Part shown: positions 1-64,000 of the stretch, piece after piece
How positions within the stretch are numbered: the stretch's first letter is position 1
Layout: every line of letters begins with the position of its first letter
NCBI GenBank assembly: GCA_014360685.1
Contig: JACIXB010000006.1
Location: forward strand, 31,078-95,077
DNA length: 64,000 nucleotides
From: Actinomycetota bacterium
Lineage (GTDB): Bacteria > Actinomycetota > Geothermincolia > Geothermincolales > RBG-13-55-18
Direction: 5' to 3'
Notes under the pieces: model-generated
The model's input: the letters and a program-made list of their open reading frames with translations, nothing else
What the model was told of the DNA's origin: nothing
The model's database searches: none
Translations under genes and position numbers: made by a program

Positions 1-78
1 GACCACCTCCACAGTCGATCGATTTTTCCTCGGTATTCCATCCACTCCTTAACCTGCAGCGCCATTGACGTTCATGGT

Positions 79-780
79 TCAGTTCCCCAGGCCTTCCGGC
101 AGCAACTCCCCGCAGTCCGCGTTTACCCTCCTTATCGTCTCAAGGTATCCTTCTTTGTCCAGGTCTCCGGTGAGCAGTTCGATCCTTTCGCGGATTATCA
201 TCTCGGAATAGACCCTACGCGCTTCCTCTTCCCTGCCGAGTTTCCTGTACAGCACTATCAGTCCCCGGGATAAGGTGAGCAAGCCGATGATCTTGGGCCT
301 CTGCGAAAAGGCCTTCTCGAAGGCCTGCAACGCCTCCGGGTACCTTTTCTCCCGTAGATACAGGTCGGCGAGGCTGAAGTACAGGTCGGCGGATTCCGGG
401 TTGGCCCGGATGCCCGCCAGGTTCACTTCCATGGCCTCCTCCCTGCGCCCGGCATCGTAAATAAGCCCTGAAAGTATATAGTAAGCGTCCTCGTAGTGGG
501 GATCGAGGTAGGTGATGATCCGGTAGTAGGGGATCAGTTCCGCGTCGCTGCCGTACACGTGGTACAGCTTGTCCGTCTTGATGAAGAAGGTGTAGGCGAA
601 ATACTGGCGGATGCCTCCCATGAAGCGGGCCAGGCTGGCCGCGGAGGGGAAATTTCCAGCCCTTTCACCGGAACCGGCGGGCGTATGGTCCAGGCCTACC
701 TGGAAGGCCATGGCCAGGCACAGCATGGCGACAACCAGTCCCGCCTTCCTCCACCCCTCTCTCGAGAGAATTGCCTTCAT
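79..780 (-). CDS. TPR-repeat protein with N-terminal membrane anchor
   Basis: 233-aa ORF. Hydrophobic N-terminal segment (GLVVAMLCLAMAF) followed by TPR-like helical repeats (ADLYFSLADLYLREKRYPEALQAFEKAF). Same strand, 50 nt downstream of the ABC-2 permease. Confidence 0.6.
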   Translation of the reverse strand: MKAILSREGWRKAGLVVAMLCLAMAFQVGLDHTPAGSGERAGNFPSAASLARFMGGIRQYFAYTFFIKTDKLYHVYGSDAELIPYYRIITYLDPHYEDAYYILSGLIYDAGRREEAMEVNLAGIRANPESADLYFSLADLYLREKRYPEALQAFEKAFSQRPKIIGLLTLSRGLIVLYRKLGREEEARRVYSEMIIRERIELLTGDLDKEGYLETIRRVNADCGELLPEGLGN

Positions 781-830
781 CTCTTTTCACCACCATGATC
801 CGCCACTGCCGGGAAGAACCACCGCGGCGC

Positions 831-1622
831 TCAGAGGTCCTTCCTCTCCAGGAGGAAAGCCCCCAGGGAAAGGAAGACGGCCGCGAAGGCCGCCGCCAAT
901 CCCAGCAGAAGGAGGAGTTCCGGGGCCCCTACGCGGAAGACCCTCTCCCCGTGGGCCACGGTCTCGTTTATGTTCAGCCTCTCCAGGTTGGGAAGCAGGT
1001 AGTAGAAAAGGCCCGCCAGGCCCCGGAGTACCGCCGGGTGACCGGGGTCGGTCATGGTGCGGTAGAGGAAATCGCCCTTCACGTGGCAGACCACGTAGAA
1101 AAGCCCGGTCAGGAGGACGCAAACCACGGGGCTCAGGTGGACGGAGGCCAGCATGGCCACCGCGGCCAATAGCGCTCCCTCCAGAAAGATGGCCAAAAGG
1201 GCCTTGGCCAGGCCCGGGCTGAACACGCCGAACTTGACGCCCACCAAGGCCAGCACCACCCCGTAGGCCACCAGCAGGCTGGCGGCCAGAACGGCCAGGA
1301 TTCCCAGGTATTTCCCCAAGAAATAGCGCTTCCTGCTCACCGGTCTGGAGAGCGCGTTGTAGATGGTCCTCTTTCCCATTTCGCCCGGCAGGATGGTGGA
1401 GGCCAGGATCACCGCCAGTACGAAGGCCATGATGCTCACCAGACCCAAAGCGGCTTCCCGGGCCAGGTCCAACTGCACCCCCACCTCCGCCGAGGGTAGC
1501 ATGGGCACCAGGAGGATGAGGATAGCGGTGAAGGCCAGCACGGCGTAGAAGACCTTGCGGTGCAGGGCGTCCTGTACCACCCCCCAGGCCACGGTGAGCA
1601 GGTCGGAGGCGAACCTTTTCAC
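831..1622 (-). CDS. ABC-2 type transporter permease (NosY/GldF-like)
   Basis: 263-aa polytopic membrane ORF. Its GTG start overlaps the stop of the upstream ATPase gene by 4 nt (GTGA at 1619-1622), which implies translational coupling. Confidence 0.7.
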   Translation of the reverse strand: MKRFASDLLTVAWGVVQDALHRKVFYAVLAFTAILILLVPMLPSAEVGVQLDLAREAALGLVSIMAFVLAVILASTILPGEMGKRTIYNALSRPVSRKRYFLGKYLGILAVLAASLLVAYGVVLALVGVKFGVFSPGLAKALLAIFLEGALLAAVAMLASVHLSPVVCVLLTGLFYVVCHVKGDFLYRTMTDPGHPAVLRGLAGLFYYLLPNLERLNINETVAHGERVFRVGAPELLLLLGLAAAFAAVFLSLGAFLLERKDL

Positions 1623-2548
1623 TTCCCATCACCACCCGACCGGCCTACCCGCTCCAGGAAGAATTCCTCCAGGCTCATGCGCCTGGGCCCCACCCCTTCT
1701 ACCTCCAGCCCGGCGTCCAGCAGGCGCCGGAGGACGGTTCCCAGTGCCTCGCGCGGCACCACCACCCCGGTGCGGTCGTCCGCCCATGCCGCCGGTGGGG
1801 GGAGGTCCGGCTCCCTCCCCGCGGGAGGAGGGGCGGCCAGCCGCACCAGGAACTCGTCCCGCGAGCGCAACAGTTCGTCCAGGGCCCCCGAGGCCACGTT
1901 CCGTCCCTCGGATATGACCGCCACCCGGTCGCAGATCTCCTCTATCTCCGAGAGCTGGTGCGAGCTCAGGAGAACGGTCACCCCCGAGCGTCGCAGGTCG
2001 TTCAGGAGGTCCCTGACTTCTATCTTCCCCAGAGGATCAAGGCCGGTGGAGGGCTCGTCCAGGATCAGTAACTCCGGCTCCGCGAGGAGGGCCTGGGCCA
2101 GGCCCACGCGCTGCAGCATTCCCTTGGAGAACTTTTCCATGGTAAGATCTCCCACCTCCCCCAGGCCCACCAGGTTCAGCAGGTGCGCGGACCTCGCCTT
2201 GATGCTTTCCTCGGACATCCCGGAGAGCCGCCCGTAATACCGGAGGATCTTCCGAGGCGTGAGATAGAGCTCGAAATAGGGTTGCTCGGGGAGGAAGCCC
2301 ACCCGCGACCTCGCCCGGGGGTCAGAACCTTGGCTCCCGAAAAGGGATATCCTTCCCCTGTCCGGCCTTACCAGCCCCATGACGGCCTTGAGGGTGGTGG
2401 TCTTTCCCGCCCCGTTGGGCCCCAAAAGCCCCACCACGCCGCCGCGGGGAACCTCCAGCTCCAGCCCCCTCAGGGCCACCCGGGGGGGCCTACCCCACCG
2501 CGAAGGGTAGCTCTTGTGCAGATCCTCTACGCGGAGGACCGTGTCCAT
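1619..2548 (-). CDS. ABC transporter ATP-binding protein
   Basis: Walker A GPNGAGKTT, signature FSKGMLQRV, Walker B LLILDEPSTGLD. The ATG lies only 7 nt after the pilT stop codon. Confidence 0.9.
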   Translation of the reverse strand: MDTVLRVEDLHKSYPSRWGRPPRVALRGLELEVPRGGVVGLLGPNGAGKTTTLKAVMGLVRPDRGRISLFGSQGSDPRARSRVGFLPEQPYFELYLTPRKILRYYGRLSGMSEESIKARSAHLLNLVGLGEVGDLTMEKFSKGMLQRVGLAQALLAEPELLILDEPSTGLDPLGKIEVRDLLNDLRRSGVTVLLSSHQLSEIEEICDRVAVISEGRNVASGALDELLRSRDEFLVRLAAPPPAGREPDLPPPAAWADDRTGVVVPREALGTVLRRLLDAGLEVEGVGPRRMSLEEFFLERVGRSGGDGK

Positions 2549-2555
2549 GGCCGGC

Positions 2556-3620
2556 TTATCCTATGAGCCTCTCCATCTCGTCGCGGTTGTTGCACCTGGA
2601 CATGGCCACCTCGTAGGAGATGATCCCCCTCTTGTACAGGGCGGCGATGGACTGGTCCATGGTCTGCATCTTGTATTGTCCGCCGGCCTGCATGGCGGAA
2701 TAGATCTGGTGCGCCTTGGCCTCCCGGATGAGGTTGCGGATGGCCGAAGTGGCCACCATGACCTCCACGGCGGGTACCCTGGACTGGCCGTCCTTGGTGG
2801 GCAGCAGCTGCTGGGTGACGATGGCCTGGATGGTGGAGGCCAGCTGCATGCGCACCTGCTGTTGCTGGTAGGTGGGGAAGACGTCGATGATGCGGTCGAT
2901 GGTCTGGGGCGCGTCCTGGGTGTGCAGGGTGGCGAAGACCAGGTGGCCGGTCTCCGCGGCGGTGAGGGCCGTGGAGATGGTCTCCAGGTCCCTCATCTCT
3001 CCCACCAGGATGACGTCCGGGTCCTGGCGCAGCACGTACTTGAGGGCGTTGGAGAAGGAATGGGTGTCGCCCCCCACCTCCCTCTGGTTGACGATGCACT
3101 TCTTGTGCACGTGGAGGAACTCTATGGGATCCTCCACGGTGATGATATGCAGGTTGCGGTTCTCGTTGATGACGTTGATCATGGCCGCCAGGGTGGTGGA
3201 CTTCCCCTGCCCCGTGGGCCCGGTAACCAGGACGAAACCGCGGGGCAGCATGCAGAAATCGTAGAGCACCGGCGGGAGGTTCAACTCCTCGATGGTCTTG
3301 ATGCGGTAAGGGATGATGCGGAAGGCGGCCCCGATGCTGTTCCTCTGGAAATAGGCGTTGACCCGGAAACGGGCGCTTCCCGGCACGGAGTAGGAGAGGT
3401 CGAACTCCAGGTTGCTCTCCAGCTGCTCACGCTGCCGGGCGGTGAGGATGCTGTACACCATGTCCCGGGTGTCGTTGGAGGTCAGCTTGGGATATTCTTC
3501 CAGGCGGACCAGGACCCCGTTGATGCGCATAACCGGCGGCGCTCCCACCGTGATGTGCAGGTCGGAAGCGCCCCTTACAAGTACCTCCTCCAGCAGCTCG
3601 TTGATGTCCAGCTTGGCCAC
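2556..3620 (-). CDS. pilT: Type IV pilus retraction ATPase PilT
   Basis: 354 aa. N-terminal ASDLHITVGAPP, Walker A GPTGQGKST, Walker B ILVGEMRD, His box GHLVFATLHT. Size is typical of PilT. Confidence 0.9.
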   Translation of the reverse strand: MAKLDINELLEEVLVRGASDLHITVGAPPVMRINGVLVRLEEYPKLTSNDTRDMVYSILTARQREQLESNLEFDLSYSVPGSARFRVNAYFQRNSIGAAFRIIPYRIKTIEELNLPPVLYDFCMLPRGFVLVTGPTGQGKSTTLAAMINVINENRNLHIITVEDPIEFLHVHKKCIVNQREVGGDTHSFSNALKYVLRQDPDVILVGEMRDLETISTALTAAETGHLVFATLHTQDAPQTIDRIIDVFPTYQQQQVRMQLASTIQAIVTQQLLPTKDGQSRVPAVEVMVATSAIRNLIREAKAHQIYSAMQAGGQYKMQTMDQSIAALYKRGIISYEVAMSRCNNRDEMERLIG

Positions 3621-3659
3621 TATCCTCTCCTCCTCTCGGATGGTTTTTCTCGCCGAATT

Positions 3660-5330
3660 TCACATGATGACCCTCAGCACCTCTTCCAGTGAGGTTATAC
3701 CCTGCCTGACCTTTATGAAACCCTCCTCGCGAAGGGTGCGCATGCCCTCCGACCTGGCCATCTCCGCGATCTCCACGTGGGGGGCGTTCCGTGCCACGAG
3801 GTGCTCGATGTTCTCGGTCACTTCCAGGACCTCGAAGATGCCCACCCGACCCCGGAATCCGGTGTTGTTGCAGGCCGGACAGCCTCGGGGACGGAAGAGG
3901 ACGTGTTCGTCCCCCTCCTCCCAACGGAATCCGATCTTCTCCAGGTACTCCTCATCCGGTTCGTAGGGCTCCTTGCAGCGCACGCAAAGGCGGCGGGCCA
4001 GGCGCTGGGAGCTGACGCAGTCCACCGCGGAGGCGATGAGGAAGGGCTCGATGCCCATCTCCAAGAGGCGGGTCAGGGCGCTGGGAGCGTCATTGGTGTG
4101 CAGGGTGGAAAGAACCAGGTGGCCGGTGAGGGCGGACTCGATGGCGATCTGGGCCGACTCCGGGTCTCGTATCTCCCCGATCATGACGATATCCGGGTCG
4201 CAGCGCAGTATGGACCTCAAGGCCGCGGCGAAGGTCAACCCCGCCTTGTAGTGCACCTGCACCTGGTTGATGAGGGGAAGCCGGTACTCCACCGGGTCCT
4301 CCACGGTGATGATGTTCTTCTTGATGGTGTTGAGAACGTTGAGGGTGGCGTATAGGGTGGTGGTCTTCCCGCTGCCGGTAGGTCCGGTCACCAGGATGGT
4401 TCCGTAAGGCTTGTTGAAGCTCTTGGAATATCTTTCCAAACTATCCTCGCTGAAGCCCAGCTCCTCCAGGCTCATCAGGGAGGCGCTCTTGTCCAGGATG
4501 CGCAGGACTATCTTCTCCCCGTGGATGGTGGGCAGGGAGGCCACGCGGAGATCCACCGGCTTTCCCATGACCTCCACCGAGGTGCGCCCGTCCTGGGGCA
4601 ACCTCTTCTCGGCGATGTTCATGTCTGCCATGACTTTTATCCTGGCCACCACCCCGGGGTGGATCTGCTTGGGGTTGCGCCGTATCTCGTGGAGGACGCC
4701 GTCGATGCGGAAACGGATGCGCACGTCGTTCTCCATAGGTTCGATGTGCACGTCGCTGGCCCGGTCGTTCACCGCCTCGGAGATGAGGAGGTTCACGTAT
4801 TTCACGATGGGGGCGTCCTCGGCGTCCGCCGCTTCCCCCGCCTCCTCGGCCGCCCTTTCCGCGAACTCCTCCGCCCCCAGGTCCAGGTCGGCCTCCGTGC
4901 GGCAGTACCGGTTGATGGCCGCGATTATGTCCTCCTTGGTGGCCACCACCGGTTCCACGTCCATCCCGGTCATGATGCGCACGTCGTCCAGGGCGAAGAC
5001 GTTGGTGGGGTCGGCCATGGCCACCAGGAGCTTGTCCCCCTCGAAACCGATGGGGATGAGGGTGTAACGGCGCGCCACCTCCGCGTCCACCAGGGAGCAG
5101 GCGGAGATGTCCACGTCGTAATTGGCCAGGTCCACGTAGCGCAGCCCGATCTGCCGTGCCAGGATGGAGGTCAGGGCGCCCTCGCTCACCATCTTCAAGT
5201 CCACCAGGACCCTTCCCAGCGGTTCGCCGGTCTCCCGCTGCCTCTCCAGGGCCTGCTGCAGCTGTTCTTCCGTTATCACCCGGTTTTTGAGCAGCAGCTG
5301 GCCCAGTCTTTCCTTCTTGGGCTTCTCCAT
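3660..5330 (-). CDS. pilB: Type IV pilus assembly / type II secretion ATPase (PilB/GspE family)
   Basis: 556 aa. GspE-type N-terminal domain, Walker A GPTGSGKTT, IMIGEIRD, GHLVLSTLHTN, C-terminal tetracysteine CVRC...CPAC. Confidence 0.9.
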   Translation of the reverse strand: MEKPKKERLGQLLLKNRVITEEQLQQALERQRETGEPLGRVLVDLKMVSEGALTSILARQIGLRYVDLANYDVDISACSLVDAEVARRYTLIPIGFEGDKLLVAMADPTNVFALDDVRIMTGMDVEPVVATKEDIIAAINRYCRTEADLDLGAEEFAERAAEEAGEAADAEDAPIVKYVNLLISEAVNDRASDVHIEPMENDVRIRFRIDGVLHEIRRNPKQIHPGVVARIKVMADMNIAEKRLPQDGRTSVEVMGKPVDLRVASLPTIHGEKIVLRILDKSASLMSLEELGFSEDSLERYSKSFNKPYGTILVTGPTGSGKTTTLYATLNVLNTIKKNIITVEDPVEYRLPLINQVQVHYKAGLTFAAALRSILRCDPDIVMIGEIRDPESAQIAIESALTGHLVLSTLHTNDAPSALTRLLEMGIEPFLIASAVDCVSSQRLARRLCVRCKEPYEPDEEYLEKIGFRWEEGDEHVLFRPRGCPACNNTGFRGRVGIFEVLEVTENIEHLVARNAPHVEIAEMARSEGMRTLREEGFIKVRQGITSLEEVLRVIM

Positions 5331-6203
5331 TTACCTTTTCGCCTCCATGTCGCCCCGTTCCACGGCTTTGCGGTAAGCTTCTCGCATGACCTCCAGCGGT
5401 GCGGGCTTCTCCGTCCATAGGGCGAAGGAAGCCGCCGCCTGGTGGATGAGCATCCCGCCTCCGTCCGCCACCCGGGCCCCTCTCTGGGCTGCGAAACGCA
5501 GGAGGGCGGATCGACGGCCGTATTTGAGGTCTATGACCCACTTTCCCTCATCCAGGAACGAGTAGTCGATGGGTAGCTCCTCCCCCTCGTCCCCGGAGAG
5601 AGGGGTGCAGTTCACCACCAGTTGGCAATCCCTCAAGACCTTCGCGCCCTCCTTATCCAGCTTCCCAACCCTAATTTCGGTCGAGGCAACCACGCCCTTT
5701 AACCTCTCCCGCAGCTCGAGGGCCCTGGATTCCGTGCGATTGAGCACGTATACGGTTCGGGCGCCTTCCCGCGCCAGGGCCAAGACCACCGACCTCGCCG
5801 CGCCGCCCGCCCCCAGAAGGCCGACGGTCACGCCGGTGACGTCCACCCCCGCTTCCCGCAGTAGGCCCTGGAATCCCGTCGGGTCGGTGTTGTGCCCCAC
5901 CAGGCGGCCGTCCTCCACCACCAGGGTGTTAGCCGCCCCCAGTACCGCAGCCTCGCCGCGCAGTTCGTCGGCCAACCTCGCAGCCTCCACCTTGTGGGGA
6001 ACGGTCACGTTGGCCCCCCGGAAATCCAGGGCCGCCAAACCCCGCAGGGCGGCGTGCACGTGCTCAGGCTTGACCCGAAGCGGCACGTACACCCAGTTCA
6101 TGGCCAAAGCCCTGAAGGCGGCGTTGTGCAGGGCCGGGGAGAGGGTGTAGGAAATGCCGTGGCCGATAATCCCCACCAATTGCGTATTTCCATCTATTAC
6201 CAT
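5331..6203 (-). CDS. aroE: Shikimate dehydrogenase
   Basis: GIIGHGISYTLSPALHNAAF substrate motif and GLLGAGGAARS Rossmann motif. The maximal ORF reaches 6257, but the ATG at 6203 gives the canonical N-terminus (MVIDGNTQLVGIIG). The stop TAA directly abuts the pilB ATG (TAAATG). Confidence 0.85.
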   Translation of the reverse strand: MVIDGNTQLVGIIGHGISYTLSPALHNAAFRALAMNWVYVPLRVKPEHVHAALRGLAALDFRGANVTVPHKVEAARLADELRGEAAVLGAANTLVVEDGRLVGHNTDPTGFQGLLREAGVDVTGVTVGLLGAGGAARSVVLALAREGARTVYVLNRTESRALELRERLKGVVASTEIRVGKLDKEGAKVLRDCQLVVNCTPLSGDEGEELPIDYSFLDEGKWVIDLKYGRRSALLRFAAQRGARVADGGGMLIHQAAASFALWTEKPAPLEVMREAYRKAVERGDMEAKR

Positions 6204-6362
6204 ATACTCACGCCCTTCCCGCCGAACGTGATCCTGGCGCAAGGTTCTCCTATTCAAGGAATGATGATGATCCGTAACGACGTCATCCGCATCCCCGTTC
6301 CATTATTTTAATCGCCTTCTGCGGGAGCGGGAACGGGCAGGGGGGCTTACCGGACCCGCGAC

Positions 6363-6896
6363 CTACTTGTCCAGGGTCTTCAGGATGTCGTAGAGGAGCC
6401 CCAGGAGTACCTTCTTGACGTCTTCCTTTTCCAGGGCGTTGCAGGGAATTACCTGAATATCTCCGTCGATGTTCAATTCCTTGCGGATCCTTTCTATAAC
6501 CGCCTGCTGGTCTCCGTCCGGCATGCGGGTCGCTCCCACCACGAAGGGAGCGTCGGAGAGCGTGGAGAAGAACTCGAGGATGCGCCTGCCCTCGGGGAAG
6601 GTCTCCGGGCGGCTGGCGTCCAGCATGAGGATGTATCCCAACATTCCCTCGGAGAGGATCTGCCACATGAAATCGAACCTCTCCTGGCCGGGTGTCCCGA
6701 AGAGGTAGAGCACGATGTCCTTGGAGATGGTGATGCGGCCGAAGTCCATGGCCACGGTGGTCTCCGCCTTTACCCTCCGCGTGGAATCGGAGATGGCCCG
6801 CTCGGTGGAGACGATGGCGATCTCGCTTATGCTCTTGATGAAGGTGGTCTTGCCCGCGCTGAAGGGCCCGGTGACCACGATCTTGAAGGAACGCAA
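6363..6896 (-). CDS. Small Ras-like GTPase, MglA/CvnD-like (COG2229-type ATP/GTP-binding protein)
   Basis: 177 aa. P-loop GPFSAGKT, switch-I ETTVAMDFG, MglA/CvnD-style G3 FGTPGQERF. The G4 position reads GATRMPD rather than NKxD. TTG start 15 nt after the PATAN gene stop. Confidence 0.8.
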   Translation of the reverse strand: MRSFKIVVTGPFSAGKTTFIKSISEIAIVSTERAISDSTRRVKAETTVAMDFGRITISKDIVLYLFGTPGQERFDFMWQILSEGMLGYILMLDASRPETFPEGRRILEFFSTLSDAPFVVGATRMPDGDQQAVIERIRKELNIDGDIQVIPCNALEKEDVKKVLLGLLYDILKTLDK

Positions 6897-6911
6897 CTCC
6901 CCTTACACCCC

Positions 6912-9900
6912 TTACAACCTCTTTATGCCGTCTATGATGCGCATGATCAAGCTCTTGGTTACCGCCTTATCCCGTTTCACCTTGGGCACCGGCTTTCCCT
7001 TTTCTATTTCCTCCACCCTGCCCTCTTCTCCTTTCGGCTTTATAGGTATCTTTATCTTCTTGGTCGGCTGCGGCACGGCGGCACCGGTGAGCTCGGCCAG
7101 TTCCCTTTCCAGCGAATAGCGGTCGATATCCAGCTCGCCGTACTCCACCTCCGCCGTTTCTCCGGGAGGAACCGCCGCGGCGGTTTGCGCCTCCCCGGTC
7201 CCGGCCATTGTGTGCATCGGCTTTTTCTCCTCCGGGGTTAACGGCCGGGACGCGGGGTACACGGTCTCCGTGGAAGCGGCGGACGGTCCTGCCCCTGGTG
7301 CCACTTCTTGCTCCTCCACCGGGGAAATCTCCTCCAAGCCGCCTTTCGCCTCTTCAGCGACTGTTAATCCAGCCTCTTCCCCGGTCTCCGGCTTTTCATA
7401 CCCGGTCAGGGGGGCGCTCTCCGGCTCGGTCACCGGGAGGCTTTCCTCCGGGGCCCTCTCCGGCGCCGGGGGCGCCTCTGCGGGCGGGGATTCCACCAGC
7501 TGCCCCATGAGGTCCAGGGTCCGGGGGGCCTCTTCCGCCGGGGGAGCCTCGGACACCGCCTCCGGGGGTGGAGCCTGCTCCGGTTGAGCCAGGGTGCTCT
7601 CCGGCTCGGTCACCGGGAGGCTTTCCTCCGGGGCCCTCTCCGGCGCCGGGGGCGCCTTTTCCTCCTCCAGTTCCTTTACCAGTTCTTCTATTTCGGCGGC
7701 CATCTCCGGAGCCTGAGGTTCGGAGCTCAAGATCTCCTCCTCGAGGGCACTCAGCTCCTTTTCCAGATCCTCGAGTCCCAGGACCTCCTCAGGCTGTCCT
7801 CCCTCCAGGATTTCCTTTTCCAGTTCCTCGATCTCCGAGAGTATGTCCTCGCCCGGAATTCTTTCATTCAGCCCCAGGGCCTGGAGGGAATCATCGACGT
7901 CGAAGAAGGTTCCGGAAGCAAGGCCGGCGTGGGCTTCCTCTTGGATTCCGGTTTCGGAAACCTCCATCACTTCGCTTTCCCCGGCCAAGGCCTCCTCGGG
8001 GGGGAGGTCCTCGAGCATGACCCTCTCCAGGACCTCCGCGGCCGCTTCTCCGGTTTCTTTCTCCTCCTCCCGGGCCTCCGTCCCCAGGTCAGCCCGGGCC
8101 GTCTCGGGCAGGGTTTCCCCGGCCAAGGTCTCCTCGGGGGGGAGGTCCTCGAGCATGACCCTCTCCAGGACCTCCGCGGCCGGATATCCTTCTTTCGCCG
8201 GAGATCTACCCGTTCTCCTCTCCAGCTCCTCCAGTGGTATCCTCACCGTCATGGAGCCCTTCTCATGCGGGCCTCCCAAGCCAGCCAGTATCTCGTCCAG
8301 GCTACGCTCGCTGATCCGGCGCAGGTAGGCCTCATCGGGATGTTCCGAGGGAGAGACGGTTTCCGGTTCCTCGGGAAGCCCGGTCCCGACCTCGATCCCG
8401 GATCCTTCCCCCACCGGCTGCCCACGGAGGCGGAAAGTGCTTCCCAGTATCCTTGATGGATCCAGCGCCGGAGTAACCGGACCCTCCAAGGAGAGAGGTT
8501 TTTCCGCCTTCTCTCCCCAAGTCTTCGAGAGGTGGCTCTTCCATTCCTCGGGTATCTCGTCGGGCTCCAGTTCCGGTATTTCCTCATCCCTGGCCAAGCG
8601 GGCAATCTTGCCGTATTTCTTCTCCAGGTAGGCCCTCTTGGCCGCCCGGGCCTCGGCGCTCTCCCGGGTCATCCGTTCCAACGGCGGAGACGGCGTCTCC
8701 GGCTTGGGAAACGGCTTCTCCTCCGGTTCCTCAAGGGCCATTCCTTCCGGCAAAAGGGCACTTATCTTGCGCTTCAACTCCTCGAGCTCCGCTTCCTTGC
8801 TCTCTATCTGCAGTACTTTCTCCGCTTCCTCGCTCTCCTCCATGGCGGCTTTCTTCATCTCCTGGATGGCCTGTTCCTCTCTCCTTCTCTCCTCCTCCAG
8901 GAGACGCAGGGAACCATTGAGGATATTGACATCCGCGGTACCGGTCCCCGGAAACGCTCCGGTGGGGGTCTCGGCGCTCTCCTCTTCGATGAGTATCTCT
9001 CCCTCCGAATCGCCTCCTATCTCTATCTCGAGGGGCTCCGCCTCTCCCGCCTCCGGGGAAACCTCCGCCGCCTCCACCCCGGCACCCTCTTCCAGGGACA
9101 CGGGGAGTTCGGGAGGAAGCAACGTCTCCGCAACGGCCTCCCCGGGTAGGGACTCCTCCGCTTCGGGGACCGCTCGGGTGATCTCTTGCTCCGCCGCCTC
9201 CACCCCGGCACCCTCTTCCAGGGACACGGGGAGTTCGGGAGGAAGCAACGTCTCCGCAACGGCCTCCCCGGGTAGGGACTCCTCCGCTTCGGGGACCGCC
9301 ACGGCTATGCCCTCGGCGGCCGGGAGGTCCGCAACCGACCCCACCGCCTCCTCTATCTCCGCAACCGGATGACCCTCCCGGGCTTCCTCCGCTTCCATCA
9401 CCTCCGCTGAGGGAAGCTGTTCCCCGGGAGCGGCCTGGAGGGTTTCCGTACTTGCCTCCTCCGCCATGACCTCTTCCCCGGATGCCGGAATCTCCTCCAG
9501 CCTGGGAAGCTCCTCCAGCGGCGGCACCTCCAGGACCCTCTCTTCACCGGCCGCCTCGAGCTCCTGGGCCAGCCTCTCCAGGCGGCTCCCGGCTTCCCTC
9601 TCCTCCCGGTCCGGGGTAACGTTCTCCAGCAGCCCGGAGCTGATCAAACCGTAGAGGATCTTGCACGTATGCAGGGTACTCATGCCGGTCTTTTCCACGA
9701 TCTGGCGAACCGTCTTCTCACCGTCAACGTGGGTCAGAACCATCCACTCCTCAGGGGTCAAGCTTATCTGGGCGGCTTCCCTTCCCTGCATGGAGGTCAT
9801 CTTGAAGACCGTATCGAGGTTGGGTATCTTCTTCTCGATACGGTTCCACTCGTCGAGTCTACGCGAGCCCTCCATGATCAGCTCCTCGGTGCTGATGGAG

Positions 9901-10325
9901 AGCCCTATATCCTCCTCGGGGAAAACCACTCCGGGCTGAAACTCGAACTCGCCGTCCGTCCAACGGAGCATCTCGAAAACGGCGTCCTGGATCTGCTCTT
10001 CTACGAAGACTTCCAGCTGCTCCTTGGTGATGTAGCCCAACCTGATAAGAAGCTGCCCCAGTCGCTGTCCCCTGGCGGTGGTCTTCTGCAACTCCAAGGC
10101 CTCCTCCAACTGGGCCCGGGTGATGATCCCCGCCCCCAAAAGTTTCATGCCCAGGGATTGCCTCTTCCAGTTAGTGGTGGCGAAGAAGACCTCGCCGTTA
10201 CGGAAACATATATAACCCCTGGCTTGCCCCCGGATGAGGTTGAGGGTGCCGTTCTTCTTTCCGAAATTTAGCAACTGGAACAGGTCGGGAAGGCTGAAAT
10301 CCTTTAAACTTCCCTTGAGAGCCAT
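6912..10325 (-). CDS. PATAN (DUF4388) domain protein with about 850-aa acidic Glu/Pro/Ala-rich repeat region
   Basis: 1137 aa. N-terminus [28 protein letters not shown]...GEVFFA is the PATAN/DUF4388 signature. A helical segment follows ([42 protein letters not shown]), then low-complexity acidic sequence with internal duplications and a short basic C-terminus. GGAGGAG SD before the ATG. Confidence 0.75.
7416..7657. repeat. Intragenic direct repeat: two identical 62-bp copies (7416-7477, 7596-7657), period 180 bp
   Basis: Read directly from the sequence. Encodes a duplicated [20 protein letters not shown] block. Confidence 0.85.
7976..8182. repeat. Intragenic direct repeat: two 69-bp copies (7976-8044, 8114-8182), one mismatch, period 138 bp
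   Basis: Read directly from the sequence. Encodes a duplicated [17 protein letters not shown](A/T)LAGE block. Confidence 0.85.
9063..9299. repeat. Intragenic direct repeat: two identical 111-bp copies (9063-9173, 9189-9299), period 126 bp
   Basis: Read directly from the sequence. Encodes a duplicated [37 protein letters not shown] block in the PATAN protein. Confidence 0.9.
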
Positions 10326-10621
10326 GGCCTCTCTCCTCCAGCCGGTCGGATCTTCTCGCCCCGGCTGTCCGTGGTAATCGGACCCTCCTTCAGGTCTTCC
10401 AACAGGTCTCCCATTTTTATTTATTCGTATAAAGTCGCCCTTTTGATAACTCTACTTGTCGCCCCGCGGCCCCCTTCTTCCTTCTTCCAGTCCTCGACTT
10501 TCGCCGAGCGGCACAATCCCCGCGATCGGAAGCCCATCTCTCCCCAACACGAATATATAACCAAACCTCGATTTTTGCTCGGTTACCTCGGCCACCCCCG
10601 TGCTCGCTTATTCCGCCCGCG

Positions 10622-11020
10622 CTACTCGTATTCGATGCGGAACTCCGATTTAATTATCTCGGCGATCTTTTTCGCCGCTCCCTTCACGTCGTAGAGCACA
10701 AGCCCAAGCTTGCTCCCCTTACGCACCAGGGCGGTGAGAACCGCGTCCTCCCCGGCGGCCATGAGGAACACGTATCCTTCCTTGCCCTCCACGAAAACCT
10801 GGGCCAGCTCTCCACGCCCCAGCTCCTCGGACGTCCTCTCACCCAGGCTGAGCAGGGCCGCGGACATGGCACCCAAACGGTCCTCTTCCAGGGTATTGGG
10901 AAGCACCGAGGCCATGACCAGGCCGTCCATGCTCACTACTGCAGCCGCGTCCACCTCCGCGGACTTGGAAACCAGCTCGCTCAGCGCGCTGCGCAGCCTT
11001 GCTTCCCTCGATTCCGCCAA
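10622..11020 (-). CDS. Roadblock/LC7 (MglB/CvnB-like) domain protein, paralog 1
   Basis: Core AAAVVSMDGLVMAS...LGAMSAALLSLGERTSEELGRGELAQVFVEGKEGYVFLMAAGEDAVLTALV. The maximal ORF starts at 11071 (GTG). The TTG at 11020, preceded by CGTTTCGGGAGGT, aligns with the start context of paralog 2. Confidence 0.75.
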   Translation of the reverse strand: MAESREARLRSALSELVSKSAEVDAAAVVSMDGLVMASVLPNTLEEDRLGAMSAALLSLGERTSEELGRGELAQVFVEGKEGYVFLMAAGEDAVLTALVRKGSKLGLVLYDVKGAAKKIAEIIKSEFRIEYE

Positions 11021-11077
11021 GTAACCGACCTCCCGAAACGACCACGATTCAAGCCATGGACCAGAAGGCACCCCGCT

Positions 11078-11452
11078 CTACTGGAAGAGGGCGGACAGTT
11101 CTTCCGCCGTCCGCTTGGCCTCCATGAAAACCACTCCCAGTTTGGCCTCCGGCCTAACCAGCAGCGACAGCAGCGCGTCGGGCCCGCAATGCACCAGCAG
11201 CAGGTAACCCTGATCGCCTTTTATATAGGCCTGCTCCAGGGATCCGCGCTTCAGGTCCCGGGCGGCCCTTTCTCCCATGCTCAACACGGAGGCGGATAGA
11301 GCGCCGATCATCTCCTCGTCAGCCTCGTCGGACATGTCCGAGGCCAGAGCCATGGCATCGGAGCTGATGAGCACCGCCGCCTCTATTTCCGGCAGGTTGG
11401 ACCTCAACTGCCGGAGCACGGAATTCATCTTCTCGATGCGGTCCGATACCAA
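11078..11452 (-). CDS. Roadblock/LC7 (MglB/CvnB-like) domain protein, paralog 2
   Basis: 124 aa. EIEAAVLISSDAMALAS...IGALSASVLSMGERAARDLKRGSLEQAYIKGDQGYLLLVHCGPDALLSLLV. TTG start 5 nt after a GGGAGG SD. Confidence 0.8.
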   Translation of the reverse strand: MVSDRIEKMNSVLRQLRSNLPEIEAAVLISSDAMALASDMSDEADEEMIGALSASVLSMGERAARDLKRGSLEQAYIKGDQGYLLLVHCGPDALLSLLVRPEAKLGVVFMEAKRTAEELSALFQ

Positions 11453-11509
11453 GTCAACCTCCCGAAACGGACTGCCGCACGCCGCCGGGTTTCAGCTTCC
11501 CGGAACGGG

Positions 11510-11863
11510 TCACAGAGAGCTCTCGATGACGGGAAGGAACTTCCGGATGTCGTACCTTGCCTTCCCCAGGTTGGCCCCCGCGGGCAGGATGGAAACCAGG
11601 ATGGCGTCGGCCCCCACCGCACTCATGAGGATGGCGCCCTTCTCGAATTCGAACATGGCCTGGGACATGGGACCCTGAGCGAGCTCCAGCCCTATGACCT
11701 CCGCAGCCCCCAAGGAGCTGGGGGCTATGGCACCAACGGCCTCCAGGTGAGAGGCGTCTTCGCCCGCGGTCTCGATGATGAAACCATCCCTTCCCACCAC
11801 CAGCGCGGCTCGAACCGTACCGGTGGCCACCAGTTCCTCAAGAACCTTCCTCAGATCGGGCAA
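11510..11863 (-). CDS. Roadblock/LC7 (MglB/CvnB-like) domain protein, paralog 3
   Basis: 117 aa. VRAALVVGRDGFIIETAG...GAILMSAVGADAILVSIL. TTG start 7 nt after a GGAGGTG SD. Confidence 0.8.
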   Translation of the reverse strand: MPDLRKVLEELVATGTVRAALVVGRDGFIIETAGEDASHLEAVGAIAPSSLGAAEVIGLELAQGPMSQAMFEFEKGAILMSAVGADAILVSILPAGANLGKARYDIRKFLPVIESSL

Positions 11864-11994
11864 AACGCACCACCTCCTGCCCCGGGAAAAACCGGTCTAG
11901 GCCCTTATGGGCTAACGGTCCGCTTTCTCCGCCACGGTTCCGCCGGATTCCACCGAACCCGGATGCCTCCCGCGTCCGTTAATACTGTTGCTCA

Positions 11995-12023
11995 ATTATA
12001 ATAAAGTCAACTTCTTACTCCAA
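11995..12023 (-). promoter_or_regulatory. Candidate sigma-70-type promoter for the Roadblock-PATAN-GTPase array (TTGGAG-17 nt-TATAAT)
   Basis: This is the only A/T-rich island in the 400-bp gap between the ferredoxin gene and Roadblock paralog 3. On the minus strand, -10 TATAAT is at 12000-11995 and -35 TTGGAG at 12023-12018. Confidence 0.25.
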
Positions 12024-12268
12024 TGGTTAAGTATCGACATCTTCGCCCTTTTCTTAACCGGGTCAGGGCTTCAATTCCCTATTTTAGTCCCCTTCGCGCG
12101 GGCATGATAACCTCGTCCTCCAAAACCTCGACGGTTTACATGCCCGCCATCCGCCGGGTTCCAGGCCCCGGCCGACCACCATGGCCCCGTGGATGTTGAC
12201 GCTTTGGCCCGATCCCCTCCGTCAAGCCTCCCCGTGAGCGGTTACGGACCTTCCGCGTCTGAACCGCC

Positions 12269-12538
12269 TCAATAGATGGCCGCCTCCTTGTTCCCGGCCC
12301 TCGGGTCAACGTACCCCTCCCACCGCCTCAGGCCGTCGACGGTCAAGGCAAGGGAGCGGCATACCTCCACGCAGGTAAGGCAGGCCAGGCAACTTCCCGG
12401 ATTGGCCACCCGTGGCACCCGCTCCCCCCTCTCGAAGACCGGAAACTGGGTTCCCCCGGTCTGAGGGCAGAGTTCCACGCACTCCCGGCATCCGATGCAC
12501 CGGGCCTCGTCCAAGAGGATACTGCGTTCCTCGGCCAT
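12269..12538 (-). CDS. 2x[4Fe-4S] ferredoxin-domain protein
   Basis: Cluster motifs CIGCRECVELCP and CLACLTCVEVC. The ATG at 12538 follows a strong GGAGGTGG SD and lies 20 nt after the large-subunit stop. The maximal ORF reaches 12574. Confidence 0.75.
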   Translation of the reverse strand: MAEERSILLDEARCIGCRECVELCPQTGGTQFPVFERGERVPRVANPGSCLACLTCVEVCRSLALTVDGLRRWEGYVDPRAGNKEAAIY

Positions 12539-12558
12539 CCCGTCCCACCTCCTGCCGG

Positions 12559-13869
12559 TCAATGAACCCCGCATGGAACACAGGGGGAGTAGGCCCTCAC
12601 CACCATGTGCAGGACATCGCTCACCCTTTCCTGGCCCTCCTTCTCGACGGAGGCGAAGGCCTCAGCCAGGGATTTCTCCAGGTTCCGCAGGTTGAACTGC
12701 AGTGGGGAGACGATGGAAAGCTCTTCCACCAGCCCCTTTTCCCCCAGCTCCACCCCGTAGACCAACCCCCCCTCCGGGGCCTCGATATACACCCCGGCCT
12801 TCCCCGCCGCCGGGTTGAGGGTCTCGCCGAGCGTTCCCCGGAAAGGCTCCCTCAGGAGCTCGAGCATCCTCTCCCAGGCATGGAGCATCTCCAACATCCT
12901 CAACGCGTGAGCCACCATGGGATAGCGAACCGGGAATCCCCAAGTCTCCTTCAGCTCCGATAATTCCTCGTCCGCCCTCGGGGTACCGTACCTCCCGTTC
13001 ACGTTGACGCGCGCCAGGGGCCCCACCGTCAAGCCTTCCGTCCCCTCCAACCCGGCATAGACGACGTGCCCGCTCGTCGAGGGCTCCTCGCGCAGCCTCT
13101 CCCCCAGGTCCTCCACGGGACGGGGTTCCACCACTTCCGTTCCGGGAGTGAACAGTGCCGGGCTGCCCCCGGTTATCCCCATTCCACCCGGGTCGTGCCC
13201 GGCCAAAAAGGAACCTCCTATGCTCCCCGCCCTGCGGACCGTCTCCTCGCTCCTCCTCAGCAGCAGCTTGACCAGCCTGGCCGTCTCCAGCAGCAGCGAT
13301 TCTCCCGACCTCAATCTGTCCGCCAACCTCTCCCGGGACTCCACCGGGAGATCGCGCACCACTCCCCCGGGACGGAAATTGACCCCGTGCACCGTCGGCC
13401 CCCCCGTCTCGCGGAGCACCGCGGTGCCCAGGGACTTCAGGCTCAATAACCTTCTCACCACTTCCTCGTCGACCCGGTATATGCTCACCAGGTTGCGCAG
13501 CCCGGGGTCCGACGAGGGGAATAGGAGGTCGGGCAGGCCGTGCACGAAAAGCGATACCGCATGGCGCTCGAAAAACTGGGCCCAAAGCGCCAGTTCGCGC
13601 ATGGACCTGGCGGCGGGAGGGACCTCCACCCCCAGCGCCTTTTCCACCACCAGGCAGGCGGCCGCCTGGTGGAACAGCGAATCCGGCCCGCAGATACGCG
13701 AGACCAGGGGCGGCAGGTTATCCACGTGCACCCCGCGGGCCATCATCTCGAAGCCCCGGTAACCAAAGGCGGAGAAACGTACCCGCGGGGATATCCCCTC
13801 CTCCGCCTCCACCCGGAGGGAAGCGTGGCCGAATATCCTAGTCAGGGGTCCTATAACCAGATGGGCCAT
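12559..13869 (-). CDS. [NiFe]-hydrogenase large-subunit-like protein (FrhA/MvhA-size) with altered active-site motifs
   Basis: 436 aa. N-terminus GPLTRIFGH (canonical TRIEGH). L1 motif RICGPDSLFH (canonical RxCGxCxxxH). The C-terminal L2 motif SPCVPCGVH is immediately followed by the stop codon. Sits adjacent to a small-subunit gene. Confidence 0.75.
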   Translation of the reverse strand: MAHLVIGPLTRIFGHASLRVEAEEGISPRVRFSAFGYRGFEMMARGVHVDNLPPLVSRICGPDSLFHQAAACLVVEKALGVEVPPAARSMRELALWAQFFERHAVSLFVHGLPDLLFPSSDPGLRNLVSIYRVDEEVVRRLLSLKSLGTAVLRETGGPTVHGVNFRPGGVVRDLPVESRERLADRLRSGESLLLETARLVKLLLRRSEETVRRAGSIGGSFLAGHDPGGMGITGGSPALFTPGTEVVEPRPVEDLGERLREEPSTSGHVVYAGLEGTEGLTVGPLARVNVNGRYGTPRADEELSELKETWGFPVRYPMVAHALRMLEMLHAWERMLELLREPFRGTLGETLNPAAGKAGVYIEAPEGGLVYGVELGEKGLVEELSIVSPLQFNLRNLEKSLAEAFASVEKEGQERVSDVLHMVVRAYSPCVPCGVH

Positions 13870-13922
13870 GTCCCTAAGCGCTCCTTTTCACCAACCCTCT
13901 TTCGGCCTCTTTCCCATTTACC

Positions 13923-14816
13923 CTATTCTCCCAAGCGATGCAGGTAGGGCGAAGTCCCCCCGGAGCGGCGCTTCCGCAGCAGCGGTTCCGCGAGACAGAA
14001 GAAGTAATAGGTATGGGCGGGATCGGGCACCTCGGCCCTGATCTCCTCCTCCTTTTTTCCCGTCGCCCTGGCCAACCTCCGCACCGTCTCCCCCTCCACG
14101 TCCGCTCCCTTGCGTTCCAGCACCCGGCCCGAGGGACCCCGGCAACCCCTGCAGGGAACGCCCATCCCGGAGGGGCAGAGGGCCCCGCAACCGTCGCGGG
14201 TCAGGGGACCGAGGCAGAAAAAACCGGAGTCGAGGAGGCATTTTCCCGGCTCGCCCGAACCCTCCGTAAGTCGCCGCGGTCCCGGCTGGGGGAGGGGCGG
14301 GGAGGTCACCTTGCATTCCGCGCATACCGTGGCGCCCTCCCTGGATAACCGGTCCCCCGAAACGGCCGAGCGGAGGAATCCCTCCAGGAGCGCGGGGACG
14401 GGAGGGCACCCTGGTAGATAAGCGTCCACCCGGATGAAGGAATCCAGGGGCAGGAGCCTCCTTACTCCCTGCGGACCACCCTCGAAGGCGGTATCCCCGA
14501 AGCGCGACCTCAAAAGGCGGGATTCGGGATAGAGGTCCGCCAGCCCTTGAACCCCGCCGAAACAGGAGCAGGTCCCCAGGGCCACCACGCGATCCGCCTT
14601 CTCCCTGATCTCCCGGGCCTTGAGGAAATGTTCCGTGTTCCTCACCGTGCCCTCCACCAAGGCCAGGTCGGCGTGGTGCAGTTCCTTCTTATCCATGAGG
14701 AAGGGTGCGTACACCACCCGGTTCCCGCCGATCAGCTCGTAAAGGTACTCCTCCAGGCTGAGGAATACCATTTGGCATCCCAGGCACGAGCTCAAGGACA
14801 GGAGGGCGATATCCAT
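13923..14816 (-). CDS. [NiFe]-hydrogenase small-subunit-like protein (FrhG/MvhG, NuoB-fold)
   Basis: 297 aa. Proximal-cluster cysteines present (SSCLGC, GTCSCFGG, LPGCPP). The C-terminal half is Cys-rich (CAEC, CLGPLTRDGCGALC, CRGC), consistent with medial and distal clusters. Confidence 0.75.
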   Translation of the reverse strand: MDIALLSLSSCLGCQMVFLSLEEYLYELIGGNRVVYAPFLMDKKELHHADLALVEGTVRNTEHFLKAREIREKADRVVALGTCSCFGGVQGLADLYPESRLLRSRFGDTAFEGGPQGVRRLLPLDSFIRVDAYLPGCPPVPALLEGFLRSAVSGDRLSREGATVCAECKVTSPPLPQPGPRRLTEGSGEPGKCLLDSGFFCLGPLTRDGCGALCPSGMGVPCRGCRGPSGRVLERKGADVEGETVRRLARATGKKEEEIRAEVPDPAHTYYFFCLAEPLLRKRRSGGTSPYLHRLGE

Positions 14817-14819
14817 GAT

Positions 14820-15314
14820 TCACTCCAGCGTAGTCCTGAGGACCACCAGGCAGGCCCCGGGGCCCGCGTGCCGGGTCTGCAGGTCCACCCGGCGACCGAA
14901 GATCTCCTGGAGCATCCCGGCGGCATAGCCGTGTACCGCCTGGCAGGCCACGCCACCGAGGGGTATACCAGAGGCCAGGCAGGAACGACGCAAGGGACAT
15001 TCCTCGAACAGCAGCCTGACCATCATTTCCTCAGCCTCGAAGACCCAGTAGTCCTCGTCTTCCTGGTTCTTCCAGAGAGAGACCTTCCACACCTCATCCC
15101 GGCCTGGAAAGACCCACCCGAGGGCGCGTTCCAGATCCTCGGTGCGGTCGTAAGCGGCGGATTCCCTCTTCCCCAGGTCCTTGCCGGCAAAATACAAGAG
15201 CTGGGCGGTGGACCTACCCGTCACCTCCCCTCCGGCACGGTCGAGGATGGCGAGGATCTCACTCAGCGCCCTCCACCTGCCGGTCAGTATCTCCAGTTCT
15301 TCTTCCATCCTCAC
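14820..15314 (-). CDS. V4R (4-vinyl reductase / Bet3-like) domain protein
   Basis: 164 aa. The C-terminal half, EECPLRRSCLASGIPLGGVACQAVHGYAAGMLQEIFGRRVDL...GPGACLVVL, fits the V4R Cys/Gly pattern. The stop lies 3 nt before the small-subunit start. Start is GTG at 15314 or ATG at 15308. Confidence 0.5.
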   Translation of the reverse strand: MRMEEELEILTGRWRALSEILAILDRAGGEVTGRSTAQLLYFAGKDLGKRESAAYDRTEDLERALGWVFPGRDEVWKVSLWKNQEDEDYWVFEAEEMMVRLLFEECPLRRSCLASGIPLGGVACQAVHGYAAGMLQEIFGRRVDLQTRHAGPGACLVVLRTTLE

Positions 15315-15495
15315 CCGCCACCAGAAGCCGGGGTAGCGGTCTCCGCCCGCCCCGTACCGTTCCGGGCTTCAAGCAATCCAAGCCCGAACTTGTCCCGCTT
15401 TCTTCAATTATTAAACATGAAAGGCTTGATGCGCGCCACCGCCAAACTGGTGGAAATTGCCATGAAAATCCGTCCGCAAGAGCCTGAAGGCGGGT

Positions 15496-16677
15496 TTACG
15501 TGCCCTGCACTTCCGCCTTGACCCTCAGGAACTCCTGGTAATCGGCGGTGAAGAAATGGCCCCCGTCCCCGGTGGCCACGTAATAGAGGTAATCCACGTC
15601 CGCCGGTTCCAGGGCCGCCTTTATGCTGGCCATGCCGGGGCTGCAGATGGGCGCCGGCGGCAGCCCCTTGTGCAGGTAGGTGTTATAGGGAGAGGGAGTC
15701 TTCAAGTCCTCGTAGGTGAGCACCGGCTTCCATTCCGGCAAGGCGTACTGTACCGTGGCGTCTATCTGGAGCATCATCCCCAGGCGCAGGCGGTTGTAGA
15801 TCACCGCAGCCACCAGCGGCCTTTCCGGGTCCAGGGCTACTTCCCTTTCGATGAGGGAGGCGACGATTATCACCTGGTAAGGGGTGACACCAAGCCTTTC
15901 CGCCCGCGACCAGTCCAACCCGGCGGTCTCCGCTTTGAACTGGCGGAGGAGGACCTCCACCAGTTCCCGGGGAGTGATATCCTGCGGAAGCTCGTAGGTC
16001 TTGGGGAAAAGCAGGCCTTCCAGGTTGTTCTTCTGTTCCTCGGGAAGGATGTCCACGCGGTAGTCGCCCGCCGTGGCGGCCTCCAGGAATTCCTCCGCTT
16101 CCATGCCCGTGACCCGCGCCACCAGCTCCGCCGTCTGCGCCACCGTGAGCCCTTCCGGTATGGTCAAGCGGACCTGGTAGTTGGGGCCCGCCTCGAGGAC
16201 GGAGAACACCTCGCCGTAGCGCATCCCGGGATTTAGGAGGTAGTGCCCGGCCTGGAATTTTCCCTGCCTGCCCTGCACCCAGGCCAACAACCGGAAAAGG
16301 GTGGCCGAGGTGACCACGCCCTCCGCGTGGAGCTTCGCCCCGATGGAGGAAGCGCTTTCCCCCTCCTCTATGACCACGTGCACGGGCCGGTCCTGGCGGG
16401 TGGGACAGAAGTAATGGCGGTAAAGCAAGACGCCCGCGAGGAGAAAGATCACAAACAGCGCCGCCAGGACAAGGTACTTCCTGCGGCGGCGGGCCTTCCG
16501 CAACGCGCTGACCCGGGCTTCTTCGACCGGTAATGCCTCCCTCGCGCCACCCCGGGGACGCGCGGCCGGAGATAGAGGCAAGCCTTCGCCTCCACCTTCC
16601 GGTTGACGACCTTCAACGTGAGTTAACTCTTCACCCTCCGGTACGTCTTCCCCGGGCCTGCCCGGCAAATCATCCAT
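15496..16677 (-). CDS. mltG: Endolytic murein transglycosylase MltG (YceG-like)
   Basis: Single TM (YLVLAALFVIFLLAGVLLY), YceG core, C-terminal GLPPAPICSPG. The N-terminal extent is uncertain. The maximal ORF overlaps the ruvX stop by 8 nt. Confidence 0.85.
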   Translation of the reverse strand: MDDLPGRPGEDVPEGEELTHVEGRQPEGGGEGLPLSPAARPRGGAREALPVEEARVSALRKARRRRKYLVLAALFVIFLLAGVLLYRHYFCPTRQDRPVHVVIEEGESASSIGAKLHAEGVVTSATLFRLLAWVQGRQGKFQAGHYLLNPGMRYGEVFSVLEAGPNYQVRLTIPEGLTVAQTAELVARVTGMEAEEFLEAATAGDYRVDILPEEQKNNLEGLLFPKTYELPQDITPRELVEVLLRQFKAETAGLDWSRAERLGVTPYQVIIVASLIEREVALDPERPLVAAVIYNRLRLGMMLQIDATVQYALPEWKPVLTYEDLKTPSPYNTYLHKGLPPAPICSPGMASIKAALEPADVDYLYYVATGDGGHFFTADYQEFLRVKAEVQGT

Positions 16678-17098
16678 CTCCTTCCGACTTTCCCCCCCTC
16701 CTGCAAGCGTCCAGGTAGGACTGTAGGATGACAGCCGCCGCCTGGGCGTCCACTCTTTTTCCCCTCTTGAGGCCGCCCGTCTCGCGCAGCCTCTTCTCGG
16801 CCTCCACGGTGGAGAACCTCTCGTCCCATATCACCACCCGTACCCCGGCCAGGGAAGCGAGCTCCTCGGCGTAGGCACGGACCCTCTTCGCCTCACTTCC
16901 TTCCTGGCCCCGGAGGGTGCGGGGAAGACCGAGGACCACCGTGTCCACTCCCTCCCCGGTCCTTTGCTCCACGTAAGCGCGCAGCTCCCCGGGGGACATC
17001 CCGGGGAGGGTTTGGTAAGGGAAAGCGTATATTCCCAGCGGATCCGACAGGGCCACGCCTATGCGGCGCCTTCCGATGTCCAGCCCCAGGCTACGCAT
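16670..17098 (-). CDS. ruvX: Putative pre-16S rRNA nuclease / Holliday-junction resolvase-like YqgF
   Basis: MRSLGLDIGRRRIGVALSD YqgF signature. 142 aa. Overlaps the alaS stop by 8 nt. Confidence 0.9.
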   Translation of the reverse strand: MRSLGLDIGRRRIGVALSDPLGIYAFPYQTLPGMSPGELRAYVEQRTGEGVDTVVLGLPRTLRGQEGSEAKRVRAYAEELASLAGVRVVIWDERFSTVEAEKRLRETGGLKRGKRVDAQAAAVILQSYLDACRRGGKSEGDG

Positions 17099-19739
17099 GG
17101 GCTTCTTCCATCCTCCGCCTCATCTCTTCACCCACCGCGCGCAGGGCCTCCTCCGTCCTCTCCGTCCGCGAACCTCCTCCCACGGCCATGTCCGGGCGGC
17201 CTCCTCCTCCACCTCCCAGTAGGGAGGCGCCCTTCCTCACCAGTTCCACGGCGCTCAAGCCCGCCTCCACCAGTTCCCTGGAGAGGTTGACCACCAGGCC
17301 CACCTTGTCTCCCCTCACCGAGGCTATGGCCACCGCCGCCGCGCCGCGGCGGGACAAGGTCCTCTCCGCCAGCTCCCTCAGCCCCTGGGCATCCAGCCCG
17401 GGGATCTCCGCCCAGAGGAAGCTTTTTCCGTTGACCTCCTCCTCCCGCCAGGATCCGCTCCCCTCCGCCAGGGAAGCCACCTCCTCCCTATCCCTCATCC
17501 TGAGCTCGTTTTCCAGCTCCCGCAGCCGATCCTTCAGGCGTTCCACCCTCTCCGGCAACCTTTCCGCTTCCACCCGCAGCGAGGAGGCCGCCTCCTCCAG
17601 TGTATCCCGACTCCGGCGGAAGAAGCGGTAAGCCTCGGTGCCCGTGACCGCCTCGATGCGCCGCATGTTGGCCCCGATACCCCCTTCACTGATCACCACC
17701 AGGAGGCCGATCTCCCCCGTCCTGGCCACGTGGGTACCGCCGCACAGTTCCCGGCTCAAATCGTCCACCTCGACCACCCGCACGTATTCCCCGTACTTCT
17801 CGCCGAAGAGGGCCACGGCGTCGATGCTCACCGCGTAATCGTAGGTGGTGATATAGGCGCGCACGGGATAGTCCTCGATGATAATGCGGTTGGCCATCTC
17901 CTCCACGCATCGCAGTTCCTCTCGGGTCAGGGGGGCATAATGGGTGAAATCGAAGCGCAACCGTTGGGGCTCGACCAGAGAACCGGCCTGTTTGGCGTGT
18001 TCCCCCAGGACCTGGCGCAGCGCGTAGTGCAGGATGTGGGTGGCGGTGTGGTTACGGCGGACGGCCAGCCGCCACTCCCTGTCCACCTCCGCCTCCACCT
18101 CCTGTCCCACGGAGAAGGTACCCCTCCTTATTTTCACCCGGTGGGAGGTCAGGCTCTGGGCGGGATGGTAGGTGTCCAGCACCTCCGCCTCCCCGGAGGG
18201 AGAACGGATGGTTCCCCGGTCCCCCACCTGGCCTCCCTTCTCGCCGTAGAAGGGGGTCCGGTCGAGGAAGAATTCCACCTCTTCCCCCTCGGACGCCTCC
18301 GCCGCGGCCCTGCCTTCCTTGACCACCGCCACCAGACGGGCCCTATCCGTGAGGGTCTCGTACCCGGTGAAGTGGGTCTCACCGAAATTGTCCAGAACCT
18401 CGCCGTATATCTCCCGCACCTGGGAGGCGTATCCCGCCTCCACCCTGGCCGCCCGCGCCCTCTCGCGCTGCTCCTCCATGAGGGCCTGGAAACCCTCCTC
18501 GTCCAGGGACAGGCCTTCTTCACGGGAAAGCTCCCGGGTGAGCTCCAGGGGGAAGCCCAAGGTGTCGTGGAGATGGAAGACCACCTCTCCCGGGAGGGTA
18601 TCCCCGCCTCTCTCCCGCAGTTCCTCCACCGCCCGCTGAAAATAGGCCAACCCGCTGCGCAGGGTCTGGGTGAACCTCTCCTCCTCGCTGCGCACTATGG
18701 AGGAGATGAAGACGCGGTTCTTGGCCAGCTCCGGGTAGGCGTCTCCCATGGTCTCCACCACCACGTCCACCAGTTCGGGGAGGAAGATGCGCTCGATACC
18801 CAGCAGCCTGCCGTGACGCACGGCCCGCCGGATGAGGCGGCGCAGGATGTAACCCCGGTCCTCGTTGGAGGGGAGTATGCCGTCCCCTACCATGAAGGTG
18901 AAGGCCCGGGAATGATCGGCCACGATCTTCAGGGACACGTCGCTCCTCTCCTCCGCACCGTACTTGACCCCGGAAAGGGAGGACACCGCCTGGAGCACGG
19001 CGGCCAGGCTGTCCGTTTCGAAGTTATTGGTCACCCCCTGGAGCACGGAAGCCAGCCTCTCCAGGCCCAGCCCGGTATCGATGTTCTTGGAGGGTAGGGG
19101 GTGCAATTCACCCTTCTCATCCCTCTCGAACTGCATGAAGACCAGGTTCCACAGCTCCAGGTAGCGGTCGCAGTCGCACCCCACCCGGCAATCCGGTTTC
19201 CCGCACCCGAACTCCTCGCCCAAGTCGTAGATGATCTCCGAACAGGGACCGCAGGGTCCCGTGGTGCCCATGTCCCAGAAGTTGTCCTCCTCCCCCAGGC
19301 GAACCAGGCGCTCCTCGGGGATTCCCACCACGTCCCGCCATATCTCGTAGGCCTCGTCGTCCTCGCGAAAGACGGAGCAATACATACGCCCGGGGTCGAG
19401 CCCCATCTCCCCCACCAGGAATCCCCATGCCCAGGGGATGGCCTCGCGCTTGTAATAATCCCCGAAGCTGAAGTTCCCCAGCATCTCGAAAAAAGTGAGG
19501 TGTCGGGCCGTGTGGCCCACCTTCTCGATATCCGTGGTGCGCACGCATTTCTGGCAGGTGGTAGCCCGGGTGAACTCCGGTTTTTCCAGCCCCAGGAAGT
19601 AGGGCTTGAACTGCACCATGCCCGCGTTGGTTAGCAGGAGGGTGGGGTCATCGGGGATGAGGGAAGAGCTTTTCACCACCCGGTGACCCCTCTCCCGGAA
19701 GTATTCCAGAAACCTTTTCCTTATCTCCCCGCTGTTCAA
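17091..19739 (-). CDS. alaS: Alanine--tRNA ligase
   Basis: 882 aa. Class-II core, editing-domain HTATHILHYAL, C-terminal DHHA1-type GGGGGRPDMA. TTG start preceded by a GGGAGG SD. Confidence 0.95.
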   Translation of the reverse strand: MNSGEIRKRFLEYFRERGHRVVKSSSLIPDDPTLLLTNAGMVQFKPYFLGLEKPEFTRATTCQKCVRTTDIEKVGHTARHLTFFEMLGNFSFGDYYKREAIPWAWGFLVGEMGLDPGRMYCSVFREDDEAYEIWRDVVGIPEERLVRLGEEDNFWDMGTTGPCGPCSEIIYDLGEEFGCGKPDCRVGCDCDRYLELWNLVFMQFERDEKGELHPLPSKNIDTGLGLERLASVLQGVTNNFETDSLAAVLQAVSSLSGVKYGAEERSDVSLKIVADHSRAFTFMVGDGILPSNEDRGYILRRLIRRAVRHGRLLGIERIFLPELVDVVVETMGDAYPELAKNRVFISSIVRSEEERFTQTLRSGLAYFQRAVEELRERGGDTLPGEVVFHLHDTLGFPLELTRELSREEGLSLDEEGFQALMEEQRERARAARVEAGYASQVREIYGEVLDNFGETHFTGYETLTDRARLVAVVKEGRAAAEASEGEEVEFFLDRTPFYGEKGGQVGDRGTIRSPSGEAEVLDTYHPAQSLTSHRVKIRRGTFSVGQEVEAEVDREWRLAVRRNHTATHILHYALRQVLGEHAKQAGSLVEPQRLRFDFTHYAPLTREELRCVEEMANRIIIEDYPVRAYITTYDYAVSIDAVALFGEKYGEYVRVVEVDDLSRELCGGTHVARTGEIGLLVVISEGGIGANMRRIEAVTGTEAYRFFRRSRDTLEEAASSLRVEAERLPERVERLKDRLRELENELRMRDREEVASLAEGSGSWREEEVNGKSFLWAEIPGLDAQGLRELAERTLSRRGAAAVAIASVRGDKVGLVVNLSRELVEAGLSAVELVRKGASLLGGGGGGRPDMAVGGGSRTERTEEALRAVGEEMRRRMEEAHA

Positions 19740-20048
19740 GTTTTCCTCCCTTTCGGCTCGCCCTCCCTTGCCGGGCCCTTGCTATCGGGGCTACAGTCCC
19801 GCCCCGGCCCCCAATGGACACCTCCCCGTCCCGTATCCTTTGGGCTGGGCCGGAAACGGGCCATGACGGGCTTATTTTATCCGATAGCGGTCTTCGACCT
19901 GAACCCGAAATATCCCTGGGATCGCCCTCCGGGTGATGTCACGCGAAGTCCGGCGAATGGCGCTCCTCCCCTTGGGGAAGGCGCCGGTTGATTCAAAAGT
20001 CCGGGTAAGCCTATCCCTGGAAGCCTCCGGGATATGGAAAGTCCGGGC

Positions 20049-20432
20049 TCAGCTCTCCACGGATCCCTCTCGCTCCCCCGGGCTCTCAGCCCGCGTGCGT
20101 TTACCGAGGGCTTTCCGGGCTCCGATCCCCAGGCTCAGGAAGCGGACCAAGGGCGAGGTGACCAACTGCTGGGCGGCACTGGTCATGGAGTCCAGCCTGG
20201 AGGCCAGTGACCCCACGGTCTCCAGGACCCCGTCCACGTATTCCATCTCCCGGTTGACGTGGTCCATGGTGGTCTGCAACTTCCCCAGAAGGGGCAGGGT
20301 TTCCCGCCGGATGTCGTCAAGGATGCGGCTGGTGACGGCCATGGTCCGGGAGAGCTTCCAGGCCACCGCGGCCAAGGATAACATGAAGAGGGCGAATGAC
20401 GCGGCACAAATGAGGGCGGCTACTCCACCCAA
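20049..20432 (-). CDS. DUF948-like membrane-anchored coiled-coil protein
   Basis: 127 aa. An N-terminal TM is followed by a helical segment typical of DUF948 proteins, which are often found near alaS in Gram-positives. Confidence 0.55.
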   Translation of the reverse strand: MGGVAALICAASFALFMLSLAAVAWKLSRTMAVTSRILDDIRRETLPLLGKLQTTMDHVNREMEYVDGVLETVGSLASRLDSMTSAAQQLVTSPLVRFLSLGIGARKALGKRTRAESPGEREGSVES

Positions 20433-20444
20433 GGGAGATCCTCC

Positions 20445-20834
20445 TCAGTCCTCACCCACACGTCCCTCACGTCGGGAGAGATAGTCCATAATGGCGGCCT
20501 TGATGCCATCCGCCGCCAGGTTCGAGCAGTGCATCTTTTCCGGCGGAAGTCCCCCCAGGGCCTCTGCCACCTGCTCGTCGGTTATGCGCAGGGCCTCCTC
20601 GACGGTCTTTCCCTTGACCATCTCCGTGCCCATGCTTCCGGAGGCCACCGCCGCCCCGCAGCCGAAGGTCTTGTACTTGACGTCCACCAGGCGGCCGCCC
20701 TCCACCTTTATGTAGACTTCCATCATGTCCCCGCAGACCTCGCTGCCAACTTTTCCCATCCCATCATAATCGGGTATGGAGCCCACGTTGCGGGGGTTCT
20801 GGAAATGCTCGATAACCTTGTCGCTGTACATCAT
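20445..20834 (-). CDS. iscU: Fe-S cluster assembly scaffold IscU/NifU-like
   Basis: 129 aa. Conserved VCGD, FGCGAAVAS and HCSNLA cysteine motifs. Confidence 0.85.
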   Translation of the reverse strand: MMYSDKVIEHFQNPRNVGSIPDYDGMGKVGSEVCGDMMEVYIKVEGGRLVDVKYKTFGCGAAVASGSMGTEMVKGKTVEEALRITDEQVAEALGGLPPEKMHCSNLAADGIKAAIMDYLSRREGRVGED

Positions 20835-20916
20835 CCCGCTCCTGTTCCCTGCTCCGGGCTTTTCGAGGATAGCACCCGCTCATTCGGGGTGTCAACGAAA
20901 AGGCGCGCGGGCCTTC

Positions 20917-22425
20917 TCAACCCTCCCCGGGACATCGGTTGCCCCCCTCTCTCCCCCGATCTTCCCTCCCTAGAACTCCCGCCCCCTTCCTCTTCATCCA
21001 TTGCTCCACCAGGCATGCCTCCTCGCCGCGGGCTCCCGGACGGTAGAACTCCCTGCCTTCCATTCCCTCGGGGAGATAGGACTGCTCCACGTAGCCCCCG
21101 GGGTAACGGTGCGGGTAAAGGTAGCCCTTGCCGTGCCCCAGCGAGGGGGCCGCCGCATAATGGGTATCCCTCAGGTGGGGAGGCACCGGTGGGGTCGCCC
21201 CCTCGGCCACTTCCCGGTCGGCGGCGGTTATGGCTCGCAGCGCCGAGTTGCTTTTGGGTGCCAGGGAAAGGTAGAGGGCGGCATGGGCCAGGTTTAGGCG
21301 GCATTCCGGCAGGCCCACGAACTCCACCGCCTGCGCGGCGGCTGTGGCCACCTGCAGCGCCCCGCTGTCCGCCAATCCCACGTCCTCGGAGGCGAAGATG
21401 ATCATGCGCCGGGCGATGAAACGCGGGTCCTCGCCGGCCTGGAGCATGCGGGCCAGCCAGTACACGGCGGCGTGGGGATCGGAACCGCGCAGGGATTTGA
21501 TGAACGCGGAGATGGTATCGTAGTGGGCGTCTCCCCACTTGTCGTAGAGCAGTGCCTTGCGCTGCGCCGCCTCCTCCGCGGCTCGCAGGTCCACGTACCT
21601 CCGTCCCTCCCGCTCCCTGGAGAGGAGGGCGGCGGCCTCCAGGGTGTTCAAAGCCACCCTGGCGTCTCCCCCCGAGAGGCGTACGATATGGCTCAGGGCC
21701 TCCTCCTCCACCTCCAGGCCCAGCGATCCCAGCCCCCTCTCCCGGTCCTCCAGGGCTCTTTCCAGGATTTTCCTTATCTCCTCCTCGCCCAAGGGACGGA
21801 GGCGGAAGATCTTGCTCCTGGAGACCAGGGCCGAGTTGACCTCGAAATAGGGGTTCTCCGTGGTGGCACCGATGAGGACTATCGTGCCGTCCTCCACGGC
21901 GGGGAGCAACGCATCCTGCTGCGCCTTGTTGAAGCGGTGGATCTCGTCGATGAAGATGATGGTACGCTGACCGCGCATGGCCCTGCGGTCCTCGGCTTCC
22001 CGTATGAGCCTGCGCACCTCGGACACCCCGCTCTCCACCGCGGATATCTGTTGAAAATGGGCCCGGGTCACGCGGGCGATGACGGAAGCCAGGGTGGTCT
22101 TGCCCGAGCCGGGCGGTCCCCAGAAGATGGCCGTCTGCAGTTGGTCCTCCTGGATGGCGCGGCGGAGGTAGGTACCTTCCCCCACCACTTCATCCTGGCC
22201 CACGAACTCCTCCAGGGTGCGCGGACGCATACGCAGCGCCAGCGGCGCCTCGGTCTCTCTCATTTTCTCCCTGGCCGCCTCGAAGAGGTCCAATCCGCCA
22301 CCTCCGCCCATCCGCGAACTCAAGCCCATCATATTCCCCCGCAGGGACAGCGCGCCGCGGCGTCCTACCCGCAAATAGGAATCGGACCCCACCTTGCCGT
22401 CCGCGCCGCTATCTTGAACCTGCAC
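20917..22425 (-). CDS. rarA: Replication-associated recombination protein A (AAA+ ATPase)
   Basis: [17 protein letters not shown], Walker [10 protein letters not shown], MgsA C-terminal domain. The true start is probably internal (ATG at 22332/22329 or 22311). Confidence 0.9.
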
Positions 22426-22682
22426 CCACGCAGGTGGGCACCTACCGCGGGCCTCCGTAGTCCCCCACCCGGGTTGGGGGCATTACGTCCGCCGGCGGAA
22501 AGCGGTTCCCTTTATCGAAGTGTTGGCTCAACGATAATCCACGGCGCACAACGCACAAGGTCGAGCCCGATAACCGCCTTTTAAATTCTATCATATCGAC
22601 CGGGGTCCGGCGTAGAGGACCGTTCACCCCCTTGGTTGACGGTCCCCTGGAAAAGGGGTGGAAAGTACGCGTGGGTACAGCC

Positions 22683-23570
22683 CTAACCGGAGGCCAACAG
22701 CAGGCGTACCTCCTCCAGCCTTTCCCGCGGCGTGGAAGCTCCCCCTACCACCGCCACCCGTGAGACTCCCTCGAGGAGGGAGGTATCCAGTTCTCCCGCC
22801 GTCTCCACCTTCACGGTACGGGCGCCCGCCGTCTCGCATATCCGGCGCAGGAACTCGGTGTTGGAACTGTTTCTTCCTCCCACCACCACCACCAGGTCAT
22901 GGGAAAGAGCCAGCTGCAGGGCCTCCGCCTGGCGGGCCAGGGTGTTGCGGCACAGGGTGTTGATGAGTTTCATCTCGCTGACCTCCCGGATCATCTCCGG
23001 GACCTCGTTTATCAACCCTTCCACCAGGCTGCGGAAGGTGAGGAGGTCCACGGTGGTCTGGGCGATGATCCCGATCTTCCTGATCATGCGGGTCTGACCC
23101 TCCCACCATTCCTTGAGTTCTCGCGTCTCCTTTATCACCACCGCGTCCCGGTTCACGTGCCCCAGGATGGCCTGCACCTCGGGATGTTCCCGGTTCCCGA
23201 CGATGAACAGGTGGTAACCCTCTCCCACCAGGCGCATGGCCGCTTTCTGGGCCTTCTTCACCGTGGGGCAGGTGGCGTCAACCGTTTCCGCGCCCATGTC
23301 CACCAACCTCTGCGCCAAGTGCGGCGGGATACCGTGGGACCTGATGATCACCCGCGAACCGGCCAACCCGGCGGCTTCCCATTCCTCGGGGTCCTCGGGA
23401 AGTATGCGCAGGCCTCTCCTCTCCAACTCCTCCACCGCCTGGGGATTGTGAATGATGGGACCCAGGGAAAAAGCCGGCCTTTGCGGGTCGCCCAGGACCT
23501 CTTCGGCCATGCGCATAGCCCTTCTCACCCCGGGGCAGAAACCAGCGTACCTGGCCAATGTGATCTCCAT
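22683..23570 (-). CDS. ispH: 4-hydroxy-3-methylbut-2-enyl diphosphate reductase
   Basis: MEITLARYAGFCPGVRRA LytB N-terminus. The ATG at 23570 follows a GGGAGGGG SD. The maximal ORF starts at 23588. Confidence 0.9.
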   Translation of the reverse strand: MEITLARYAGFCPGVRRAMRMAEEVLGDPQRPAFSLGPIIHNPQAVEELERRGLRILPEDPEEWEAAGLAGSRVIIRSHGIPPHLAQRLVDMGAETVDATCPTVKKAQKAAMRLVGEGYHLFIVGNREHPEVQAILGHVNRDAVVIKETRELKEWWEGQTRMIRKIGIIAQTTVDLLTFRSLVEGLINEVPEMIREVSEMKLINTLCRNTLARQAEALQLALSHDLVVVVGGRNSSNTEFLRRICETAGARTVKVETAGELDTSLLEGVSRVAVVGGASTPRERLEEVRLLLASG

Positions 23571-23612
23571 GGCCCCTCCCTCGCCCACGCCCTTCCCACG
23601 GGCGTCCGTTTC

Positions 23613-25391
23613 TCAGATCGGCCTCAGTCGCAGCTCCCTTAATTGCTGGGGGTATATGATGTCCGGGGCCCCGGTCAGGGGATCGGAACCGGACTGGGTC
23701 TTGGGGAAGGCGATGACCTCACGGATGGAATCCCTGCCGGCCATGATCATCACCAGCCGATCCAGGCCGAAGGCGATTCCCCCGTGAGGCGGTGGACCGT
23801 AGCGGAAGGCTTCCAGGAGAAAGCCGAACTTCTCCGCCGCCTCCTCATCGGACAGGCCCAGGATGGAGAAAATCCTCTTCTGCAACCCCGGGTCGTGGAT
23901 TCGTATGCTCCCCCCGCCCAGCTCCACTCCGTTGAGCACCAGGTCGTAGGAATCAGAGGTGGCCCCGAGCGGATCCTCCTCCAGGTTTTCCAGGCACCCC
24001 GGGCTGGGGGCGGTAAAGGGATGGTGGTTGCTCTTGTACCGTTTTTCCTCCTCGTCCCAATCGAAGAGGGGAAACTCGGTCACCCAGGTGAAGGAGAACC
24101 TTTCGCCGGAAGGCGGCGCGTAACGCGCCGCGCAGTAGGAGCGCAGCCCGGCGAGCACGGGATTCAGCTCTCCACCCCCGGCGGTAAGGAGCAGCACCTC
24201 TCCCTCCTCCAGGCCGGCGGTCGCCACAACCTGCTCCGTCTCCCGCGCGGAGAAGAATTTGGCCGCCGGGGACTTCAAGCCCTCACCCTCGCGCACCACC
24301 CACACCAGCCCGCCCGCGCCCAGGCGTCGCGCCTCGTCCACCAGCCCGTCCAGCTCGCGCCGCGCCGGGGAGCGCATGCCCGCCACCTTGAAGCCCCTCA
24401 CCCTGCCCCCGGCCTCCAGCGCGGAGCGGAAGACCTTGAACCCCGTTTCCCGGAAAAGGGCGGAGAAGTCCCGGATCTCCATGCCCCACCTCGGATCGGG
24501 GCGGTCGGTCCCGTATCGCTCCATGGCTTCCTTCCAGGTCAGGCGGGGAAAGGGGGTGGCGAGCTCCACTCCCAGCACGGATCGGAAGAGGTGGGCGAAC
24601 ATCTCGTCCACGAGGGACATCACGTCCTCGGGTTCCACGAAGGACATCTCCAGGTCGATCTGGGTGAACTCCGGTTGCCGGTCCGCCCGCAGATCCTCGT
24701 CCCGGAAACAGCGGGCTATCTGGAAGTAACGGTCGAAGCCGGCCACCATGAGCAGTTGCTTGAAGAGCTGAGGGGACTGGGGGAGGGCATAGAACTTGCC
24801 CGGTTGCAGCCGCGAGGGGACCACGAAGTCCCGTGCGCCCTCCGGGGTGCTCTTGGTGAGCATGGGGGTCTCGATTTCCAGGAATTTTCTGGAAATCAAA
24901 AAATCGCGCACCTCCTGGGTAACCCGGCTGCGCAGCACCAGCGCTTCCTGCATGTCGGGACGCCGGAGGTCAAGGTATCGATAGCGAAGGCGCAGCGTCT
25001 CATCCACCCCGCTTCCCGGTTCGATCTCGAAGGGCGGAGTGAGCGAGGAGTTGATGACCGTCACCGTCTCCGCCACGACCTCTACCTCCCCGGTGGCCAG
25101 ACGGGGGTTGACCGAATCCGCGGGGCGGGCGCGCACCATCCCCCGGCAGGAGAGCACGTATTCGGAGCGCACCTGGCGGGCGGCGGCGTGTGCCGTGGGG
25201 CTCACCTCCGGGTTGCAGACCACCTGCACCAGGCCGGTTATATCCCGCAGATCGAGGAAGATGACCCCCCCGTGATCCCTCCGGGTCTGCACCCACCCGT
25301 TGAGCACCACCTCCTTGCCCACGTCATCCATGCGCAGCGTGCCGCAGTAGCGGGTCCTTTTTTCCCACCGTATGTCCTTCTTATCCTCCAT
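23613..25391 (-). CDS. aspS: Aspartate--tRNA ligase
   Basis: 592 aa. OB-fold N-domain, class-II motifs (FRDEDLRADRQPEFTQID, GGGSIRIH) and the bacterial insertion domain. Confidence 0.95.
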   Translation of the reverse strand: MEDKKDIRWEKRTRYCGTLRMDDVGKEVVLNGWVQTRRDHGGVIFLDLRDITGLVQVVCNPEVSPTAHAAARQVRSEYVLSCRGMVRARPADSVNPRLATGEVEVVAETVTVINSSLTPPFEIEPGSGVDETLRLRYRYLDLRRPDMQEALVLRSRVTQEVRDFLISRKFLEIETPMLTKSTPEGARDFVVPSRLQPGKFYALPQSPQLFKQLLMVAGFDRYFQIARCFRDEDLRADRQPEFTQIDLEMSFVEPEDVMSLVDEMFAHLFRSVLGVELATPFPRLTWKEAMERYGTDRPDPRWGMEIRDFSALFRETGFKVFRSALEAGGRVRGFKVAGMRSPARRELDGLVDEARRLGAGGLVWVVREGEGLKSPAAKFFSARETEQVVATAGLEEGEVLLLTAGGGELNPVLAGLRSYCAARYAPPSGERFSFTWVTEFPLFDWDEEEKRYKSNHHPFTAPSPGCLENLEEDPLGATSDSYDLVLNGVELGGGSIRIHDPGLQKRIFSILGLSDEEAAEKFGFLLEAFRYGPPPHGGIAFGLDRLVMIMAGRDSIREVIAFPKTQSGSDPLTGAPDIIYPQQLRELRLRPI

Positions 25392-25571
25392 GCCTTCCTC
25401 TTCTCCGTCTCCTCCCCGGCACTTCCTCCAGCCCGTCCCCGGAATCCTCCACGGCCTGCACGCCTGGACAACCCGTCGTCCCTCGCCCCTTTCCGGAAAG
25501 CCTCCCGCCCTCGGCGCATCCCCGGGGCCTCAGCGGTGGATTGCACCGCCGCGCGCGCCTCGCCGCCCTTT

Positions 25572-26903
25572 TCAGCTTCCAGGCGTCTGCTTCCAGCGGG
25601 TCACCATCCAAGCCTCAAGCCTTCTTAACACCGCCTCCACTCGGCGTCCACCCTCCGCTTCCAGCCTCTCCTGGGTCCCCGTTTCCAGGTCGCGCAGGGT
25701 CAGGTATTCTCCCCGCAGCTCCTCCTCTCCCAGGATAATGCAGAAGCGGTAACCCTGGCGGTCGGCCTCCTTCATCTGGGCCTTGAGGCTCCTGTCCAGG
25801 TGGTCGAGGTCGCAGCGCAATCCCTCCGCCCGCAGGTGCCGGGCCATGAGGAAGGCCTGTTTGCGGGCCTCCTTACCCATGGCCACCAGGTAAATCCCCT
25901 CCCTGCCCCCTGGTGGAAAAGATGGCCCGGCGTTCATGACCCTTTCCAGGCCCACGGAGAACCCCACCGCGGGAACCGATTCCCCGCCCATTTCCTCCAC
26001 CAGCCGGTCGTACCTCCCGCCCGCGGCCAGGGCGTTCTGGCCGCCCAGCACGGGATCCTGGAACTCGAAGACCGTCCGGGTGTAGTAATCCAGTCCTCGT
26101 ACCAGCCTCTCCTCCCTGGAGAACTCCACTCCCGCGGCGCCCAGGAGCTCCTCTACCGCCTGGAGATGATGCCTGCAGGCCTCGCATAGATAATCCCCCA
26201 GGCCCGGAGCGCCGGCGATCACCCCCGCGCACTGCCTCTCCTTGCAATCCAGCACCCGGAGGATGTTGACCTCCATCCTGCGGCGGCAATCCGGACAGAG
26301 CTCTTCCGCTCGGCCATGGAGATAGGCGCGGAGGGCCTCCTCGTACGCCGGACGGCAGGAAGCGTCCCCCACGCTGTTCAGAACCAGGCGGGAGGCGATG
26401 CCCAGCGAGCGCAGGAACTCGCTGCACAGGAGGATCACCTCGGCATCCGCACTGGGATGGGACGAGCCCATGAGCTCCACCCCCAACTGGTGGAACTGCC
26501 TGTACCTTCCTTTCTGGGGCCGCTCGTGGCGGAACATGGGTCCGCAGTAATAAAGCTTGACCGGCATTCCCGCCTTGTCCAGCCGGTGCTGCACGAAGGC
26601 CCGGGCCACCCCGGCGGTGGCCTCCGGGCGTAGGGTCAGGCTCCGGCCTCCCTTGTCCAGGAAGGTGAACATCTCCTTGCGCACGATGTCCGTGCCCTCT
26701 CCCAGGCCCCGGGCGAAGACCTCGGTATATTCCATGACGGGGAGGATTATCTCCCGGTACCCGTAAACGTGGAAAAGCCGGTGCGCCAGGTCCAGTACCC
26801 TGCGCCACCTCTCGCTCTCCGGAGGGAGGATGTCCTGGGTTCCCTTGGGGGCCCTGAGATCCACCCCGACCTGGTCCCGCCGCCCTTGTCCTTTGCCGGA
26901 CAC
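25572..26903 (-). CDS. hisS: Histidine--tRNA ligase
   Basis: 443 aa. PKGTQDILP, class-II motifs (FRHERPQKGRYRQFHQ, GGGRYD). Confidence 0.95.
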   Translation of the reverse strand: MSGKGQGRRDQVGVDLRAPKGTQDILPPESERWRRVLDLAHRLFHVYGYREIILPVMEYTEVFARGLGEGTDIVRKEMFTFLDKGGRSLTLRPEATAGVARAFVQHRLDKAGMPVKLYYCGPMFRHERPQKGRYRQFHQLGVELMGSSHPSADAEVILLCSEFLRSLGIASRLVLNSVGDASCRPAYEEALRAYLHGRAEELCPDCRRRMEVNILRVLDCKERQCAGVIAGAPGLGDYLCEACRHHLQAVEELLGAAGVEFSREERLVRGLDYYTRTVFEFQDPVLGGQNALAAGGRYDRLVEEMGGESVPAVGFSVGLERVMNAGPSFPPGGREGIYLVAMGKEARKQAFLMARHLRAEGLRCDLDHLDRSLKAQMKEADRQGYRFCIILGEEELRGEYLTLRDLETGTQERLEAEGGRRVEAVLRRLEAWMVTRWKQTPGS

Positions 26904-26945
26904 CTTGTACCTCCCCTAAGTAAAGGCGGGAAATGCCGCCGGTCC

Positions 26946-27578
26946 TCAGCCCAGCCCCATGAGGAAGGGATTGTGAGCCTTCTCCTCCCCCAGGGTGGTG
27001 GCCGGGCCGTGACCCGGCAATATGCGGGTTTCGTCTGGAAGGCCCCATACCTTCTCCCTTACCGAGCGCAGCAGGGTCTGCAGCGAACCTCCCTTCAGAT
27101 CCGTGCGTCCGATGGAACCCTGGAAGATGAGGTCCCCGCAGAAGAGGTAGCCCGGAAGGTAAAAGCTCACCCCGCCCCGGGTATGCCCCGGGGTGTGCAA
27201 CACCTTGATGGCTAAATTTCCCACCTGGACGATGTCCCCGTCATCCACGTAACGCACCTGCCGGGGTCGGGTGGCCATAACCCCTCCCACCAGCCCCACC
27301 AACCTGGTACGCGGACTGGCCAGGGCTCCGGCGTCCGCCTCGTGGATATACACCGGGGCTCCCACGGCATCGCTGAGCGGTCCGGCGCCCGCCACGTGAT
27401 CCACGTGCCCGTGAGTGCAGAGGATGGCCACGCATTCCAGCTCGTCCTGGTGCAGGCGGGACACGATGGACTTGACTTCCCCGGCAGGGTCAATCACCGC
27501 GGCGGGCGAACGCACGTCCGGGGCCAGCAGGTAACAATTGGTGGCCAGCATGCCGATGGTCAAAGTCCTGAGATACAT
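26946..27578 (-). CDS. MBL-fold metallo-hydrolase (glyoxalase II-like)
   Basis: 210 aa. HGHVDH metal motif. Sits upstream of hisS, as Rv2581c does in M. tuberculosis. Confidence 0.8.
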   Translation of the reverse strand: MYLRTLTIGMLATNCYLLAPDVRSPAAVIDPAGEVKSIVSRLHQDELECVAILCTHGHVDHVAGAGPLSDAVGAPVYIHEADAGALASPRTRLVGLVGGVMATRPRQVRYVDDGDIVQVGNLAIKVLHTPGHTRGGVSFYLPGYLFCGDLIFQGSIGRTDLKGGSLQTLLRSVREKVWGLPDETRILPGHGPATTLGEEKAHNPFLMGLG

Positions 27579-28056
27579 CCGTCCTCCGTCAGAAATCGAT
27601 CTTCACGGGGAGGAGCCTCCCCGGCACAGGTCCTCCCCTCCCGTTTGCCCCGACCCTCCTTCCAACCTCCTCATTTATGCTTCCTCGACCACCCCATGGC
27701 CAGGAGCCTCCCCGGTCCGCCCCCACCGGCTCCCGCTTCCCGCGATCCGGTCAAGGGATTCTTTAAAGCCGGTCCATACATGATATCCCATGTTATCCCA
27801 AATAACTCAACCGTGGGCGGAAATTACCGTGAAAAACAGAAGGTGGGCCCGCTTTAACGGCCGGCCATCGCCCGGCGGGATCAGCCCCGTCTTTTCCCGG
27901 GATGGCTATAGGTGAGCGTGGCCAGGTACGGGCAAATTCCGCGTTCCCACAATGCCATACCCGCCGTTTGGAGGCGTCGTATCCCCGGCGCGCCCGGGCT
28001 TCCGGGCCCGGTACCCCTATCAAGCAGGGCACGGGTTCCGGGAATGGGTCGCGTAC

Positions 28057-28506
28057 CTACACCCTTGGCGGGGACTCGATGAGCAAGGTAACCGGGCCGT
28101 CGTTTACCAGTTCCACCTCCATGTGGGCCCCGAAAACCCCCTTGGCGGGAGGGAACCCGGCGGCCGCGAAGGCCTCGCAGACCTCCTCGTAAACCCGTTC
28201 CGCCACCTCGGGCGGTGCCGCCTCCACGTAACTCGGCCTCCTTCCCTTGCGCGCGTCCCCGTAAAGGGTGAACTGGGAGACCACCATCACCTCTCCTCCC
28301 TTCTCGGCCAGGGAGAGGTTGAGCTTTCCCTCCTGGTCGTCGAAGATGCGCAGGTTTATGGTCTTGCGCACGATGTAATCCACGTCCTCGCGGGTATCGC
28401 GGGTGGAAACACCCAGAAGCACCAGGAGACCGGGCCCGATGGAGGACACCTCCCTGCCCTCCACCCGGACCGCGCATCGGGAGACCCTCTGGATAAGCGC
28501 CCTCAT
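28057..28506 (-). CDS. dtd: D-aminoacyl-tRNA deacylase
   Basis: MRALIQRV..., SQFTLYGD, NDGPVT motifs. The ATG at 28506 has a GGGAG SD. The maximal ORF starts at 28521. Confidence 0.9.
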   Translation of the reverse strand: MRALIQRVSRCAVRVEGREVSSIGPGLLVLLGVSTRDTREDVDYIVRKTINLRIFDDQEGKLNLSLAEKGGEVMVVSQFTLYGDARKGRRPSYVEAAPPEVAERVYEEVCEAFAAAGFPPAKGVFGAHMEVELVNDGPVTLLIESPPRV

Positions 28507-28854
28507 CTTCGACTCCCACACTGCTCCAGGATAGATTCTATCCCGCCTCCAAGATCATTCCGGCCGGATGGGACCTCCGGCCACGGCCTCGCCTTTCCTC
28601 TTCTCCCCGAGATGGCAAGGGCGACGACGCCCGATTGTCCTTGACCTCCGAACCCCGCCCTTGCGCCAAGGTCCTCCTCCCGGCACGCCTCGTGCCGTGA
28701 TCTCCCTTTGGAGCGATGACACGCTTTCCGCACCGGGTACCGCTCGGCGGCCGCGCGAGGTCTGGATTCCTCCAGCATTTCCCTTCCGCCCCTACCCCCG
28801 CTTTCCCCGATATCGGCGCCGCTCCGCCAGCCCTTCATCGCCGCGGGGGAAGCA

Positions 28855-31014
28855 TCAGGCCCCGGGAATCACGCGGTAGGCGCTGAAAACCGAGTCCACC
28901 TTGCGGATATTACGCAGGATGTCTTCCAGATGGCTGATATTGGCCAGCTCGAAGACGAAACGGCTCACGGCCACGTTCTCCCGGTTGATGTTCATGGTGG
29001 CGGTGAGGATGTTCACGTGGTACTCCCCCAGGACGGTGGTTATGTCCCGCAGGAGCCTTGGTCGGTCCATGGCCTCCACCCGTATCTCCACCTGGAAGCT
29101 GGTGGGTTGACGAGTATCCCAGCTCACCTCTATGCGGCGATATCCGTTCTCCAGCATGTGGCAGGCGTTGGGGCAGTCGGCGCGGTGGACGGATACCCCG
29201 CGGCCCCGTGTCACGAAACCCACGATGGGGTCGTAGGGCACCGGGTTGCAGCAGTGGGCGATACGCACCAGCACGTTGTCCACGCCCTCCACCCTCACCC
29301 CCTTGGTGTAGGCGGGGGGTTTGCGGCGGCGGCGGGGAGTGGGCGGCGGCGCCTCCTCGCTTATCCCCAGCCTGTTCTGGAGGTGGTTCACCACCTGCTG
29401 GGCGGAGGTCTTGCCGGCTCCTATGCTGGCGTAGAGGTCCTCCGCGGAGGTGAAACCGTATTCCTGGGCGGCTATCTCCTCCAGGAGGTGGGAACCCAGG
29501 ACCTTCTGGACCGGCAGCTTGGCCTTGCGTATGGCCTTGACCAGTACCTCCTTCCCCTCCTGGAGATCCTCCAGGCGCCGCTCCTTGGAGAACCACTGCC
29601 GGATCTTGGTCCTGGCCCGGGCCGTCTTGACGATGTTCAACCAGTCCTTGGAAGGCCCGGGAGGGGTGTTGGAAGTGATGATGGTCACGATATCCCCGTT
29701 GCGGAGGTTGTACTCCAGGGGGACGATGCGGTCGTTGACCTTGGCTCCCACGCAGCGGTGGCCCACCTCGGTATGGATGGCATAGGCGAAATCGATGGGG
29801 GTGGACCCCCGCGGAAGGTCTATGACGTCCCCCTTGGGGGTGAAGACGAAGACCTCGTCCTGGAAGAGGTCGATTTTCAGGTTTTCCAGGAATTCCTTGG
29901 GATCCGAGAGCTCCCTTTGCCACTCCACGATGCGCTTTATCCAGGCCAACCTCTCGCGAACCCGTTCATGGGAGCGCCCTGCTTCCTTGTACCTCCAGTG
30001 GGCGGCGATGCCGAATTCCGCGTTACGATGCATTTCATGGGTACGGATCTGTATCTCCAGGGGGCGTCCCTGGGGCCCCATGACCGTGGTGTGCAGGCTC
30101 TGATAGATGCCGAAGCGCGGCTGTGCGATGTAGTCCTTTATGCGCCCGGGAACCGGCTGCCAAAGGGAGTGCACCATGCCCAACACGGTGTAGCACTCCT
30201 CCTTGGTGTTCACCAGGATGCGCACTGCGAAGAGGTCGTATATCTCGTCAAACTGCTTACCCCGCTCCTTCATCTTGGTGTAGATGCTGTAATAATGCTT
30301 CACCCGCCCCTCGATCTCCGCCTTGATGTGCGACTGGCGCAGGTGGGCCTGAAGCTCCTCTTTTACCTCCTCGATGTACCGCTCCCGCTCGGGACGTCGC
30401 TGGTCCACCATCTGGACGATCTCCTGGAAACGCAGGGGGTACAGGGTGGCGAAGGCCAGGTCCTCCAGCTGCCACTTGAGCTGGGATATGCCCAGGCGGT
30501 GGGCCAGGGGCGCGTAGATCTCCAGGGTCTCGCGGGCCTTCTCCTTCTGTTTCTCCTCGGACAGGTGCCCAATGGTCCTCGTGTTGTCCAGGCGGTCGGC
30601 CAGCTTTATGATCACCACCCGGATATCCCGAGCCATGGCCACGAACATCTTGCGGAAGTTCTCCGCCTGCATCTCCTCGCGGTTGCGGAAGGATAGCCGG
30701 TCCAGCTTGGTCACTCCGTCGATGATCTCCGCTACCTCCGGCCCGAACTTATCCCGCACGTCGTCCAGGGTGATCTCCGTGTCCTCTACCACATCGTGCA
30801 GGAGGGCCGCCGCCAGGGTCGTCTCGTCCATCTGCAGGTCGGCCAGGATATGGGCCACCCCCAGGGGATGGAGGATGAAATCCTCCCCGCTCTTCCTTAA
30901 TTGCCGGGCATGGTAGGTCCGGGCGAACTCGTAAGCCTCCCGGATGAGGCGGGTGTCGCTCCTGCCGTTGTATGCCTTGACCTTGTGGACCAGCGAATCT
31001 ATGGACGGAGACAA
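28855..31014 (-). CDS. relA: Bifunctional (p)ppGpp synthetase/hydrolase
   Basis: 719 aa. HD hydrolase domain (HDVVEDT), RelA/SpoT synthetase domain, TGS and ACT domains. TTG start. Confidence 0.95.
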   Translation of the reverse strand: MSPSIDSLVHKVKAYNGRSDTRLIREAYEFARTYHARQLRKSGEDFILHPLGVAHILADLQMDETTLAAALLHDVVEDTEITLDDVRDKFGPEVAEIIDGVTKLDRLSFRNREEMQAENFRKMFVAMARDIRVVIIKLADRLDNTRTIGHLSEEKQKEKARETLEIYAPLAHRLGISQLKWQLEDLAFATLYPLRFQEIVQMVDQRRPERERYIEEVKEELQAHLRQSHIKAEIEGRVKHYYSIYTKMKERGKQFDEIYDLFAVRILVNTKEECYTVLGMVHSLWQPVPGRIKDYIAQPRFGIYQSLHTTVMGPQGRPLEIQIRTHEMHRNAEFGIAAHWRYKEAGRSHERVRERLAWIKRIVEWQRELSDPKEFLENLKIDLFQDEVFVFTPKGDVIDLPRGSTPIDFAYAIHTEVGHRCVGAKVNDRIVPLEYNLRNGDIVTIITSNTPPGPSKDWLNIVKTARARTKIRQWFSKERRLEDLQEGKEVLVKAIRKAKLPVQKVLGSHLLEEIAAQEYGFTSAEDLYASIGAGKTSAQQVVNHLQNRLGISEEAPPPTPRRRRKPPAYTKGVRVEGVDNVLVRIAHCCNPVPYDPIVGFVTRGRGVSVHRADCPNACHMLENGYRRIEVSWDTRQPTSFQVEIRVEAMDRPRLLRDITTVLGEYHVNILTATMNINRENVAVSRFVFELANISHLEDILRNIRKVDSVFSAYRVIPGA

Positions 31015-31319
31015 ATCCTTCCTCCCGTCTTCACCCCGTCCGGCTTAAACGGGTAACGGTTATCCTAACTCGATAGTGCCACAAGCCCGAGGGGTAAGGG
31101 AAGGAGTCAAGAGACACCTTTTGTCGCGGAACGGGCGCCGCCCACCGGTCAATATCCAGCCAAGCCCTCTTTCCGCCGGCCGCGGAACCTGGCCTGGAGG
31201 GATGGGAAATACCGCCGCCACGGAGATCTGCGCCCTTCCAGGAAGGGTTAATCCCTCGTCCAAGGTAGTAGACCGATGCCCCCTGTTTTACTCTTGGCAA
31301 TCGACGGGCGGCCCGGCGC

Positions 31320-32498
31320 CTACTTCTTCTTTTTCTTTTTCTTCTTCTTCTTGCCGCCCGAGGGGCCTTTGGTGGTGGCCTTCTTACGGGGTGCACCGCT
31401 CCCTACTTTGGCCGGGGCGGCCTTCACCGCCCGCTGGTCCTCCCCCCCACCGGATCGGGCATCCGCGGCCGCCGGTTCCGACTCCGCCCTCTCCGCCAAT
31501 GCGACGGGCTTGGTGATCAGGATGGCCTCCCGGGCTCCCTTGACGTCCACCCTCTCCCGCACCGCAGCGTAGCGGGGTTCCCTCTCCTTCCACATGGCCA
31601 GGAGGGGGCTGGCGATGAAGATGGACGAGTATCCGCCCAGGAGCACCCCCAGGAAGAGGGCGAAGGCGAAATCCTTGAGCGTCTCCCCCCCGAAGACCAG
31701 GATGGTGATGATGGGCAGGAGGGTGGTGAGGGTGGTCCCGATGGAGCGCATGAGGGTCTGGTTGACGCTCTCGTTGACGATGCCCGAGAAGGTCACCCTC
31801 CCGCTGCGCGCCAGTAAATTGGTATTTTCTTCCACCCGGTCGAAGACCACGATGGTGTCGTAGAGGGAATAACCCAGGATGGTCAGGAAGGCGATCACCG
31901 TGACCGGCGTGACCTGTCTTTGAGAAAGGGCGTAGATACCCACCGTGATCAGGGTGTCGTGGATCAGGGCGGCGATGGCCGTCACCGCCATCTTGAATTC
32001 CAGGCGCAGGGTGATGTACACCAGGATGACGGCCAGGAAGACCACCAGGGCGATGACCGCCTTCCGGCTCACCTCGCGCCCCCATTCCGATCCCACCTGC
32101 TCCTCCTGGAGGACCTCCGCTATGCCGTACCTCCGTTCCAGCTCCTGATTGATACCCTCCACGACCTCCTTCCGGGCTGCGGAATCCTCGATGTAGGGCA
32201 TGCGCAGGATGAGCACATGGTTATCCTCCGACGCCTGCACTATGGACTTGTCCACACCCGGGGCCCCGGTGCCCGCCAGTATTCCCCGTACCTCCCCCAC
32301 GTCGGCGGGCCTCTCCAGGCGCATCTTCACCAGGTACCCGCCCTTGAACTCGATGCCCAGGTTGAGCCCCAGCACGGCCAGGGCCACCACGGAGATGACG
32401 ATGAGCGCGGCGGAGAACCCGAACCAGTAGATATTGGGAGGTGAAAAGGCCTTCCCGCCGACCAGGTTGTACTTGACCTCCCGGCCACGGATGAACAT
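31320..32498 (-). CDS. secF: Protein translocase subunit SecF with C-terminal extension ending in ten lysines
   Basis: SecF core with 6 TM. An extension of about 90 aa ends ...GPSGGKKKKKKKKKK. Confidence 0.9.
   Translation of the reverse strand: MFIRGREVKYNLVGGKAFSPPNIYWFGFSAALIVISVVALAVLGLNLGIEFKGGYLVKMRLERPADVGEVRGILAGTGAPGVDKSIVQASEDNHVLILRMPYIEDSAARKEVVEGINQELERRYGIAEVLQEEQVGSEWGREVSRKAVIALVVFLAVILVYITLRLEFKMAVTAIAALIHDTLITVGIYALSQRQVTPVTVIAFLTILGYSLYDTIVVFDRVEENTNLLARSGRVTFSGIVNESVNQTLMRSIGTTLTTLLPIITILVFGGETLKDFAFALFLGVLLGGYSSIFIASPLLAMWKEREPRYAAVRERVDVKGAREAILITKPVALAERAESEPAAADARSGGGEDQRAVKAAPAKVGSGAPRKKATTKGPSGGKKKKKKKKKK
31323..31352 (-). other. Homopurine tract encoding ten consecutive Lys codons (AAG x4, AAA, AAG, AAA, AAG x3) immediately before the secF stop
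   Basis: Read directly from the sequence (plus strand cttcttcttttt ctttttcttcttcttctt). Confidence 0.9.
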
Positions 32499-33886
32499 CA
32501 GCCCTCACCCCCCAGGGCCTCCCTGCCCACCCCGACCAGGCGCGGCCGGTTATAGGCCGAGAGCCTGGATAGGAGCAGCACGGCGTGGCGGGTGAAGAAA
32601 TAGGAGATGAAGACGTCCAACAGGGTGGCCAACCCGAGGGTGAAGGCGAAACCCTTCACCGGGCCCATGGCCAGTATCCAGAGGATGAAGGCGGTGATGA
32701 AGGTGGCGGCGTCCGCGGCTATGATGGTGCGGAAGGCGGACTTGTAGGCCCGGTCGGCCGAGGCGCGCACCGTCTTCCCTTCCCGCACCTCCTCCTTGAG
32801 TCTTTCGAAGAAGACCACGCTTGAGTCCGCGGATATGCCGATGGAGACCACCACACCGGCGATACCCGCCAGGGTGAGGGACCAGTGCAGGTATCGCCCC
32901 AGCAAGGTGATGATCCCGAACATGAGGAGGCCGAAGATCACCAACGAAAAGCAGGTGACGATGCCCAGCAGGCGGTAGACGGCGAGCATGAACAGAGCCA
33001 CCAGGATGAGCCCCACCAGCCCGGCGATGAGCCCCTGCCGCAGGGAATCCCTTCCCAGGGTGGCGCTGACGTTCTCCACCAGCGGGTTGGGGTCGAACTC
33101 CACCGGCAGGGCCCCCATCTTGAGGACCATGGCCAGATCCCGGGCCTCCTCGCGGGTGAAGTCACCGGTTATCTCTCCCCGGCCGTCGGTTATCTCCGAC
33201 TGCACGGTGGGAAAGGACTCCAGGTTGTAGTCGAGCACTATGGCCAGCTGCTTACCCAGAAGTTCCTTGGTCAGGGCGGCGAACTCCGGTGCCGCCTCGG
33301 AGATGAGCTGGAAGACGATCTTGTAGCCACCCCTCTCCTGGTCCACGGCGGCCTCGGCGGTATCGATGATGTCTCCGGTGAGGCGGGTGGGCCCCAGGCG
33401 GACCTTGATAATTTCACCGTTCTTTTCCTCCTTCTCCAGCACCACCTCCTGGTCCTTGAGAGCCTGGTAGGCCTCCGGGTCCTCGGGGTTGACCGGCGTG
33501 ACCTCCGTGGTCTCGTAGTTCTCGCTCCCCGGGGTGATGATCTCCAGCACCTCCCGGAACTGCAACTGGGCGGTGCTGCCGATGATCCTGAGTACCCGGT
33601 CCGGGTCCTGCTCCCCGGGGATCTGCACCAGGACCCGGTTGTTGCCCTGGGGGGCGACCACCGGTTCCGTGAGACCCAGGGCGTTGACCCGGCGCCGGAC
33701 GATCTCGGCGGCTTTTTCCATCTTGGCCGCGTCCGCCTCTCCCAACGCCTGCAGGGTCACGCTGATCCCACCCTGCAGGTCCAGCCCCAGGCGGGGTCCA
33801 TATCCACCCACCAGGATGGGCACGAACAGGCCCAGAAGTATCAGGGCCACAACCAGCAGCATCCAAAAGGACCTTCCGGCCTTCAA
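32498..33886 (-). CDS. secD: Protein translocase subunit SecD
   Basis: 462 aa. N-terminal TM, periplasmic P1 domain, C-terminal 5-TM SecD/F core. Its stop overlaps the secF start. Confidence 0.9.
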   Translation of the reverse strand: MKAGRSFWMLLVVALILLGLFVPILVGGYGPRLGLDLQGGISVTLQALGEADAAKMEKAAEIVRRRVNALGLTEPVVAPQGNNRVLVQIPGEQDPDRVLRIIGSTAQLQFREVLEIITPGSENYETTEVTPVNPEDPEAYQALKDQEVVLEKEEKNGEIIKVRLGPTRLTGDIIDTAEAAVDQERGGYKIVFQLISEAAPEFAALTKELLGKQLAIVLDYNLESFPTVQSEITDGRGEITGDFTREEARDLAMVLKMGALPVEFDPNPLVENVSATLGRDSLRQGLIAGLVGLILVALFMLAVYRLLGIVTCFSLVIFGLLMFGIITLLGRYLHWSLTLAGIAGVVVSIGISADSSVVFFERLKEEVREGKTVRASADRAYKSAFRTIIAADAATFITAFILWILAMGPVKGFAFTLGLATLLDVFISYFFTRHAVLLLSRLSAYNRPRLVGVGREALGGEG

Positions 33887-34154
33887 CGCCTACCTCCCGC
33901 TATCCATGAAGGTCACTCTTTCCCATCGCGAAGACGCGGGGCCTCGCTAGATGATCCTGTCCCGGCGGGACCCGGATCGGTATCGAAACCGTGCGGGGGA
34001 GAGCCTCGCTGCGCCGTGATCGGGCATATCCTCGTGGTCACGGCCCCTGGATAAACGCGGCACCACCTTCCATCCCGGTCTGATGGGGCAGGTCATCCTC
34101 GGGATAAACCAGGGACGGTCCGCCGGTCTGGTTCTTCCCCCACTCGCTTCCGCT

Positions 34155-34547
34155 TCAGCCTTCCTCGTCCCGCTTCTCCGACTCCTCGCGTTCCTCGGGG
34201 GACCCTTCCTCGGACTCCTCTCCGGCCTCCTCGTCCTGTTCGTGAGGGGTGAAGATCTTCACGATGGCGTTCTTGGCCACCCGGATGTCCACGTCCTCGG
34301 CCACCTCCAGGAGGACGGTGTCCTCCTCCACCTCGCTGATGGTCCCGTAGATCCCAGCCGAGGTCATCACCTCGTCACCCACCCGGAGGCTCTTCATGAG
34401 CTCCATCTGCTGCCGCATGCGCTTCTGCTGGGGACGGATGAGCATGAAATAGAAGAGCACGATCAGGCCGGCGATGAAGAGGATGGATATCCACCCCGTC
34501 GAACCCTCTTGCGCCAGCAGGGGTATGGATGCGTAAAGGACGTCCAT
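34155..34547 (-). CDS. yajC: Preprotein translocase subunit YajC (acidic C-terminal tail)
   Basis: ILFIAGLIVLFYFMLIRPQQKR...VGDEVMTSAGIYGTI signature. The ATG at 34547 follows a GGAAGGAAGGTG SD. The maximal ORF (34622) would overlap tgt. Confidence 0.8.
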   Translation of the reverse strand: MDVLYASIPLLAQEGSTGWISILFIAGLIVLFYFMLIRPQQKRMRQQMELMKSLRVGDEVMTSAGIYGTISEVEEDTVLLEVAEDVDIRVAKNAIVKIFTPHEQDEEAGEESEEGSPEEREESEKRDEEG

Positions 34548-34588
34548 CTGCACCTTCCTTCCCATAAATTTCCAGAACCTCTCCGGCC

Positions 34589-35713
34589 TCAGGAAGGCTG
34601 CCTGCCGCTCCAGCCCTCCCATTCCCGGATTAACTCCAACATTCTACCAGCCCCTATCGCCCGCCTGCAATCAAGGAGCAGTCGGTGCATGAAAGCCAGG
34701 TTGTGCCAGGTCAGCATGCGGTGGGCCAGCATCTCGTTCACCCGGTGTAGGTGGCGGAGGTAGGCGCGGGAGAAGCAGGTACAGGCCGGGCAGGGACATC
34801 CCTCCTCCAGGGGCCTGTGGTCGCGGGCGTGACGGGCATGGCGCAGGTTAAGTTTCCCCTGCCGGGTGAAGGCCACCCCCGTTCGGGCCATCCGGGTGGG
34901 CAGGACGCAGTCGAAGAGGTCCATCCCCAGGGATACCGCCTCCAGTAGGCCTTCCGGGTCCCCGATGCCCAGGAGGTGGCGGGGCCGGTCCTCGGGTAGG
35001 ATGGCCGACTGTACCTCCAGACAGCGAAGCATCACCTCCCTGGGCTCGCCCACCGAGAGGCCCCCGATCCCGTATCCCGGGAAGTCCAGGGAGGAGGTCA
35101 ACTCCGCGCTTCTCGCCCTCAGATCCGGGTAGGCGCCCCCCTGCACGATGCCGAAGAGGGCCTGCCCGCCGACGGTGTGAGCCCGGAGCGACCTCTCCGC
35201 CCAGCGCAGGGTGGTCTCCACCGACCTCTCCACTTCCTCGCGGGAGGCGGGGTAGGCCACGCAGTGGTCCAGGACCATGGCGATGTCCGATCCCAGTTCC
35301 TCCTGCACGCGAACCGCCAGCTCCGGGGTGAGGAAATGTTCGCTCCCGTCGTACACGGAACGGAAGCGTACCCCGTCATCCTCCACCTTTAGGGTGGGAG
35401 ACAGGGAGAAGACCTGGAACCCCCCGCTGTCGGTGAGGATGGGTCCCTCCCAGCCCATGAAGGCGTGCAAACCCCCCGCCTCCCTGACCACCTCCACCCC
35501 GGGCCGGAGGTATAGATGATAGGTATTGGCAAGGATCATCTGGAAGCCGATCCCCGCCACCTCCCAGGGGGCCATTGACTTCACCGCCCCCCTGGTGCCT
35601 ACGGGGAGGAAGGCGGGGGTAACCACCTCGCCCCGCGGGGTGATGAGCCGGCCCACGCGGGCCATGGTGTTCGGGTCCCGTCCCAGGATCTCGAACCGCA
35701 AAGAGTCCTCCAT
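34589..35713 (-). CDS. tgt: Queuine tRNA-ribosyltransferase
   Basis: TPAFLPVGT, DSGGFQ and zinc motif CPCPAC. The ATG at 35713 gives 374 aa. The maximal ORF starts at 35776. Confidence 0.95.
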   Translation of the reverse strand: MEDSLRFEILGRDPNTMARVGRLITPRGEVVTPAFLPVGTRGAVKSMAPWEVAGIGFQMILANTYHLYLRPGVEVVREAGGLHAFMGWEGPILTDSGGFQVFSLSPTLKVEDDGVRFRSVYDGSEHFLTPELAVRVQEELGSDIAMVLDHCVAYPASREEVERSVETTLRWAERSLRAHTVGGQALFGIVQGGAYPDLRARSAELTSSLDFPGYGIGGLSVGEPREVMLRCLEVQSAILPEDRPRHLLGIGDPEGLLEAVSLGMDLFDCVLPTRMARTGVAFTRQGKLNLRHARHARDHRPLEEGCPCPACTCFSRAYLRHLHRVNEMLAHRMLTWHNLAFMHRLLLDCRRAIGAGRMLELIREWEGWSGRQPS

Positions 35714-35796
35714 CCTCCCACTCCTCGGCCCGTCCCTCCCAAACCGTGCCTTCGCCCCGAATCGGGTGGATACCACCGGGTTCGTTCAGCCGGATC

Positions 35797-36864
35797 TTAC
35801 CGGAAACCGATCGCCGGGGGACGCCACCCGTGGGGGTAATGAAAATAGCAGGCGTCACCGAAGCTCAGGAACCGGTACCCCTGCTCCACCGCCTGGCGGT
35901 AGGCCTCCAGCACCAGCTCCCGCCCGGCAAAGGCGCTGACCATCACCAGGAGGCTGGAACGGGGGAGGTGGAAATTGGTAAGCAGGCAGTCCACCACCCG
36001 GAAGCGGTATCCGGGGTATATGAAAAGGTCCGTCGTGCCCTGGAAAGGCCGGAGCTCGCCGGATGAGGCGGCGCTCTCCAGGGCCCTGGCTACCGTGGTG
36101 CCCACGGCGATGACCCTCTTGCCTTCCCTTCGGGCGGCGCTCACCCGCCGGCACACCTCCTCCCCCACCTCCACCTCCTCGCTGTGCATGCGGTGCTCCT
36201 CCACCTCCCGGCAGGCAAGGGGTCGGAAGGTGTCCAGGCTGACCTCCAGGCGCAGGAAGGCCAGGCGCACCCCCCGGGAACGCAGGGCCTTCAGGGTTGC
36301 CGGGGTAAAATGAAGTCCCGCCGTGGGCGCGGCGGCCGAACCCGTGCCCCGGGCGAAGACGGTCTGGTACCTCTCGGGATCCTTCAGGCGTGCCCGGATA
36401 TAGGGTGGGAGGGGTACCTCTCCCAGCCTTTCCACCGCCTCCTCCACCCCGCCGGCCAAGCCGGTCTCCAGCCTCACTCGCACCAGGCCCTCGCCCCTCC
36501 TCTCCACTATCTCGGCCATCAACTCCCCGGCGCCGAAGGATATCCTGCTCCCCTCCCGCAAGCGCCTGTAAGGCCGGGCCAGGGCCTCCCAGGTTCCGTC
36601 CTCCGAGGGACGCAGCAAGAGCAGCTCCGCCTGCCCACCGCTCCCCTCCTTGACACCCAGGAGACGGGCCTTGCGCACCCGGCTCTCGTTGAACACCATG
36701 CAGTCCCCTTCTTCCACCAGGGAAGGGAGCTCCCGGAAAGTCCGGTGCTCGATGACCCTCGACTCGCAGTCCACCACCAGCATCCGCGACGCCTCGCGGT
36801 CTTCCAGTGGTTCCTGGGCGATGAGCTCCTCCGGCAGGTGATAATCGAAGAGGTCCACGCGCAT
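35797..36864 (-). CDS. queA: S-adenosylmethionine:tRNA ribosyltransferase-isomerase
   Basis: 355 aa. MRVDLFDYHLPEELIAQEP and PLPPYI motifs. Confidence 0.95.
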   Translation of the reverse strand: MRVDLFDYHLPEELIAQEPLEDREASRMLVVDCESRVIEHRTFRELPSLVEEGDCMVFNESRVRKARLLGVKEGSGGQAELLLLRPSEDGTWEALARPYRRLREGSRISFGAGELMAEIVERRGEGLVRVRLETGLAGGVEEAVERLGEVPLPPYIRARLKDPERYQTVFARGTGSAAAPTAGLHFTPATLKALRSRGVRLAFLRLEVSLDTFRPLACREVEEHRMHSEEVEVGEEVCRRVSAARREGKRVIAVGTTVARALESAASSGELRPFQGTTDLFIYPGYRFRVVDCLLTNFHLPRSSLLVMVSAFAGRELVLEAYRQAVEQGYRFLSFGDACYFHYPHGWRPPAIGFR

Positions 36865-37040
36865 CCCGGGTTCACATCCTCGTCCTTATGGGCGGCCGTC
36901 ATGCCCCGATTATGGGCGGCCGGGACACACCCGCTTCTCGACGCCCGTCCCGGTCCTCCGCCTTTTCCCGCTCGCCCCTACCCGCCACCCCTTTCCCCAC
37001 ATGCCGAGGAAGGCGCTGGGAGGCCTGGAAGGGTGAGTCC

Positions 37041-37667
37041 TCAATCTTCGGGCGCCACGTGAGGCGATCGCCCGCCCCTGCCTCCGAGGCTCTCCGGCGG
37101 CTTTTCTTTCCTGCCCTTCAACCTCTCCCGGTAAGAGCGGTCGTACCTCTCACGCTCGCTCAGGAGGCAGCCGCAGTAGGGTTGGGTATACATGCCCCTC
37201 TCCCGGGCCTCGGAGAGCATCTCCCGGTAGACCACCCTACCATCCCATACTACGAATTCCAGCCCCCGGCTACGGGCAATGGAGGTGCCCAGGAGCTCCA
37301 AAAGGGCGTGGTCCTGGTGCGGGCTGGCGAAGAGGGTGGTGGAAAGGGCCTCCATCCCCTCCTCCAGGGCGAAATCCGCCGCCCGCCTCAGGCGCAGGCG
37401 GTAGCAGATTTCGCACCGACTCTCCTCCCGGTAAGCCACTGCCCTTAACCATTCCTCCGGTTCATAGGCCAAAACGGTGTACGCGGAGCCCGTCTCCGCC
37501 ATGAGCTCCTCGAAGGCCGCCAGCCGGCTGCGGTACTCCCGGTAGGGATGGATGTTGGGATTGTAGAAAAGGTAATGGACCTCTCGGTCTCCGGCATCCA
37601 GGATACGCTGCGCCACCAGAGCACACGGTCCGCAGCAGGTGTCCAGGAGTAGGCTGTCCCGGCCCAT
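37041..37667 (-). CDS. queH: Epoxyqueuosine reductase QueH (DUF208)
   Basis: 208 aa. CCGPC at the N-terminus and a conserved QPYCGC motif. Adjacent to queA-tgt. Confidence 0.75.
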   Translation of the reverse strand: MGRDSLLLDTCCGPCALVAQRILDAGDREVHYLFYNPNIHPYREYRSRLAAFEELMAETGSAYTVLAYEPEEWLRAVAYREESRCEICYRLRLRRAADFALEEGMEALSTTLFASPHQDHALLELLGTSIARSRGLEFVVWDGRVVYREMLSEARERGMYTQPYCGCLLSERERYDRSYRERLKGRKEKPPESLGGRGGRSPHVAPED

Positions 37668-37688
37668 GCCTCCGTCACTTCCCTCCGC

Positions 37689-38717
37689 TCAGAAGAGGGT
37701 CTCCCCGCGTCGGCAATCCAGTCCCAGGTGGCGGTAGGCGTGCTCGGTGGCCACCCGTCCCCGTGGGGTACGCTGCATGAAACCTATCTGCATGAGGTAG
37801 GGCTCGTAGACCTCCTCCAAGGTGTCGATCTCCTCGCCCACGGAAACGGCCAGGGTGTTGACCCCCACCGGTCCACCGCTGAACTTCTCGATGATGGTGG
37901 TGAGGATGAGCTTGTCCACCTTGTCCAGGCCCATCTCGTCCACCTCGAAGAGAGCCAGGGCCCTGCGACTCACTTCGTAGGTGATGCTTCCCTCCGCCCT
38001 CACCTGGGCATAATCCCTCACCCTCCGCAGCAGACGGTTGGCGATGCGCGGGGTGCCCCGGGAACGCCGGGCCAGCTCGAAAGCCCCCTCCTCGTCGATC
38101 TCCACCTCCAGGATACGCGCCGAGCGCAGGACTATGGCCTTCAGCTCCTCCACGTCGTAATAGTCCAGGCGACAATGCACCCCGAAACGGTCGCGCAGGG
38201 GGGAGGTGAGCAGGCCGGCCCGTGTGGTGGCTCCCACCAGGGTGAACGGGGGCAGGTCCAGGCGTATGGAGCGCGCCGCGGGACCCTTGCCGATGATGAT
38301 GTCCAGCTGGAAATCCTCCATGGCCGGGTAGAGGACTTCTTCCACGGCGCGGTTGAGGCGGTGGATCTCGTCGATGAACAGGACGTCTCCCGGCTCCAGG
38401 TTGGTGAGGATGGAGGCCAGGTCCCCGGCCCGCTCCAAAGCCGGCCCGGAGGTCTGGCGGAAGGAGACCCCCATCTCGTTGGCGATGATCCCTGCCAGGG
38501 TGGTCTTCCCCAGCCCCGGAGGACCCGATAGGAGGACGTGGTCCAAGGGTTCCTTTCTCTCCCGGGCGGCACGGATGAAGATCTCCAGGTGTTCGCGTAT
38601 GCGGTCTTGGCCCACGAACTCGCTTATCCGGCGCGGCCGGAGGGTAAGATCCAGTTCCCGCTCGTCCTCCCGAGGCTCGGGATTCAGGAGGCGTTCCTCA
38701 CCGGGGTCCGTTCCCAT
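37689..38717 (-). CDS. ruvB: Holliday junction branch migration ATPase RuvB
   Basis: [12 protein letters not shown] and Walker [10 protein letters not shown]. The ATG at 38717 follows a GGAGGA SD. The maximal ORF starts with GTG at 38750. Confidence 0.95.
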
Positions 38718-39357
38718 TCCTTCATCCTCCACGCGAGCCACTTCCTTCACATCCCGACCGAGTTCATCCAGCGAAGTTATTTTTTCATTGACCCATCGTC
38801 ACTATTAACTTAAACCACTCTACCGACAGGCCCCTCCCCCGTCCAGTTGATCACCCTTTTATCGCGGTCCCTCATTATCCGTCCCCGGGTCGCTCCGACT
38901 CACATCGCAACAGACCCCGACGGGGTACCCTTCGCCTTTTCCTCCCCTCTCCGCCCTTCTCGGCCCTCTCCATGCCCTTCATTCTACTTCGATCTTTCCG
39001 CTCGCCCCTCCCCGTACTCGCTTTTCCCGGCATATTCTCGCCTTTGGCCCCGTATTCCTACTACGTGTCTACGCCGCTCGATCCCCACTTCGGTCGGGTT
39101 TCCTGAGGTTTCCCATCCCTCGTCTTGCCACCACAACCATGGGGTTCCTATCTTCCCCGTCGCTTCTTCTACTCGGTCCCTTCCGCTTCCCCGTTCCGCA
39201 TTCCTCAGCCATAGATCGCTTCGTCGTGCCCGCCCCGCTTTTTACATCCCGCTTTCCCCGGCCTTGCTGCAATCGATCCCGCTGCTCCCGCCCCCGGGCA
39301 TTCATTCCCCCGGCCTCCTTCCTCCATGCCAGCGTCAGCCGGACGAGAAGACCCCCC

Positions 39358-39957
39358 TCAACCTCCCTGTCCTCCCAGCCGGCGCAGGGCGTACCTGATC
39401 ATGTCCTCCAGCCGGGGATCCTCGGAACGGTATCCCTCCAGGGCTCTACTGGCCTCAGTGGGAGTGTAGCCCAGCCCTTTTAACGCCTCCCGGGCTTCCT
39501 TCAACAGGTCCCCTCCTCCCTGGCCGCCTGAAACGGCGGCCAGGTCCCCGGCCAGCGGGGCCAAGCGGTCCTTCAGCTCCAGGATTATGCGCTGGCCGCT
39601 TTTTTTCCCTACCCCGGAGACGGCGGTGAGCGCATCCAGGTCCCCGGCGGCCACCAGGCGTACCAGGGTATCGGGGTCATACGCGGACAAAAGGGCCATG
39701 GCCGCCCGGGGGCCGATGCCGGTAACCCCTAAGAGCTGGAGGAAGAGCTGCCTCTCCCGGCGGTCGCGGAAGCCGAAGAGCTGCAGCATATCCTCCTTGA
39801 CGTAAAGGTAACCGTACAGGCGGACCTTCTTTCCCGCCGGGGGAAGTCCTTTTAGGGTGTTGGCGGAAACATGCATGGCGAACCCTATTCCTCCCACGCC
39901 TACCACGACGTGGTCCTCCGCCTTCTCCACCAGGTCCCCTTCCACGAAATCGATCAT
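39358..39957 (-). CDS. ruvA: Holliday junction DNA helicase RuvA
   Basis: 199 aa. MIDFVEGDLV OB-fold N-terminus and HhH motifs (LLGVTGIGPRAA, VSGVGKKSGQRI). Confidence 0.9.
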   Translation of the reverse strand: MIDFVEGDLVEKAEDHVVVGVGGIGFAMHVSANTLKGLPPAGKKVRLYGYLYVKEDMLQLFGFRDRRERQLFLQLLGVTGIGPRAAMALLSAYDPDTLVRLVAAGDLDALTAVSGVGKKSGQRIILELKDRLAPLAGDLAAVSGGQGGGDLLKEAREALKGLGYTPTEASRALEGYRSEDPRLEDMIRYALRRLGGQGG

Positions 39958-40172
39958 CTTCCCTCCCCCGGGCCTTTATCCATATTTCTTCGCCCCACCG
40001 GCCTCGACCTGCTCCCGACCCGCACCCCCACCGCGAGGGGTCCCTGAAGGAGAATAACCGAGTGGGTTTACCTGGAAGATGATTCCTGCAACAGTCACCC
40101 CCGCCCGAACCAGGGCCGCACGGCCACCAGCTCCTTGGCCGCCGGTCGGGCGGTAAGGGCGGGGATGTCCGC

Positions 40173-40739
40173 CTAGGGAGGAACAACCGGCGATGTTCCC
40201 CGCTTCCCACCCCCGTTCCGCCCCACCTCGCCTCCCTCCCCGGCGAGTTTCCGTACCCGCTTTTCCAGCTTTTCGCGGTGGGCGTGGCAGATGGCCAGGG
40301 CCAGGGCATCGCTGGCGTGGGAGGAACCTACCTCCCCCTCCAAACGGAGCAGGGACCTTACCATGTACTCCACCTGCCGCTTTTCCGCCCGTCCGTTCCC
40401 CACCAGGGCCTGCTTGACCTGCAGTGGAGTATATTCCTCCACCGTCACCCCGCAGTGGGCGGCGGCCAGGATGATGCCGCCCCGGGCCTCCCCCACCACC
40501 ATGGCGCTGCGGGCGTTGGTGTTGAAGAACAGCTCCTCGACCACCACCAGGTCGGGCCGGTATTCCGCGATGAGCTCCTTCACCCGGCGGTAGATCTCGT
40601 CCAAGCGTGCGGTGAGGTCGTCCGCGGAGGAAGTGGTAATGGCCCCGAAACCCAGGGCCCTGAGCCGGTTGCCCTTTTTCTCGATGACCCCGTATCCCGT
40701 TGAGGTGAGGCCGGGGTCTATGCCCATGATAATCATCAA
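40173..40739 (-). CDS. ruvC: Crossover junction endodeoxyribonuclease RuvC
   Basis: IMGIDPGLTSTGYGVI and DASDALALAICH motifs, with a Gly/Arg-rich C-terminal tail. Confidence 0.9.
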   Translation of the reverse strand: MMIIMGIDPGLTSTGYGVIEKKGNRLRALGFGAITTSSADDLTARLDEIYRRVKELIAEYRPDLVVVEELFFNTNARSAMVVGEARGGIILAAAHCGVTVEEYTPLQVKQALVGNGRAEKRQVEYMVRSLLRLEGEVGSSHASDALALAICHAHREKLEKRVRKLAGEGGEVGRNGGGKRGTSPVVPP

Positions 40740-40747
40740 CGGCCGGC

Positions 40748-41503
40748 CTATTCCTCGGCTAGCTCCGCCAGGATGTCGTCCGGGATGTCGAAGTTGGCGT
40801 AGACTTCCTGCACGTCCTCGTAATCCTCCAGGGCGTCCACCAGCTTGAGTACCTTCTTGGCCGACTCCTTGTCCAGCTTCACGGTGGTCTTGGGGAGCAT
40901 GGTCACCTGGGCGGAGGCTATCTCCACCCCGGCCTTCTCCAGCGCCTCCACCACCCCCCGGAAGGACTCGGGGTCGGTGATGATCTCGTAGTGATCGTCC
41001 TCGGTGTTCATGTCCTCCGCCCCCGCCTCCAGGGCGGTCTCCAAAAGGGCGTCCTCGTCCACGCCGCTGTCCTTGTTGACGATGATGTTGCCCTTTTTCT
41101 CGAACATCCAGGCCACGCAGCCGGTGGTCCCGAGGCTCCCGCCGGTGCGGCTGAAAATGCGGCGGATGTCCGAGGCGGCACGGTTGCGGTTGTCGGTCAT
41201 CACGTCCACCATGATGGCCACCCCGTTGGCGCCGTAGCCCTCGTAGGTTATCTTCTCGAACTCCTCCGCGGATCCCTCCCCGGTGCCCCGCTTGATGGCC
41301 CGCTCGATGTTCTCCTTGGGCATGGAGTAGCTCTTGGCTTTCTCTATGGCGTTGGCCAGGGCGATGTTGGTCTCCGGGTTCCCCCCTCCCTCCCGGGCGG
41401 CCACGATGATGGCCCGCGAGAGCTTGCTGAAGATCTGCCCCCGCTTGGCGTCCTCCGCCGCTTTCTTATGCTTGATGGTCGACCACTTGGAATGTCCGGA
41501 CAT
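40748..41503 (-). CDS. yebC: YebC/PmpR family DNA-binding transcriptional regulator
   Basis: MSGHSKWSTIKHKKAAEDAKRG signature. 251 aa. Confidence 0.9.
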   Translation of the reverse strand: MSGHSKWSTIKHKKAAEDAKRGQIFSKLSRAIIVAAREGGGNPETNIALANAIEKAKSYSMPKENIERAIKRGTGEGSAEEFEKITYEGYGANGVAIMVDVMTDNRNRAASDIRRIFSRTGGSLGTTGCVAWMFEKKGNIIVNKDSGVDEDALLETALEAGAEDMNTEDDHYEIITDPESFRGVVEALEKAGVEIASAQVTMLPKTTVKLDKESAKKVLKLVDALEDYEDVQEVYANFDIPDDILAELAEE

Positions 41504-41527
41504 CTCCTCCTCCTAATCGCCGCATCC

Positions 41528-42124
41528 TCAACCCGCCACCCTCTCCTCCACCAGGCGGAGGAAATAGCGGTGTATCCTGTCATCACCGGTAAGCTCGGGA
41601 TGGAAGGCGGAAACCAGCATGTGTCCCTGGACAGCCAGCACCGCCCGGCCGTCGAACTCTGCCAGCACCTTCACCCCGGGCCCCACGGACTCGATCCACG
41701 GGGCGCGGATGAAAACAGCCCGAAAGGGCTTTTCCGCCTCCTCTATCTCGCGGACCACGAGGTCGGTCTCGAAACTGTCCACTTGCCTCCCGTAGGCGTT
41801 GCGCCGCACGGTGATGTCCATGACGCCCAACAGGGGTTGGTCGCCTTCCACCAGGCGCCGGGCCATCATGATCATCCCCGCGCAGGTCCCGTAGATGGGC
41901 ATGCCCTCCGCGACCAGGGACCTTATCTCCTCCAGGAAACCGTAGGTGGTCATGAGCCGGCCCATGGTGGTGCTCTCGCCACCCGGTATGATCAAGCCCT
42001 GGCAGAGATGGAGCTCGGGGGGGTATTTGACCGGGATCCCTCGAGCTCCGCACCTCTCGACCATCTGGAGATGTTCGCGCACCGCCCCTTGCAGGGCCAG
42101 AACGCCCAAGGTCGGCTTCTTCAT
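41528..42124 (-). CDS. pdxT: Pyridoxal 5'-phosphate synthase glutaminase subunit
   Basis: LGVLALQGAV, GGESTT, GTCAGMI and FHPE motifs. The ATG at 42124 gives 198 aa. The maximal ORF starts at 42217. Confidence 0.9.
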   Translation of the reverse strand: MKKPTLGVLALQGAVREHLQMVERCGARGIPVKYPPELHLCQGLIIPGGESTTMGRLMTTYGFLEEIRSLVAEGMPIYGTCAGMIMMARRLVEGDQPLLGVMDITVRRNAYGRQVDSFETDLVVREIEEAEKPFRAVFIRAPWIESVGPGVKVLAEFDGRAVLAVQGHMLVSAFHPELTGDDRIHRYFLRLVEERVAG

Positions 42125-42364
42125 CGGTTCCACCGTTCTTCCCTCGTTCGTACCTTGTTTCGATGACCGTCTTCCCGCGCCGCTATCTTTACGGGAGGTT
42201 GATCTCCCGTCCCTCACCGCTGGGGTTTGCCTCTCAACCGTACCGTCATCCGGCGACGAGAGCGATTTTTCCTCTCGCGGCGGGAGGAGAAGCCATGGCC
42301 CCTATCACCCCGCCCCCCTCCCCACGCCCTGGGAAAGCACGCCGCGGCGCAGCCGCGATCTACC

Positions 42365-43249
42365 CTACCAGCCGCGGAACTGGATGAGGTTTTCCCGCCC
42401 GATCTCGGAGATCTCCTTGCCCGTCATGGCCTTACCCAGGCCCCTGGAGACCTCGGCCAGTATCTTGGAGTCGTTGTAATGGGTGGTGGCCAGGACGATG
42501 GCCCTGGCCCGCGCCGCCGGGTCCTCGGATTTGAAGATCCCCGAACCCACGAAGACGCCGTCCGCCCCCAGCTGCATCATGAGGGCGGCATCGGCGGGGG
42601 TGGCGATGCCGCCGGCGGAGAAGTTGACCACCGGCAGCCGCCCGTTCTCCGCCACCCAGCAGACCAGGTCATAGGGAGCGCCCATCTCCTTGGCCACGGA
42701 CATGAGTTCCTCCTTGGGGGTGACGGTGAGGCGCCTTATCTCCTCGTTGATGGTGCGCATGTGCCGCACCGCCTCCACCACGTTGCCCGTGCCCGCCTCT
42801 CCCTTGGTGCGGATCATGGCCGCCCCCTCGCCTATGCGCCGCAGGGCCTCCCCCAGGTTGATGGCCCCGCACACGAAGGGCACGGTGAACTGCCACTTGT
42901 CGATGTGATGCTTCTCGTCGGCGGGGGTGAGCACCTCGCTCTCGTCGATGTAATCCACGCCCAGGGCCTCCAGGATCTGGGCCTCCACGAAATGGCCTAT
43001 GCGCACCTTGGCCATCACCGGGATGGTCACCGCCTCCATGATGGCCTCGATAACGCTGGGGTCGGCCATGCGGGCCACCCCACCCGCGGCGCGGATGTCC
43101 GCCGGTACCCTCTCCAGGGCCATCACCGCCACCGCCCCGGCCTCCTCGGCGATCCTGGCCTGTTCCGGGGTGGTGACGTCCATGATCACCCCGCCCTTGA
43201 GCATCTCCGCCAGGCCGGTCTTCACGCGCAAAGTACCTTTTTCCACCAT
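42365..43249 (-). CDS. pdxS: Pyridoxal 5'-phosphate synthase lyase subunit
   Basis: LKGGVIMDV and [30 protein letters not shown] motifs. The ATG at 43249 gives 294 aa. The maximal ORF starts at 43303. Confidence 0.95.
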
Positions 43250-43311
43250 CTCACGGGTCCCTCCAGACCAGACGTAAAGTGAAGAGCCCCTCCTCGGGCC
43301 CACTCAATTTA

Positions 43312-43340
43312 AATATAAACCATGCGCGACCTTAACATAA
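43312..43340 (-). promoter_or_regulatory. Candidate promoter for pdxS-pdxT (TTATGT-17 nt-TATATT)
   Basis: An A/T-rich island lies between the lipoprotein gene stop and pdxS. On the minus strand, -10 is at 43317-43312 and -35 at 43340-43335. Confidence 0.25.
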
Positions 43341-43391
43341 AGAAGGCAGCGGTGAATGCCCCCGCCGGCCTGCGGTCCTCCACGCCCATCT

Positions 43392-44117
43392 TCACATGCC
43401 GTGGATGTCCACGATGACCCGTAGGGGATGGGTGGCGTACATGAGCCGGTGCGGGCGCGAGCTAATCCCGGGGTGGGCAGGGCTATAACTGCATCTCACC
43501 AGGAAATAGATGCTTTCTGTATCCGCCGTGGGCATCCTTTCCATGGTCTTTACCACGGGATGCCCCAGGCTCACCGGCACCGCTTCCGCGGCAAAGGTGG
43601 GGTCTTCCAATTGGTAGACAAGGATGTCGTCCAGGTGGATCAATAGGTTCCAGTACTCTTCATGGCCCGGCAAACCCATGTAATCGGTGTGGACGTTGGG
43701 AACCCGGGTGGGCTCACTGCCGTCCGCCTTGCGGAACTCGAAGACGATGCGAAAATACTCGCCATAGTCCGCCCAGTAGATATCGGTCACCCTGAGATCT
43801 GCGTTGACGGTGCCCGACCCGATCCTCTGACTCTCCAGGCTGAACTGCGTGGAGCCTCCCGTGACCGGCTCTTCCTCCGTCTCCACCTCCCCGGCTGTCT
43901 CCCGCCCAGCCTCGGTCTCCTGTTCGGCAACCTCTTCCCTGGTGGCCTCAATGACCTCCGCCTCTTCTTCCCGCCCGCCACGCTCCGCCCCGCCGCAACC
44001 CATGCTGTTGAAGGCGGTGGCCAGGAGAAAAGCGGTCGCCAGGACCAGCAAGGCGGTTTTTACCGGCGATCCCTCCTTTCTCAACGCAGGAATCATACTT
44101 TCTCCGCCTCCTTTCAT
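43392..44117 (-). CDS. Putative secreted protein or lipoprotein of unknown function
   Basis: 241 aa. Signal-like N-terminus (KTALLVLATAFLLATAFNSMGC), an acidic linker and a beta-rich C-terminal domain ending PLRVIVDIHGM. Confidence 0.5.
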   Translation of the reverse strand: MKGGGESMIPALRKEGSPVKTALLVLATAFLLATAFNSMGCGGAERGGREEEAEVIEATREEVAEQETEAGRETAGEVETEEEPVTGGSTQFSLESQRIGSGTVNADLRVTDIYWADYGEYFRIVFEFRKADGSEPTRVPNVHTDYMGLPGHEEYWNLLIHLDDILVYQLEDPTFAAEAVPVSLGHPVVKTMERMPTADTESIYFLVRCSYSPAHPGISSRPHRLMYATHPLRVIVDIHGM

Positions 44118-44245
44118 CTTCCCCCTTACTCGGTTTCGACTATCCCGGCTGCCTGCTTTACTCCGCGGTCAGGCGCAGGTTTCCTGCGCGGGTGCAGTGG
44201 TGGTCAGTATAGGACACGCTTCTTGCCTAAGGCGGGGCAAGTCCG

Positions 44246-45560
44246 TTGTTGCCGGATCCGCCCCCGCTTGGAGGTCTCTCCTCCATGGATAATACTTTCG
44301 GCTCCCAATTTCTGCTTTCTTCGCCGTCCGTCCCTTTAAAACCTGCTTTGAGAGAGCATATCGGGATCAAAGCCGGGCATCCGCCCCCCATGGAACAGGC
44401 CAAGGTTCCCTGCCCCCCGGTCCGTATCCAACCCGGTCCCTGCATTACCGGGGCACGAGGTAGGGAACGGCGGTGGGGGTCACCGGGGCCGCCCTATCCT
44501 CCATCAGGTTCTCAACCGCGATGGCGGTCAAGGAAATCGATATCCTGCCGCTTGGCCAAGCGTGCACCGTTGAAGAACCAGATAATGCGGGATCCGTGAG
44601 AGGTGAAAATATGCTCCTTCCGGGTGAGGGTTATCCCGTGCTCCACGCCGTCACCCTCCAGGAGGCGCACATGTTCCCGTGGGCTGCGGGCGCAGCCGGT
44701 CCATCCGACAGCCAGCGGGGAAAAGGTGGGAATCGGGCGGTGAAGTGCGTATATGCGGGTGCAGGTCTCTTATCCCCGACGTGGTTAACGATTTCATGAA
44801 GGAACAGGTTCGTTGGGGGGTATCCAGGCGACTATCCTTGGCCGCGGAATATCTCCCCCACCTGCGGGATGTCCTGGACTCAAGGGCCTGAGGAAGGTTG
44901 AGATCTCCTCCACGGAGACGGCCGACCTGCTTACCCGTAACGCCACCGCCTTCGAGCTTCTGGGTATCCGCCTCATGCCCCCCGCGAGCCGGCCACGTTC
45001 CTCAAATACCGGGCAGCCCTCCGGGGCACCCTGCGCGGAGTGAGAGGCCGCGGGGACTGCCGGATCTCATGGGCCTAGTACTGCTATCTCGCCCCCCAGC
45101 AGGCGGCCCTGTACAAGAGGTTCGTGGACCGTGCCCTGGAGGAGGTGGAGCAAAACAGTGGGACCAAGCGCAAGGGGCTCATCCTCTCCCTCATTACCCG
45201 GCTCAAGCAGGTCGGCGACCACCCCATGCTGTTCACCGGGCGGGCAAGTCGGAATCCCGGCTCTCGGGAAAATCCCCGCGCGCTCTGGAACTCCTTAACT
45301 CTTGTAAGACCCGACATCGGAATGACACGGATTGCAAGCGCCATCATCCTCAAGCCGGGAAATACCGCATGGCAGAAACCCGCAGGCCCCGTGTCGCATG
45401 GGTCCAGCCGCCCGGGAAGCAAGGGTTGTTCCGGTTTCTACCTCACGTTCCGGGTGCAAGGACCCATGCCTCGAGCGGCCACTCCCAACCGCTCACCTTT
45501 ACGGGCACCGGGGGGCGAGCGAAGTTGACTTCTATAGTAGAATAAACGACAAATCAGGAG
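44246..45560 (+). pseudogene. Heavily eroded SNF2-family helicase (fossil gene with multiple frameshifts, stops and deletions)
   Basis: Recognisable motifs occur in collinear order but in different plus-strand frames. GGLSSMDNTFGSQ resembles motif I GGILADDMGLGKT. AVTLQEAHMF at 44659-44670 resembles motif II DEAH. Then LLTRNATAFELLG, QQAALYKRFVDRALEEVEQNSGTKRKGLILSLITRLKQVGDHPML, SGKSPRALELL, SKGCSGFYLTF (resembles SLKAGGxGLNLT) and YGHRGASEVDFYSRI (resembles motif VI YRIGQxxxVxVYRLI). Confidence 0.5.
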
Positions 45561-45688
45561 AGGGAGCGCATAAGAACAGCACGGACGTAGGCCGCGGTAT
45601 TGAAAAGGAGATCACAAGCCGGGACGATTCGTCGCCACAGTCGGCGGTTATCGGATAAGTCTCGAGGGCCGGATAAAGAGGTGCGAGG

Positions 45689-46264
45689 GTGCTCATCTTC
45701 ATCGGTACGGTGGTGACCCTTCTCTCCTGGGGCATCTACACCAGCGTCCGGGAAAGGAATCTTCTCTTTTTCCGCCGCCTGGGCGGGATGCTCCACCACA
45801 CTCTTTTCAAGGGCAACAAGACCGTATCCGCACTGTTGTGGACCACCGTGGGCTGCAGCGTCTTTCTCAGCAACGTGCTGGGGGCCAGGGACATCAACCT
45901 GACCATCTTCAACCCCCTCTCCCATTTCCTCTTCGGATACCTTTCCCGGGAGCTCCTTTGCCTTTCCAACGAGTATTATCCCTACCTGGACAGGCTGGCG
46001 GAGAGGTTGCCGCGAAGGATGGGGAAGCATGTCAACCCCACCACGATAGCTTTCATGTTGTGCATGGGAAACGGCATCCAGGAAGAGGTGCAGAAGTTGA
46101 TACCCAAGCTGAAAACGCTGGTCTGGACCAATCTGCGCGATCAGCTCACGGACGCCGTTATGGACACCGGGGGCATACTCTTCTCCGCCGGCAGAAACCG
46201 ATTCCTCAAGACGAGAAGCAAGGATATGCCCGACGTGGAACGGGAAATCCGGGAGAGCACCTGA
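45689..46264 (+). CDS. Hypothetical polytopic membrane protein, possibly VanZ-like
   Basis: This is the only convincing plus-strand ORF (191 aa). GTG start preceded by an AAAGAGGTG SD. Amino-acid composition is ordinary and the DNA is visibly more A/T-rich than its surroundings. NPLSHFLFGYL and EEVQ...DAVMDTGGILFSAG loosely fit the VanZ pattern. Confidence 0.4.
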   Translation: MLIFIGTVVTLLSWGIYTSVRERNLLFFRRLGGMLHHTLFKGNKTVSALLWTTVGCSVFLSNVLGARDINLTIFNPLSHFLFGYLSRELLCLSNEYYPYLDRLAERLPRRMGKHVNPTTIAFMLCMGNGIQEEVQKLIPKLKTLVWTNLRDQLTDAVMDTGGILFSAGRNRFLKTRSKDMPDVEREIREST

Positions 46265-46352
46265 GAACCGCTGATCTCCTTCCCGTATAGGTAGGGAAAT
46301 TTCTTGGCCGGGAGATGCGCTTCAGCCATCTCCGGCCCCAAACGGCCTCCTC

Positions 46353-46465
46353 GGTTACTTCCATCGGCGACACGGCGGCCGCTCTGAAACTTCGATGCCG
46401 GTATTTGCGTGCGCTCCCCGGCAACCGGGTTACTTCCATCGGCCACGCGGCAGCCGCTCCAATAC
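46353..46465. repeat. Two 38-nt direct repeats (46353-46390, 46428-46465; 32/38 identical) separated by 37 nt; CRISPR-like geometry
   Basis: Copy 1 is GGTTACTTCCATCGGCGACACGGCGGCCGCTCTGAAAC and copy 2 is GGTTACTTCCATCGGCCACGCGGCAGCCGCTCCAATAC. Copy 1 ends in GAAAC. There is no third copy at the expected period and no cas genes. Confidence 0.5.
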
Positions 46466-47506
46466 CGATATCCCCCTCCCGCCCGCGCGGCGATCGCCCG
46501 TACCTTTGACTGTGAAACGGCCGCAGCGGACCCTTGTTTACGTGGCGCCCAAGAATGGATGGCCCAAGGCCGACTATTTTTTCATCCACGGAACAAGGAT
46601 TCTCCCGGAAGCGCAAGGGGTTCATCCTCCCCTCCTCCTACCCCCCGGGCGACCCCGGATACAGGCCGAAAAAGTCCGGGTTTCCACTTTGTTTAGGGAT
46701 ACAAGGCCGGCCCTCCGTAGGGGTGTTTTCATTGCGTCCACAGGTCGAGTTCGCGGCGGAAGCGGGAGAAATTCAAAATCCCTGAACTCTCGGCCCACCG
46801 TCTCGAGGCCCGCTCCCAGGGGACGAGCCAGGTGGAACCAAGTTTCGAACACCGCCTCCTGGTAAAACCTTATCGTCCGGTCATACCCGAAGGACAGGCG
46901 GGCGGTGGTCATCGGGAACTCGCGGAGGGCCGTTCTCCCTTCCCGTTCCAGCGAGGGCACGGATCTCAGTTTAATTCCATCCCCGGCATTCGAGCGACCC
47001 CGTTCTCAAGGATGGGGACTCTCCTTCACGGAATCTTTGAAGGAATGCCCACACCTTGGCCGTCCGGGCCCTTTTCCGGTGGACGCCGGATCCACTCAGC
47101 ACCCACACCACCTCATCCGGACATGGGACATCGGCCGAAAAAGCGCTTGGCCGATCGGCCACCTTCCTCCGGATCGGAAGCTTCGAGGCCGCGTGAGACC
47201 TCCATCCGCATGGGACATATCGGATAACGAAAGACCCTGAGCTTGCTCCCCCACCAAGATCGCTCATTGATCAATGGAAAGGTAACGGCTCCGGCATTGC
47301 AGGCCTTCTTGTTTCCCCCATGCCTCGGCCGGATAATCCATGGTCTTTTATTCCCTGGGCGCACCCACTTTATGGAATCCTCGAGGGGATCCCACAGGCC
47401 CTCGTCTTATCCCGCCTTTTAAGTCTTCCTCCAGGTATCCACCATCACCCCCGCATGCCTCAGGCCGCCGGCTCGCACCATCGGTGCCCTAATCGATCCT
47501 CTCGCC

Positions 47507-48481
47507 TCAGGCCCGGGATTCCATCATGGCCTGGGTGTACATGCCCTCCATGCCGGCCATGGCCCGCAGGCGGCGGATACGCTCCTCCACGGGAGGATGG
47601 GTGTCCCAGATGCTGGAGCGCCTGTGAATGCGCTGGCCGCCTTCCTTACGGAAGGGCTGGACAATGAAAAGGTGCGCGGTGGCCTTGCTGGCCCGCGGGA
47701 AGGGTCGGGCCTCCCGGGTGAGCTTCTCCAGGGCGCTGGCCAGTCCCTCCGGGTAGCGGGTGAGCATGGCCCCGTTGGCGTCGGCCAGGAACTCCCGCCG
47801 CCGGGAGATAGCCAGCTGCAGCAGCTGGGCGATGATGGGGGAGATGATGAGGAAGATGAGTCCCAGGACCATGAGGGCCAGGTAGATGACGCCCGCCCCC
47901 TCGCCGGCGCCGCCCTCGCGACGCCTGCCCCCTCCGCCGAAGAGGAACATGCGGAAGAGGATCTCGGAGAAGATGACCACCAGGCCCACCAGGACCACCA
48001 CCATGCTCATGAGGCGGATGTCGTAGTTCTTGATGTGGGACATCTCGTGGGCGATGACCCCCTCCAACTCCAGGCGGTTGCACCTCTCCAGGAGCCCCGT
48101 GGTCACGGCGATGGCCGCGTGCTCCGGGTCCCTGCCGGTGGCGAAGGCGTTCATGGCCGGGGTCTCGATGATATAGGTGCGGGGCATGGGAAGCCCGGCG
48201 GCTATGGCCAAGCCCTCCACCGTGTTTACATAGTATGGATATTCCTCCCGGGTGACCGGCCTGGCCCCCGCCGCGGCCAGGGCCACCTTGTCGCTATGGT
48301 AATAACTGGTAAAAGCCATCACGGTGGCCACCGCGGTGGCGATGATCAGGCCCACTATGGCCCTCTCCGGCCCCCAGATGTAACCCACGAAGAAGCCCAG
48401 CAGGAGAATGAAAGCGATGAAGAGGGAAACCAGGAGGGCCGATTTCCACTTGTTCTTGTTTATCTGGTCGTAGAAAGTCAT
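47507..48481 (-). CDS. htpX: Zinc metalloprotease HtpX (M48)
   Basis: HEMSH zinc motif, four TM segments and an internal Gly/Arg-rich loop. The ATG at 48481 follows a GAGGTGG SD. The maximal ORF starts at 48511. Confidence 0.9.
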   Translation of the reverse strand: MTFYDQINKNKWKSALLVSLFIAFILLLGFFVGYIWGPERAIVGLIIATAVATVMAFTSYYHSDKVALAAAGARPVTREEYPYYVNTVEGLAIAAGLPMPRTYIIETPAMNAFATGRDPEHAAIAVTTGLLERCNRLELEGVIAHEMSHIKNYDIRLMSMVVVLVGLVVIFSEILFRMFLFGGGGRRREGGAGEGAGVIYLALMVLGLIFLIISPIIAQLLQLAISRRREFLADANGAMLTRYPEGLASALEKLTREARPFPRASKATAHLFIVQPFRKEGGQRIHRRSSIWDTHPPVEERIRRLRAMAGMEGMYTQAMMESRA

Positions 48482-48778
48482 CGGGACCACCTCTGCCGAG
48501 AAACCCTTCAAGGCCCATTGCCTTCACAAACCCCTCGCCCGGCGTGCTCGCGACACACCGGCGAGTACACCCGGGTCATGGTCGGCGATTCCGCCCATGG
48601 CGGGGTTACCGTCCTCCCTTTTCAAATCTTGCATAACCACTGGGTCACGCCATCCCGGTCTAGCCGTCACTCCCCGCTTTTCGACGCCTTGCGCGGGAAC
48701 ATCCCCGAGAACGGCCCCGGCTCGCCCAAGCCACCACCGTGCTCCGGCCTGACGTCCCCTCCCGCGCAACAAACCACC

Positions 48779-49342
48779 TCAGAACTGCACCCTGGGCGCT
48801 TCCCGCTCCGCGGCTATCTCTATCTCGAAGTACTCCCGCGGGGTGAAGGTTCCCGAGAACATCCCGGCCACCATGTTGCCGGGGAACTTCTGGCGCGCCG
48901 TGTCGTAGGACATCACGCTGTCGTTGTAGAACTGCCGCGCGAAGGCTATCTTGGACTCCGTGCCCGCCAGCTCCTCCTGGAGCATGAGGAAATTCTGGTT
49001 GGCCTTGAGGTCCGGGTAATTCTCCGCCACGGCGAAGAGGGTCTTCAGCGCCTGGGTGATGGCGTTCTCCGCCTGGGCCTGCTCTCCGACGGTGCGGGCG
49101 TTGATACCCATGGCCCGGGCCTGGGTCACCTTCTCGAAGACCTCCTTCTCGTGGGCCGCGTATCCCTTGACCGTCTCCACCAGGTTGGGGATCAGGTCGT
49201 ACCTCCTCTTCAACTGCACGTCGATCTGGTGCCAGGCGTTGTCCACCTGGTTACGCAGGCGTACCAGCTTGTTGTAGTAATACACAAACCACGCCAGGAT
49301 CAAAAAGACCAGCACCGCGACGACTATCAGGAAAGCCACCAT
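48779..49342 (-). CDS. lemA: LemA family protein
   Basis: 187 aa. N-terminal TM and LemA core ([34 protein letters not shown]). The usual LemA-HtpX pairing is present. Confidence 0.9.
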
Positions 49343-49436
49343 AAGAAACCTCCTTTTCTCTCACGGTGAAGGTATTCCCGGGCCCGGCGCGGTCACGCCC
49401 CCCAAGCCGCCGAGAACCTCCTCCTCATTTTCCGCC

Positions 49437-49442
49437 ATTATA
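49437..49442 (-). promoter_or_regulatory. Candidate -10 box (TATAAT within palindromic ATTATAAT) upstream of lemA-htpX
   Basis: This is the only A/T-rich element in the 260-bp lysE-lemA spacer. No good -35 element was found. Confidence 0.2.
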
Positions 49443-49603
49443 ATACCCCTTGCCGACGGATGACGGCGTCCGCGTACAATCATCTTTTCGGTAGAAACGG
49501 GGATGTCCTTGACGGCCACGGGCGCACGGTCCATCCCCGCGAAGGGACGTCCCCGGATCCCGTAAAGTTCCGGGGTTCACCAGGAAAAGCTCCCATCGAC
49601 CCC

Positions 49604-50248
49604 TCAGAGCAGGTGGGCCAGCCCGTCACCGGCGAAACGGGCTCCCAGGACGACGAGGAAGACGCCGCACCCGAGTATCACGTAGTTGTAAACCCGGTCG
49701 GAGACGAACTTCCTGCCCGTTACCACCAGGAAGGCTACCAGGAAATACCAAAGCACGTCGGCCATTATATGGCCTGTGAAAAAGGAAAGGACGCCCGCCG
49801 CTCCCCGCTCCATGGAGCGAAGCAGCCAGCTGAGACCGAAGGTGGCCCACCAAAGGGACCAGTAGGGATTGGACAGGCTGGCGGTGAGCCCGGCGGTGAA
49901 GGGGCCCAAGCGCGCGCTCCCCCGGTCCCGGAGGTCGAGGTGCAACTTCCCGTCCCGAACCTCCAGGGCCATATCCAGCCCCATCCAGAACAGGAAGGCT
50001 CCCCCCGCCACCCCCACCAGCCCGAAGAAAAGGCTATTCCCGATCACCCTGTCCAGGCCCAACATAAGGAGGATGACCAGGATGCCCTCCAGCACCGCGT
50101 GGCCGGCCACCAACAGGGGACCGGCGATAAAGCCCCGGTGGTAGGACTCGGCTATGGTGACCGTGAGCAGGGGCCCGGGCATCAGGGCCCCGGAGAGGCC
50201 CACTCCCAGGGATATGAAGAAAATGGAAGGCAGTCCCACCGCGCCCAC
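49604..50248 (-). CDS. LysE/RhtB family amino-acid exporter
   Basis: 214 aa, about 6 TM, with an N-terminal GALMPGPLLTVTI motif. Confidence 0.8.
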   Translation of the reverse strand: MGAVGLPSIFFISLGVGLSGALMPGPLLTVTIAESYHRGFIAGPLLVAGHAVLEGILVILLMLGLDRVIGNSLFFGLVGVAGGAFLFWMGLDMALEVRDGKLHLDLRDRGSARLGPFTAGLTASLSNPYWSLWWATFGLSWLLRSMERGAAGVLSFFTGHIMADVLWYFLVAFLVVTGRKFVSDRVYNYVILGCGVFLVVLGARFAGDGLAHLL

Positions 50249-50249
50249 C

Positions 50250-51212
50250 TCACCATCCGTAGTGAGCCCGCATGCGCTCCATCCCCCGGTCGATGCTCTC
50301 CAGTATCGCCGCCTGCAGGTCGGGGGAAACGGCGGCTACGCAGGAGAGCTGACCGGGCCTTCCCGAGAGGAGCAGGGGGTAGCCCTCGAGGGGTTTCCCG
50401 AAGGCGTCGCTTATGGCCAGCCCTGCCTCGCGGGCTATGAGGGCGGCGGCGGCCAGGTCGTAGGAGGAATTGTTGAGGGGGTGGCCGTGGCCCACGCGCA
50501 GGAACATCTCCTCCAGCTGCGGCACCTCGCGGAGCATGCGGTCACCCACATCCACATAGGCGTCCAGCTGTCCCGTCAGCAGGCGGGTGATGCAGAAAGT
50601 GGCGCTTCCCAGGTCGAAAAGACCGCCGTCCACGCTGGAGGTGTCTATGAGCTCCTCCAGGACCAGCACGGTGGGCAGGGCGGGACGGCCCCGGAAACCC
50701 AGGGTCCAGAAAAGGGTGGAGAGGTCGTGGTGAGGATGGATGACTATCTCCTTCCTCTTCCCTTCCAGGTACATGGCGGCGCCGCCGCCGCGTCTTGCTT
50801 CGAACCATGCTTCGTTCTTGATCTCCCTCACCATGCCATAGACCACGTCCCCCAGGGTGGCTGACTCCTTCCCTCCCCTCCGCAGGGGAGCGGCGGCCAC
50901 GGAAATGCAACAGGCCTCCAGTCCCGCCGCCGCCGGACGGGTGCCGTCGATGGGGTCCACCACCAGCACCCACTCCGCCTCCTCCTCCCCCACCAAGCCG
51001 CGGTCCTCGGAAAAGTAGGCTAACCGGGGATGACCTCGCAGCCTCTCCTCCAGCAGGCGCTCCGCGTCCTCGTCTATGGAGAAGGTGGAATCCCCGCTGG
51101 TACCCCTGCCCTCCATGCGACGCGAGGCTTTCATGCCCAGGCGGGGCCGCACCAGGTTGCGGATGTCCTCCGCCAGCTCCCGGCATATCCCTTCTACCTC
51201 TCTAAGCTCCAT
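50250..51212 (-). CDS. Inositol monophosphatase family protein
   Basis: WVLVVDPIDGT metal-binding motif. The ATG at 51212 is preferred. The maximal ORF (51302) would overlap pimA. Confidence 0.8.
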   Translation of the reverse strand: MELREVEGICRELAEDIRNLVRPRLGMKASRRMEGRGTSGDSTFSIDEDAERLLEERLRGHPRLAYFSEDRGLVGEEEAEWVLVVDPIDGTRPAAAGLEACCISVAAAPLRRGGKESATLGDVVYGMVREIKNEAWFEARRGGGAAMYLEGKRKEIVIHPHHDLSTLFWTLGFRGRPALPTVLVLEELIDTSSVDGGLFDLGSATFCITRLLTGQLDAYVDVGDRMLREVPQLEEMFLRVGHGHPLNNSSYDLAAAALIAREAGLAISDAFGKPLEGYPLLLSGRPGQLSCVAAVSPDLQAAILESIDRGMERMRAHYGW

Positions 51213-51298
51213 GGCGCTCAAACCTTCCCTCTCCGGACCCCGAACCCCCGGACCCCAGGCGAAGCGCGAGGATACGCGCCACCCTTCCCGTCTCCGCC

Positions 51299-52543
51299 TC
51301 AACGGCCGCGGGCGGCCCTTATCTCCAATGCTTCGCGGTAAGCCTCCTCCACCTTGATCACCAACTTTTCCCAGGAATACTCCTCGGCCCTCGACCTGCC
51401 CGCCTCCGCCAGGCGCCGCCTCAGGTCCGCGTCCTCCACCAGGCGCAAGACGGCTTCCGCCAGTTTCCCCGCATCCCCGGGCGGTACCAGCATGCCCTGC
51501 ACGCCGTCCTCCACCACCGAGCGGTAACCCGGGATGTCCGAAGCCACTACCGGAACCCCGCAGGCCATGGCCTCCAGGAGTATGATGCCGAAACTCTCCC
51601 GGCCCAGGGAAGGGGCGACCGTAACCCCGGCCGTCCGGTAGGCGGCGGGAAGAAGTCGGTCCGGAAGGCGGCCCAGCCAGGTCACCCCTTCTACCATCCG
51701 GCCTCCCCCCTCCGTTCCCGCCACCAGAAGCCGAACCTCCGGATGCCTTTCCCTTACCATGGGAAGGGCTTCCAGGAGTACCTGCAGTCCCTTGCGGGGT
51801 TCCTCGCGGCCCACGAAGAGCAGGTAAAAGGCCCCGGGGTCCAGGCCGGAAACCCGGCAGAGGAGTTCCTCGCTCCCCATCGTCCCGCCCTTCCCCCCGG
51901 CTCCTTGCGTGCCTTCCGCCTCCCCGAAATCCATCTCCGCCGCGCCGTCCACCGCTTCCGCCCGCTCCCCTTCGTAAAGGGGGCTTCCCTCCAGAAGGTG
52001 GAAAAGATTACCACCCCGGGCATGGAAACGGCGCGTGTCCACCCCGTTGGGGAGCAGGAGGTAATCGCCGGGGAAGTAGCGGGAGACCAGCTCCTCGGCG
52101 GTCCGGCTGACCACGGCGCGTACGTGCAGCCGCTCCACCAGTGGTTTGAGTAACGGCCGGGCCAGGAGGTAGCCCAAGCTTCCTTTCTCCCGGGCGGCGT
52201 GGAACGTGCCCACGTTGGCCGCCTGGGAGTAGTGGAGGGCCAGCATGGAGACGCTGGGTATGAGGGGCTCATGAAGGTGGAGGATATCGAACCTGGAAGC
52301 GGACAGGAATCTCCTCACCCGGGCCGCGGCCCGGGGCCCGAAACAGATGTTGGCCACGGAGCGGTTGGCGGGGACGGGGATGGAGCGGCCGGCGGAATAG
52401 AAGCCCTCCTCGGCCCGGCCGCCAGGGGCCAATACGGTGACCCGGTGGCCCCTCTCCCGAAGGTAGGCGGCCAACTGCCCCACGTGGCGGTTGACCCCGC
52501 CGGGGACGTCCCAGGAATAGGGAGATACCAAGCCGATGTTCAT
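51299..52543 (-). CDS. pimA: GT4 glycosyltransferase, phosphatidylinositol mannosyltransferase PimA-like
   Basis: The N-terminus MNIGLVSPYSWDVPGGVNRHVGQLAAYLRERGHRVTVLAP closely resembles PimA, and an EX7E-type C-terminal GT-B domain is present. It sits in the pgsA-acyltransferase-pimA arrangement and carries an acidic/Gly-rich insertion of about 40 aa. Confidence 0.8.
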   Translation of the reverse strand: MNIGLVSPYSWDVPGGVNRHVGQLAAYLRERGHRVTVLAPGGRAEEGFYSAGRSIPVPANRSVANICFGPRAAARVRRFLSASRFDILHLHEPLIPSVSMLALHYSQAANVGTFHAAREKGSLGYLLARPLLKPLVERLHVRAVVSRTAEELVSRYFPGDYLLLPNGVDTRRFHARGGNLFHLLEGSPLYEGERAEAVDGAAEMDFGEAEGTQGAGGKGGTMGSEELLCRVSGLDPGAFYLLFVGREEPRKGLQVLLEALPMVRERHPEVRLLVAGTEGGGRMVEGVTWLGRLPDRLLPAAYRTAGVTVAPSLGRESFGIILLEAMACGVPVVASDIPGYRSVVEDGVQGMLVPPGDAGKLAEAVLRLVEDADLRRRLAEAGRSRAEEYSWEKLVIKVEEAYREALEIRAARGR

Positions 52544-52687
52544 GGTTTGGCCGCCTTTTTCCTTTCCCTCGCAAGCATCTCCCGGTGCGACTTTTTTCGC
52601 GGTCCGACCGGCCTGATTCCGGGTCCCGGCGGATGAAGTCCACTTCCCACCCCGCCGGATCCCCGCCGCACGATCGCCGCTCCGCCC

Positions 52688-53638
52688 TTAATCGCTTGTT
52701 TCCCGTGCTCCGGGTTCTCCCCGCCCGAAGATGGGCTGGAACATATGCCACTGGGTGGGGTCCCGGCGGATGAAGTCCTCGAAAACCCGGGCCAGCTTCT
52801 GGGTGTTTACCTGCACATCGCGACGGGTGTCCCCGGTGACCTCGATGTCCAGGGGAGGCCCCACGTAACCATGGTACTTGCCGTCCTGGAGGATGATTTG
52901 GCAGGGTATGACCGGCGTGCCCAGCTTCACCGCCAGCAGGGCGGGGCCCACGGGCATGAGGACCTTCTCCCCGAAGAACTCCACCTCCACGCCGGCCCCG
53001 GCTATCACCCGATCCGAGAGGAGGGCCACCATCTCGTTCCGCATCAGCACCTCGATGACCTTCTCCACCGTGTTCTCCCCCAGGGGAATGATGCGGATGC
53101 CCATCCTCCTGCGCAGCTCGGTGTGGAACTCGTACATGGGGCGGGGCTTGAGCCTCTCGGCCACCGCCCAGAAGGGAAACTGGTGCCCCACCCATCCGCC
53201 GATCATGTCCCAGCTGCCGTAATGGGGCAGGGCCAACACCGCTCCCCTGCCCCGTGAGAGGCAGCGGGCGAACCACTCCACCCCGTGGGGCACCACCAGC
53301 TCGTAGAATATCTCCGGAAAGGTGAGGTGGTAACAGCGGAGGAAATCCACCCAGTAGCGGGCGTACTCCCGGAAGCAGCCCCGCGCCAGGCGGCGCCATT
53401 CCTCCGGTCCTCCCTCCGGTCTTACCCGCCGCATGTTCTCGAAGACCACTTCCCGCTTGCCCTTGGACAGCCGGTAGGTGACCTCCCCCACGCCGAGGGC
53501 CACGGCGTGGGAAACCTCCGCCGGGAATGCACCCACCAGGTAGCAAGCACCCCGGAAAAGGATGTATTTAAGGTATCCCGGCGCCTCCTCGCGCAACCTG
53601 TCCGACCAACGTTCCGTCATCTCGCGCCACCGTATCAT
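52688..53638 (-). CDS. Lauroyl/myristoyl (HtrB/LpxL-family) acyltransferase, PIM acyltransferase-like
   Basis: LPHYGSWD (HX4D-type) acyltransferase motif. The ATG at 53638 gives 316 aa. The maximal ORF reaches 53863 through Gly/Arg-rich, probably non-coding sequence. Confidence 0.8.
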   Translation of the reverse strand: MIRWREMTERWSDRLREEAPGYLKYILFRGACYLVGAFPAEVSHAVALGVGEVTYRLSKGKREVVFENMRRVRPEGGPEEWRRLARGCFREYARYWVDFLRCYHLTFPEIFYELVVPHGVEWFARCLSRGRGAVLALPHYGSWDMIGGWVGHQFPFWAVAERLKPRPMYEFHTELRRRMGIRIIPLGENTVEKVIEVLMRNEMVALLSDRVIAGAGVEVEFFGEKVLMPVGPALLAVKLGTPVIPCQIILQDGKYHGYVGPPLDIEVTGDTRRDVQVNTQKLARVFEDFIRRDPTQWHMFQPIFGRGEPGARETSD

Positions 53639-53906
53639 GGACCTTCGCGACCTCCGTCTCCCTTCCTCGAAACCCCGTCCTACCGTGAACCTCGCCCCCA
53701 GAAGACCAACCACGCGAACCGCGTTTCCCGCGGACTTCTCCGGCATCGGCGGGGATACCCTTTCCGCCGCATCGCTCCGTGTCGCTCGGCATCCCCCTCT
53801 GCCGTTCCCCTCCCGCAAGACTCCCCTTCCCGCCACCGGCTCCCCTGCACCGCGCTCCCGCACGCCGCCCGCCCCGCGGAAGCCGGGTCTATCTCGCTCC
53901 TCCGCC

Positions 53907-54557
53907 TTAACCGTCCCCCCGCCCGGGACCCCGGGCGCCCTCGTCCTTCTCTTTGGCCCCCCGGTATACCACCGCCACGCGGTGCGCCAGGGTCTCCAGG
54001 CCCAGGGCCAGGACCAGGTACAGGGAGCCCCGGAAGGTCCACAGGTTACCGGTGAACCCGTAGATGAACAGGGGTATGCCGAAGAGGAGCATGCGTAACG
54101 GGCGGGCCAGGAGCCCTACCCCGCAGGATAAGCCCAGGCCCTCCGCCCTGGCTTTCACGTAGCTTATCAGGGAGGAAAGCACCATGTATCCGGCCACCAT
54201 GAAGGCCACGTCGAAGATGCGCTCCACGGTGAAGTAGTACAGGGCTCCCAGCGAGTAGAGGAAATCGGCCACCCGATCGGCGGTCGAATCGTAGAAAGAC
54301 CCGAAGGTGGTGACCCGACCGGTCAGCTTGGCCACCTGCCCGTCCCAGATATCGAAGAGGCCGGCGAGGAACATCAACCAGGCTCCCAGGAAGAAGCGGC
54401 CCCGTGCGAAGAAATAACCCACCGCCGCCGAGGTGAGCACGGAAAAGGTGGTCAGTAGGTTGGGGCTCAGGACATGTCCCAGCATCCATCCAAGGGGATG
54501 GAAGACGGTGCTGGCAAATCTTCTCAACCCGGCGTCCACGCTCCAGGGCCTTCCCAT
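53907..54557 (-). CDS. pgsA: CDP-alcohol phosphatidyltransferase (phosphatidylinositol phosphate synthase-like)
   Basis: The motif D(x)2DG(x)2AR...G(x)3D(x)3D is present as DIWDGQVAKLTGRVTTFGSFYDSTADRVAD. Polytopic membrane protein. Confidence 0.85.
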   Translation of the reverse strand: MGRPWSVDAGLRRFASTVFHPLGWMLGHVLSPNLLTTFSVLTSAAVGYFFARGRFFLGAWLMFLAGLFDIWDGQVAKLTGRVTTFGSFYDSTADRVADFLYSLGALYYFTVERIFDVAFMVAGYMVLSSLISYVKARAEGLGLSCGVGLLARPLRMLLFGIPLFIYGFTGNLWTFRGSLYLVLALGLETLAHRVAVVYRGAKEKDEGARGPGRGDG

Positions 54558-54808
54558 CTCTCCCTCCTCGCTCCCTACCCATCCGCCCGCCTTTCAAATG
54601 CCTCGGATCGCCATGGGCCGTTACCGGCCATCAATGGCGGCGCTTTCAGGTTCGGGGATGATTTCCCTTCCGGGCTTTGCGCCCCCGTTGATACCCATCC
54701 CGGGAGATCCCCGGCCGGATACCCATCCGCCGGGTACCCGTCCACGCAAAGCGGCGGATCGGACACCGGTCCATTCGAGAACCCGGTTTCCCCGCCGTCC
54801 GCCAACGC

Positions 54809-55150
54809 TCATCGCAGGGGTCCGTAGAAGACGCTGATTATGGTACATCCCTCCTCACCGGCCAGGAAAGGTCCGTGCCTCATCCCCGCCGGGAGGAAGA
54901 CGAAATGCCCCTTGCGGAATACCTCCTCCCCGCCGTCCGGAAGCGGTTGCCGCAGTTCGCCCTCCAGGACGTAGGCCGCCTCGTCGGAGGCGGCGTGGGC
55001 GTGCTGGGGCATCTCGCAGTGGGGTTCGAAGCGGACCAGCAGTATCTGCCCCCCGCCTCGGGGATCCATGTACAATACCTTCATCTGGGCGCGGGGAAAA
55101 TCGGCCGGCACCCATTCCAGTCCGTCCTCGTGTACCACGAACCTTTCCAT
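54809..55150 (-). CDS. Cupin domain protein
   Basis: HAHAASDEAAYVLEGEL cupin metal motif. The ATG at 55150 gives 113 aa. The maximal ORF (55228) would overlap proS. Confidence 0.7.
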   Translation of the reverse strand: MERFVVHEDGLEWVPADFPRAQMKVLYMDPRGGGQILLVRFEPHCEMPQHAHAASDEAAYVLEGELRQPLPDGGEEVFRKGHFVFLPAGMRHGPFLAGEEGCTIISVFYGPLR

Positions 55151-55199
55151 GACCACCTTCGCCCTCCTCTGCCGTGCATCCGGAGCCCTGCATTCGGTC

Positions 55200-56930
55200 C
55201 TACATGTCGCCCCGTTCGGCCAGGTCACGGAAGCTCTCCCGCGCCTCCTCCAGCCTTCGGAAGAGATTCTCCCTGGTCAGCCGCGCCCGCTGTCCGGTGG
55301 CCCTCTCCTGGAGTTCCAGGGTCCCGTCCTCGTCGTACCCCCTTCCGATCACCGCCCGGAAGGGGATGCCCAAAAGGTCGGCGTCGGCGAACTTCACGCC
55401 GGCGCTCTCCTCCCGGTCGTCGAGCAGGACCTCCCATCCCTTCTCCAGGCACTCGCGGTAGAGGTCCTCGGCGGCTTTCCTTCTCCCCTCGCGCTGGTAA
55501 TCCAGGGCCAGGATGTGCAGGAAGGCGGGGGCCACGGAAAGGGGCCATATTATCCCGCGCTCGTCGTGGTGCTGTTCCACCACCGCGGCCATGAGGCGGG
55601 TCACCCCGATCCCGTAACACCCCATGTACATGGGTCGGACCTCCCCGTTCTCATCGTGGTAATAACAGCGCATGGCCTCCGAGTACTTGAGCCCCAGCTG
55701 GAAGACCTGGCCCACCTCTATGCCCGCCTCCACCCGCATGGGCTCTCCGCAGCGGGGGCAGGGATCCCCCGTCCGCGCCGAGGTCAGGTCGGCGAAGCTG
55801 TGGGGCCGGAAATCGCGCCCCTCCTCCACATGGACCAGGTGCACGTCCCTCTCGTTGGCTCCGCAGGCCAGCCCTCCCGCCCCCCGCAGGGATTCGTCGG
55901 CGATGATCTCCGCGGAATCCAGACCCACCGGTCCCACGAAGCCCTGGAGATAATCTGGATGCTCCTTCCAGTCCGACTCGTTGAAGAGGCGGAACTCGTC
56001 GGTGCCCAAGACCCGGGCCAGTTTGACCTCGTTGGCCTCCCTGTCCCCCGGAACCAGCACGGCCACCGGCTTTCCTTCCACCAGGTACATGAGGCATTTC
56101 ACCATGCGCCGCGGCTCCATCCCCAGGTAACCGCTGACCTCCTCGATGGTGCGCATCCCCGGCGTGGAAACTCTTTCCATCGCCTTCCCTTCTCCCCTCG
56201 GAGTCTCGGTCCGCCGGTAGCCGGCCAACTCCAGGTTGGCGGAATAGGAGCAGGAGTCGCAAAGGGCGATGTGGTCCTCTCCCACCTCTGCGGGGACCAT
56301 GAACTCGTGGGATATGTCACCGCCTATGAGACCGGTGGCCGCCTCCACCGCGCGCCAGGTGCATCCGCAGCGGGTGAAGATGCGCCCGTAGGCCTCGTAC
56401 ATGGCCTTGTAGGAAAGGCGCATACCCTCCTCGTCACGGTCGAAGCTGTAGGCGTCCTTCATGAGGAATTCCCTGGCCCGCAGCAGTCCGAACCTCGGCC
56501 TCACCTCGTCCCGGAACTTGGTCCCGATCTGGTACAGGTTGAGGGGCAGGTCCCGGTAGGAGGACACGTTGTTGCGCACCAGGTCGGTGATCACCTCCTC
56601 GTGGGTGGGACCCAGGCCGAAATCTCGGCCGGCGCGGTCCTTGAGGCGCATCATCTCCGGGCCGTACTTGGCCCACCTGCCGCTCTCCTCCCAGAGCTCG
56701 CGGGGCTGCATGATGGGAAGCATGACCTCCTGGGCTCCGGCGGCGTTCATCTCCTCGCGGATGATCCGGCTGATGCGCTGCACCACTCTGGTCCCCAGGG
56801 GGAGGAACTCGTATATCCCCGAGGCCACCTTGCGCAGGTATCCAGCCCGCACCAGCAGCCGGTGGCTGGCTATTTCCGCGTCCGCGGGGCTCTCCCGTAA
56901 GGTGGGGATGAAGGTTCGCGATTGTCTCAT
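55200..56930 (-). CDS. proS: Proline--tRNA ligase
   Basis: MRQSRTFIPTLRESPADAEIASHRLLVRAGY N-terminus, bacterial-type with the INS editing domain. The ATG at 56930 overlaps the ispG stop (ATGA). The maximal ORF reaches 57074. Confidence 0.95.
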   Translation of the reverse strand: MRQSRTFIPTLRESPADAEIASHRLLVRAGYLRKVASGIYEFLPLGTRVVQRISRIIREEMNAAGAQEVMLPIMQPRELWEESGRWAKYGPEMMRLKDRAGRDFGLGPTHEEVITDLVRNNVSSYRDLPLNLYQIGTKFRDEVRPRFGLLRAREFLMKDAYSFDRDEEGMRLSYKAMYEAYGRIFTRCGCTWRAVEAATGLIGGDISHEFMVPAEVGEDHIALCDSCSYSANLELAGYRRTETPRGEGKAMERVSTPGMRTIEEVSGYLGMEPRRMVKCLMYLVEGKPVAVLVPGDREANEVKLARVLGTDEFRLFNESDWKEHPDYLQGFVGPVGLDSAEIIADESLRGAGGLACGANERDVHLVHVEEGRDFRPHSFADLTSARTGDPCPRCGEPMRVEAGIEVGQVFQLGLKYSEAMRCYYHDENGEVRPMYMGCYGIGVTRLMAAVVEQHHDERGIIWPLSVAPAFLHILALDYQREGRRKAAEDLYRECLEKGWEVLLDDREESAGVKFADADLLGIPFRAVIGRGYDEDGTLELQERATGQRARLTRENLFRRLEEARESFRDLAERGDM

Positions 56931-58087
56931 ATCCCTTCCTCGCCTAGTTCTTCCCTTTCCGTTTCCCTTGCGCCCTCCCCAGCGTCCGGCATACCCTCTT
57001 CCTTGTCCAGCTCTTCCGCCAACCTGGCGGCCTCGCGCAGCAGTACTTCCAGGAGCTCCTCCTTGGGATACCACGCCACCGGCTCTCCCTTGCGGAAGAG
57101 CAGTCCCCTCTCCCGGCCTCCGGCCACCCCCAGGTCAGCCTCCCGGGCTTCTCCCGGGCCATTGACCGAACAACCCATGACCGCGATGCGCAGGGGGGCG
57201 CGCATGTCCTGCAGCCTCCTCTCCAGCTCGCCGGCTATACCGGCCACGTCTATGCGGCACCTGGCGCAGGTGGGACAGGCCACGATGTCCGGGCCCCGCC
57301 TTGTCAGCTCCAGGGCTTTGAGGATGGCCAGGCCCACCCTTACCTCCTCCACCGGGTCGCCGGCCAGGGAGACCCGGATGGTATCCCCTATCCCTTCCGC
57401 CAGCAGGGCGCCGATGCCCACCGCCGAACGAATGCTGCCGGACCAAGGGGGTCCCGCCTCGCTGACCCCCAGGTGCAGTGGGTAGTCCACCGCCTCGGAA
57501 AGCATGCGGTAAGCGCTGATGGTCAGCGGGACCGAGGAGGCTTTCACGGACACCTTTATATCATAAAACCCGCACCTTTCCAGGGTTTCTATCTCCCGGA
57601 GGGCGCTCTCCACCAAGGCCTCCGCGGTGGGATGGCCGTGCCGCTCCAGCACGTCGCGGGGCAGGGATCCGGCGTTCACCCCCACCCGGATGGGCACTCC
57701 CCTCTCCCCCGCCGCCAGCGCCACCTCCCTGACCTTCTCCTCTCCCCCGATGTTTCCCGGGTTGATGCGCAGGCCGTGCACCCCCGCCTCCAGGGCCAGC
57801 AGGGCCAGGCGGTGGTCGAAATGGACATCGGCGACCACCGGGATGGGGGAGTCCTCGACTATCCGCCGCAGGGAATCCCGGAGGAGCTCCCGTGCTTGCC
57901 CCTTGAGGGCGGGTACTGCCACCCGCACGATCTGGCAACCCGCACGGTGCAGGCGCCATATCTGGCCCAGGGTGGCCTCGACATCCTCCGTGGGGGTGTT
58001 GGTCATGGACTGCACGCTCACCGGGGCACCCCCGCCCACCGGGACGTCCCCGATCATCAAGCGCCGGGTCAGCTTACGCACGCTCAT
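56927..58087 (-). CDS. ispG: 4-hydroxy-3-methylbut-2-en-1-yl diphosphate synthase
   Basis: VSVQSMTNT, ACPTCARC and GCSVNGPGE motifs. The ATG at 58087 overlaps the rseP stop (ATGA). The maximal ORF reaches 58483. Confidence 0.95.
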   Translation of the reverse strand: MSVRKLTRRLMIGDVPVGGGAPVSVQSMTNTPTEDVEATLGQIWRLHRAGCQIVRVAVPALKGQARELLRDSLRRIVEDSPIPVVADVHFDHRLALLALEAGVHGLRINPGNIGGEEKVREVALAAGERGVPIRVGVNAGSLPRDVLERHGHPTAEALVESALREIETLERCGFYDIKVSVKASSVPLTISAYRMLSEAVDYPLHLGVSEAGPPWSGSIRSAVGIGALLAEGIGDTIRVSLAGDPVEEVRVGLAILKALELTRRGPDIVACPTCARCRIDVAGIAGELERRLQDMRAPLRIAVMGCSVNGPGEAREADLGVAGGRERGLLFRKGEPVAWYPKEELLEVLLREAARLAEELDKEEGMPDAGEGARETEREELGEEGI

Positions 58088-59181
58088 GGCAGGGAAACGG
58101 GGTTGGTGATGTCCAGGCGCAGGGTGAGCAGGAAGAGGACGGCGAAAAAGGCCAGTACCGCCGCGGCCACGGGATAGAGTTTCCGCAAATCCACTTCCTT
58201 TCCGGTAATTTTTTCCAGTAAGAGGATGAGGATGTGTCCCCCGTCCAGGGGCGGCAGGGGGAGCAGGTTGATATAGGCCAGGAAGAGGAGAATGAAGGCG
58301 ATGAAGTTCAGGAAGTAGTACATCCCCTCTCCGGCCAGTTCCCCAGCTACTCTGGTGATGCCCACTACGGTCATGGGCCGGTCCTCGGTGGGACGCGAAA
58401 TGCCCAGGAGCTGCTTGAAGGTGGAGAGGTTGAATACCCGGTATATGCTGTAGAAGACGCCCGCCGAGTAGGCAAGATACCACCTGCCGGTCTCGCCCAG
58501 GGAAGCGAGGAGGGAATAATGTTCCTCGCCCACGGAGGGGCTTATGCCCAGGAACCCCCGACCCCCGGGAAGCTCGGCCAGCTTCACCTCGAGGGTGCGG
58601 GTTTGTCCCTCCCTCAGGACCACCACCTCAACCTCCTCGCCGGGATGGGCGATGATGAAATCGCGCACCTCCTCCCAGTCGCGGGTTTCCCTTCCCCCCA
58701 TGGAGAGGATGGTATCCCCGGGCTCCAGGCCGGCCTTATGCGCGGGGGTCTCTTCCCCGGTCTCCTCTATATACTCGCCCACCGACCCTATGGTGTTGGT
58801 GAGCACCGGCACCCCTATGAGCCAGATGACCAGGAAGGCGATGAGCAGGGCCAGGAAGATGTGGACCAGGGAACCGGAGATGATGATCCAGAACCGCCGC
58901 CACCGGGAAACCCCCTTGTAGGAATGGGGCCAGTCCTCGGGGGTCACCTCCTCCTCCGGGTTCATCCCCAGGATCTTCACGTACCCGCCCACCAGGATCC
59001 ACTTTATCCCGTATTCCGTGCCTCCCCTCCGGGTACTCCATATGCGGGGGCCGAAACCGATGAAGAACTCCGTGGCCCTCACCCCCACCATCCGGGCGGC
59101 CAGGAAATGCCCCAGTTCGTGGGTGAGCACCAGGAAGATCACCACTCCCAGGGCGCCCAGGACGTAGAACACGGCGCTCAT
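58084..59181 (-). CDS. rseP: Site-2 protease RseP/Rip1 (M50)
   Basis: HELGHFLAA zinc motif, PDZ domain and NLLPLPPLDGG. Confidence 0.9.
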   Translation of the reverse strand: MSAVFYVLGALGVVIFLVLTHELGHFLAARMVGVRATEFFIGFGPRIWSTRRGGTEYGIKWILVGGYVKILGMNPEEEVTPEDWPHSYKGVSRWRRFWIIISGSLVHIFLALLIAFLVIWLIGVPVLTNTIGSVGEYIEETGEETPAHKAGLEPGDTILSMGGRETRDWEEVRDFIIAHPGEEVEVVVLREGQTRTLEVKLAELPGGRGFLGISPSVGEEHYSLLASLGETGRWYLAYSAGVFYSIYRVFNLSTFKQLLGISRPTEDRPMTVVGITRVAGELAGEGMYYFLNFIAFILLFLAYINLLPLPPLDGGHILILLLEKITGKEVDLRKLYPVAAAVLAFFAVLFLLTLRLDITNPVSLP

Positions 59182-59187
59182 AAACCC

Positions 59188-60363
59188 TCACCCGGCCTTC
59201 ATTCTCACCGCATCCTCCGCCCGCTCGCGAGCCCACTCCTCCGCTTCCTGCACGTCCCGCAGGTCGCATACCGGGCGGGGGTTGTGTTCCTCCAGGACGT
59301 TCGCAATGACCTCCTCTATACCCAGGAAGGGAAGTTTTCCATGAAGGAAGGCGTCCACCGCCACCTCGTTGGCGGCGTTGAGGACCGCGGGGGCCGTGCC
59401 TCCCGCCTCGCCCGCCCGGTAAGCCAGGTCCAGGCAAGCGAAGGCCTCCCGGTCCACCTCCTCGAAGGTAAGCCTCTCCAGTTCGGGGAGCACGGTCCTG
59501 GTGAAGGGCGGGCCCCACCTCTCCGGGTAGGAGAGGGCCAGGGATATGGGCAGGCGCATGTCCGGCAGGCTGAGCTGCGCGGCGAAGGATCCGTCCACGA
59601 ACTCCACCAGCGAGTGGATGACGCTCTGGGGATGGATGACCACCTTGATCCTCGAGTAGGGGAGCCCGAAAAGAAAGTGGGCCTCGATGACCTCCAGCCC
59701 CTTGTTCATCAGGGTGGCCGAATCCACGGTTATCTTGCGCCCCATGCTCCAAGTGGGGTGAGCCAGCGCCTCGCGCACCGTGACCGAGGCCAATTCCTCA
59801 CGCCGGCGCCCGCGGAAGGGCCCCCCCGATGCGGTGAGCACGACGCTTTCCACGAACCGCATCTCCTCCCCGCGCAGGCAGTGGAAGACCGCCCCGTGCT
59901 CGGAGTCCACGGGGATGATCTCCCCTCCCTCCCGCAGCGCCCGCAGGACCAGTTCCCCCCCGGCCACCATGCTCTCCTTGTTGGCCAGGGCCAGGCGCTT
60001 CCCCGCCCCCAGGGCGGCCAGGGTAGGCGGAAGGCCAGCCGATCCCACCACCGCGTTGAGGACTATGTGCGCATCGGGATGGAGGGCCGCCTCCAGGAGG
60101 CTTTCCGGCCCCCTGCTCACCCGGATCCCCGTCCCCTGCAGGCGCCGCCGCAGCTCCCTCGCCGAGGGCTCGTCGACCATCCCCACCATCAGGGGGCGGA
60201 AGCGCAGCGCTTGCTCCTCCAGGAGGCGGTGATTGCGGTGCGCGGTGAGGGCCACCACGCGCAGTCGGTCGGCGTGGGCCTCCACCACCTCGAGGGCCTG
60301 GGTGCCTATGGAACCCGTGGATCCCAGGATGGCCACGCCCCGCTTTTCGCCTTTCCCGTCCAT
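59188..60363 (-). CDS. dxr: 1-deoxy-D-xylulose 5-phosphate reductoisomerase
   Basis: VAILGSTGSIGTQAL NADPH motif. The ATG at 60363 gives 391 aa. The maximal ORF reaches 60489. Confidence 0.95.
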   Translation of the reverse strand: MDGKGEKRGVAILGSTGSIGTQALEVVEAHADRLRVVALTAHRNHRLLEEQALRFRPLMVGMVDEPSARELRRRLQGTGIRVSRGPESLLEAALHPDAHIVLNAVVGSAGLPPTLAALGAGKRLALANKESMVAGGELVLRALREGGEIIPVDSEHGAVFHCLRGEEMRFVESVVLTASGGPFRGRRREELASVTVREALAHPTWSMGRKITVDSATLMNKGLEVIEAHFLFGLPYSRIKVVIHPQSVIHSLVEFVDGSFAAQLSLPDMRLPISLALSYPERWGPPFTRTVLPELERLTFEEVDREAFACLDLAYRAGEAGGTAPAVLNAANEVAVDAFLHGKLPFLGIEEVIANVLEEHNPRPVCDLRDVQEAEEWARERAEDAVRMKAG

Positions 60364-60369
60364 AGGAAC

Positions 60370-60375
60370 ATTATA
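60370..60375 (-). promoter_or_regulatory. Candidate -10 box TATAAT 6 nt upstream of the dxr ATG (possible leaderless transcript)
   Basis: The minus strand reads CCCTTATAATGTTCCTATG. There is no SD between the box and the ATG. Confidence 0.3.
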
Positions 60376-60526
60376 AGGGTTGGCGGGGCGCTCGCGTCGC
60401 CGCCCCACGCAATCCCGGGCCAAGGAAACAGAAGGTAGCCTCGTGGAATACATGGTGCGGCCCGGAGGGTTGGCTTGGAGCCGCTCCAATAGCGCGTCAG
60501 GTCCTGAATACCGGCGACGCAGGGTT

Positions 60527-60901
60527 TCAAGGGTTGATCTTGAAGGCCACGGCGTTGGATTTTCCCACCCCGGTCACGACGTAAAGATTCACCATCCCGG
60601 AAGTTCCACGCGGCACCCGGCAACGGATCTCCTTGTCCGTCCACCCAAGATGGTTTACCGCCGCCGTATTCCCAAAATAAACCAGGGAGCTTCCCCGGGC
60701 GGCCCCGAAGCCCCTGCCGGCGAGGGCCACCGTCGTGCCCGCCGTTCCCTCCGCCGGATTCACGGACCTCACGAAGGGAAGGGGAGGAACGCTCTTGAGC
60801 GCCCGCAGAGCGTTCAGCCTGCGGCGCGCCGTTGGAGTTGGTGATGAAACATAGATCGTCGGCATAGTACTTCCATATCGTGCCGTTGAACTTCCATTCA
60901 C
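60527..60901 (-). pseudogene. IPT/TIG-domain fragment (C-terminal piece of a disrupted cell-surface protein)
   Basis: VNPAEGTAGTTVALAGRGFG...IRCRVPRGTSGMVNLYVVTGVGKSN is an IPT/TIG fold signature. There is no signal peptide, and the N-terminal 40 aa look non-coding. Confidence 0.45.
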
Positions 60902-60923
60902 CTCCTTCGCAGTAGCAATCCCC

Positions 60924-61330
60924 TTAACCCCATAGATCGTAAAGGTGGTAATAACGGCTGGGGTGTTGCCGGGAGGTACGTATTACCAGGTAGGAGGGTG
61001 CGCCATCCGCCGCCTTCACGGGCTTGTTGAGGGGCTTGTGATAGAGGTCCTCGTAGCTTGAGGACACCTCCACGGGGCTCACCGCCATGCGGGCCAGGTC
61101 CACGCCGTCGAGTGACTTTCTCACAGAGACCATGACGTTGGCGGTGAGATAACCGTGCTTCCCGAGGATTATCCCCACATGCGTGAGGTATTGCTCAGTG
61201 CCCCTATTTTCGCTCTATCAACTTCCTTCAACCCTTCCAGACTCAAATGTGCCGGAAAGGTTTTCTCAAGGCCCTTCATCCGAAATCCGTCCAGTCCGGC
61301 GTATGGAAGGTGGTCCCCGAGAGCTGCTTC
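60924..61330 (-). pseudogene. NlpC/P60-like hydrolase fragments in two frames (frameshifted; catalytic Cys motif lost)
   Basis: Frame A reads YAGLDGFRMKGLEKTFPAHLS (compare G-x-DCSGF...LPRTS). Frame B reads EQYLTHVGIILGKHGYLTAN (compare HVGIYLGNG...HA). The frame break is near 61180-61200. Confidence 0.35.
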
Positions 61331-61705
61331 TAAGCCGGCCTTGGGTGGCAGCCCTGGCCGCAAGGATGGCCGTGATTCGTCTTTTATAAATCCGCGTTTG
61401 CCTTCCAACCTTTGATCCCGATCCGGTTTTCCGCAGGAAGCCCTTCTTCCGCATCGGGAGTTGGAACTCAATCCACAAATGTGCCCACCATCCCTGATCT
61501 GATCCCGGAGCTCGGGGTTCGAGCCCGCATCGGAGGATGCAACTCCACCCGGTAATGTGCCTGATGTCACTTAACCAAGGGGAATCGGGGCGGATGGCAG
61601 GAAACCGCAGCGGCGAGCAACATGGAGTGAAAGCCGCCTCACGCTTCCCGGTCGTCGAGCCGGGCGATTCCTTCGCCTCCGGCCGAGTCCAGATCCCGAA
61701 GGCCA

Positions 61706-61802
61706 GGGTTTCAGTCGCCCTGCCCGCGCCGCACATACTCCATGACCACGTGAACGGCGCCCAGGAAGGTCACCGGCCACATGTAGAGGTGCGGATCTGC
61801 GG
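61706..61802 (-). pseudogene. 97-bp remnant of an acyl-CoA synthetase paralog with an internal deletion
   Basis: 61706-61747 is about 83% identical to the 3' end of the neighbouring ACS gene (62737-62778, including the stop). 61741-61802 is about 80% identical to its internal segment 63571-63632. The junction falls in the shared CAT(G/T)ACC. It translates as ADPHLYMWPVTFLGAVHVVMEYVRRGQGD*. Confidence 0.65.
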
Positions 61803-61804
61803 GG

Positions 61805-62623
61805 TTAAGAGGGGTCCCATTTCCTTCCCACCGTGGTCTCCGAGGAGGTAGCGATACCCATGAGCCGGTTGAAGAGGTCCAAGACCGGGATGGGGGCGAG
61901 CGCCTTCACCAGGGGGATGAGATAGACCGAGGCGGGCACCCCGATGAAGGAACGGTTTTTCTTTATGCCTTCCACGATCTTCGCCGTAACCTCATCGGGA
62001 GCGAGGAGGCGGGTGCCCCTGACCGGCCGCGCCCCCTCGAACATCCCCGTGGCCACGGTGTTGGGGCAGACGTAGGTGAACCTGATGTTCCCGAGATCCC
62101 TCAGCTTGAACTCCTGGCGCAGGGCTTCGGTGAGCCCCACCACCGCGAACTTGGTGGCGCAGTAATCGGTGATGTAGGGCACTCCCAGCAGACCCCCGGC
62201 GGAGGCCATATTCACCACGTGTCCGGCCCGCTTGGCCACCATATCCGGGAGGAAGGCCTTCATGGTCCAGAAATAGGCCAGAAGGTTCACGGCCACGGTG
62301 CGCTCTATGGAGTCGTCCGGCTTCTCCAGGAACGGGTCGGACCTGACGATTCCGGCGTTGTTGACCAGGATGTCCACCGGTCCCAGTTCCTCGTGAACCA
62401 AACCGGCGAGATCGTACACCTTGTCCCTCCGGGAGACATCGCAGACGAAAGCGGCCACCCTTCCCAGGGAGGAGAGCTCCTCCCCGGCCTCCTCAAGTTC
62501 CCTCTCCCTGATGTCCACCATGCCCACCCGGCACCCCTCCCGGAGGAGTAGGCCGGTCAGGGACCTCCCCATACCCAGGGCCGCACCGGTGACTACGGCG
62601 ACCTTGCCTCTCAACTCGGTCAT
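61805..62623 (-). CDS. Short-chain dehydrogenase/reductase (SDR)
   Basis: GKVAVVTGAALGMG (TGxxxGxG) and YCATKFAV (YxxxK) motifs. The ATG at 62623 lies 6 nt after a GGGGAGGG SD. The maximal ORF starts at 62674. Confidence 0.85.
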   Translation of the reverse strand: MTELRGKVAVVTGAALGMGRSLTGLLLREGCRVGMVDIRERELEEAGEELSSLGRVAAFVCDVSRRDKVYDLAGLVHEELGPVDILVNNAGIVRSDPFLEKPDDSIERTVAVNLLAYFWTMKAFLPDMVAKRAGHVVNMASAGGLLGVPYITDYCATKFAVVGLTEALRQEFKLRDLGNIRFTYVCPNTVATGMFEGARPVRGTRLLAPDEVTAKIVEGIKKNRSFIGVPASVYLIPLVKALAPIPVLDLFNRLMGIATSSETTVGRKWDPS

Positions 62624-62741
62624 GACCATCCCTCCCCGATCCTCCCCGTGCGTTCCCTTCTCGTCCAAAATCATCCCCCCGACCGGCGGCCTCCTTCACC
62701 CGGCGGCACGGCCGGAAAACCCCCGATGCGCCCGTGGGGTT

Positions 62742-64000
62742 TCAGCCGGCCTGCCCGCGAAGCACGTATTTCATGACCTTGCCGGAGGGGTTGCGGGGAA
62801 GGGCTTCCACGAACTGCCATAGGCGGGGTATCTTGAAGTCGCCCAGCTTCCCCGCGCAGAACCCGCGAAGCTCCTCCGGGGTGGCCTCCGTCTCCGGCTT
62901 GAGGACCACAAAGGCCTTGACCGTCTCCCCGTATATCTCGTGGGGTACCCCCACCACGGCCACGTCGGCCACCTTGGGATGGGTGAGGAGGACGTTCTCG
63001 ATCTCCCGCGGGTAGATGTTCTCCCCCCCGGAGATGATCATGTCCTTCTTGCGGTCCACCAGGGTCACGTATCCCTCCTCGTCCACCACCGCGAGGTCCC
63101 CGGTCCGCACCCAGCCGTCCGGGGTGAGGGTCTCCGCCGTGGCTTCGGGGTTCTTGTAGTAGTAGAGCATGTTGCTCTCGCAGCGCACCAGCCATTCGCC
63201 CACCTCGCCCACGGCCACGTCCTCTCCCCGTTCGTTCACCACCCGGGATTCGCAATTGACCACGGGGAGGCCCCCGGCGCCCGCTTTGCGCACCTGGTCC
63301 TCCGGGCGCAGGCGCACGCCGCCCGGCCCTCCCTCGGTCAGCCCGCAGAGACAGAAGAAACGGTCGGTCTTGAACATCTCGATGGCCTTGAGCACCTGCT
63401 CCCGGGACATGGGGGCTGCTCCGTAGGCCCAGTAGCGGACGGAGCTAAGGTCGTACTTCCCGAAGTCCGGCACCTGCATCATCAAAAGATACATGGCCGG
63501 CGCCCCAAAGAAGAGGGTCACGCGCTCCCGCTCTATGGTCTGCAGGGTCTGCTCGGGGATGAAGAACTTCATTACCACGTGGGTGGCGCCCAGGAAAGTC
63601 CCCGGCCACAGGTAGAGATGCAGCTCAGCGGAGTGGAAGAGGGGCGCCACGTGGAGTATCCTGTCCTTCTCGTTCATACCCAGCTCGGACATCATGGCCA
63701 TCCCTATCATCAGGTGGCAGTAATGGTTGAAAACCGCCCCCTTGGGCTTCCCGGTGGTGCCAGAGGTGTAGATGATGGCCGACTCGTCGAAGAGGTTGAT
63801 GTCCACCTGGGGCTCGGAGGAGTCCCCTCCCGCGGCTATATCCGGAAAATAGAGGAAATCCTCCTCCCTTTCCCCGTCCAGGAGTATCCAGTCCTTCACC
63901 GCGGGGAGCCGGTCGCGTATCTCCCGCGCCAGGGGTATGAACTCGGATCCCAGAAGGCAGGCCACCGCATCGCAGTTGTCCAGGATGTACTCCACTTCGG
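62742..64000 (-). CDS. AMP-dependent acyl-CoA synthetase/ligase (5' end beyond the window)
   Basis: AMP-binding motif IIYTSGTTGKPKGA, plus GWVRTGDL and PRNPSGKVMK. The listed start (MEYILDN) is internal to the family, so the CDS runs off the window edge. Confidence 0.9.
   Translation of the reverse strand, partial: EVEYILDNCDAVACLLGSEFIPLAREIRDRLPAVKDWILLDGEREEDFLYFPDIAAGGDSSEPQVDINLFDESAIIYTSGTTGKPKGAVFNHYCHLMIGMAMMSELGMNEKDRILHVAPLFHSAELHLYLWPGTFLGATHVVMKFFIPEQTLQTIERERVTLFFGAPAMYLLMMQVPDFGKYDLSSVRYWAYGAAPMSREQVLKAIEMFKTDRFFCLCGLTEGGPGGVRLRPEDQVRKAGAGGLPVVNCESRVVNERGEDVAVGEVGEWLVRCESNMLYYYKNPEATAETLTPDGWVRTGDLAVVDEEGYVTLVDRKKDMIISGGENIYPREIENVLLTHPKVADVAVVGVPHEIYGETVKAFVVLKPETEATPEELRGFCAGKLGDFKIPRLWQFVEALPRNPSGKVMKYVLRGQAG

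Follow-up and report, generated by a model that had tools for sequence, protein, structure and literature searches.

The 9-kb block between mltG and aroE in the window, the whole 64,000-nucleotide stretch of DNA analysed here, looks like two adjacent co-directional gene sets. One set codes for a V4R-fold protein, homologues of hydrogenase small and large subunits (HydS and HydL) and a ferredoxin, the other for three Roadblock proteins (Robl1-3), a PATAN protein and a small GTPase. Judging by their sequences, HydS and HydL appear to go back to a [NiFe] hydrogenase of group 3c (Mvh-type), and the second set appears to represent a known kind of MglA/CvnD-type switch, which probably acts on type IV pili. 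We propose that the hydrogenase-derived set senses a signal and feeds it into this switch, a plausible coupling that we infer; the model as a whole we rate at slightly under an even chance. The carriers are deep-branching anaerobic actinobacteria, namely Candidatus Solincola-type MAGs and at least two more distant lineages. The features are as follows.

14820–15314, minus strand: V4R-fold protein, 164 aa, first gene of the hydrogenase-like set (structure model and Foldseek)
13923–14816, minus strand: HydS, hydrogenase small-subunit homologue, 297 aa (Oxidored_q6; MvhG/VhuG-like)
12559–13869, minus strand: HydL, [NiFe]-hydrogenase large-subunit homologue, 436 aa (NiFeSe_Hases)
12269–12574, minus strand: 2x[4Fe-4S] ferredoxin, 101 aa as ORF (Fer4 families; two CxxCxxCxxxC motifs)
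11864–12268, minus strand: intergenic gap of 405 bp with a conserved sigma-70-like site
11510–11863, minus strand: Roadblock/LC7 protein 1 (Robl1), 117 aa (Robl_LC7)
11078–11452, minus strand: Roadblock/LC7 protein 2 (Robl2), 124 aa (Robl_LC7)
10622–11071, minus strand: Roadblock/LC7 protein 3 (Robl3), 149 aa (Robl_LC7)
6912–10325, minus strand: PATAN (DUF4388) protein, 1137 aa (DUF4388, 126 bits)
6363–6896, minus strand: small GTPase of the MglA/CvnD family, 177 aa (ATP_bind_1, 60 bits; Ras)
5331–6257, minus strand: aroE, shikimate dehydrogenase (Pfam), between the GTPase gene and pilB
3660–5330, minus strand: pilB, type IV pilus extension ATPase (T2SSE plus MshEN domain)
2556–3620, minus strand: pilT, retraction ATPase (T2SSE), next after pilB

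An ORF check of the window bore out the nine co-directional minus-strand genes between mltG and aroE that the initial annotation had described, with unchanged coordinates and with the identities it had assigned, as judged by Pfam and NCBIfam profiles and, for the V4R protein, by a structure model. A Pfam scan of the flanking genes placed mltG (15496–16677), followed by ruvX and alaS, on one flank and aroE, with two candidate start codons at 6203 or 6257, on the other. The remainder of the window is a housekeeping backbone, containing aspS, hisS, relA, secDF, tgt, queA, ruvB, yebC, pdxST and others. The absence of a CvnA-type kinase and of DUF742 was likewise confirmed for the nine block proteins using Pfam and NCBIfam. 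The hydrogenase-like genes do not travel with hyp genes, which had been considered as a sign of an ordinary hydrogenase: Pfam scans detected none in the flanking genes or the larger ORFs elsewhere in the window.

The genes of the hydrogenase-like set are tightly packed, with 3 nt between the stop codon of the V4R gene and the start of hydS. The listed start of the ferredoxin gene, which was found in all related loci, overlaps the end of hydL by 16 nt, so its true start may be an internal Met. The Pfam V4R match of the first gene product was below threshold (E=0.052), and a weak match was obtained with 8 of 12 orthologues. The assignment was confirmed by an AF2 model (pLDDT 82.6), whose top Foldseek matches were the MopR/PoxR/DmpR sensor domains and TRAPPC3/Bet3. 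Comparing the orthologues revealed four invariant Cys (C106, C112, C124 and C155) together with H128 and H149. By analogy with the four-Cys zinc site of PoxR and Thor-TRAPPC3 (PMC10933270), these Cys may simply form a structural zinc site; in MsvR, V4R Cys residues function in redox sensing (PMC3729527). The family comprises 59 clusters, 58 of them scoring 197–307 bits and one giving a weak partial match. In two Anaerolineae-type loci, a V4R gene is located two genes from PATAN, GTPase and Roadblock genes without a hydrogenase, and no specific sequence similarity was found between these V4R proteins and that of the block.

HydS matched VhuG (170 bits, top NCBIfam model) and MvhG (5odc_E, 169 bits), and over residues 3–235 it keeps the Cys that align with those of MvhG. 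HydL matched a VhuA-like profile (149 bits, top NCBIfam model) and MvhA (5odc_F, 288 bits), while its active-site motifs are altered: it carries TRIFGH in place of RxEGH and RICGPDS in place of RxCGxC, which replaces the bridging Cys by Asp, and it terminates with SPCVPCGVH, lacking both the Asp and the cleavable tail. The position of the RxEGH Glu is hypervariable in 74 of 74 family members and this proton-relay Glu is absent in every member checked, as are the DPCxxC Asp and the C-terminal tail in every member shown. At the position of the second RxCGxC Cys, 31 loci have Asp and the six basal ones Cys, and the metal-ligand sets differ by lineage, being C,D,C,C (as in the window), C,C,C,C or C,C,H,D, the last one read in frame in the divergent lineage L113. 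As established by an exhaustive search, most of the nearest HydL outgroups keep RxEGH, the four Cys, DPC and a tail of 20–28 aa, and altered ligand sets are almost absent among the ~120 closest canonical relatives whose motif could be read. Purifying selection acts on all four genes (dN/dS 0.05–0.36 overall; 0.05–0.08 for V4R, 0.08–0.18 for HydS and 0.17–0.26 for HydL), indicating that they are not decaying. MvhD or Hdr genes were not seen in any of the loci.

In the second set, Robl1 is 82–99% identical across the Solincola-type loci, with a dN/dS of ~0, and is restricted to lineages with hydrogenase-like genes; lineage L110 contains two Roadblock genes, neither of which is a close match to Robl1. 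Robl2 shares ~40% identity with Robl3 and is 61–98% identical across the Solincola-type loci. Robl3 corresponds to the one Roadblock protein of a sister lineage (50–62% identity), and its nearest solved structures include CvnB5 (3leq, 64 bits) and, weakly, MglB. The PATAN protein has a conserved N-terminus of 260 aa (76–89% identity in relatives) and a conserved C-terminus of ~75 aa (69–84%), separated by a long, acidic and repeat-rich middle region of ~800 aa which varies in length; its gene contains a perfect 126-bp tandem duplication at 9063–9299. Residues 58–111 carry tandem MshEN-type c-di-GMP motifs (NF053729, 50 bits vs. a cutoff of 38 in NCBIfam), a feature missed by the initial annotation. 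The GTPase shows the P-loop GPFSAGKT and the G3 motif GTPGQE and matches MglA (3t12) weakly with 26 bits. Its orthologues are at least 81% identical, and among the next relatives (~55–64%) are clusters labelled Anaerolineae, Coriobacteriia, Frankiales and Mycobacteriales.

Also overlooked before was that pilB follows directly after the aroE stop codon, its start at 5330 abutting it, and that pilT comes next. A pilB gene is located downstream of the Roadblock-PATAN-GTPase module in all relatives, and pilT shows 81–99% identity among the hydrogenase-bearing lineages. The sister lineage has the module flanked by a pilB gene on each side, with pilT, pilC, a pilin gene and pilD coming next. [quoted passage not shown] PilB is probably the output target of the switch.

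The gap between the two sets contains a promoter-like site with a −35 element TTGGAG (12023–12018), a 17-nt spacer and a −10 element TATAAT (12000–11995), preceded upstream by a conserved ATG(A/T)CGATA-type box. Of 18 aligned loci, 14 retain the −10 block, and neither Rfam families nor an intrinsic terminator were found in the gap. Because this conserved site precedes the gene for Robl1, the two sets could be expressed separately.

A comparison of the gene order in 17 species-level MAGs and 20 metagenome loci showed that ~30 Candidatus Solincola-type loci share the block without differences in composition or site, and every locus of sufficient length showed the order alaS-ruvX-mltG-V4R-hydS-hydL-fdx-Robl-PATAN-GTPase-aroE-pilB-pilT. 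The block is also present in two much deeper lineages (alaS 47–53%, large subunit 31–33% identical), namely L110–112 (alaS 53%, hydL 33%, two Roadblock genes) and L113 (alaS 48%, hydL 31%), and L108 contains V4R-hydS-hydL-fdx followed by a Roadblock gene. The expectation that the two halves co-occur held wherever hydrogenase-like genes exist: a HydL family gene without downstream Roadblock, PATAN or GTPase genes was never seen in the ~30 Solincola-type and three very divergent loci, and the relatives carry the block at this same locus rather than at unrelated ones. The sister lineage (60 loci) contains one Robl3-like Roadblock gene, in contrast to the two to three of the hydrogenase-bearing lineages, with PATAN and GTPase genes downstream of aroE and no hydrogenase genes. 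In this lineage, too, the mltG-aroE junction is interrupted, with ~2.9 kb of other genes lying there (for an ABC-transporter ATPase, a HAD hydrolase and two unknown proteins). The sets also differ in conservation, Robl1, Robl3 and the GTPase being 82–99% identical and HydL 41–75% in all but the nearest relative.

In the proposed model, transcription of the Robl1-3-PATAN-GTPase genes probably reads on into aroE-pilB-pilT. The Roadblock proteins would regulate the GTPase, the PATAN protein would bind c-di-GMP via its tandem MshEN-type motifs and the PATAN domain would engage the PilB/PilC pilus motor; because of these putative activities, the switch would set the place or time of type IV pilus extension. 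The V4R-HydS-HydL-ferredoxin set may form a complex sensing redox state, H2 or a small ligand rather than a working metabolic hydrogenase, because the proton-relay Glu, the DPCxxC Asp and the C-terminal tail are absent and the four metal ligands vary, while the cluster Cys and the ferredoxin are kept. The V4R protein, together with the additional Roadblock proteins found only in hydrogenase-bearing lineages, would relay the state of this complex to the switch. Hints of such coupling are the exclusive co-occurrence, the missing catalytic residues, the extra Roadblock genes, the V4R neighbours in Anaerolineae and the 3-nt V4R-hydS spacing. Against it stand the apparent promoter of the Roadblock genes, which would make co-expression of both sets dispensable, and the very different evolutionary rates of the sets. 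Moreover, every occurrence maps to a single syntenic site, and the loci cannot count as independent observations; the backbone is so stable that adjacency could persist by descent alone. A sensor role is further opposed by the conservation of the switch without hydrogenase genes in the sister lineage and by the predicted c-di-GMP-binding PATAN domain, which would already provide an input.

The two sets may instead be independent neighbours on a stable backbone, one being a group 3c-derived working hydrogenase or redox enzyme, which may serve mvhD/hdrABC genes elsewhere in the same genomes, and the other a separate pilus-regulating module. We regard this as a substantial possibility, if well short of even. 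It agrees with the separate promoter-like site, the purifying selection on all four genes and the solitary GTPase module of the sister lineage; the kept HydS cluster ligands and the dedicated ferredoxin fit a working redox enzyme as well as a sensor. For the related clade RBG-13-55-18, genome surveys report group 3c hydrogenases as well as mvhD/hdrABC clusters (PMC7325909), and the alaS-ruvX-mltG-aroE order illustrates that unrelated genes can remain linked for very long. However, the position of the missing proton-relay Glu is unconstrained, the metal ligands vary by lineage as in almost none of the canonical relatives, the loci lack MvhD or Hdr genes, and the HydL family was never encountered apart from Roadblock genes. 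The neighbourhood is rearranged in the sister lineage, in its ABC transporter, second pilB and aroE position, yet three deep lineages have kept the hyd-Roadblock junction.

It is improbable, in our estimation, that the direction is reversed, with the GTPase, Roadblock and PATAN proteins positioning or assembling the hydrogenase-like complex, e.g. at a pole or the membrane, as cargo or effector. The exclusive co-occurrence, the extra Roadblock genes and the scaffold-like appearance of the PATAN protein, which is long and acidic and conserved at both ends, would suit this arrangement, and directing protein machines to the cell poles is a known role of MglA-type switches (PMC4316618), but the same module occurs inside a pilus gene cluster without hydrogenase, neither HydS nor HydL suggests membrane or polar targeting, and there is no precedent. 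We give very little weight to the remaining explanation, a horizontally acquired accessory island inserted at the mltG-aroE junction. Its basis is that in M. tuberculosis, as in other distant actinobacteria, mltG presumably adjoins aroE, together with a slight GC dip at the block edges (0.58–0.62 vs. ~0.65). The overall composition of the block nevertheless matches its surroundings, Pfam gave no integrase or transposase match among the scanned proteins of the block, flanks and larger window ORFs, and the sister lineage possesses, a few kb from this position, orthologues of the GTPase half, which would be foreign as part of an island. All Solincola-type loci, and also lineages with alaS identities of 47–53%, carry the block at one common site, which contradicts such an acquisition within the actinobacterial group studied; the earlier claim of an acquired accessory unit is not supported. 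These comparisons point to vertical inheritance at one site and to an old, not recently acquired pairing.

Among known systems, the group 3c hydrogenases MvhAG/VhuAG (F420-non-reducing) are the best match for both subunits and share the gene order of small then large subunit and the aligned small-subunit Cys. The block differs from them by the lost Glu of RxEGH, the bridging Cys replaced by Asp in the window (with other ligand sets in relatives), SPC or APC for DPC with HydL ending at the final His without a cleavable tail, and a V4R protein and a small ferredoxin as partners instead of MvhD or HdrABC genes at the locus. The H2-sensing group 2b enzymes HoxBC/HupUV are cytoplasmic pairs of small and large subunits beside signalling genes, acting as sensors and not as energy enzymes, and their large subunit lacks the C-terminal extension. 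HydSL resembles them in all these respects, the sensor role being our proposal, but is unrelated to group 2, does not conserve the four-Cys site in the HydL family and would have a GTPase/Roadblock partner instead of the histidine kinase HoxJ. The V4R protein shares the fold of the PoxR/MopR sensor domains and TRAPPC3 (Bet3), and its four Cys fit the Thor-TRAPPC3/PoxR zinc site; it differs in being a stand-alone protein of 164 aa encoded directly next to hydS and in its sub-threshold Pfam match. The MglA-MglB and PATAN systems of Myxococcus, Thermus and Bdellovibrio, and the cyanobacterial PatA-type ones, likewise combine a Ras-like GTPase, one or more Roadblock proteins and a PATAN protein beside pilB/pilT. 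The block GTPase, in contrast, is nearer to the CvnD type than to MglA (G3 GTPGQ vs. TxxGQ), three Roadblock genes are present, the PATAN protein has the acidic repeat region instead of a receiver domain, and hydrogenase-like genes adjoin the module. With the conservons CvnA-CvnB-CvnC-CvnD, the block shares a CvnD-like GTPase (ATP_bind_1) and CvnB-like Roadblock proteins; it lacks the histidine-kinase-like CvnA and DUF742/CvnC, contains a PATAN protein and has a pilus gene cluster as its context.

Nine co-directional minus-strand ORFs are located between mltG (15496-16677) and aroE (5331-6257), which bears out the nine-gene arrangement of the initial annotation. The gene identities it had claimed were confirmed by profile searches for eight of the ORFs and by the predicted structure for the ninth, the V4R protein. 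The block and the pilus gene beyond aroE consist of:

14820-15314, minus strand: predicted V4R-fold protein (V4R below threshold by sequence; AlphaFold2 and structural matches)
13923-14816, minus strand: HydS, hydrogenase small subunit (Oxidored_q6; VhuG-like, 170 bits)
12559-13869, minus strand: HydL, [NiFe] large subunit (NiFeSe_Hases; VhuA-like, 149 bits)
12269-12574, minus strand: 2x[4Fe-4S] ferredoxin, fdx (profile search)
11510-11863, 11078-11452 and 10622-11071, minus strand: three Roadblock/LC7 proteins, Robl1 to Robl3 (Robl_LC7)
6912-10325, minus strand: 1137-aa DUF4388/PATAN protein (profile search, DUF4388, 126 bits)
6363-6896, minus strand: 177-aa small GTPase (ATP_bind_1, Ras)
3660-5330, minus strand: pilB, with an MshEN domain, directly after the aroE stop and followed by pilT

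Pfam scans identified the flanks and the remaining window as a housekeeping backbone. None of the nine block proteins matched a CvnA-type kinase or DUF742 in Pfam or NCBIfam, as noted before, and no hyp gene was found by Pfam scans of the flanking genes and the larger ORFs in the window. The adjacency of pilB-pilT and a c-di-GMP-type motif in the PATAN protein are two features that the initial annotation did not contain. Because the pilB start codon abuts the aroE stop (3660-6257), aroE, a gene of the shikimate pathway, and the pilus motor genes pilB-pilT appear to share a transcript; the aroE-pilB adjacency is present in all three lineage types.

All of the closest relatives of HydL come from Actinomycetota MAGs; that of Candidatus Solincola tengchongensis is 76% identical. 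We obtained 74 HydL clusters with at least 44% identity, the next matches being archaeal group 3 enzymes at 27-32%. A scan of species-representative genomes yielded 17 MAGs, and scanning metagenome contigs with the PATAN N-terminus added 20 loci of the Solincola group. The order alaS-ruvX-mltG-V4R-hydS-hydL-fdx-Robl1-Robl2-Robl3-PATAN-GTPase-aroE-pilB-pilT was present without exception in every long-enough locus, so that the hydrogenase-like half (V4R, HydS, HydL and ferredoxin) and the GTPase half (the Roadblock proteins, PATAN protein and GTPase) always occur together in such loci of the hydrogenase-bearing group. More distant members were recovered when 1.8 billion representatives were searched exhaustively by profile. 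In L110-112 (53% identity to the window for alaS, 33% for HydL, 34% for HydS and 33% for V4R), the hyd genes and an uncalled ferredoxin gene are followed by two Roadblock genes, a gene for a 1190-aa PATAN protein, the GTPase gene, aroE and pilB-pilT-pilC. Another distant locus, L113 (alaS 48%, HydL 31%, V4R 52%), contains three Roadblock genes, and the 3-kb contig L108 carries V4R-hydS-hydL-fdx-Roadblock. Because the same block occurs in distant lineages, it is, judging from this conservation, ancient and vertically inherited and not a recent accessory island. The claim that it was acquired as an accessory unit is not supported, given its presence in the Solincola-type loci and in L110-113, and a recent horizontal acquisition is very improbable.

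Both hydrogenase-like subunits are nearest to the Mvh/Vhu enzymes of group 3c (MvhA, 288 bits; MvhG, 169 bits) and contain PF00374 and PF01058. The Cys of HydS that align with MvhG are retained, the most divergent lineage included; in HydL, every hallmark of a catalytic subunit is altered. Instead of the four-Cys motifs RxCGxCxxxH and DPCxxCxxH of group 3c, HydL of the window contains RICGPDSLFH and SPCVPCGVH. The second (bridging) Cys of RxCGxC is replaced by Asp in 31 loci and kept in six basal ones, and the Asp of DPCxxC is changed to Ala or Ser in Solincola-type HydL and to another residue in deeper lineages. This Asp and the proton-relay Glu of RxEGH are functionally important in hydrogenases. 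The Glu is missing in all 74 members of the HydL family (TRIFGH in the window), where its position is hypervariable (F, Y, N, S, G, M, I and others), and present in 94 of the 110 representatives with a readable motif. HydL ends with the His of the last motif, without a C-terminal extension for a maturation endopeptidase; among the approximately 120 nearest outgroup representatives whose motif is readable, most have kept the Glu, the four Cys, the DPC and a tail of 20-28 residues. In L113, the ligands are C, C, H and D, with both N-terminal Cys kept and the two C-terminal ones replaced in frame by His and Asp, and the genes for the small subunit, ferredoxin, V4R and three Roadblock proteins are intact despite these changes. 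The HydL C-terminus of L113 (9300-9339) reads NPHFHDAVF and, coming from a single short-read contig, is provisional. The last Cys of HydL is missing in P0306. The archaeal P0077, also devoid of the Glu, was rejected as part of the system: it is an ordinary hydrogenase linked to NuoEF, and a HycI protease is encoded close by.

No MvhD or HdrABC genes were found within 10 kb in any locus examined; they may be encoded elsewhere in the genome (PMC7325909). The dN/dS values of 0.17-0.26 for HydL, 0.08-0.18 for HydS, 0.05-0.08 for V4R and 0.16-0.36 for ferredoxin indicate that the hydrogenase-like genes are not decaying, and the HydL clade is under purifying selection. The tight packing of the genes, with V4R and hydS only 3 nt apart and overlapping ORFs of hydL and fdx, suggests that V4R-hydS-hydL-fdx form one operon. 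We read the hydrogenase-like half as a hydrogenase-derived iron-sulfur complex with a remodelled metal site, and canonical H2 catalysis by HydSL seems unlikely. A clade without the proton-relay Glu and with varying 'invariant' ligands (Cys to Asp, Cys-Cys to His-Asp) would represent either a new metal site or a repurposed hydrogenase. Group 3c hydrogenases have been listed for a related clade in a genome survey (PMC7325909); if HydL-family genes were among them, the H2 metabolism of these widespread subsurface and hot-spring actinobacteria would have been mis-scored.

The protein encoded at 14820-15314 scored 14 bits against the Pfam V4R model, below the gathering cutoff of 31, with weak matches in 8 of 12 orthologues, and a PDB profile search with its family returned nothing meaningful. 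An AlphaFold2 model built from 26 orthologues (pLDDT 82.6) gave as best Foldseek matches the V4R sensor domains of MopR, PoxR and DmpR as well as TRAPPC3/Bet3, with a probability of 1.00 and TM values of 0.5-0.64 for MopR, PoxR and TRAPPC3. Because of these structural matches, the product is, as modelled, a V4R-fold protein. V4R is a sensor fold and also the fold of TRAPP subunits. The protein contains four invariant Cys and two invariant His. The V4R domain of MsvR is redox-responsive via Cys (PMC3729527), and a four-Cys structural zinc site is known for Thor-TRAPPC3 and PoxR (PMC10933270); by analogy, the four Cys may constitute a structural zinc site only.

The GTPase is at least 81% conserved within the Solincola group, and its next relatives at about 55-64% include clusters named Anaerolineae, Coriobacteriia, Frankiales and Mycobacteriales; the match to Thermus MglA is weak. 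Its G3 motif is L-F-G-T-P-G-Q, with Gly at the Asp position followed by Thr, the MglA-type motif being TxxGQ; Thr78 of MglA, which replaces the Asp in G3, is described in PMC3000849. The nearest solved structures for Robl3 are an unnamed Roadblock protein, CvnB5 and Rv3364c, with a weak match to MglB. Robl1, the GTPase (dN/dS of about 0 each) and the PATAN N-terminus (0.015-0.03) are under tighter constraint than alaS (about 0.1). The PATAN protein has two conserved ends, of 260 aa at the N-terminus and about 75 aa at the C-terminus, separated by an acidic, repeat-rich middle of variable length. Across relatives, this middle ranges from about 640 to 1470 aa, and a 126-bp stretch of the gene is perfectly duplicated in tandem at 9063-9299 (1.9 copies, 100% match) in addition to other internal repeats. 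In L003 and L022 the gene is split between two ORFs, perhaps because of frameshifts or assembly errors in the repeats. Residues 58-111 match the MshE-type c-di-GMP-binding model NF053729 with 50 bits (cutoff 38), and, by comparison with the published consensus, the protein appears to contain two tandem MshEN-like motifs; no Response_reg match was obtained with Pfam. MglA/MglB genes sometimes adjoin PATAN genes (PMC4316618), and the PATAN domain of cyanobacterial PatA-type regulators binds the N-terminal domain of PilB1 and PilC (bioRxiv 10.1101/2021.06.11.447907). The context also fits pilus control, with pilB-pilT downstream in the window and the module lying within a pilus cluster in a sister lineage. 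From homology and context, we infer that the GTPase half is a c-di-GMP-responsive small-GTPase switch on the pilus motor.

This sister lineage comprises 60 metagenome loci with PATAN N-termini 47-52% identical to that of the window, plus one locus from a Coriobacteriia MAG. Its gene order is alaS-ruvX-mltG, an insert of about 2.9 kb (genes for an ABC-transporter ATPase, a HAD hydrolase and two unknown proteins), aroE, pilB', one Roadblock gene (about 58% identical to Robl3), PATAN (about 640-760 aa), GTPase (about 55%), an uncharacterised gene and pilB-pilT; the genes for PilC, a pilin and PilD come next. No hydrogenase-like gene was present in these loci. This arrangement identifies the GTPase half as a resident of the pilus neighbourhood by aroE and shows, as far as gene content tells, that it is functional without the hydrogenase-like genes; it also makes Robl1 and Robl2 extras which occur only together with the latter. 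The L110 lineage contains two Roadblock genes. The region was evidently rearranged between the lineages: the ABC transporter located after pilT in the window (1619-2548) has an apparent counterpart in the mltG-aroE interval of the sister lineage, which points to a local rearrangement around aroE. The ATPase and its neighbouring unknown gene (787-2548) resemble positions 3757-6115 of the sister locus L056. Two full-length pilB paralogues flank Roadblock-PATAN-GTPase in L054, L056, L058 and L096 (about 7500-15300), compared to only one pilB in Solincola-type loci.

A different conserved gene string was observed in two Anaerolineae-type MAGs (L024, 284-6659; L025, 9104-15846). It starts with PATAN (272-285 aa), GTPase, Roadblock (L025 only), an alpha/beta hydrolase and a V4R protein and continues with a hexapeptide transferase, a Shikimate_DH-like protein, a GGDEF response regulator and a giant multi-GAF protein. 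This string connects GTPases of the same family with V4R and c-di-GMP signalling in a second phylum. Here, the V4R gene is two genes away from PATAN-GTPase-Roadblock, without a hydrogenase. Because a profile comparison revealed no specific similarity of this V4R protein to that of the window, the association is one of fold class only.

The 405-bp gap between fdx and Robl1 (11864-12268) contains a promoter-like site (TTGGAG, 17 nt, TATAAT at 12000-11995), and of the 18 loci aligned, 14 retain its -10 block; the Roadblock genes can therefore probably be transcribed independently. Scanning 5000-17000 against Rfam with a permissive threshold gave only one chance-level sRNA match; thus, no riboswitch explains the gap. 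Within 11975-12045 (minus strand), and likewise in the gaps of L001-L022 aligned to it, a conserved box GAAATGACGATATCTAT is located upstream of the promoter-like site, and a similar AATGTCGATA occurs about 60-90 bp downstream in many relatives; together they resemble paired binding sites for a regulator. Searched for as AATGWCGATA, the box of the gap occurs only at chance level in the window and has no second copy upstream of the V4R gene; a shared operator was therefore rejected, and co-regulation of the two gene sets is not supported. A consensus scan, a weak tool for an actinobacterium of 63% GC, detected no terminators between the two gene sets or between GTPase and aroE. The 296-bp gap between Robl3 and PATAN (10326-10621), with a local GC dip to about 0.58, may hold another promoter.

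In the mechanism we propose for coupling of the halves, the V4R-HydSL-ferredoxin complex would sense H2, redox state or a small ligand, and the signal would set the nucleotide state of the CvnD/MglA-type GTPase via the extra Roadblock proteins; the GTPase would then direct the PilB/PilT motor together with the c-di-GMP-binding PATAN scaffold, resulting in hydrogen- or redox-guided twitching of anaerobic, acetogen-like actinobacteria. HydL genes were seen nowhere but immediately upstream of Roadblock genes, across three lineages so far apart that HydL identities are about 31-33%; elsewhere, the neighbouring genes were rearranged. The restriction of the extra Roadblock genes to hydrogenase-bearing loci also argues for coupling, as do the sensor fold of V4R, redox-responsive via Cys in MsvR, and the presence of a V4R gene near PATAN-GTPase-Roadblock in the Anaerolineae-type loci. 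Because all occurrences are at one ancestral site, however, they represent essentially one evolutionary event. The full path from sensor to switch to pilus falls just short of an even chance in our estimate; the specific reading as a hydrogenase turned receptor which would steer PilB/PilT via extra Roadblocks, GTPase and PATAN scaffold is on the unlikely side.

The two halves may instead be independent neighbours, a sizeable minority possibility which is consistent with their very different evolutionary rates, the promoter-like site between them, the possible structural-zinc role of the V4R Cys and the lack of specific similarity to the Anaerolineae V4R protein; the conserved junction speaks against it. 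The reverse direction, with the hydrogenase-like complex as cargo of the GTPase system, appears improbable. If the coupling holds, it would represent a new type of signalling pathway and would explain in molecular terms how cells move towards H2 or a redox state. With the complex as receptor, it would be the first signalling route from a hydrogenase to a small GTPase and a bacterial example of V4R (TRAPP-like), Roadblock and small GTPase acting as one encoded unit; in Asgard archaea, such genes are mostly not organised in operons (PMC10933270). The conserved string of V4R, three Roadblocks, PATAN scaffold and GTPase beside pilus motor genes offers a tractable bacterial system for Roadblock/TRAPP-like GTPase regulation.

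Literature searches on Roadblock with hydrogenase, on Solincola/Geothermincolia hydrogenases and on natural Asp variants of the bridging Cys returned no description of the arrangement, the variant active site or the combination of halves. Group 3c enzymes share homologous large and small subunits with the block, but HydL of the window misses the four-Cys set, the Glu and the tail, and the partner genes are missing. Failing these four defining features, the hydrogenase-like half is, by its motifs, a variant within the [NiFe] large-subunit superfamily. It does not share the phylogenetic place of the group 2b regulatory hydrogenases, its nearest relatives being group 3c, and no kinase match was found in the block. 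The V4R protein shares the fold of V4R/TRAPPC3 but does not reach the Pfam gathering score. The ATP_bind_1/Ras GTPase and three adjacent Robl_LC7 genes are shared with the MglA/MglB polarity module, but the matches to MglA and MglB are weak, and the GTPase half is not a classical MglAB pair; nor is it an actinobacterial conservon, because CvnA (kinase-like) and CvnC (DUF742) are absent. The PATAN domain with its alpha-clip/MshEN-like insertion is shared with PATAN-domain pilus regulators, of which those of the PatA type differ in having a C-terminal receiver domain. The GTPase half can be placed among the MglA/CvnD-Roadblock-PATAN systems as a variant.

Follow-up and report, generated by a model that had tools for sequence, protein, structure and literature searches.

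The hydrogenase-like open reading frame studied here lies in a 64,000-nucleotide stretch of DNA, the window, and encodes a homolog of the large subunits of group-3 (Mvh/Vhu-like) [NiFe]-hydrogenases. Very probably, the protein belongs to a constrained derived family and does not cycle H2 as a conventional hydrogenase would. The explanation that covers the observations best, and to which we assign a probability of roughly 45%, is that it is part of a conserved hydrogenase-derived Fe-S redox or sensor module that is linked to a small GTPase and to type IV pili. Redox or ligand sensing is the probable function rather than that of a working hydrogenase, because the site has been rebuilt, the Fe-S partners are intact, and genes for a GTPase switch and for pilus proteins adjoin. 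The family forms one clade in a neighbour-joining tree. The module evolves fast and represents a monophyletic branch that has arisen from the group-3 (Mvh/Vhu-type) [NiFe]-hydrogenases. So far, it has been met only in anaerobic deep-branching Actinomycetota, i. e. Candidatus Solincola, Candidatus Geothermincola and other relatives.

Direct reading of the DNA confirmed the three motifs on which the original prediction was built (see the table for the codons). The L1 motif, residues 58-67, is R-I-C-G-P-D-S-L-F-H as compared to the consensus RxCGxCxxxH, with Asp63 in the place of the second cysteine; residues 10-15 are T-R-I-F-G-H instead of TRIEGH; and the L2 motif, residues 428-436, is S-P-C-V-P-C-G-V-H, with the stop codon directly after His436. 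Thus, both cysteines and the histidine of L2 are present as in DPCxxCxxH, the preceding aspartate is replaced, and the protein carries no C-terminal extension. The missing extension had been listed as a peculiarity of the protein; it is real but not diagnostic alone, because about ten of the 150 representatives listed have canonical motifs and yet likewise stop at the L2 histidine.

Features of the hydrogenase-like locus and its neighbours (positions in the window)
Feature	Position	Strand	Remarks
PilT, type IV pilus ATPase	2556-3620	-	NCBIfam pilT_fam 1e-147
PilB, type IV pilus ATPase	3660-5330	-	Pfam MshEN + T2SSE 2e-142
aroE	5331-6257		only gene between GTPase and pilB
MglA/CvnD-like small GTPase, 177 aa	6363..6896	-	Pfam ATP_bind_1 5e-16, Ras 2e-7
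PATAN (DUF4388/PatA_N) protein, 1137 aa	6912..10325	-	Pfam DUF4388 1e-36
Roadblock/LC7 protein 3	10622..11071	-	Pfam Robl_LC7 2e-18
Roadblock/LC7 protein 2	11078..11452	-	Pfam Robl_LC7 3e-15; syntenic
Roadblock/LC7 (MglB-like) protein 1	11510..11863	-	Pfam Robl_LC7 3e-12; weak NCBIfam MglB match
AT-rich conserved element, ~85 nt	11975..12061	-	in 405-bp gap between ferredoxin and Roadblock protein 1 genes
2x[4Fe-4S] ferredoxin, ~89 aa	12269..12538	-	Pfam Fer4 families
Hydrogenase-like large subunit, 436 aa	12559..13869	-	ATG start, DNA read directly
Large-subunit stop codon TGA	12561-12559	-
Large-subunit codon H436	12564-12562	-
Large-subunit codon C433	12573-12571	-
Large-subunit codon C430	12582-12580	-
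Large-subunit codon S428	12588-12586	-
Large-subunit codon L390	12702-12700	-
Large-subunit codon E366	12774-12772	-
Large-subunit codon D63	13683-13681	-	GAT
Large-subunit codon C60	13692-13690	-
Large-subunit codon F13	13833-13831	-	TTC
MvhG/VhuG-like small subunit, 297 aa	13923..14816	-	12 Cys for three [4Fe-4S] clusters
V4R/Bet3-fold (putative) protein, 164 aa	14820..15314	-	3 bp upstream of small subunit

The large subunit was classified with NCBIfam, with the PDB and by searching 1.8 billion representatives with a profile, and its homology to hydrogenases exceeds chance by far. The protein matches the Pfam family NiFeSe_Hases (PF00374; E = 6e-12, 45.6 bits against a cut-off of 25.8), and among the NCBIfam models VhuA (1e-43), ShyA (2e-39) and FrhA (3e-25) are hit, with all scores under the equivalog cut-offs (149 of 800, 136 of 700 and 89 of 392 bits, respectively). 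The matching solved structures are 7t2r_D (1e-47), VhuA 9sfi (7e-44) and MvhA 5odc_F (3e-43), and in all three alignments Asp63 stands opposite the second L1 cysteine. In the AlphaFold2 model (pLDDT 84, pTM 0.89), the hydrogenase fold is predicted to be kept, as shown by Foldseek matches with a TM of 0.9 to 7t2r_D (HydL), MvhA 5odc_F and HoxH 5xfa.

Comparison of 73 family members with 97 canonical group-3 representatives revealed how far the changes extend. Out of 46 positions that are conserved in canonical group 3, 34 are common to the family and only 12 differ. The differences are concentrated at the active site: they take in each of the canonical active-site positions examined, among them 13, 63, 366, 371, 390 and 428. 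Asp63 is found in 74/74 close relatives (48-94% identity), as compared to Cys in 97/97 canonical sequences. The arginine of the canopy PRG motif (97/97) is replaced by Glu366 in 73/73 family sequences, the threonine that anchors the CN ligand by hydrogen bonding (95/97) by Leu390 in 73/73, and a histidine by Tyr371 in 72/74; the aspartate of the DPC motif (97/97) is Ser428 here and alanine in 71 relatives. Position 13 is Glu throughout the canonical set (97/97) and never Glu in the family, where Asn (27 of 73 relatives), Tyr (15), Ser (12), Phe (7) and other residues occur. The earlier picture of two substitutions therefore holds for Asp63, which is fixed, and does not hold for Phe13, which is incidental and not conserved; the list of changed residues was correct as far as it went, but Glu366, Tyr371, Leu390 and Ala/Ser428 had been missed. 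By the alignments, the first and second coordination spheres are remodelled as a whole (E13, C63, R366, H371, T390, D428), beyond one odd ligand. A canonical H2-cycling site in this protein is very unlikely, judging from these replacements. In the clade that comprises the Solincola-type sequences, Cys60, Asp63, His67, Glu366, Cys430, Cys433 and His436 show little or no variation, and this constancy of three Cys, one Asp, one Glu and two His speaks for a genuine metal or catalytic site rather than a mere scaffold.

The picture changes with more distant orthologs from the same locus. The Solincola-type clade has the ligand pattern C-D in L1 and C-C in L2; the Geothermincola-type clade carries four cysteines with Glu or Gly at position 366, and the P0143 clade four cysteines with Arg or Gln kept. 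The P0129 clade has lost the terminal histidine, and the P0139 lineage both L2 cysteines. All ortholog lineages that were compared are devoid of the L0 glutamate, the DPC aspartate and the extension. Cys63 and Glu13 in orthologs had been named as the observation that would speak against the original prediction: none of the 74 close relatives has Glu13 and all have Asp63, whereas Cys63 does occur in the deeper orthologs, again with no L0 glutamate in any of them. Since these orthologs carry Cys63 and one has lost both L2 cysteines, the Cys3Asp arrangement is a lineage-specific state and does not define the family. As aligned, the orthologs form a stepwise degeneration series of the hydrogenase site in which Cys3Asp is one state. 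Of the two possibilities proposed before, a Cys3Asp metal site or a sensor-like derivative, what stands is that the site is hardly a canonical H2 site; the emphasis on Cys3Asp has to give way to a remodelling of the entire site. An independent second occurrence of the Asp variant or of the gene pairing was not found: the divergent P0129, P0143 and P0139 sequences all come from the same orthologous locus and thus provide no independent test of the gene association.

The large-subunit gene is part of a tight four-gene operon that encodes the V4R-like protein, the small subunit, the large subunit and the ferredoxin. The small subunit matches Pfam Oxidored_q6 (3e-25) and NCBIfam VhuG (7e-50; 170 bits, below the cut-off of 450), and in the alignment with MvhG (5odc_E, 2e-48) all 12 cysteines of the proximal, medial and distal clusters correspond. 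They are kept in 22/22 close orthologs. The deeper clades, among them the lineage that has lost the L2 cysteines, retain them in all sequences whose N-terminus was read; the gene calls of loci L024 and L025 are truncated and do not show C11 and C14. The longest open reading frame for the ferredoxin begins at 12574 and overlaps the large-subunit gene; however, the alignment of the orthologs speaks for a start at the ATG at 12538, with GGAGGTG in front of it. The eight cysteines of the ferredoxin do not vary among the 21 close orthologs, nor in L024, L025, L026 and L028, the loci read from the deeper clades. Across the aligned orthologs, the predicted electron-transfer chain shows stronger conservation than does the catalytic site. 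In the V4R-like protein, C106, C124 and C155 are invariant and C112 nearly so. Its assignment is putative: Pfam V4R matches below the threshold (E = 0.05, and 0.006 for one ortholog), the orthologs are named 'predicted hydrocarbon binding protein' by JGI, and the AlphaFold2 model (pLDDT 75) retrieves the sensor domains of MopR/PoxR, TRAPPC3/Bet3 and the V4R protein MJ1460 with a Foldseek probability of 1.0 and a TM of only about 0.5.

Downstream of the operon, the neighbours between 6363 and 11863 fit, by their predicted domains, an MglA/MglB-PATAN module: three Robl_LC7 proteins, a PATAN protein and a Ras-like GTPase. MglA/MglB together with PATAN has been described as a signalling module (PMC4316618), and a partnership of V4R/TRAPPC3 proteins with GTPase and Roadblock systems has been discussed (PMC10933270). 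Roadblock protein 1 is 82-96% identical across the orthologous loci and protein 3 90-95%; for both proteins as well as for the GTPase, whose cluster bears the name 'ATP/GTP-binding protein [Candidatus Solincola tengchongensis]', dN is 0 (for protein 1 and the GTPase in comparison with locus L032). The start of Roadblock protein 3 is probably near 11020, since its orthologs have 132 amino acids. The PATAN protein scores 50 bits with NCBIfam NF053729 (cut-off 38), and its translation shows a predicted MshEN-type motif for c-di-GMP binding (residues 58-111) as well as a long acidic tail that is rich in repeats. The genes pilC, pilM and pilO follow pilB and pilT, beyond the end of the window. The order alaS-ruvX-mltG-[V4R-like, small subunit, large subunit, ferredoxin]-[Roadblock x3, PATAN, GTPase]-aroE-pilB-pilT is constant in every locus that is long enough to show it, with AlaS down to 47-53% identical. 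These conserved V4R-like, Roadblock, PATAN, GTPase and pilus neighbours make the signalling role that had been proposed plausible. However, the conserved order may reflect vertical inheritance alone, because the flanking housekeeping genes are equally syntenic. Moreover, the evolutionary rates are not coupled, as the Roadblock and GTPase proteins (82-96% identical) change far more slowly than the large subunit (41-75%).

The distance between the ferredoxin and the first Roadblock gene varies from 154 to 581 bp across the loci, and no terminator was predicted between the operon and the Roadblock block. The AT-rich element in this gap is 70-88% identical at the nucleotide level between loci in which the large-subunit proteins share only 52-58% identity, and it has an invariant TATAAT box and 38 invariant columns in alignment A3. 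An RNA element was considered and rejected, as Rfam yielded no credible match; the element is probably the promoter or operator of the Roadblock-PATAN-GTPase unit, as its sequence suggests. Because the gap carries this promoter-like element, the operon and the Roadblock block are probably separate transcription units.

How might such a module work? The alignments show an H2-activating apparatus that appears to have been dismantled or rebuilt, with the three-cluster chain and the putatively co-translated ferredoxin kept. Electrons would pass from the cellular ferredoxin pool to the ferredoxin of the operon and along the clusters of the small subunit to a remodelled pocket formed by Cys60, Asp63, His67, Glu366, Cys430, Cys433 and His436. 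This pocket may hold a different metal ion, probably independently of Hyp proteins, or may serve only as a conformational read-out, and a small hydrophobic ligand is probably supplied or sensed by the partner with the putative V4R/Bet3 fold. The module would thus be a cytoplasmic redox or ligand sensor whose output acts on the switch made up of the three Roadblock proteins, the c-di-GMP-binding PATAN protein and the MglA-like GTPase, and this switch would in turn control type IV pilus motility. That the module feeds the GTPase and pilus genes is read from their adjacency only, and we regard this step as doubtful. It is tempting to go further and to speculate that the Solincola-type proteins contain a new three-Cys metal centre bridged by Asp63 and Glu366 that senses H2 or the redox state of ferredoxin and steers the pilus GTPase switch together with the V4R-like partner. 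A new centre of this kind would have no CN/CO ligands and therefore would not need the Hyp machinery. This specific proposal is improbable as it stands; if true, it would mean redox- or hydrogen-guided twitching in acetogen-like Actinomycetota.

The same observations have to be weighed against other explanations. Odd motifs can be errors, and it is this prior expectation only that speaks for a mistake in sequencing or assembly or for the decay of a pseudogene in a single strain. There is virtually no chance that this is the case: identical residues are present in 73 independent relatives that stem from many samples and were assembled with many programs, the key codons vary synonymously across 20 loci (GAT in 16 and GAC in 4 for D63, GAG in 14 and GAA in 6 for E366), the frame is intact, and dN/dS is 0.17 against the 94%-identical relative (0.18 for the small subunit), which rules this reading out. 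The substitutions in the large subunit are thus supported as real, fixed and under purifying selection. It is unlikely, yet worth serious consideration, that the old Ni-Fe pocket now catalyses a reaction with another substrate, e. g. a hydrophobic molecule delivered by the V4R-like protein, using electrons from ferredoxin. Such an oxidoreductase would fit the near-invariant pocket of the Solincola-type clade, the intact electron-input chain of five clusters and the translational coupling of the operon to a protein with a predicted ligand-binding V4R/Bet3 fold. Hydrogenase modules are known to be repurposed in complex I and Mbx/Mbs: NuoD/NuoB reduce quinone, and Mbs reduces polysulfide at the old hydrogenase site. 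However, the pocket varies among the orthologous lineages (Cys/Asp at position 63, Glu/Gly/Arg/Gln at position 366), and the loss of the L2 cysteines in one lineage and of the terminal histidine in another is unexpected for one conserved chemistry. Moreover, genes related to a substrate are absent nearby.

Activation of H2, by a low-turnover H2 sensor or hydrogenase, would require an unprecedented Ni-Fe or other bimetallic centre with three cysteines, a bridging aspartate and Glu366 nearby as the base; the protein would then signal the availability of H2. Three of the four ligand cysteines, both motif histidines and the ligands of the proximal cluster are indeed kept, the aspartate is invariant at the bridging position, and known H2 sensors lack the C-terminal extension as well. 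According to a published report (PMC12917137), the hosts are anaerobes that metabolise H2 and CO2 and possess hydrogenases, the Wood-Ljungdahl pathway, Hdr and Rnf, so that Hyp maturases may be available. Nevertheless, we consider H2 activation quite unlikely: the proton-gate glutamate is missing in 74/74 proteins, the canopy arginine, the CN-anchoring threonine and the canopy aspartate have become Glu, Leu and Ala, respectively, same-locus orthologs exist without L2 cysteines, the NCBIfam scores are far under the hydrogenase cut-offs, and neither hyp genes nor a kinase partner were found nearby. In agreement with the original prediction, a motif scan and family scans that covered most other ORFs of the window, apart from about 15 at roughly 28.8-40.7 kb, detected no hyp or protease genes and no canonical large subunit.

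If the preferred reading as a hydrogenase-derived redox or ligand sensor is correct, several implications follow. To our knowledge, hydrogenase-derived proteins that gave up H2 chemistry are well known only in the membrane-bound group-4 lineage (complex I, Mbx/Mbs, Ehr), and the module would be their soluble, group-3-derived counterpart. The graded series from four cysteines via Cys3Asp with the exchange of Arg for Glu to the loss of the L2 cysteines is a natural experiment on the [NiFe] site that would show which residues can be exchanged without loss of the fold and of the Fe-S relay. In the databases, the family is labelled 'nickel-dependent hydrogenase large subunit' or 'F420-non-reducing hydrogenase', and such labels inflate the H2 metabolism inferred for Geothermincolia-type MAGs. 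Finally, should the module indeed be linked to the Roadblock, PATAN and GTPase proteins, it would represent the first described case of a prokaryotic small-GTPase switch with an Fe-S redox input. Within the literature searched, the module is undescribed as far as we found: searches on hydrogenases together with Roadblock/MglA, on hydrogenases of Geothermincolia, on hydrogenase-like proteins with a Cys-to-Asp exchange and on V4R with Roadblock and GTPase did not bring up the system, nor any hydrogenase-like Fe-S operon in the sensor-gene place of GTPase modules.

Several known systems share parts of this arrangement. The closest in sequence and structure, for both subunits, are the group 3c F420-non-reducing hydrogenases MvhAG/VhuAG and the bifurcating HydSL (7t2r), which have the same length class and three [4Fe-4S] clusters in the small subunit with 12 aligned cysteines. 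However, the identity is only about 25%; the L0 Glu, the second L1 Cys, the canopy Arg, His371, the Thr, the DPC Asp and the extension are changed or absent here; and a small ferredoxin and the V4R-like protein take the place of the MvhD/Hdr partner. The group 2b H2 sensors HoxBC/HupUV are likewise heterodimers without a cleavable extension, and they serve in signalling rather than in energy metabolism. In contrast to the protein studied here, with its group-3 affinity, Asp63 in the place of a ligand cysteine and Roadblock, PATAN and GTPase neighbours, these sensors keep four Cys and the Glu, contain a standard NiFe(CN)2CO centre and signal to a histidine kinase, and no histidine kinase was found in the conserved locus. 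In NuoD/NuoB, Mbx/Mbs and Ehr, the subunit pair and the Fe-S relay of the small subunit have also persisted, the large subunit has exchanged some or all of its Cys ligands, and the pocket has been reused; yet those proteins are membrane-bound, related to group 4 and have a single N2-type cluster, whereas the present module is soluble and group-3-derived, with three clusters and a ferredoxin in an operon without membrane subunits. As for the GTPase part, in actinobacterial conservons (CvnA-D), a Roadblock protein and a GTPase come with a sensor protein of their own; here, there are three Roadblock paralogs and neither a CvnA-type kinase nor CvnC. In the joint occurrence of MglA, MglB and PATAN, the neighbours of the hydrogenase-like operon resemble the MglA/MglB-PATAN modules (PMC4316618).

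The ORF at 12559-13869 clearly encodes a homolog of the large subunits of group-3 [NiFe]-hydrogenases. A Pfam scan gave a PF00374 match over threshold, NCBIfam matches to VhuA, ShyA and FrhA had E values of 1e-43 to 3e-25 with scores far under the equivalog cut-offs, and a search of solved structures returned 7t2r_D, VhuA and MvhA (E 1e-47 to 3e-43), with the second Cys of the first Cys-pair motif (L1) opposite Asp63 in each printed alignment. The AlphaFold2 model (pLDDT 84, pTM 0.89) superposes on HydL, MvhA and HoxH with a TM of ~0.9. Reading of the translated DNA bore out what the original prediction had claimed for the motifs: the N-terminal motif (L0) is TRIFGH, with Phe13 encoded by TTC (13833-13831), L1 is RICGPDSLFH, with Asp63 encoded by GAT (13683-13681), and the C-terminal SPCVPCGVH is directly followed by TGA, leaving no extension.

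Features of the hydrogenase-like operon, the adjacent gene block and a separate RNA gene
Feature	Position	Strand	Remarks
Small GTPase	6363-6896	-	177 aa
PATAN/DUF4388 protein	6912-10325	-	1137 aa; MshEN-type c-di-GMP-binding motif, residues 58-111, over NCBIfam cut-off
Three Roadblock/LC7 proteins	10622-11863	-	
Conserved AT-rich element	11975-12061	-	~85 nt; between ferredoxin and first Roadblock gene; invariant TATAAT box
Ferredoxin	12269-12538	-	8 Cys kept in every sequence read
Hydrogenase-like large subunit	12559-13869	-	436 aa
Small subunit	13923-14816		E 2e-48 to MvhG; all 12 cluster Cys aligned
V4R-like protein	14820-15314		164 aa; ends 3 bp upstream of the small-subunit gene
6S RNA	22382-22569	-	RF00013, 63.9 bits, full length (Rfam)

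A search of 5.8 billion proteins identified 73 relatives with 48-94% identity, the named ones all from Actinomycetota MAGs, e.g. Candidatus Solincola tengchongensis. Throughout these 74 sequences Asp63, Cys60, His67, Cys430 and Cys433 are invariant, N, Y, S, F and other residues occupy position 13 but never Glu, and a C-terminal extension is absent (0/74). Over 20 loci, Asp63 is encoded by GAT (16) or GAC (4) and Glu366 by GAG (14) or GAA (6); both residues have therefore been held through synonymous turnover. Compared with the 94%-identical relative at locus L032, the large subunit has a dN/dS of 0.17, the small subunit 0.18 and alaS 0.09. Neither an assembly error nor pseudogene decay is compatible with Asp63 in 74/74 sequences, the synonymous codons and the dN/dS value; both are excluded.

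The 73 family members were compared with 97 canonical group-3 representatives. Of the 46 positions conserved in at least 80% of the canonical set, 34 are common to the family, including Cys60, His67, Cys430, Cys433 and His436, and 12 are different: E13 and P53 have become variable, and the others read E36G, C63D, S102R, K270R, R366E, H371Y, Y373L, T390L, D428A and S432P. As is established for the enzymes of Desulfovibrio and E. coli, these 12 take in the proton-gate Glu, the bridging Cys, the canopy Arg with the Asp that partners it, and the Thr/Ser hydrogen-bonded to a CN ligand. The scaffold is kept, and it is specifically the catalytic sphere that has been rebuilt.

The 12 cluster Cys of the small subunit are invariant in 22 close orthologs and kept in deeper clades wherever the N-terminus was read; the first two were not recovered at loci L024 and L025, where the gene calls are truncated. 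For the ferredoxin, the longest ORF (start 12574) runs 16 nt over the large-subunit stop; given the alignment of orthologs and a GGAGGTG box, the likelier start is the ATG at 12538, 20 nt past that stop. The operon is tightly packed: its first two gaps are 3 bp and 53 bp, and the third junction is an overlap with the longer ferredoxin ORF and a 20-bp gap with the shorter one. Three Cys are invariant in the V4R-like protein, for which Pfam V4R matches are sub-threshold; its orthologs bear the JGI name 'predicted hydrocarbon binding protein', and its model reaches a TM of ~0.5 to MopR/PoxR sensor domains, Bet3/TRAPPC3 and a V4R protein.

Among 1.84 billion cluster representatives, a profile search picked up 4535 relatives of the large subunit, and canonical motifs prevail among the best 150. 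In a neighbour-joining tree the query forms one clade with the representatives P0062, P0074, P0127, P0129, P0134, P0143, P0139 and P0174, the other 136 sequences standing apart, and every clade member that could be placed on a contig lies at the same locus. The active-site states of the clade make up a series: the Solincola-type (C-D / C-C, Glu366); the P0129 group, likewise C-D / C-C with Glu366 and lacking the terminal His; the Geothermincola-type (four Cys, Glu or Gly at 366); the P0143/P0134 group (four Cys, Arg or Gln at 366, AlaS only 53% identical); and P0139 (AlaS 47% identical), which has kept the L1 Cys and lost both Cys of the C-terminal motif L2, with no sign of a frameshift behind this loss. 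The L0 Glu, the Asp of DPC at the start of L2 and the extension are absent from all of them; important parts of the catalytic apparatus were therefore already gone in the ancestor, and divergence went on in the separate lineages. Ranked by profile score, the top canonical relatives are from Asgard archaea (Promethearchaeota, Hodarchaeota; P0130 cluster). Outside the clade, the search also returned other group-3-like large subunits with altered or missing Cys ligands (P0149, P0159, P0179, P0183, P0220, P0251, P0254, P0267), thus degenerate 'pseudo-hydrogenases' may be more widespread than the family at this locus.

A 405-bp gap separates the operon from the Roadblock, PATAN and GTPase genes. 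The AT-rich element in this gap is 70-88% identical in nucleotide sequence across loci whose large subunits are only 52-58% identical in protein, and has no Rfam match; it is probably promoter plus operator, so that transcription of the Roadblock block probably starts from a promoter of its own. Between lineages, identity stays at 82-96% for the Roadblock proteins, the GTPase and the PATAN N-terminus, compared with 56-90% for AlaS and 41-75% for the large subunit. Against one relative, at a dS of ~0.16, the GTPase and two of the three Roadblock proteins have a dN of 0; the GTPase and Roadblock proteins are extraordinarily constrained. The tail of the PATAN protein is long and rich in Glu and Pro, with several internal repeats that are nearly exact, and its orthologs range from 1124 to 1470 aa. 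Downstream of the GTPase gene come aroE, pilB and pilT and, past the window end, pilC, pilM, pilO, aroC, aroK, aroB and aroQ. Gene order is identical in all loci that extend far enough for a comparison. The pilus cluster (pilB, pilT, an ABC transporter pair, a TPR protein, pilC, pilM, pilO) lies between aroE and aroC-aroK-aroB-aroQ (window 1-6257 and L033), and thus splits the shikimate genes. Since the usual actinobacterial order is alaS-ruvX-mltG-aroE-aroC-aroK-aroB, the nine-gene block may have been inserted between mltG and aroE, beside the pilus cluster. Elsewhere in the window, the longest ORF for a RarA-like ATPase runs at its 5' end into the 6S RNA gene, so the true start of the ATPase gene probably lies further downstream.

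A canonical NiFe(CN)2CO site cannot be what the ortholog group as a whole depends on, yet the Fe-S relay is kept throughout the group; the lineage without the L2 Cys still keeps the small-subunit cluster Cys. We read the operon best as a hydrogenase-derived redox module with a repurposed large-subunit pocket. Three Cys, an Asp, a Glu and two His are invariant in the Solincola-type clade, which points to a site that is real but different and may bind a metal. One rival reading is a new ferredoxin-dependent reductase working in the old pocket; another is a genuine H2 sensor built on a Cys3Asp centre. By its adjacency to the GTPase/pilus system, a sensory role is plausible for the module, whose output would pass to that system. 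In public annotations these proteins are ordinary hydrogenase subunits; the literature searched does not describe this family, nor any Roadblock/GTPase module with a hydrogenase-like operon next to it. Hydrogenase-derived modules that have departed from H2 chemistry are a known kind, and we would count this family among them.
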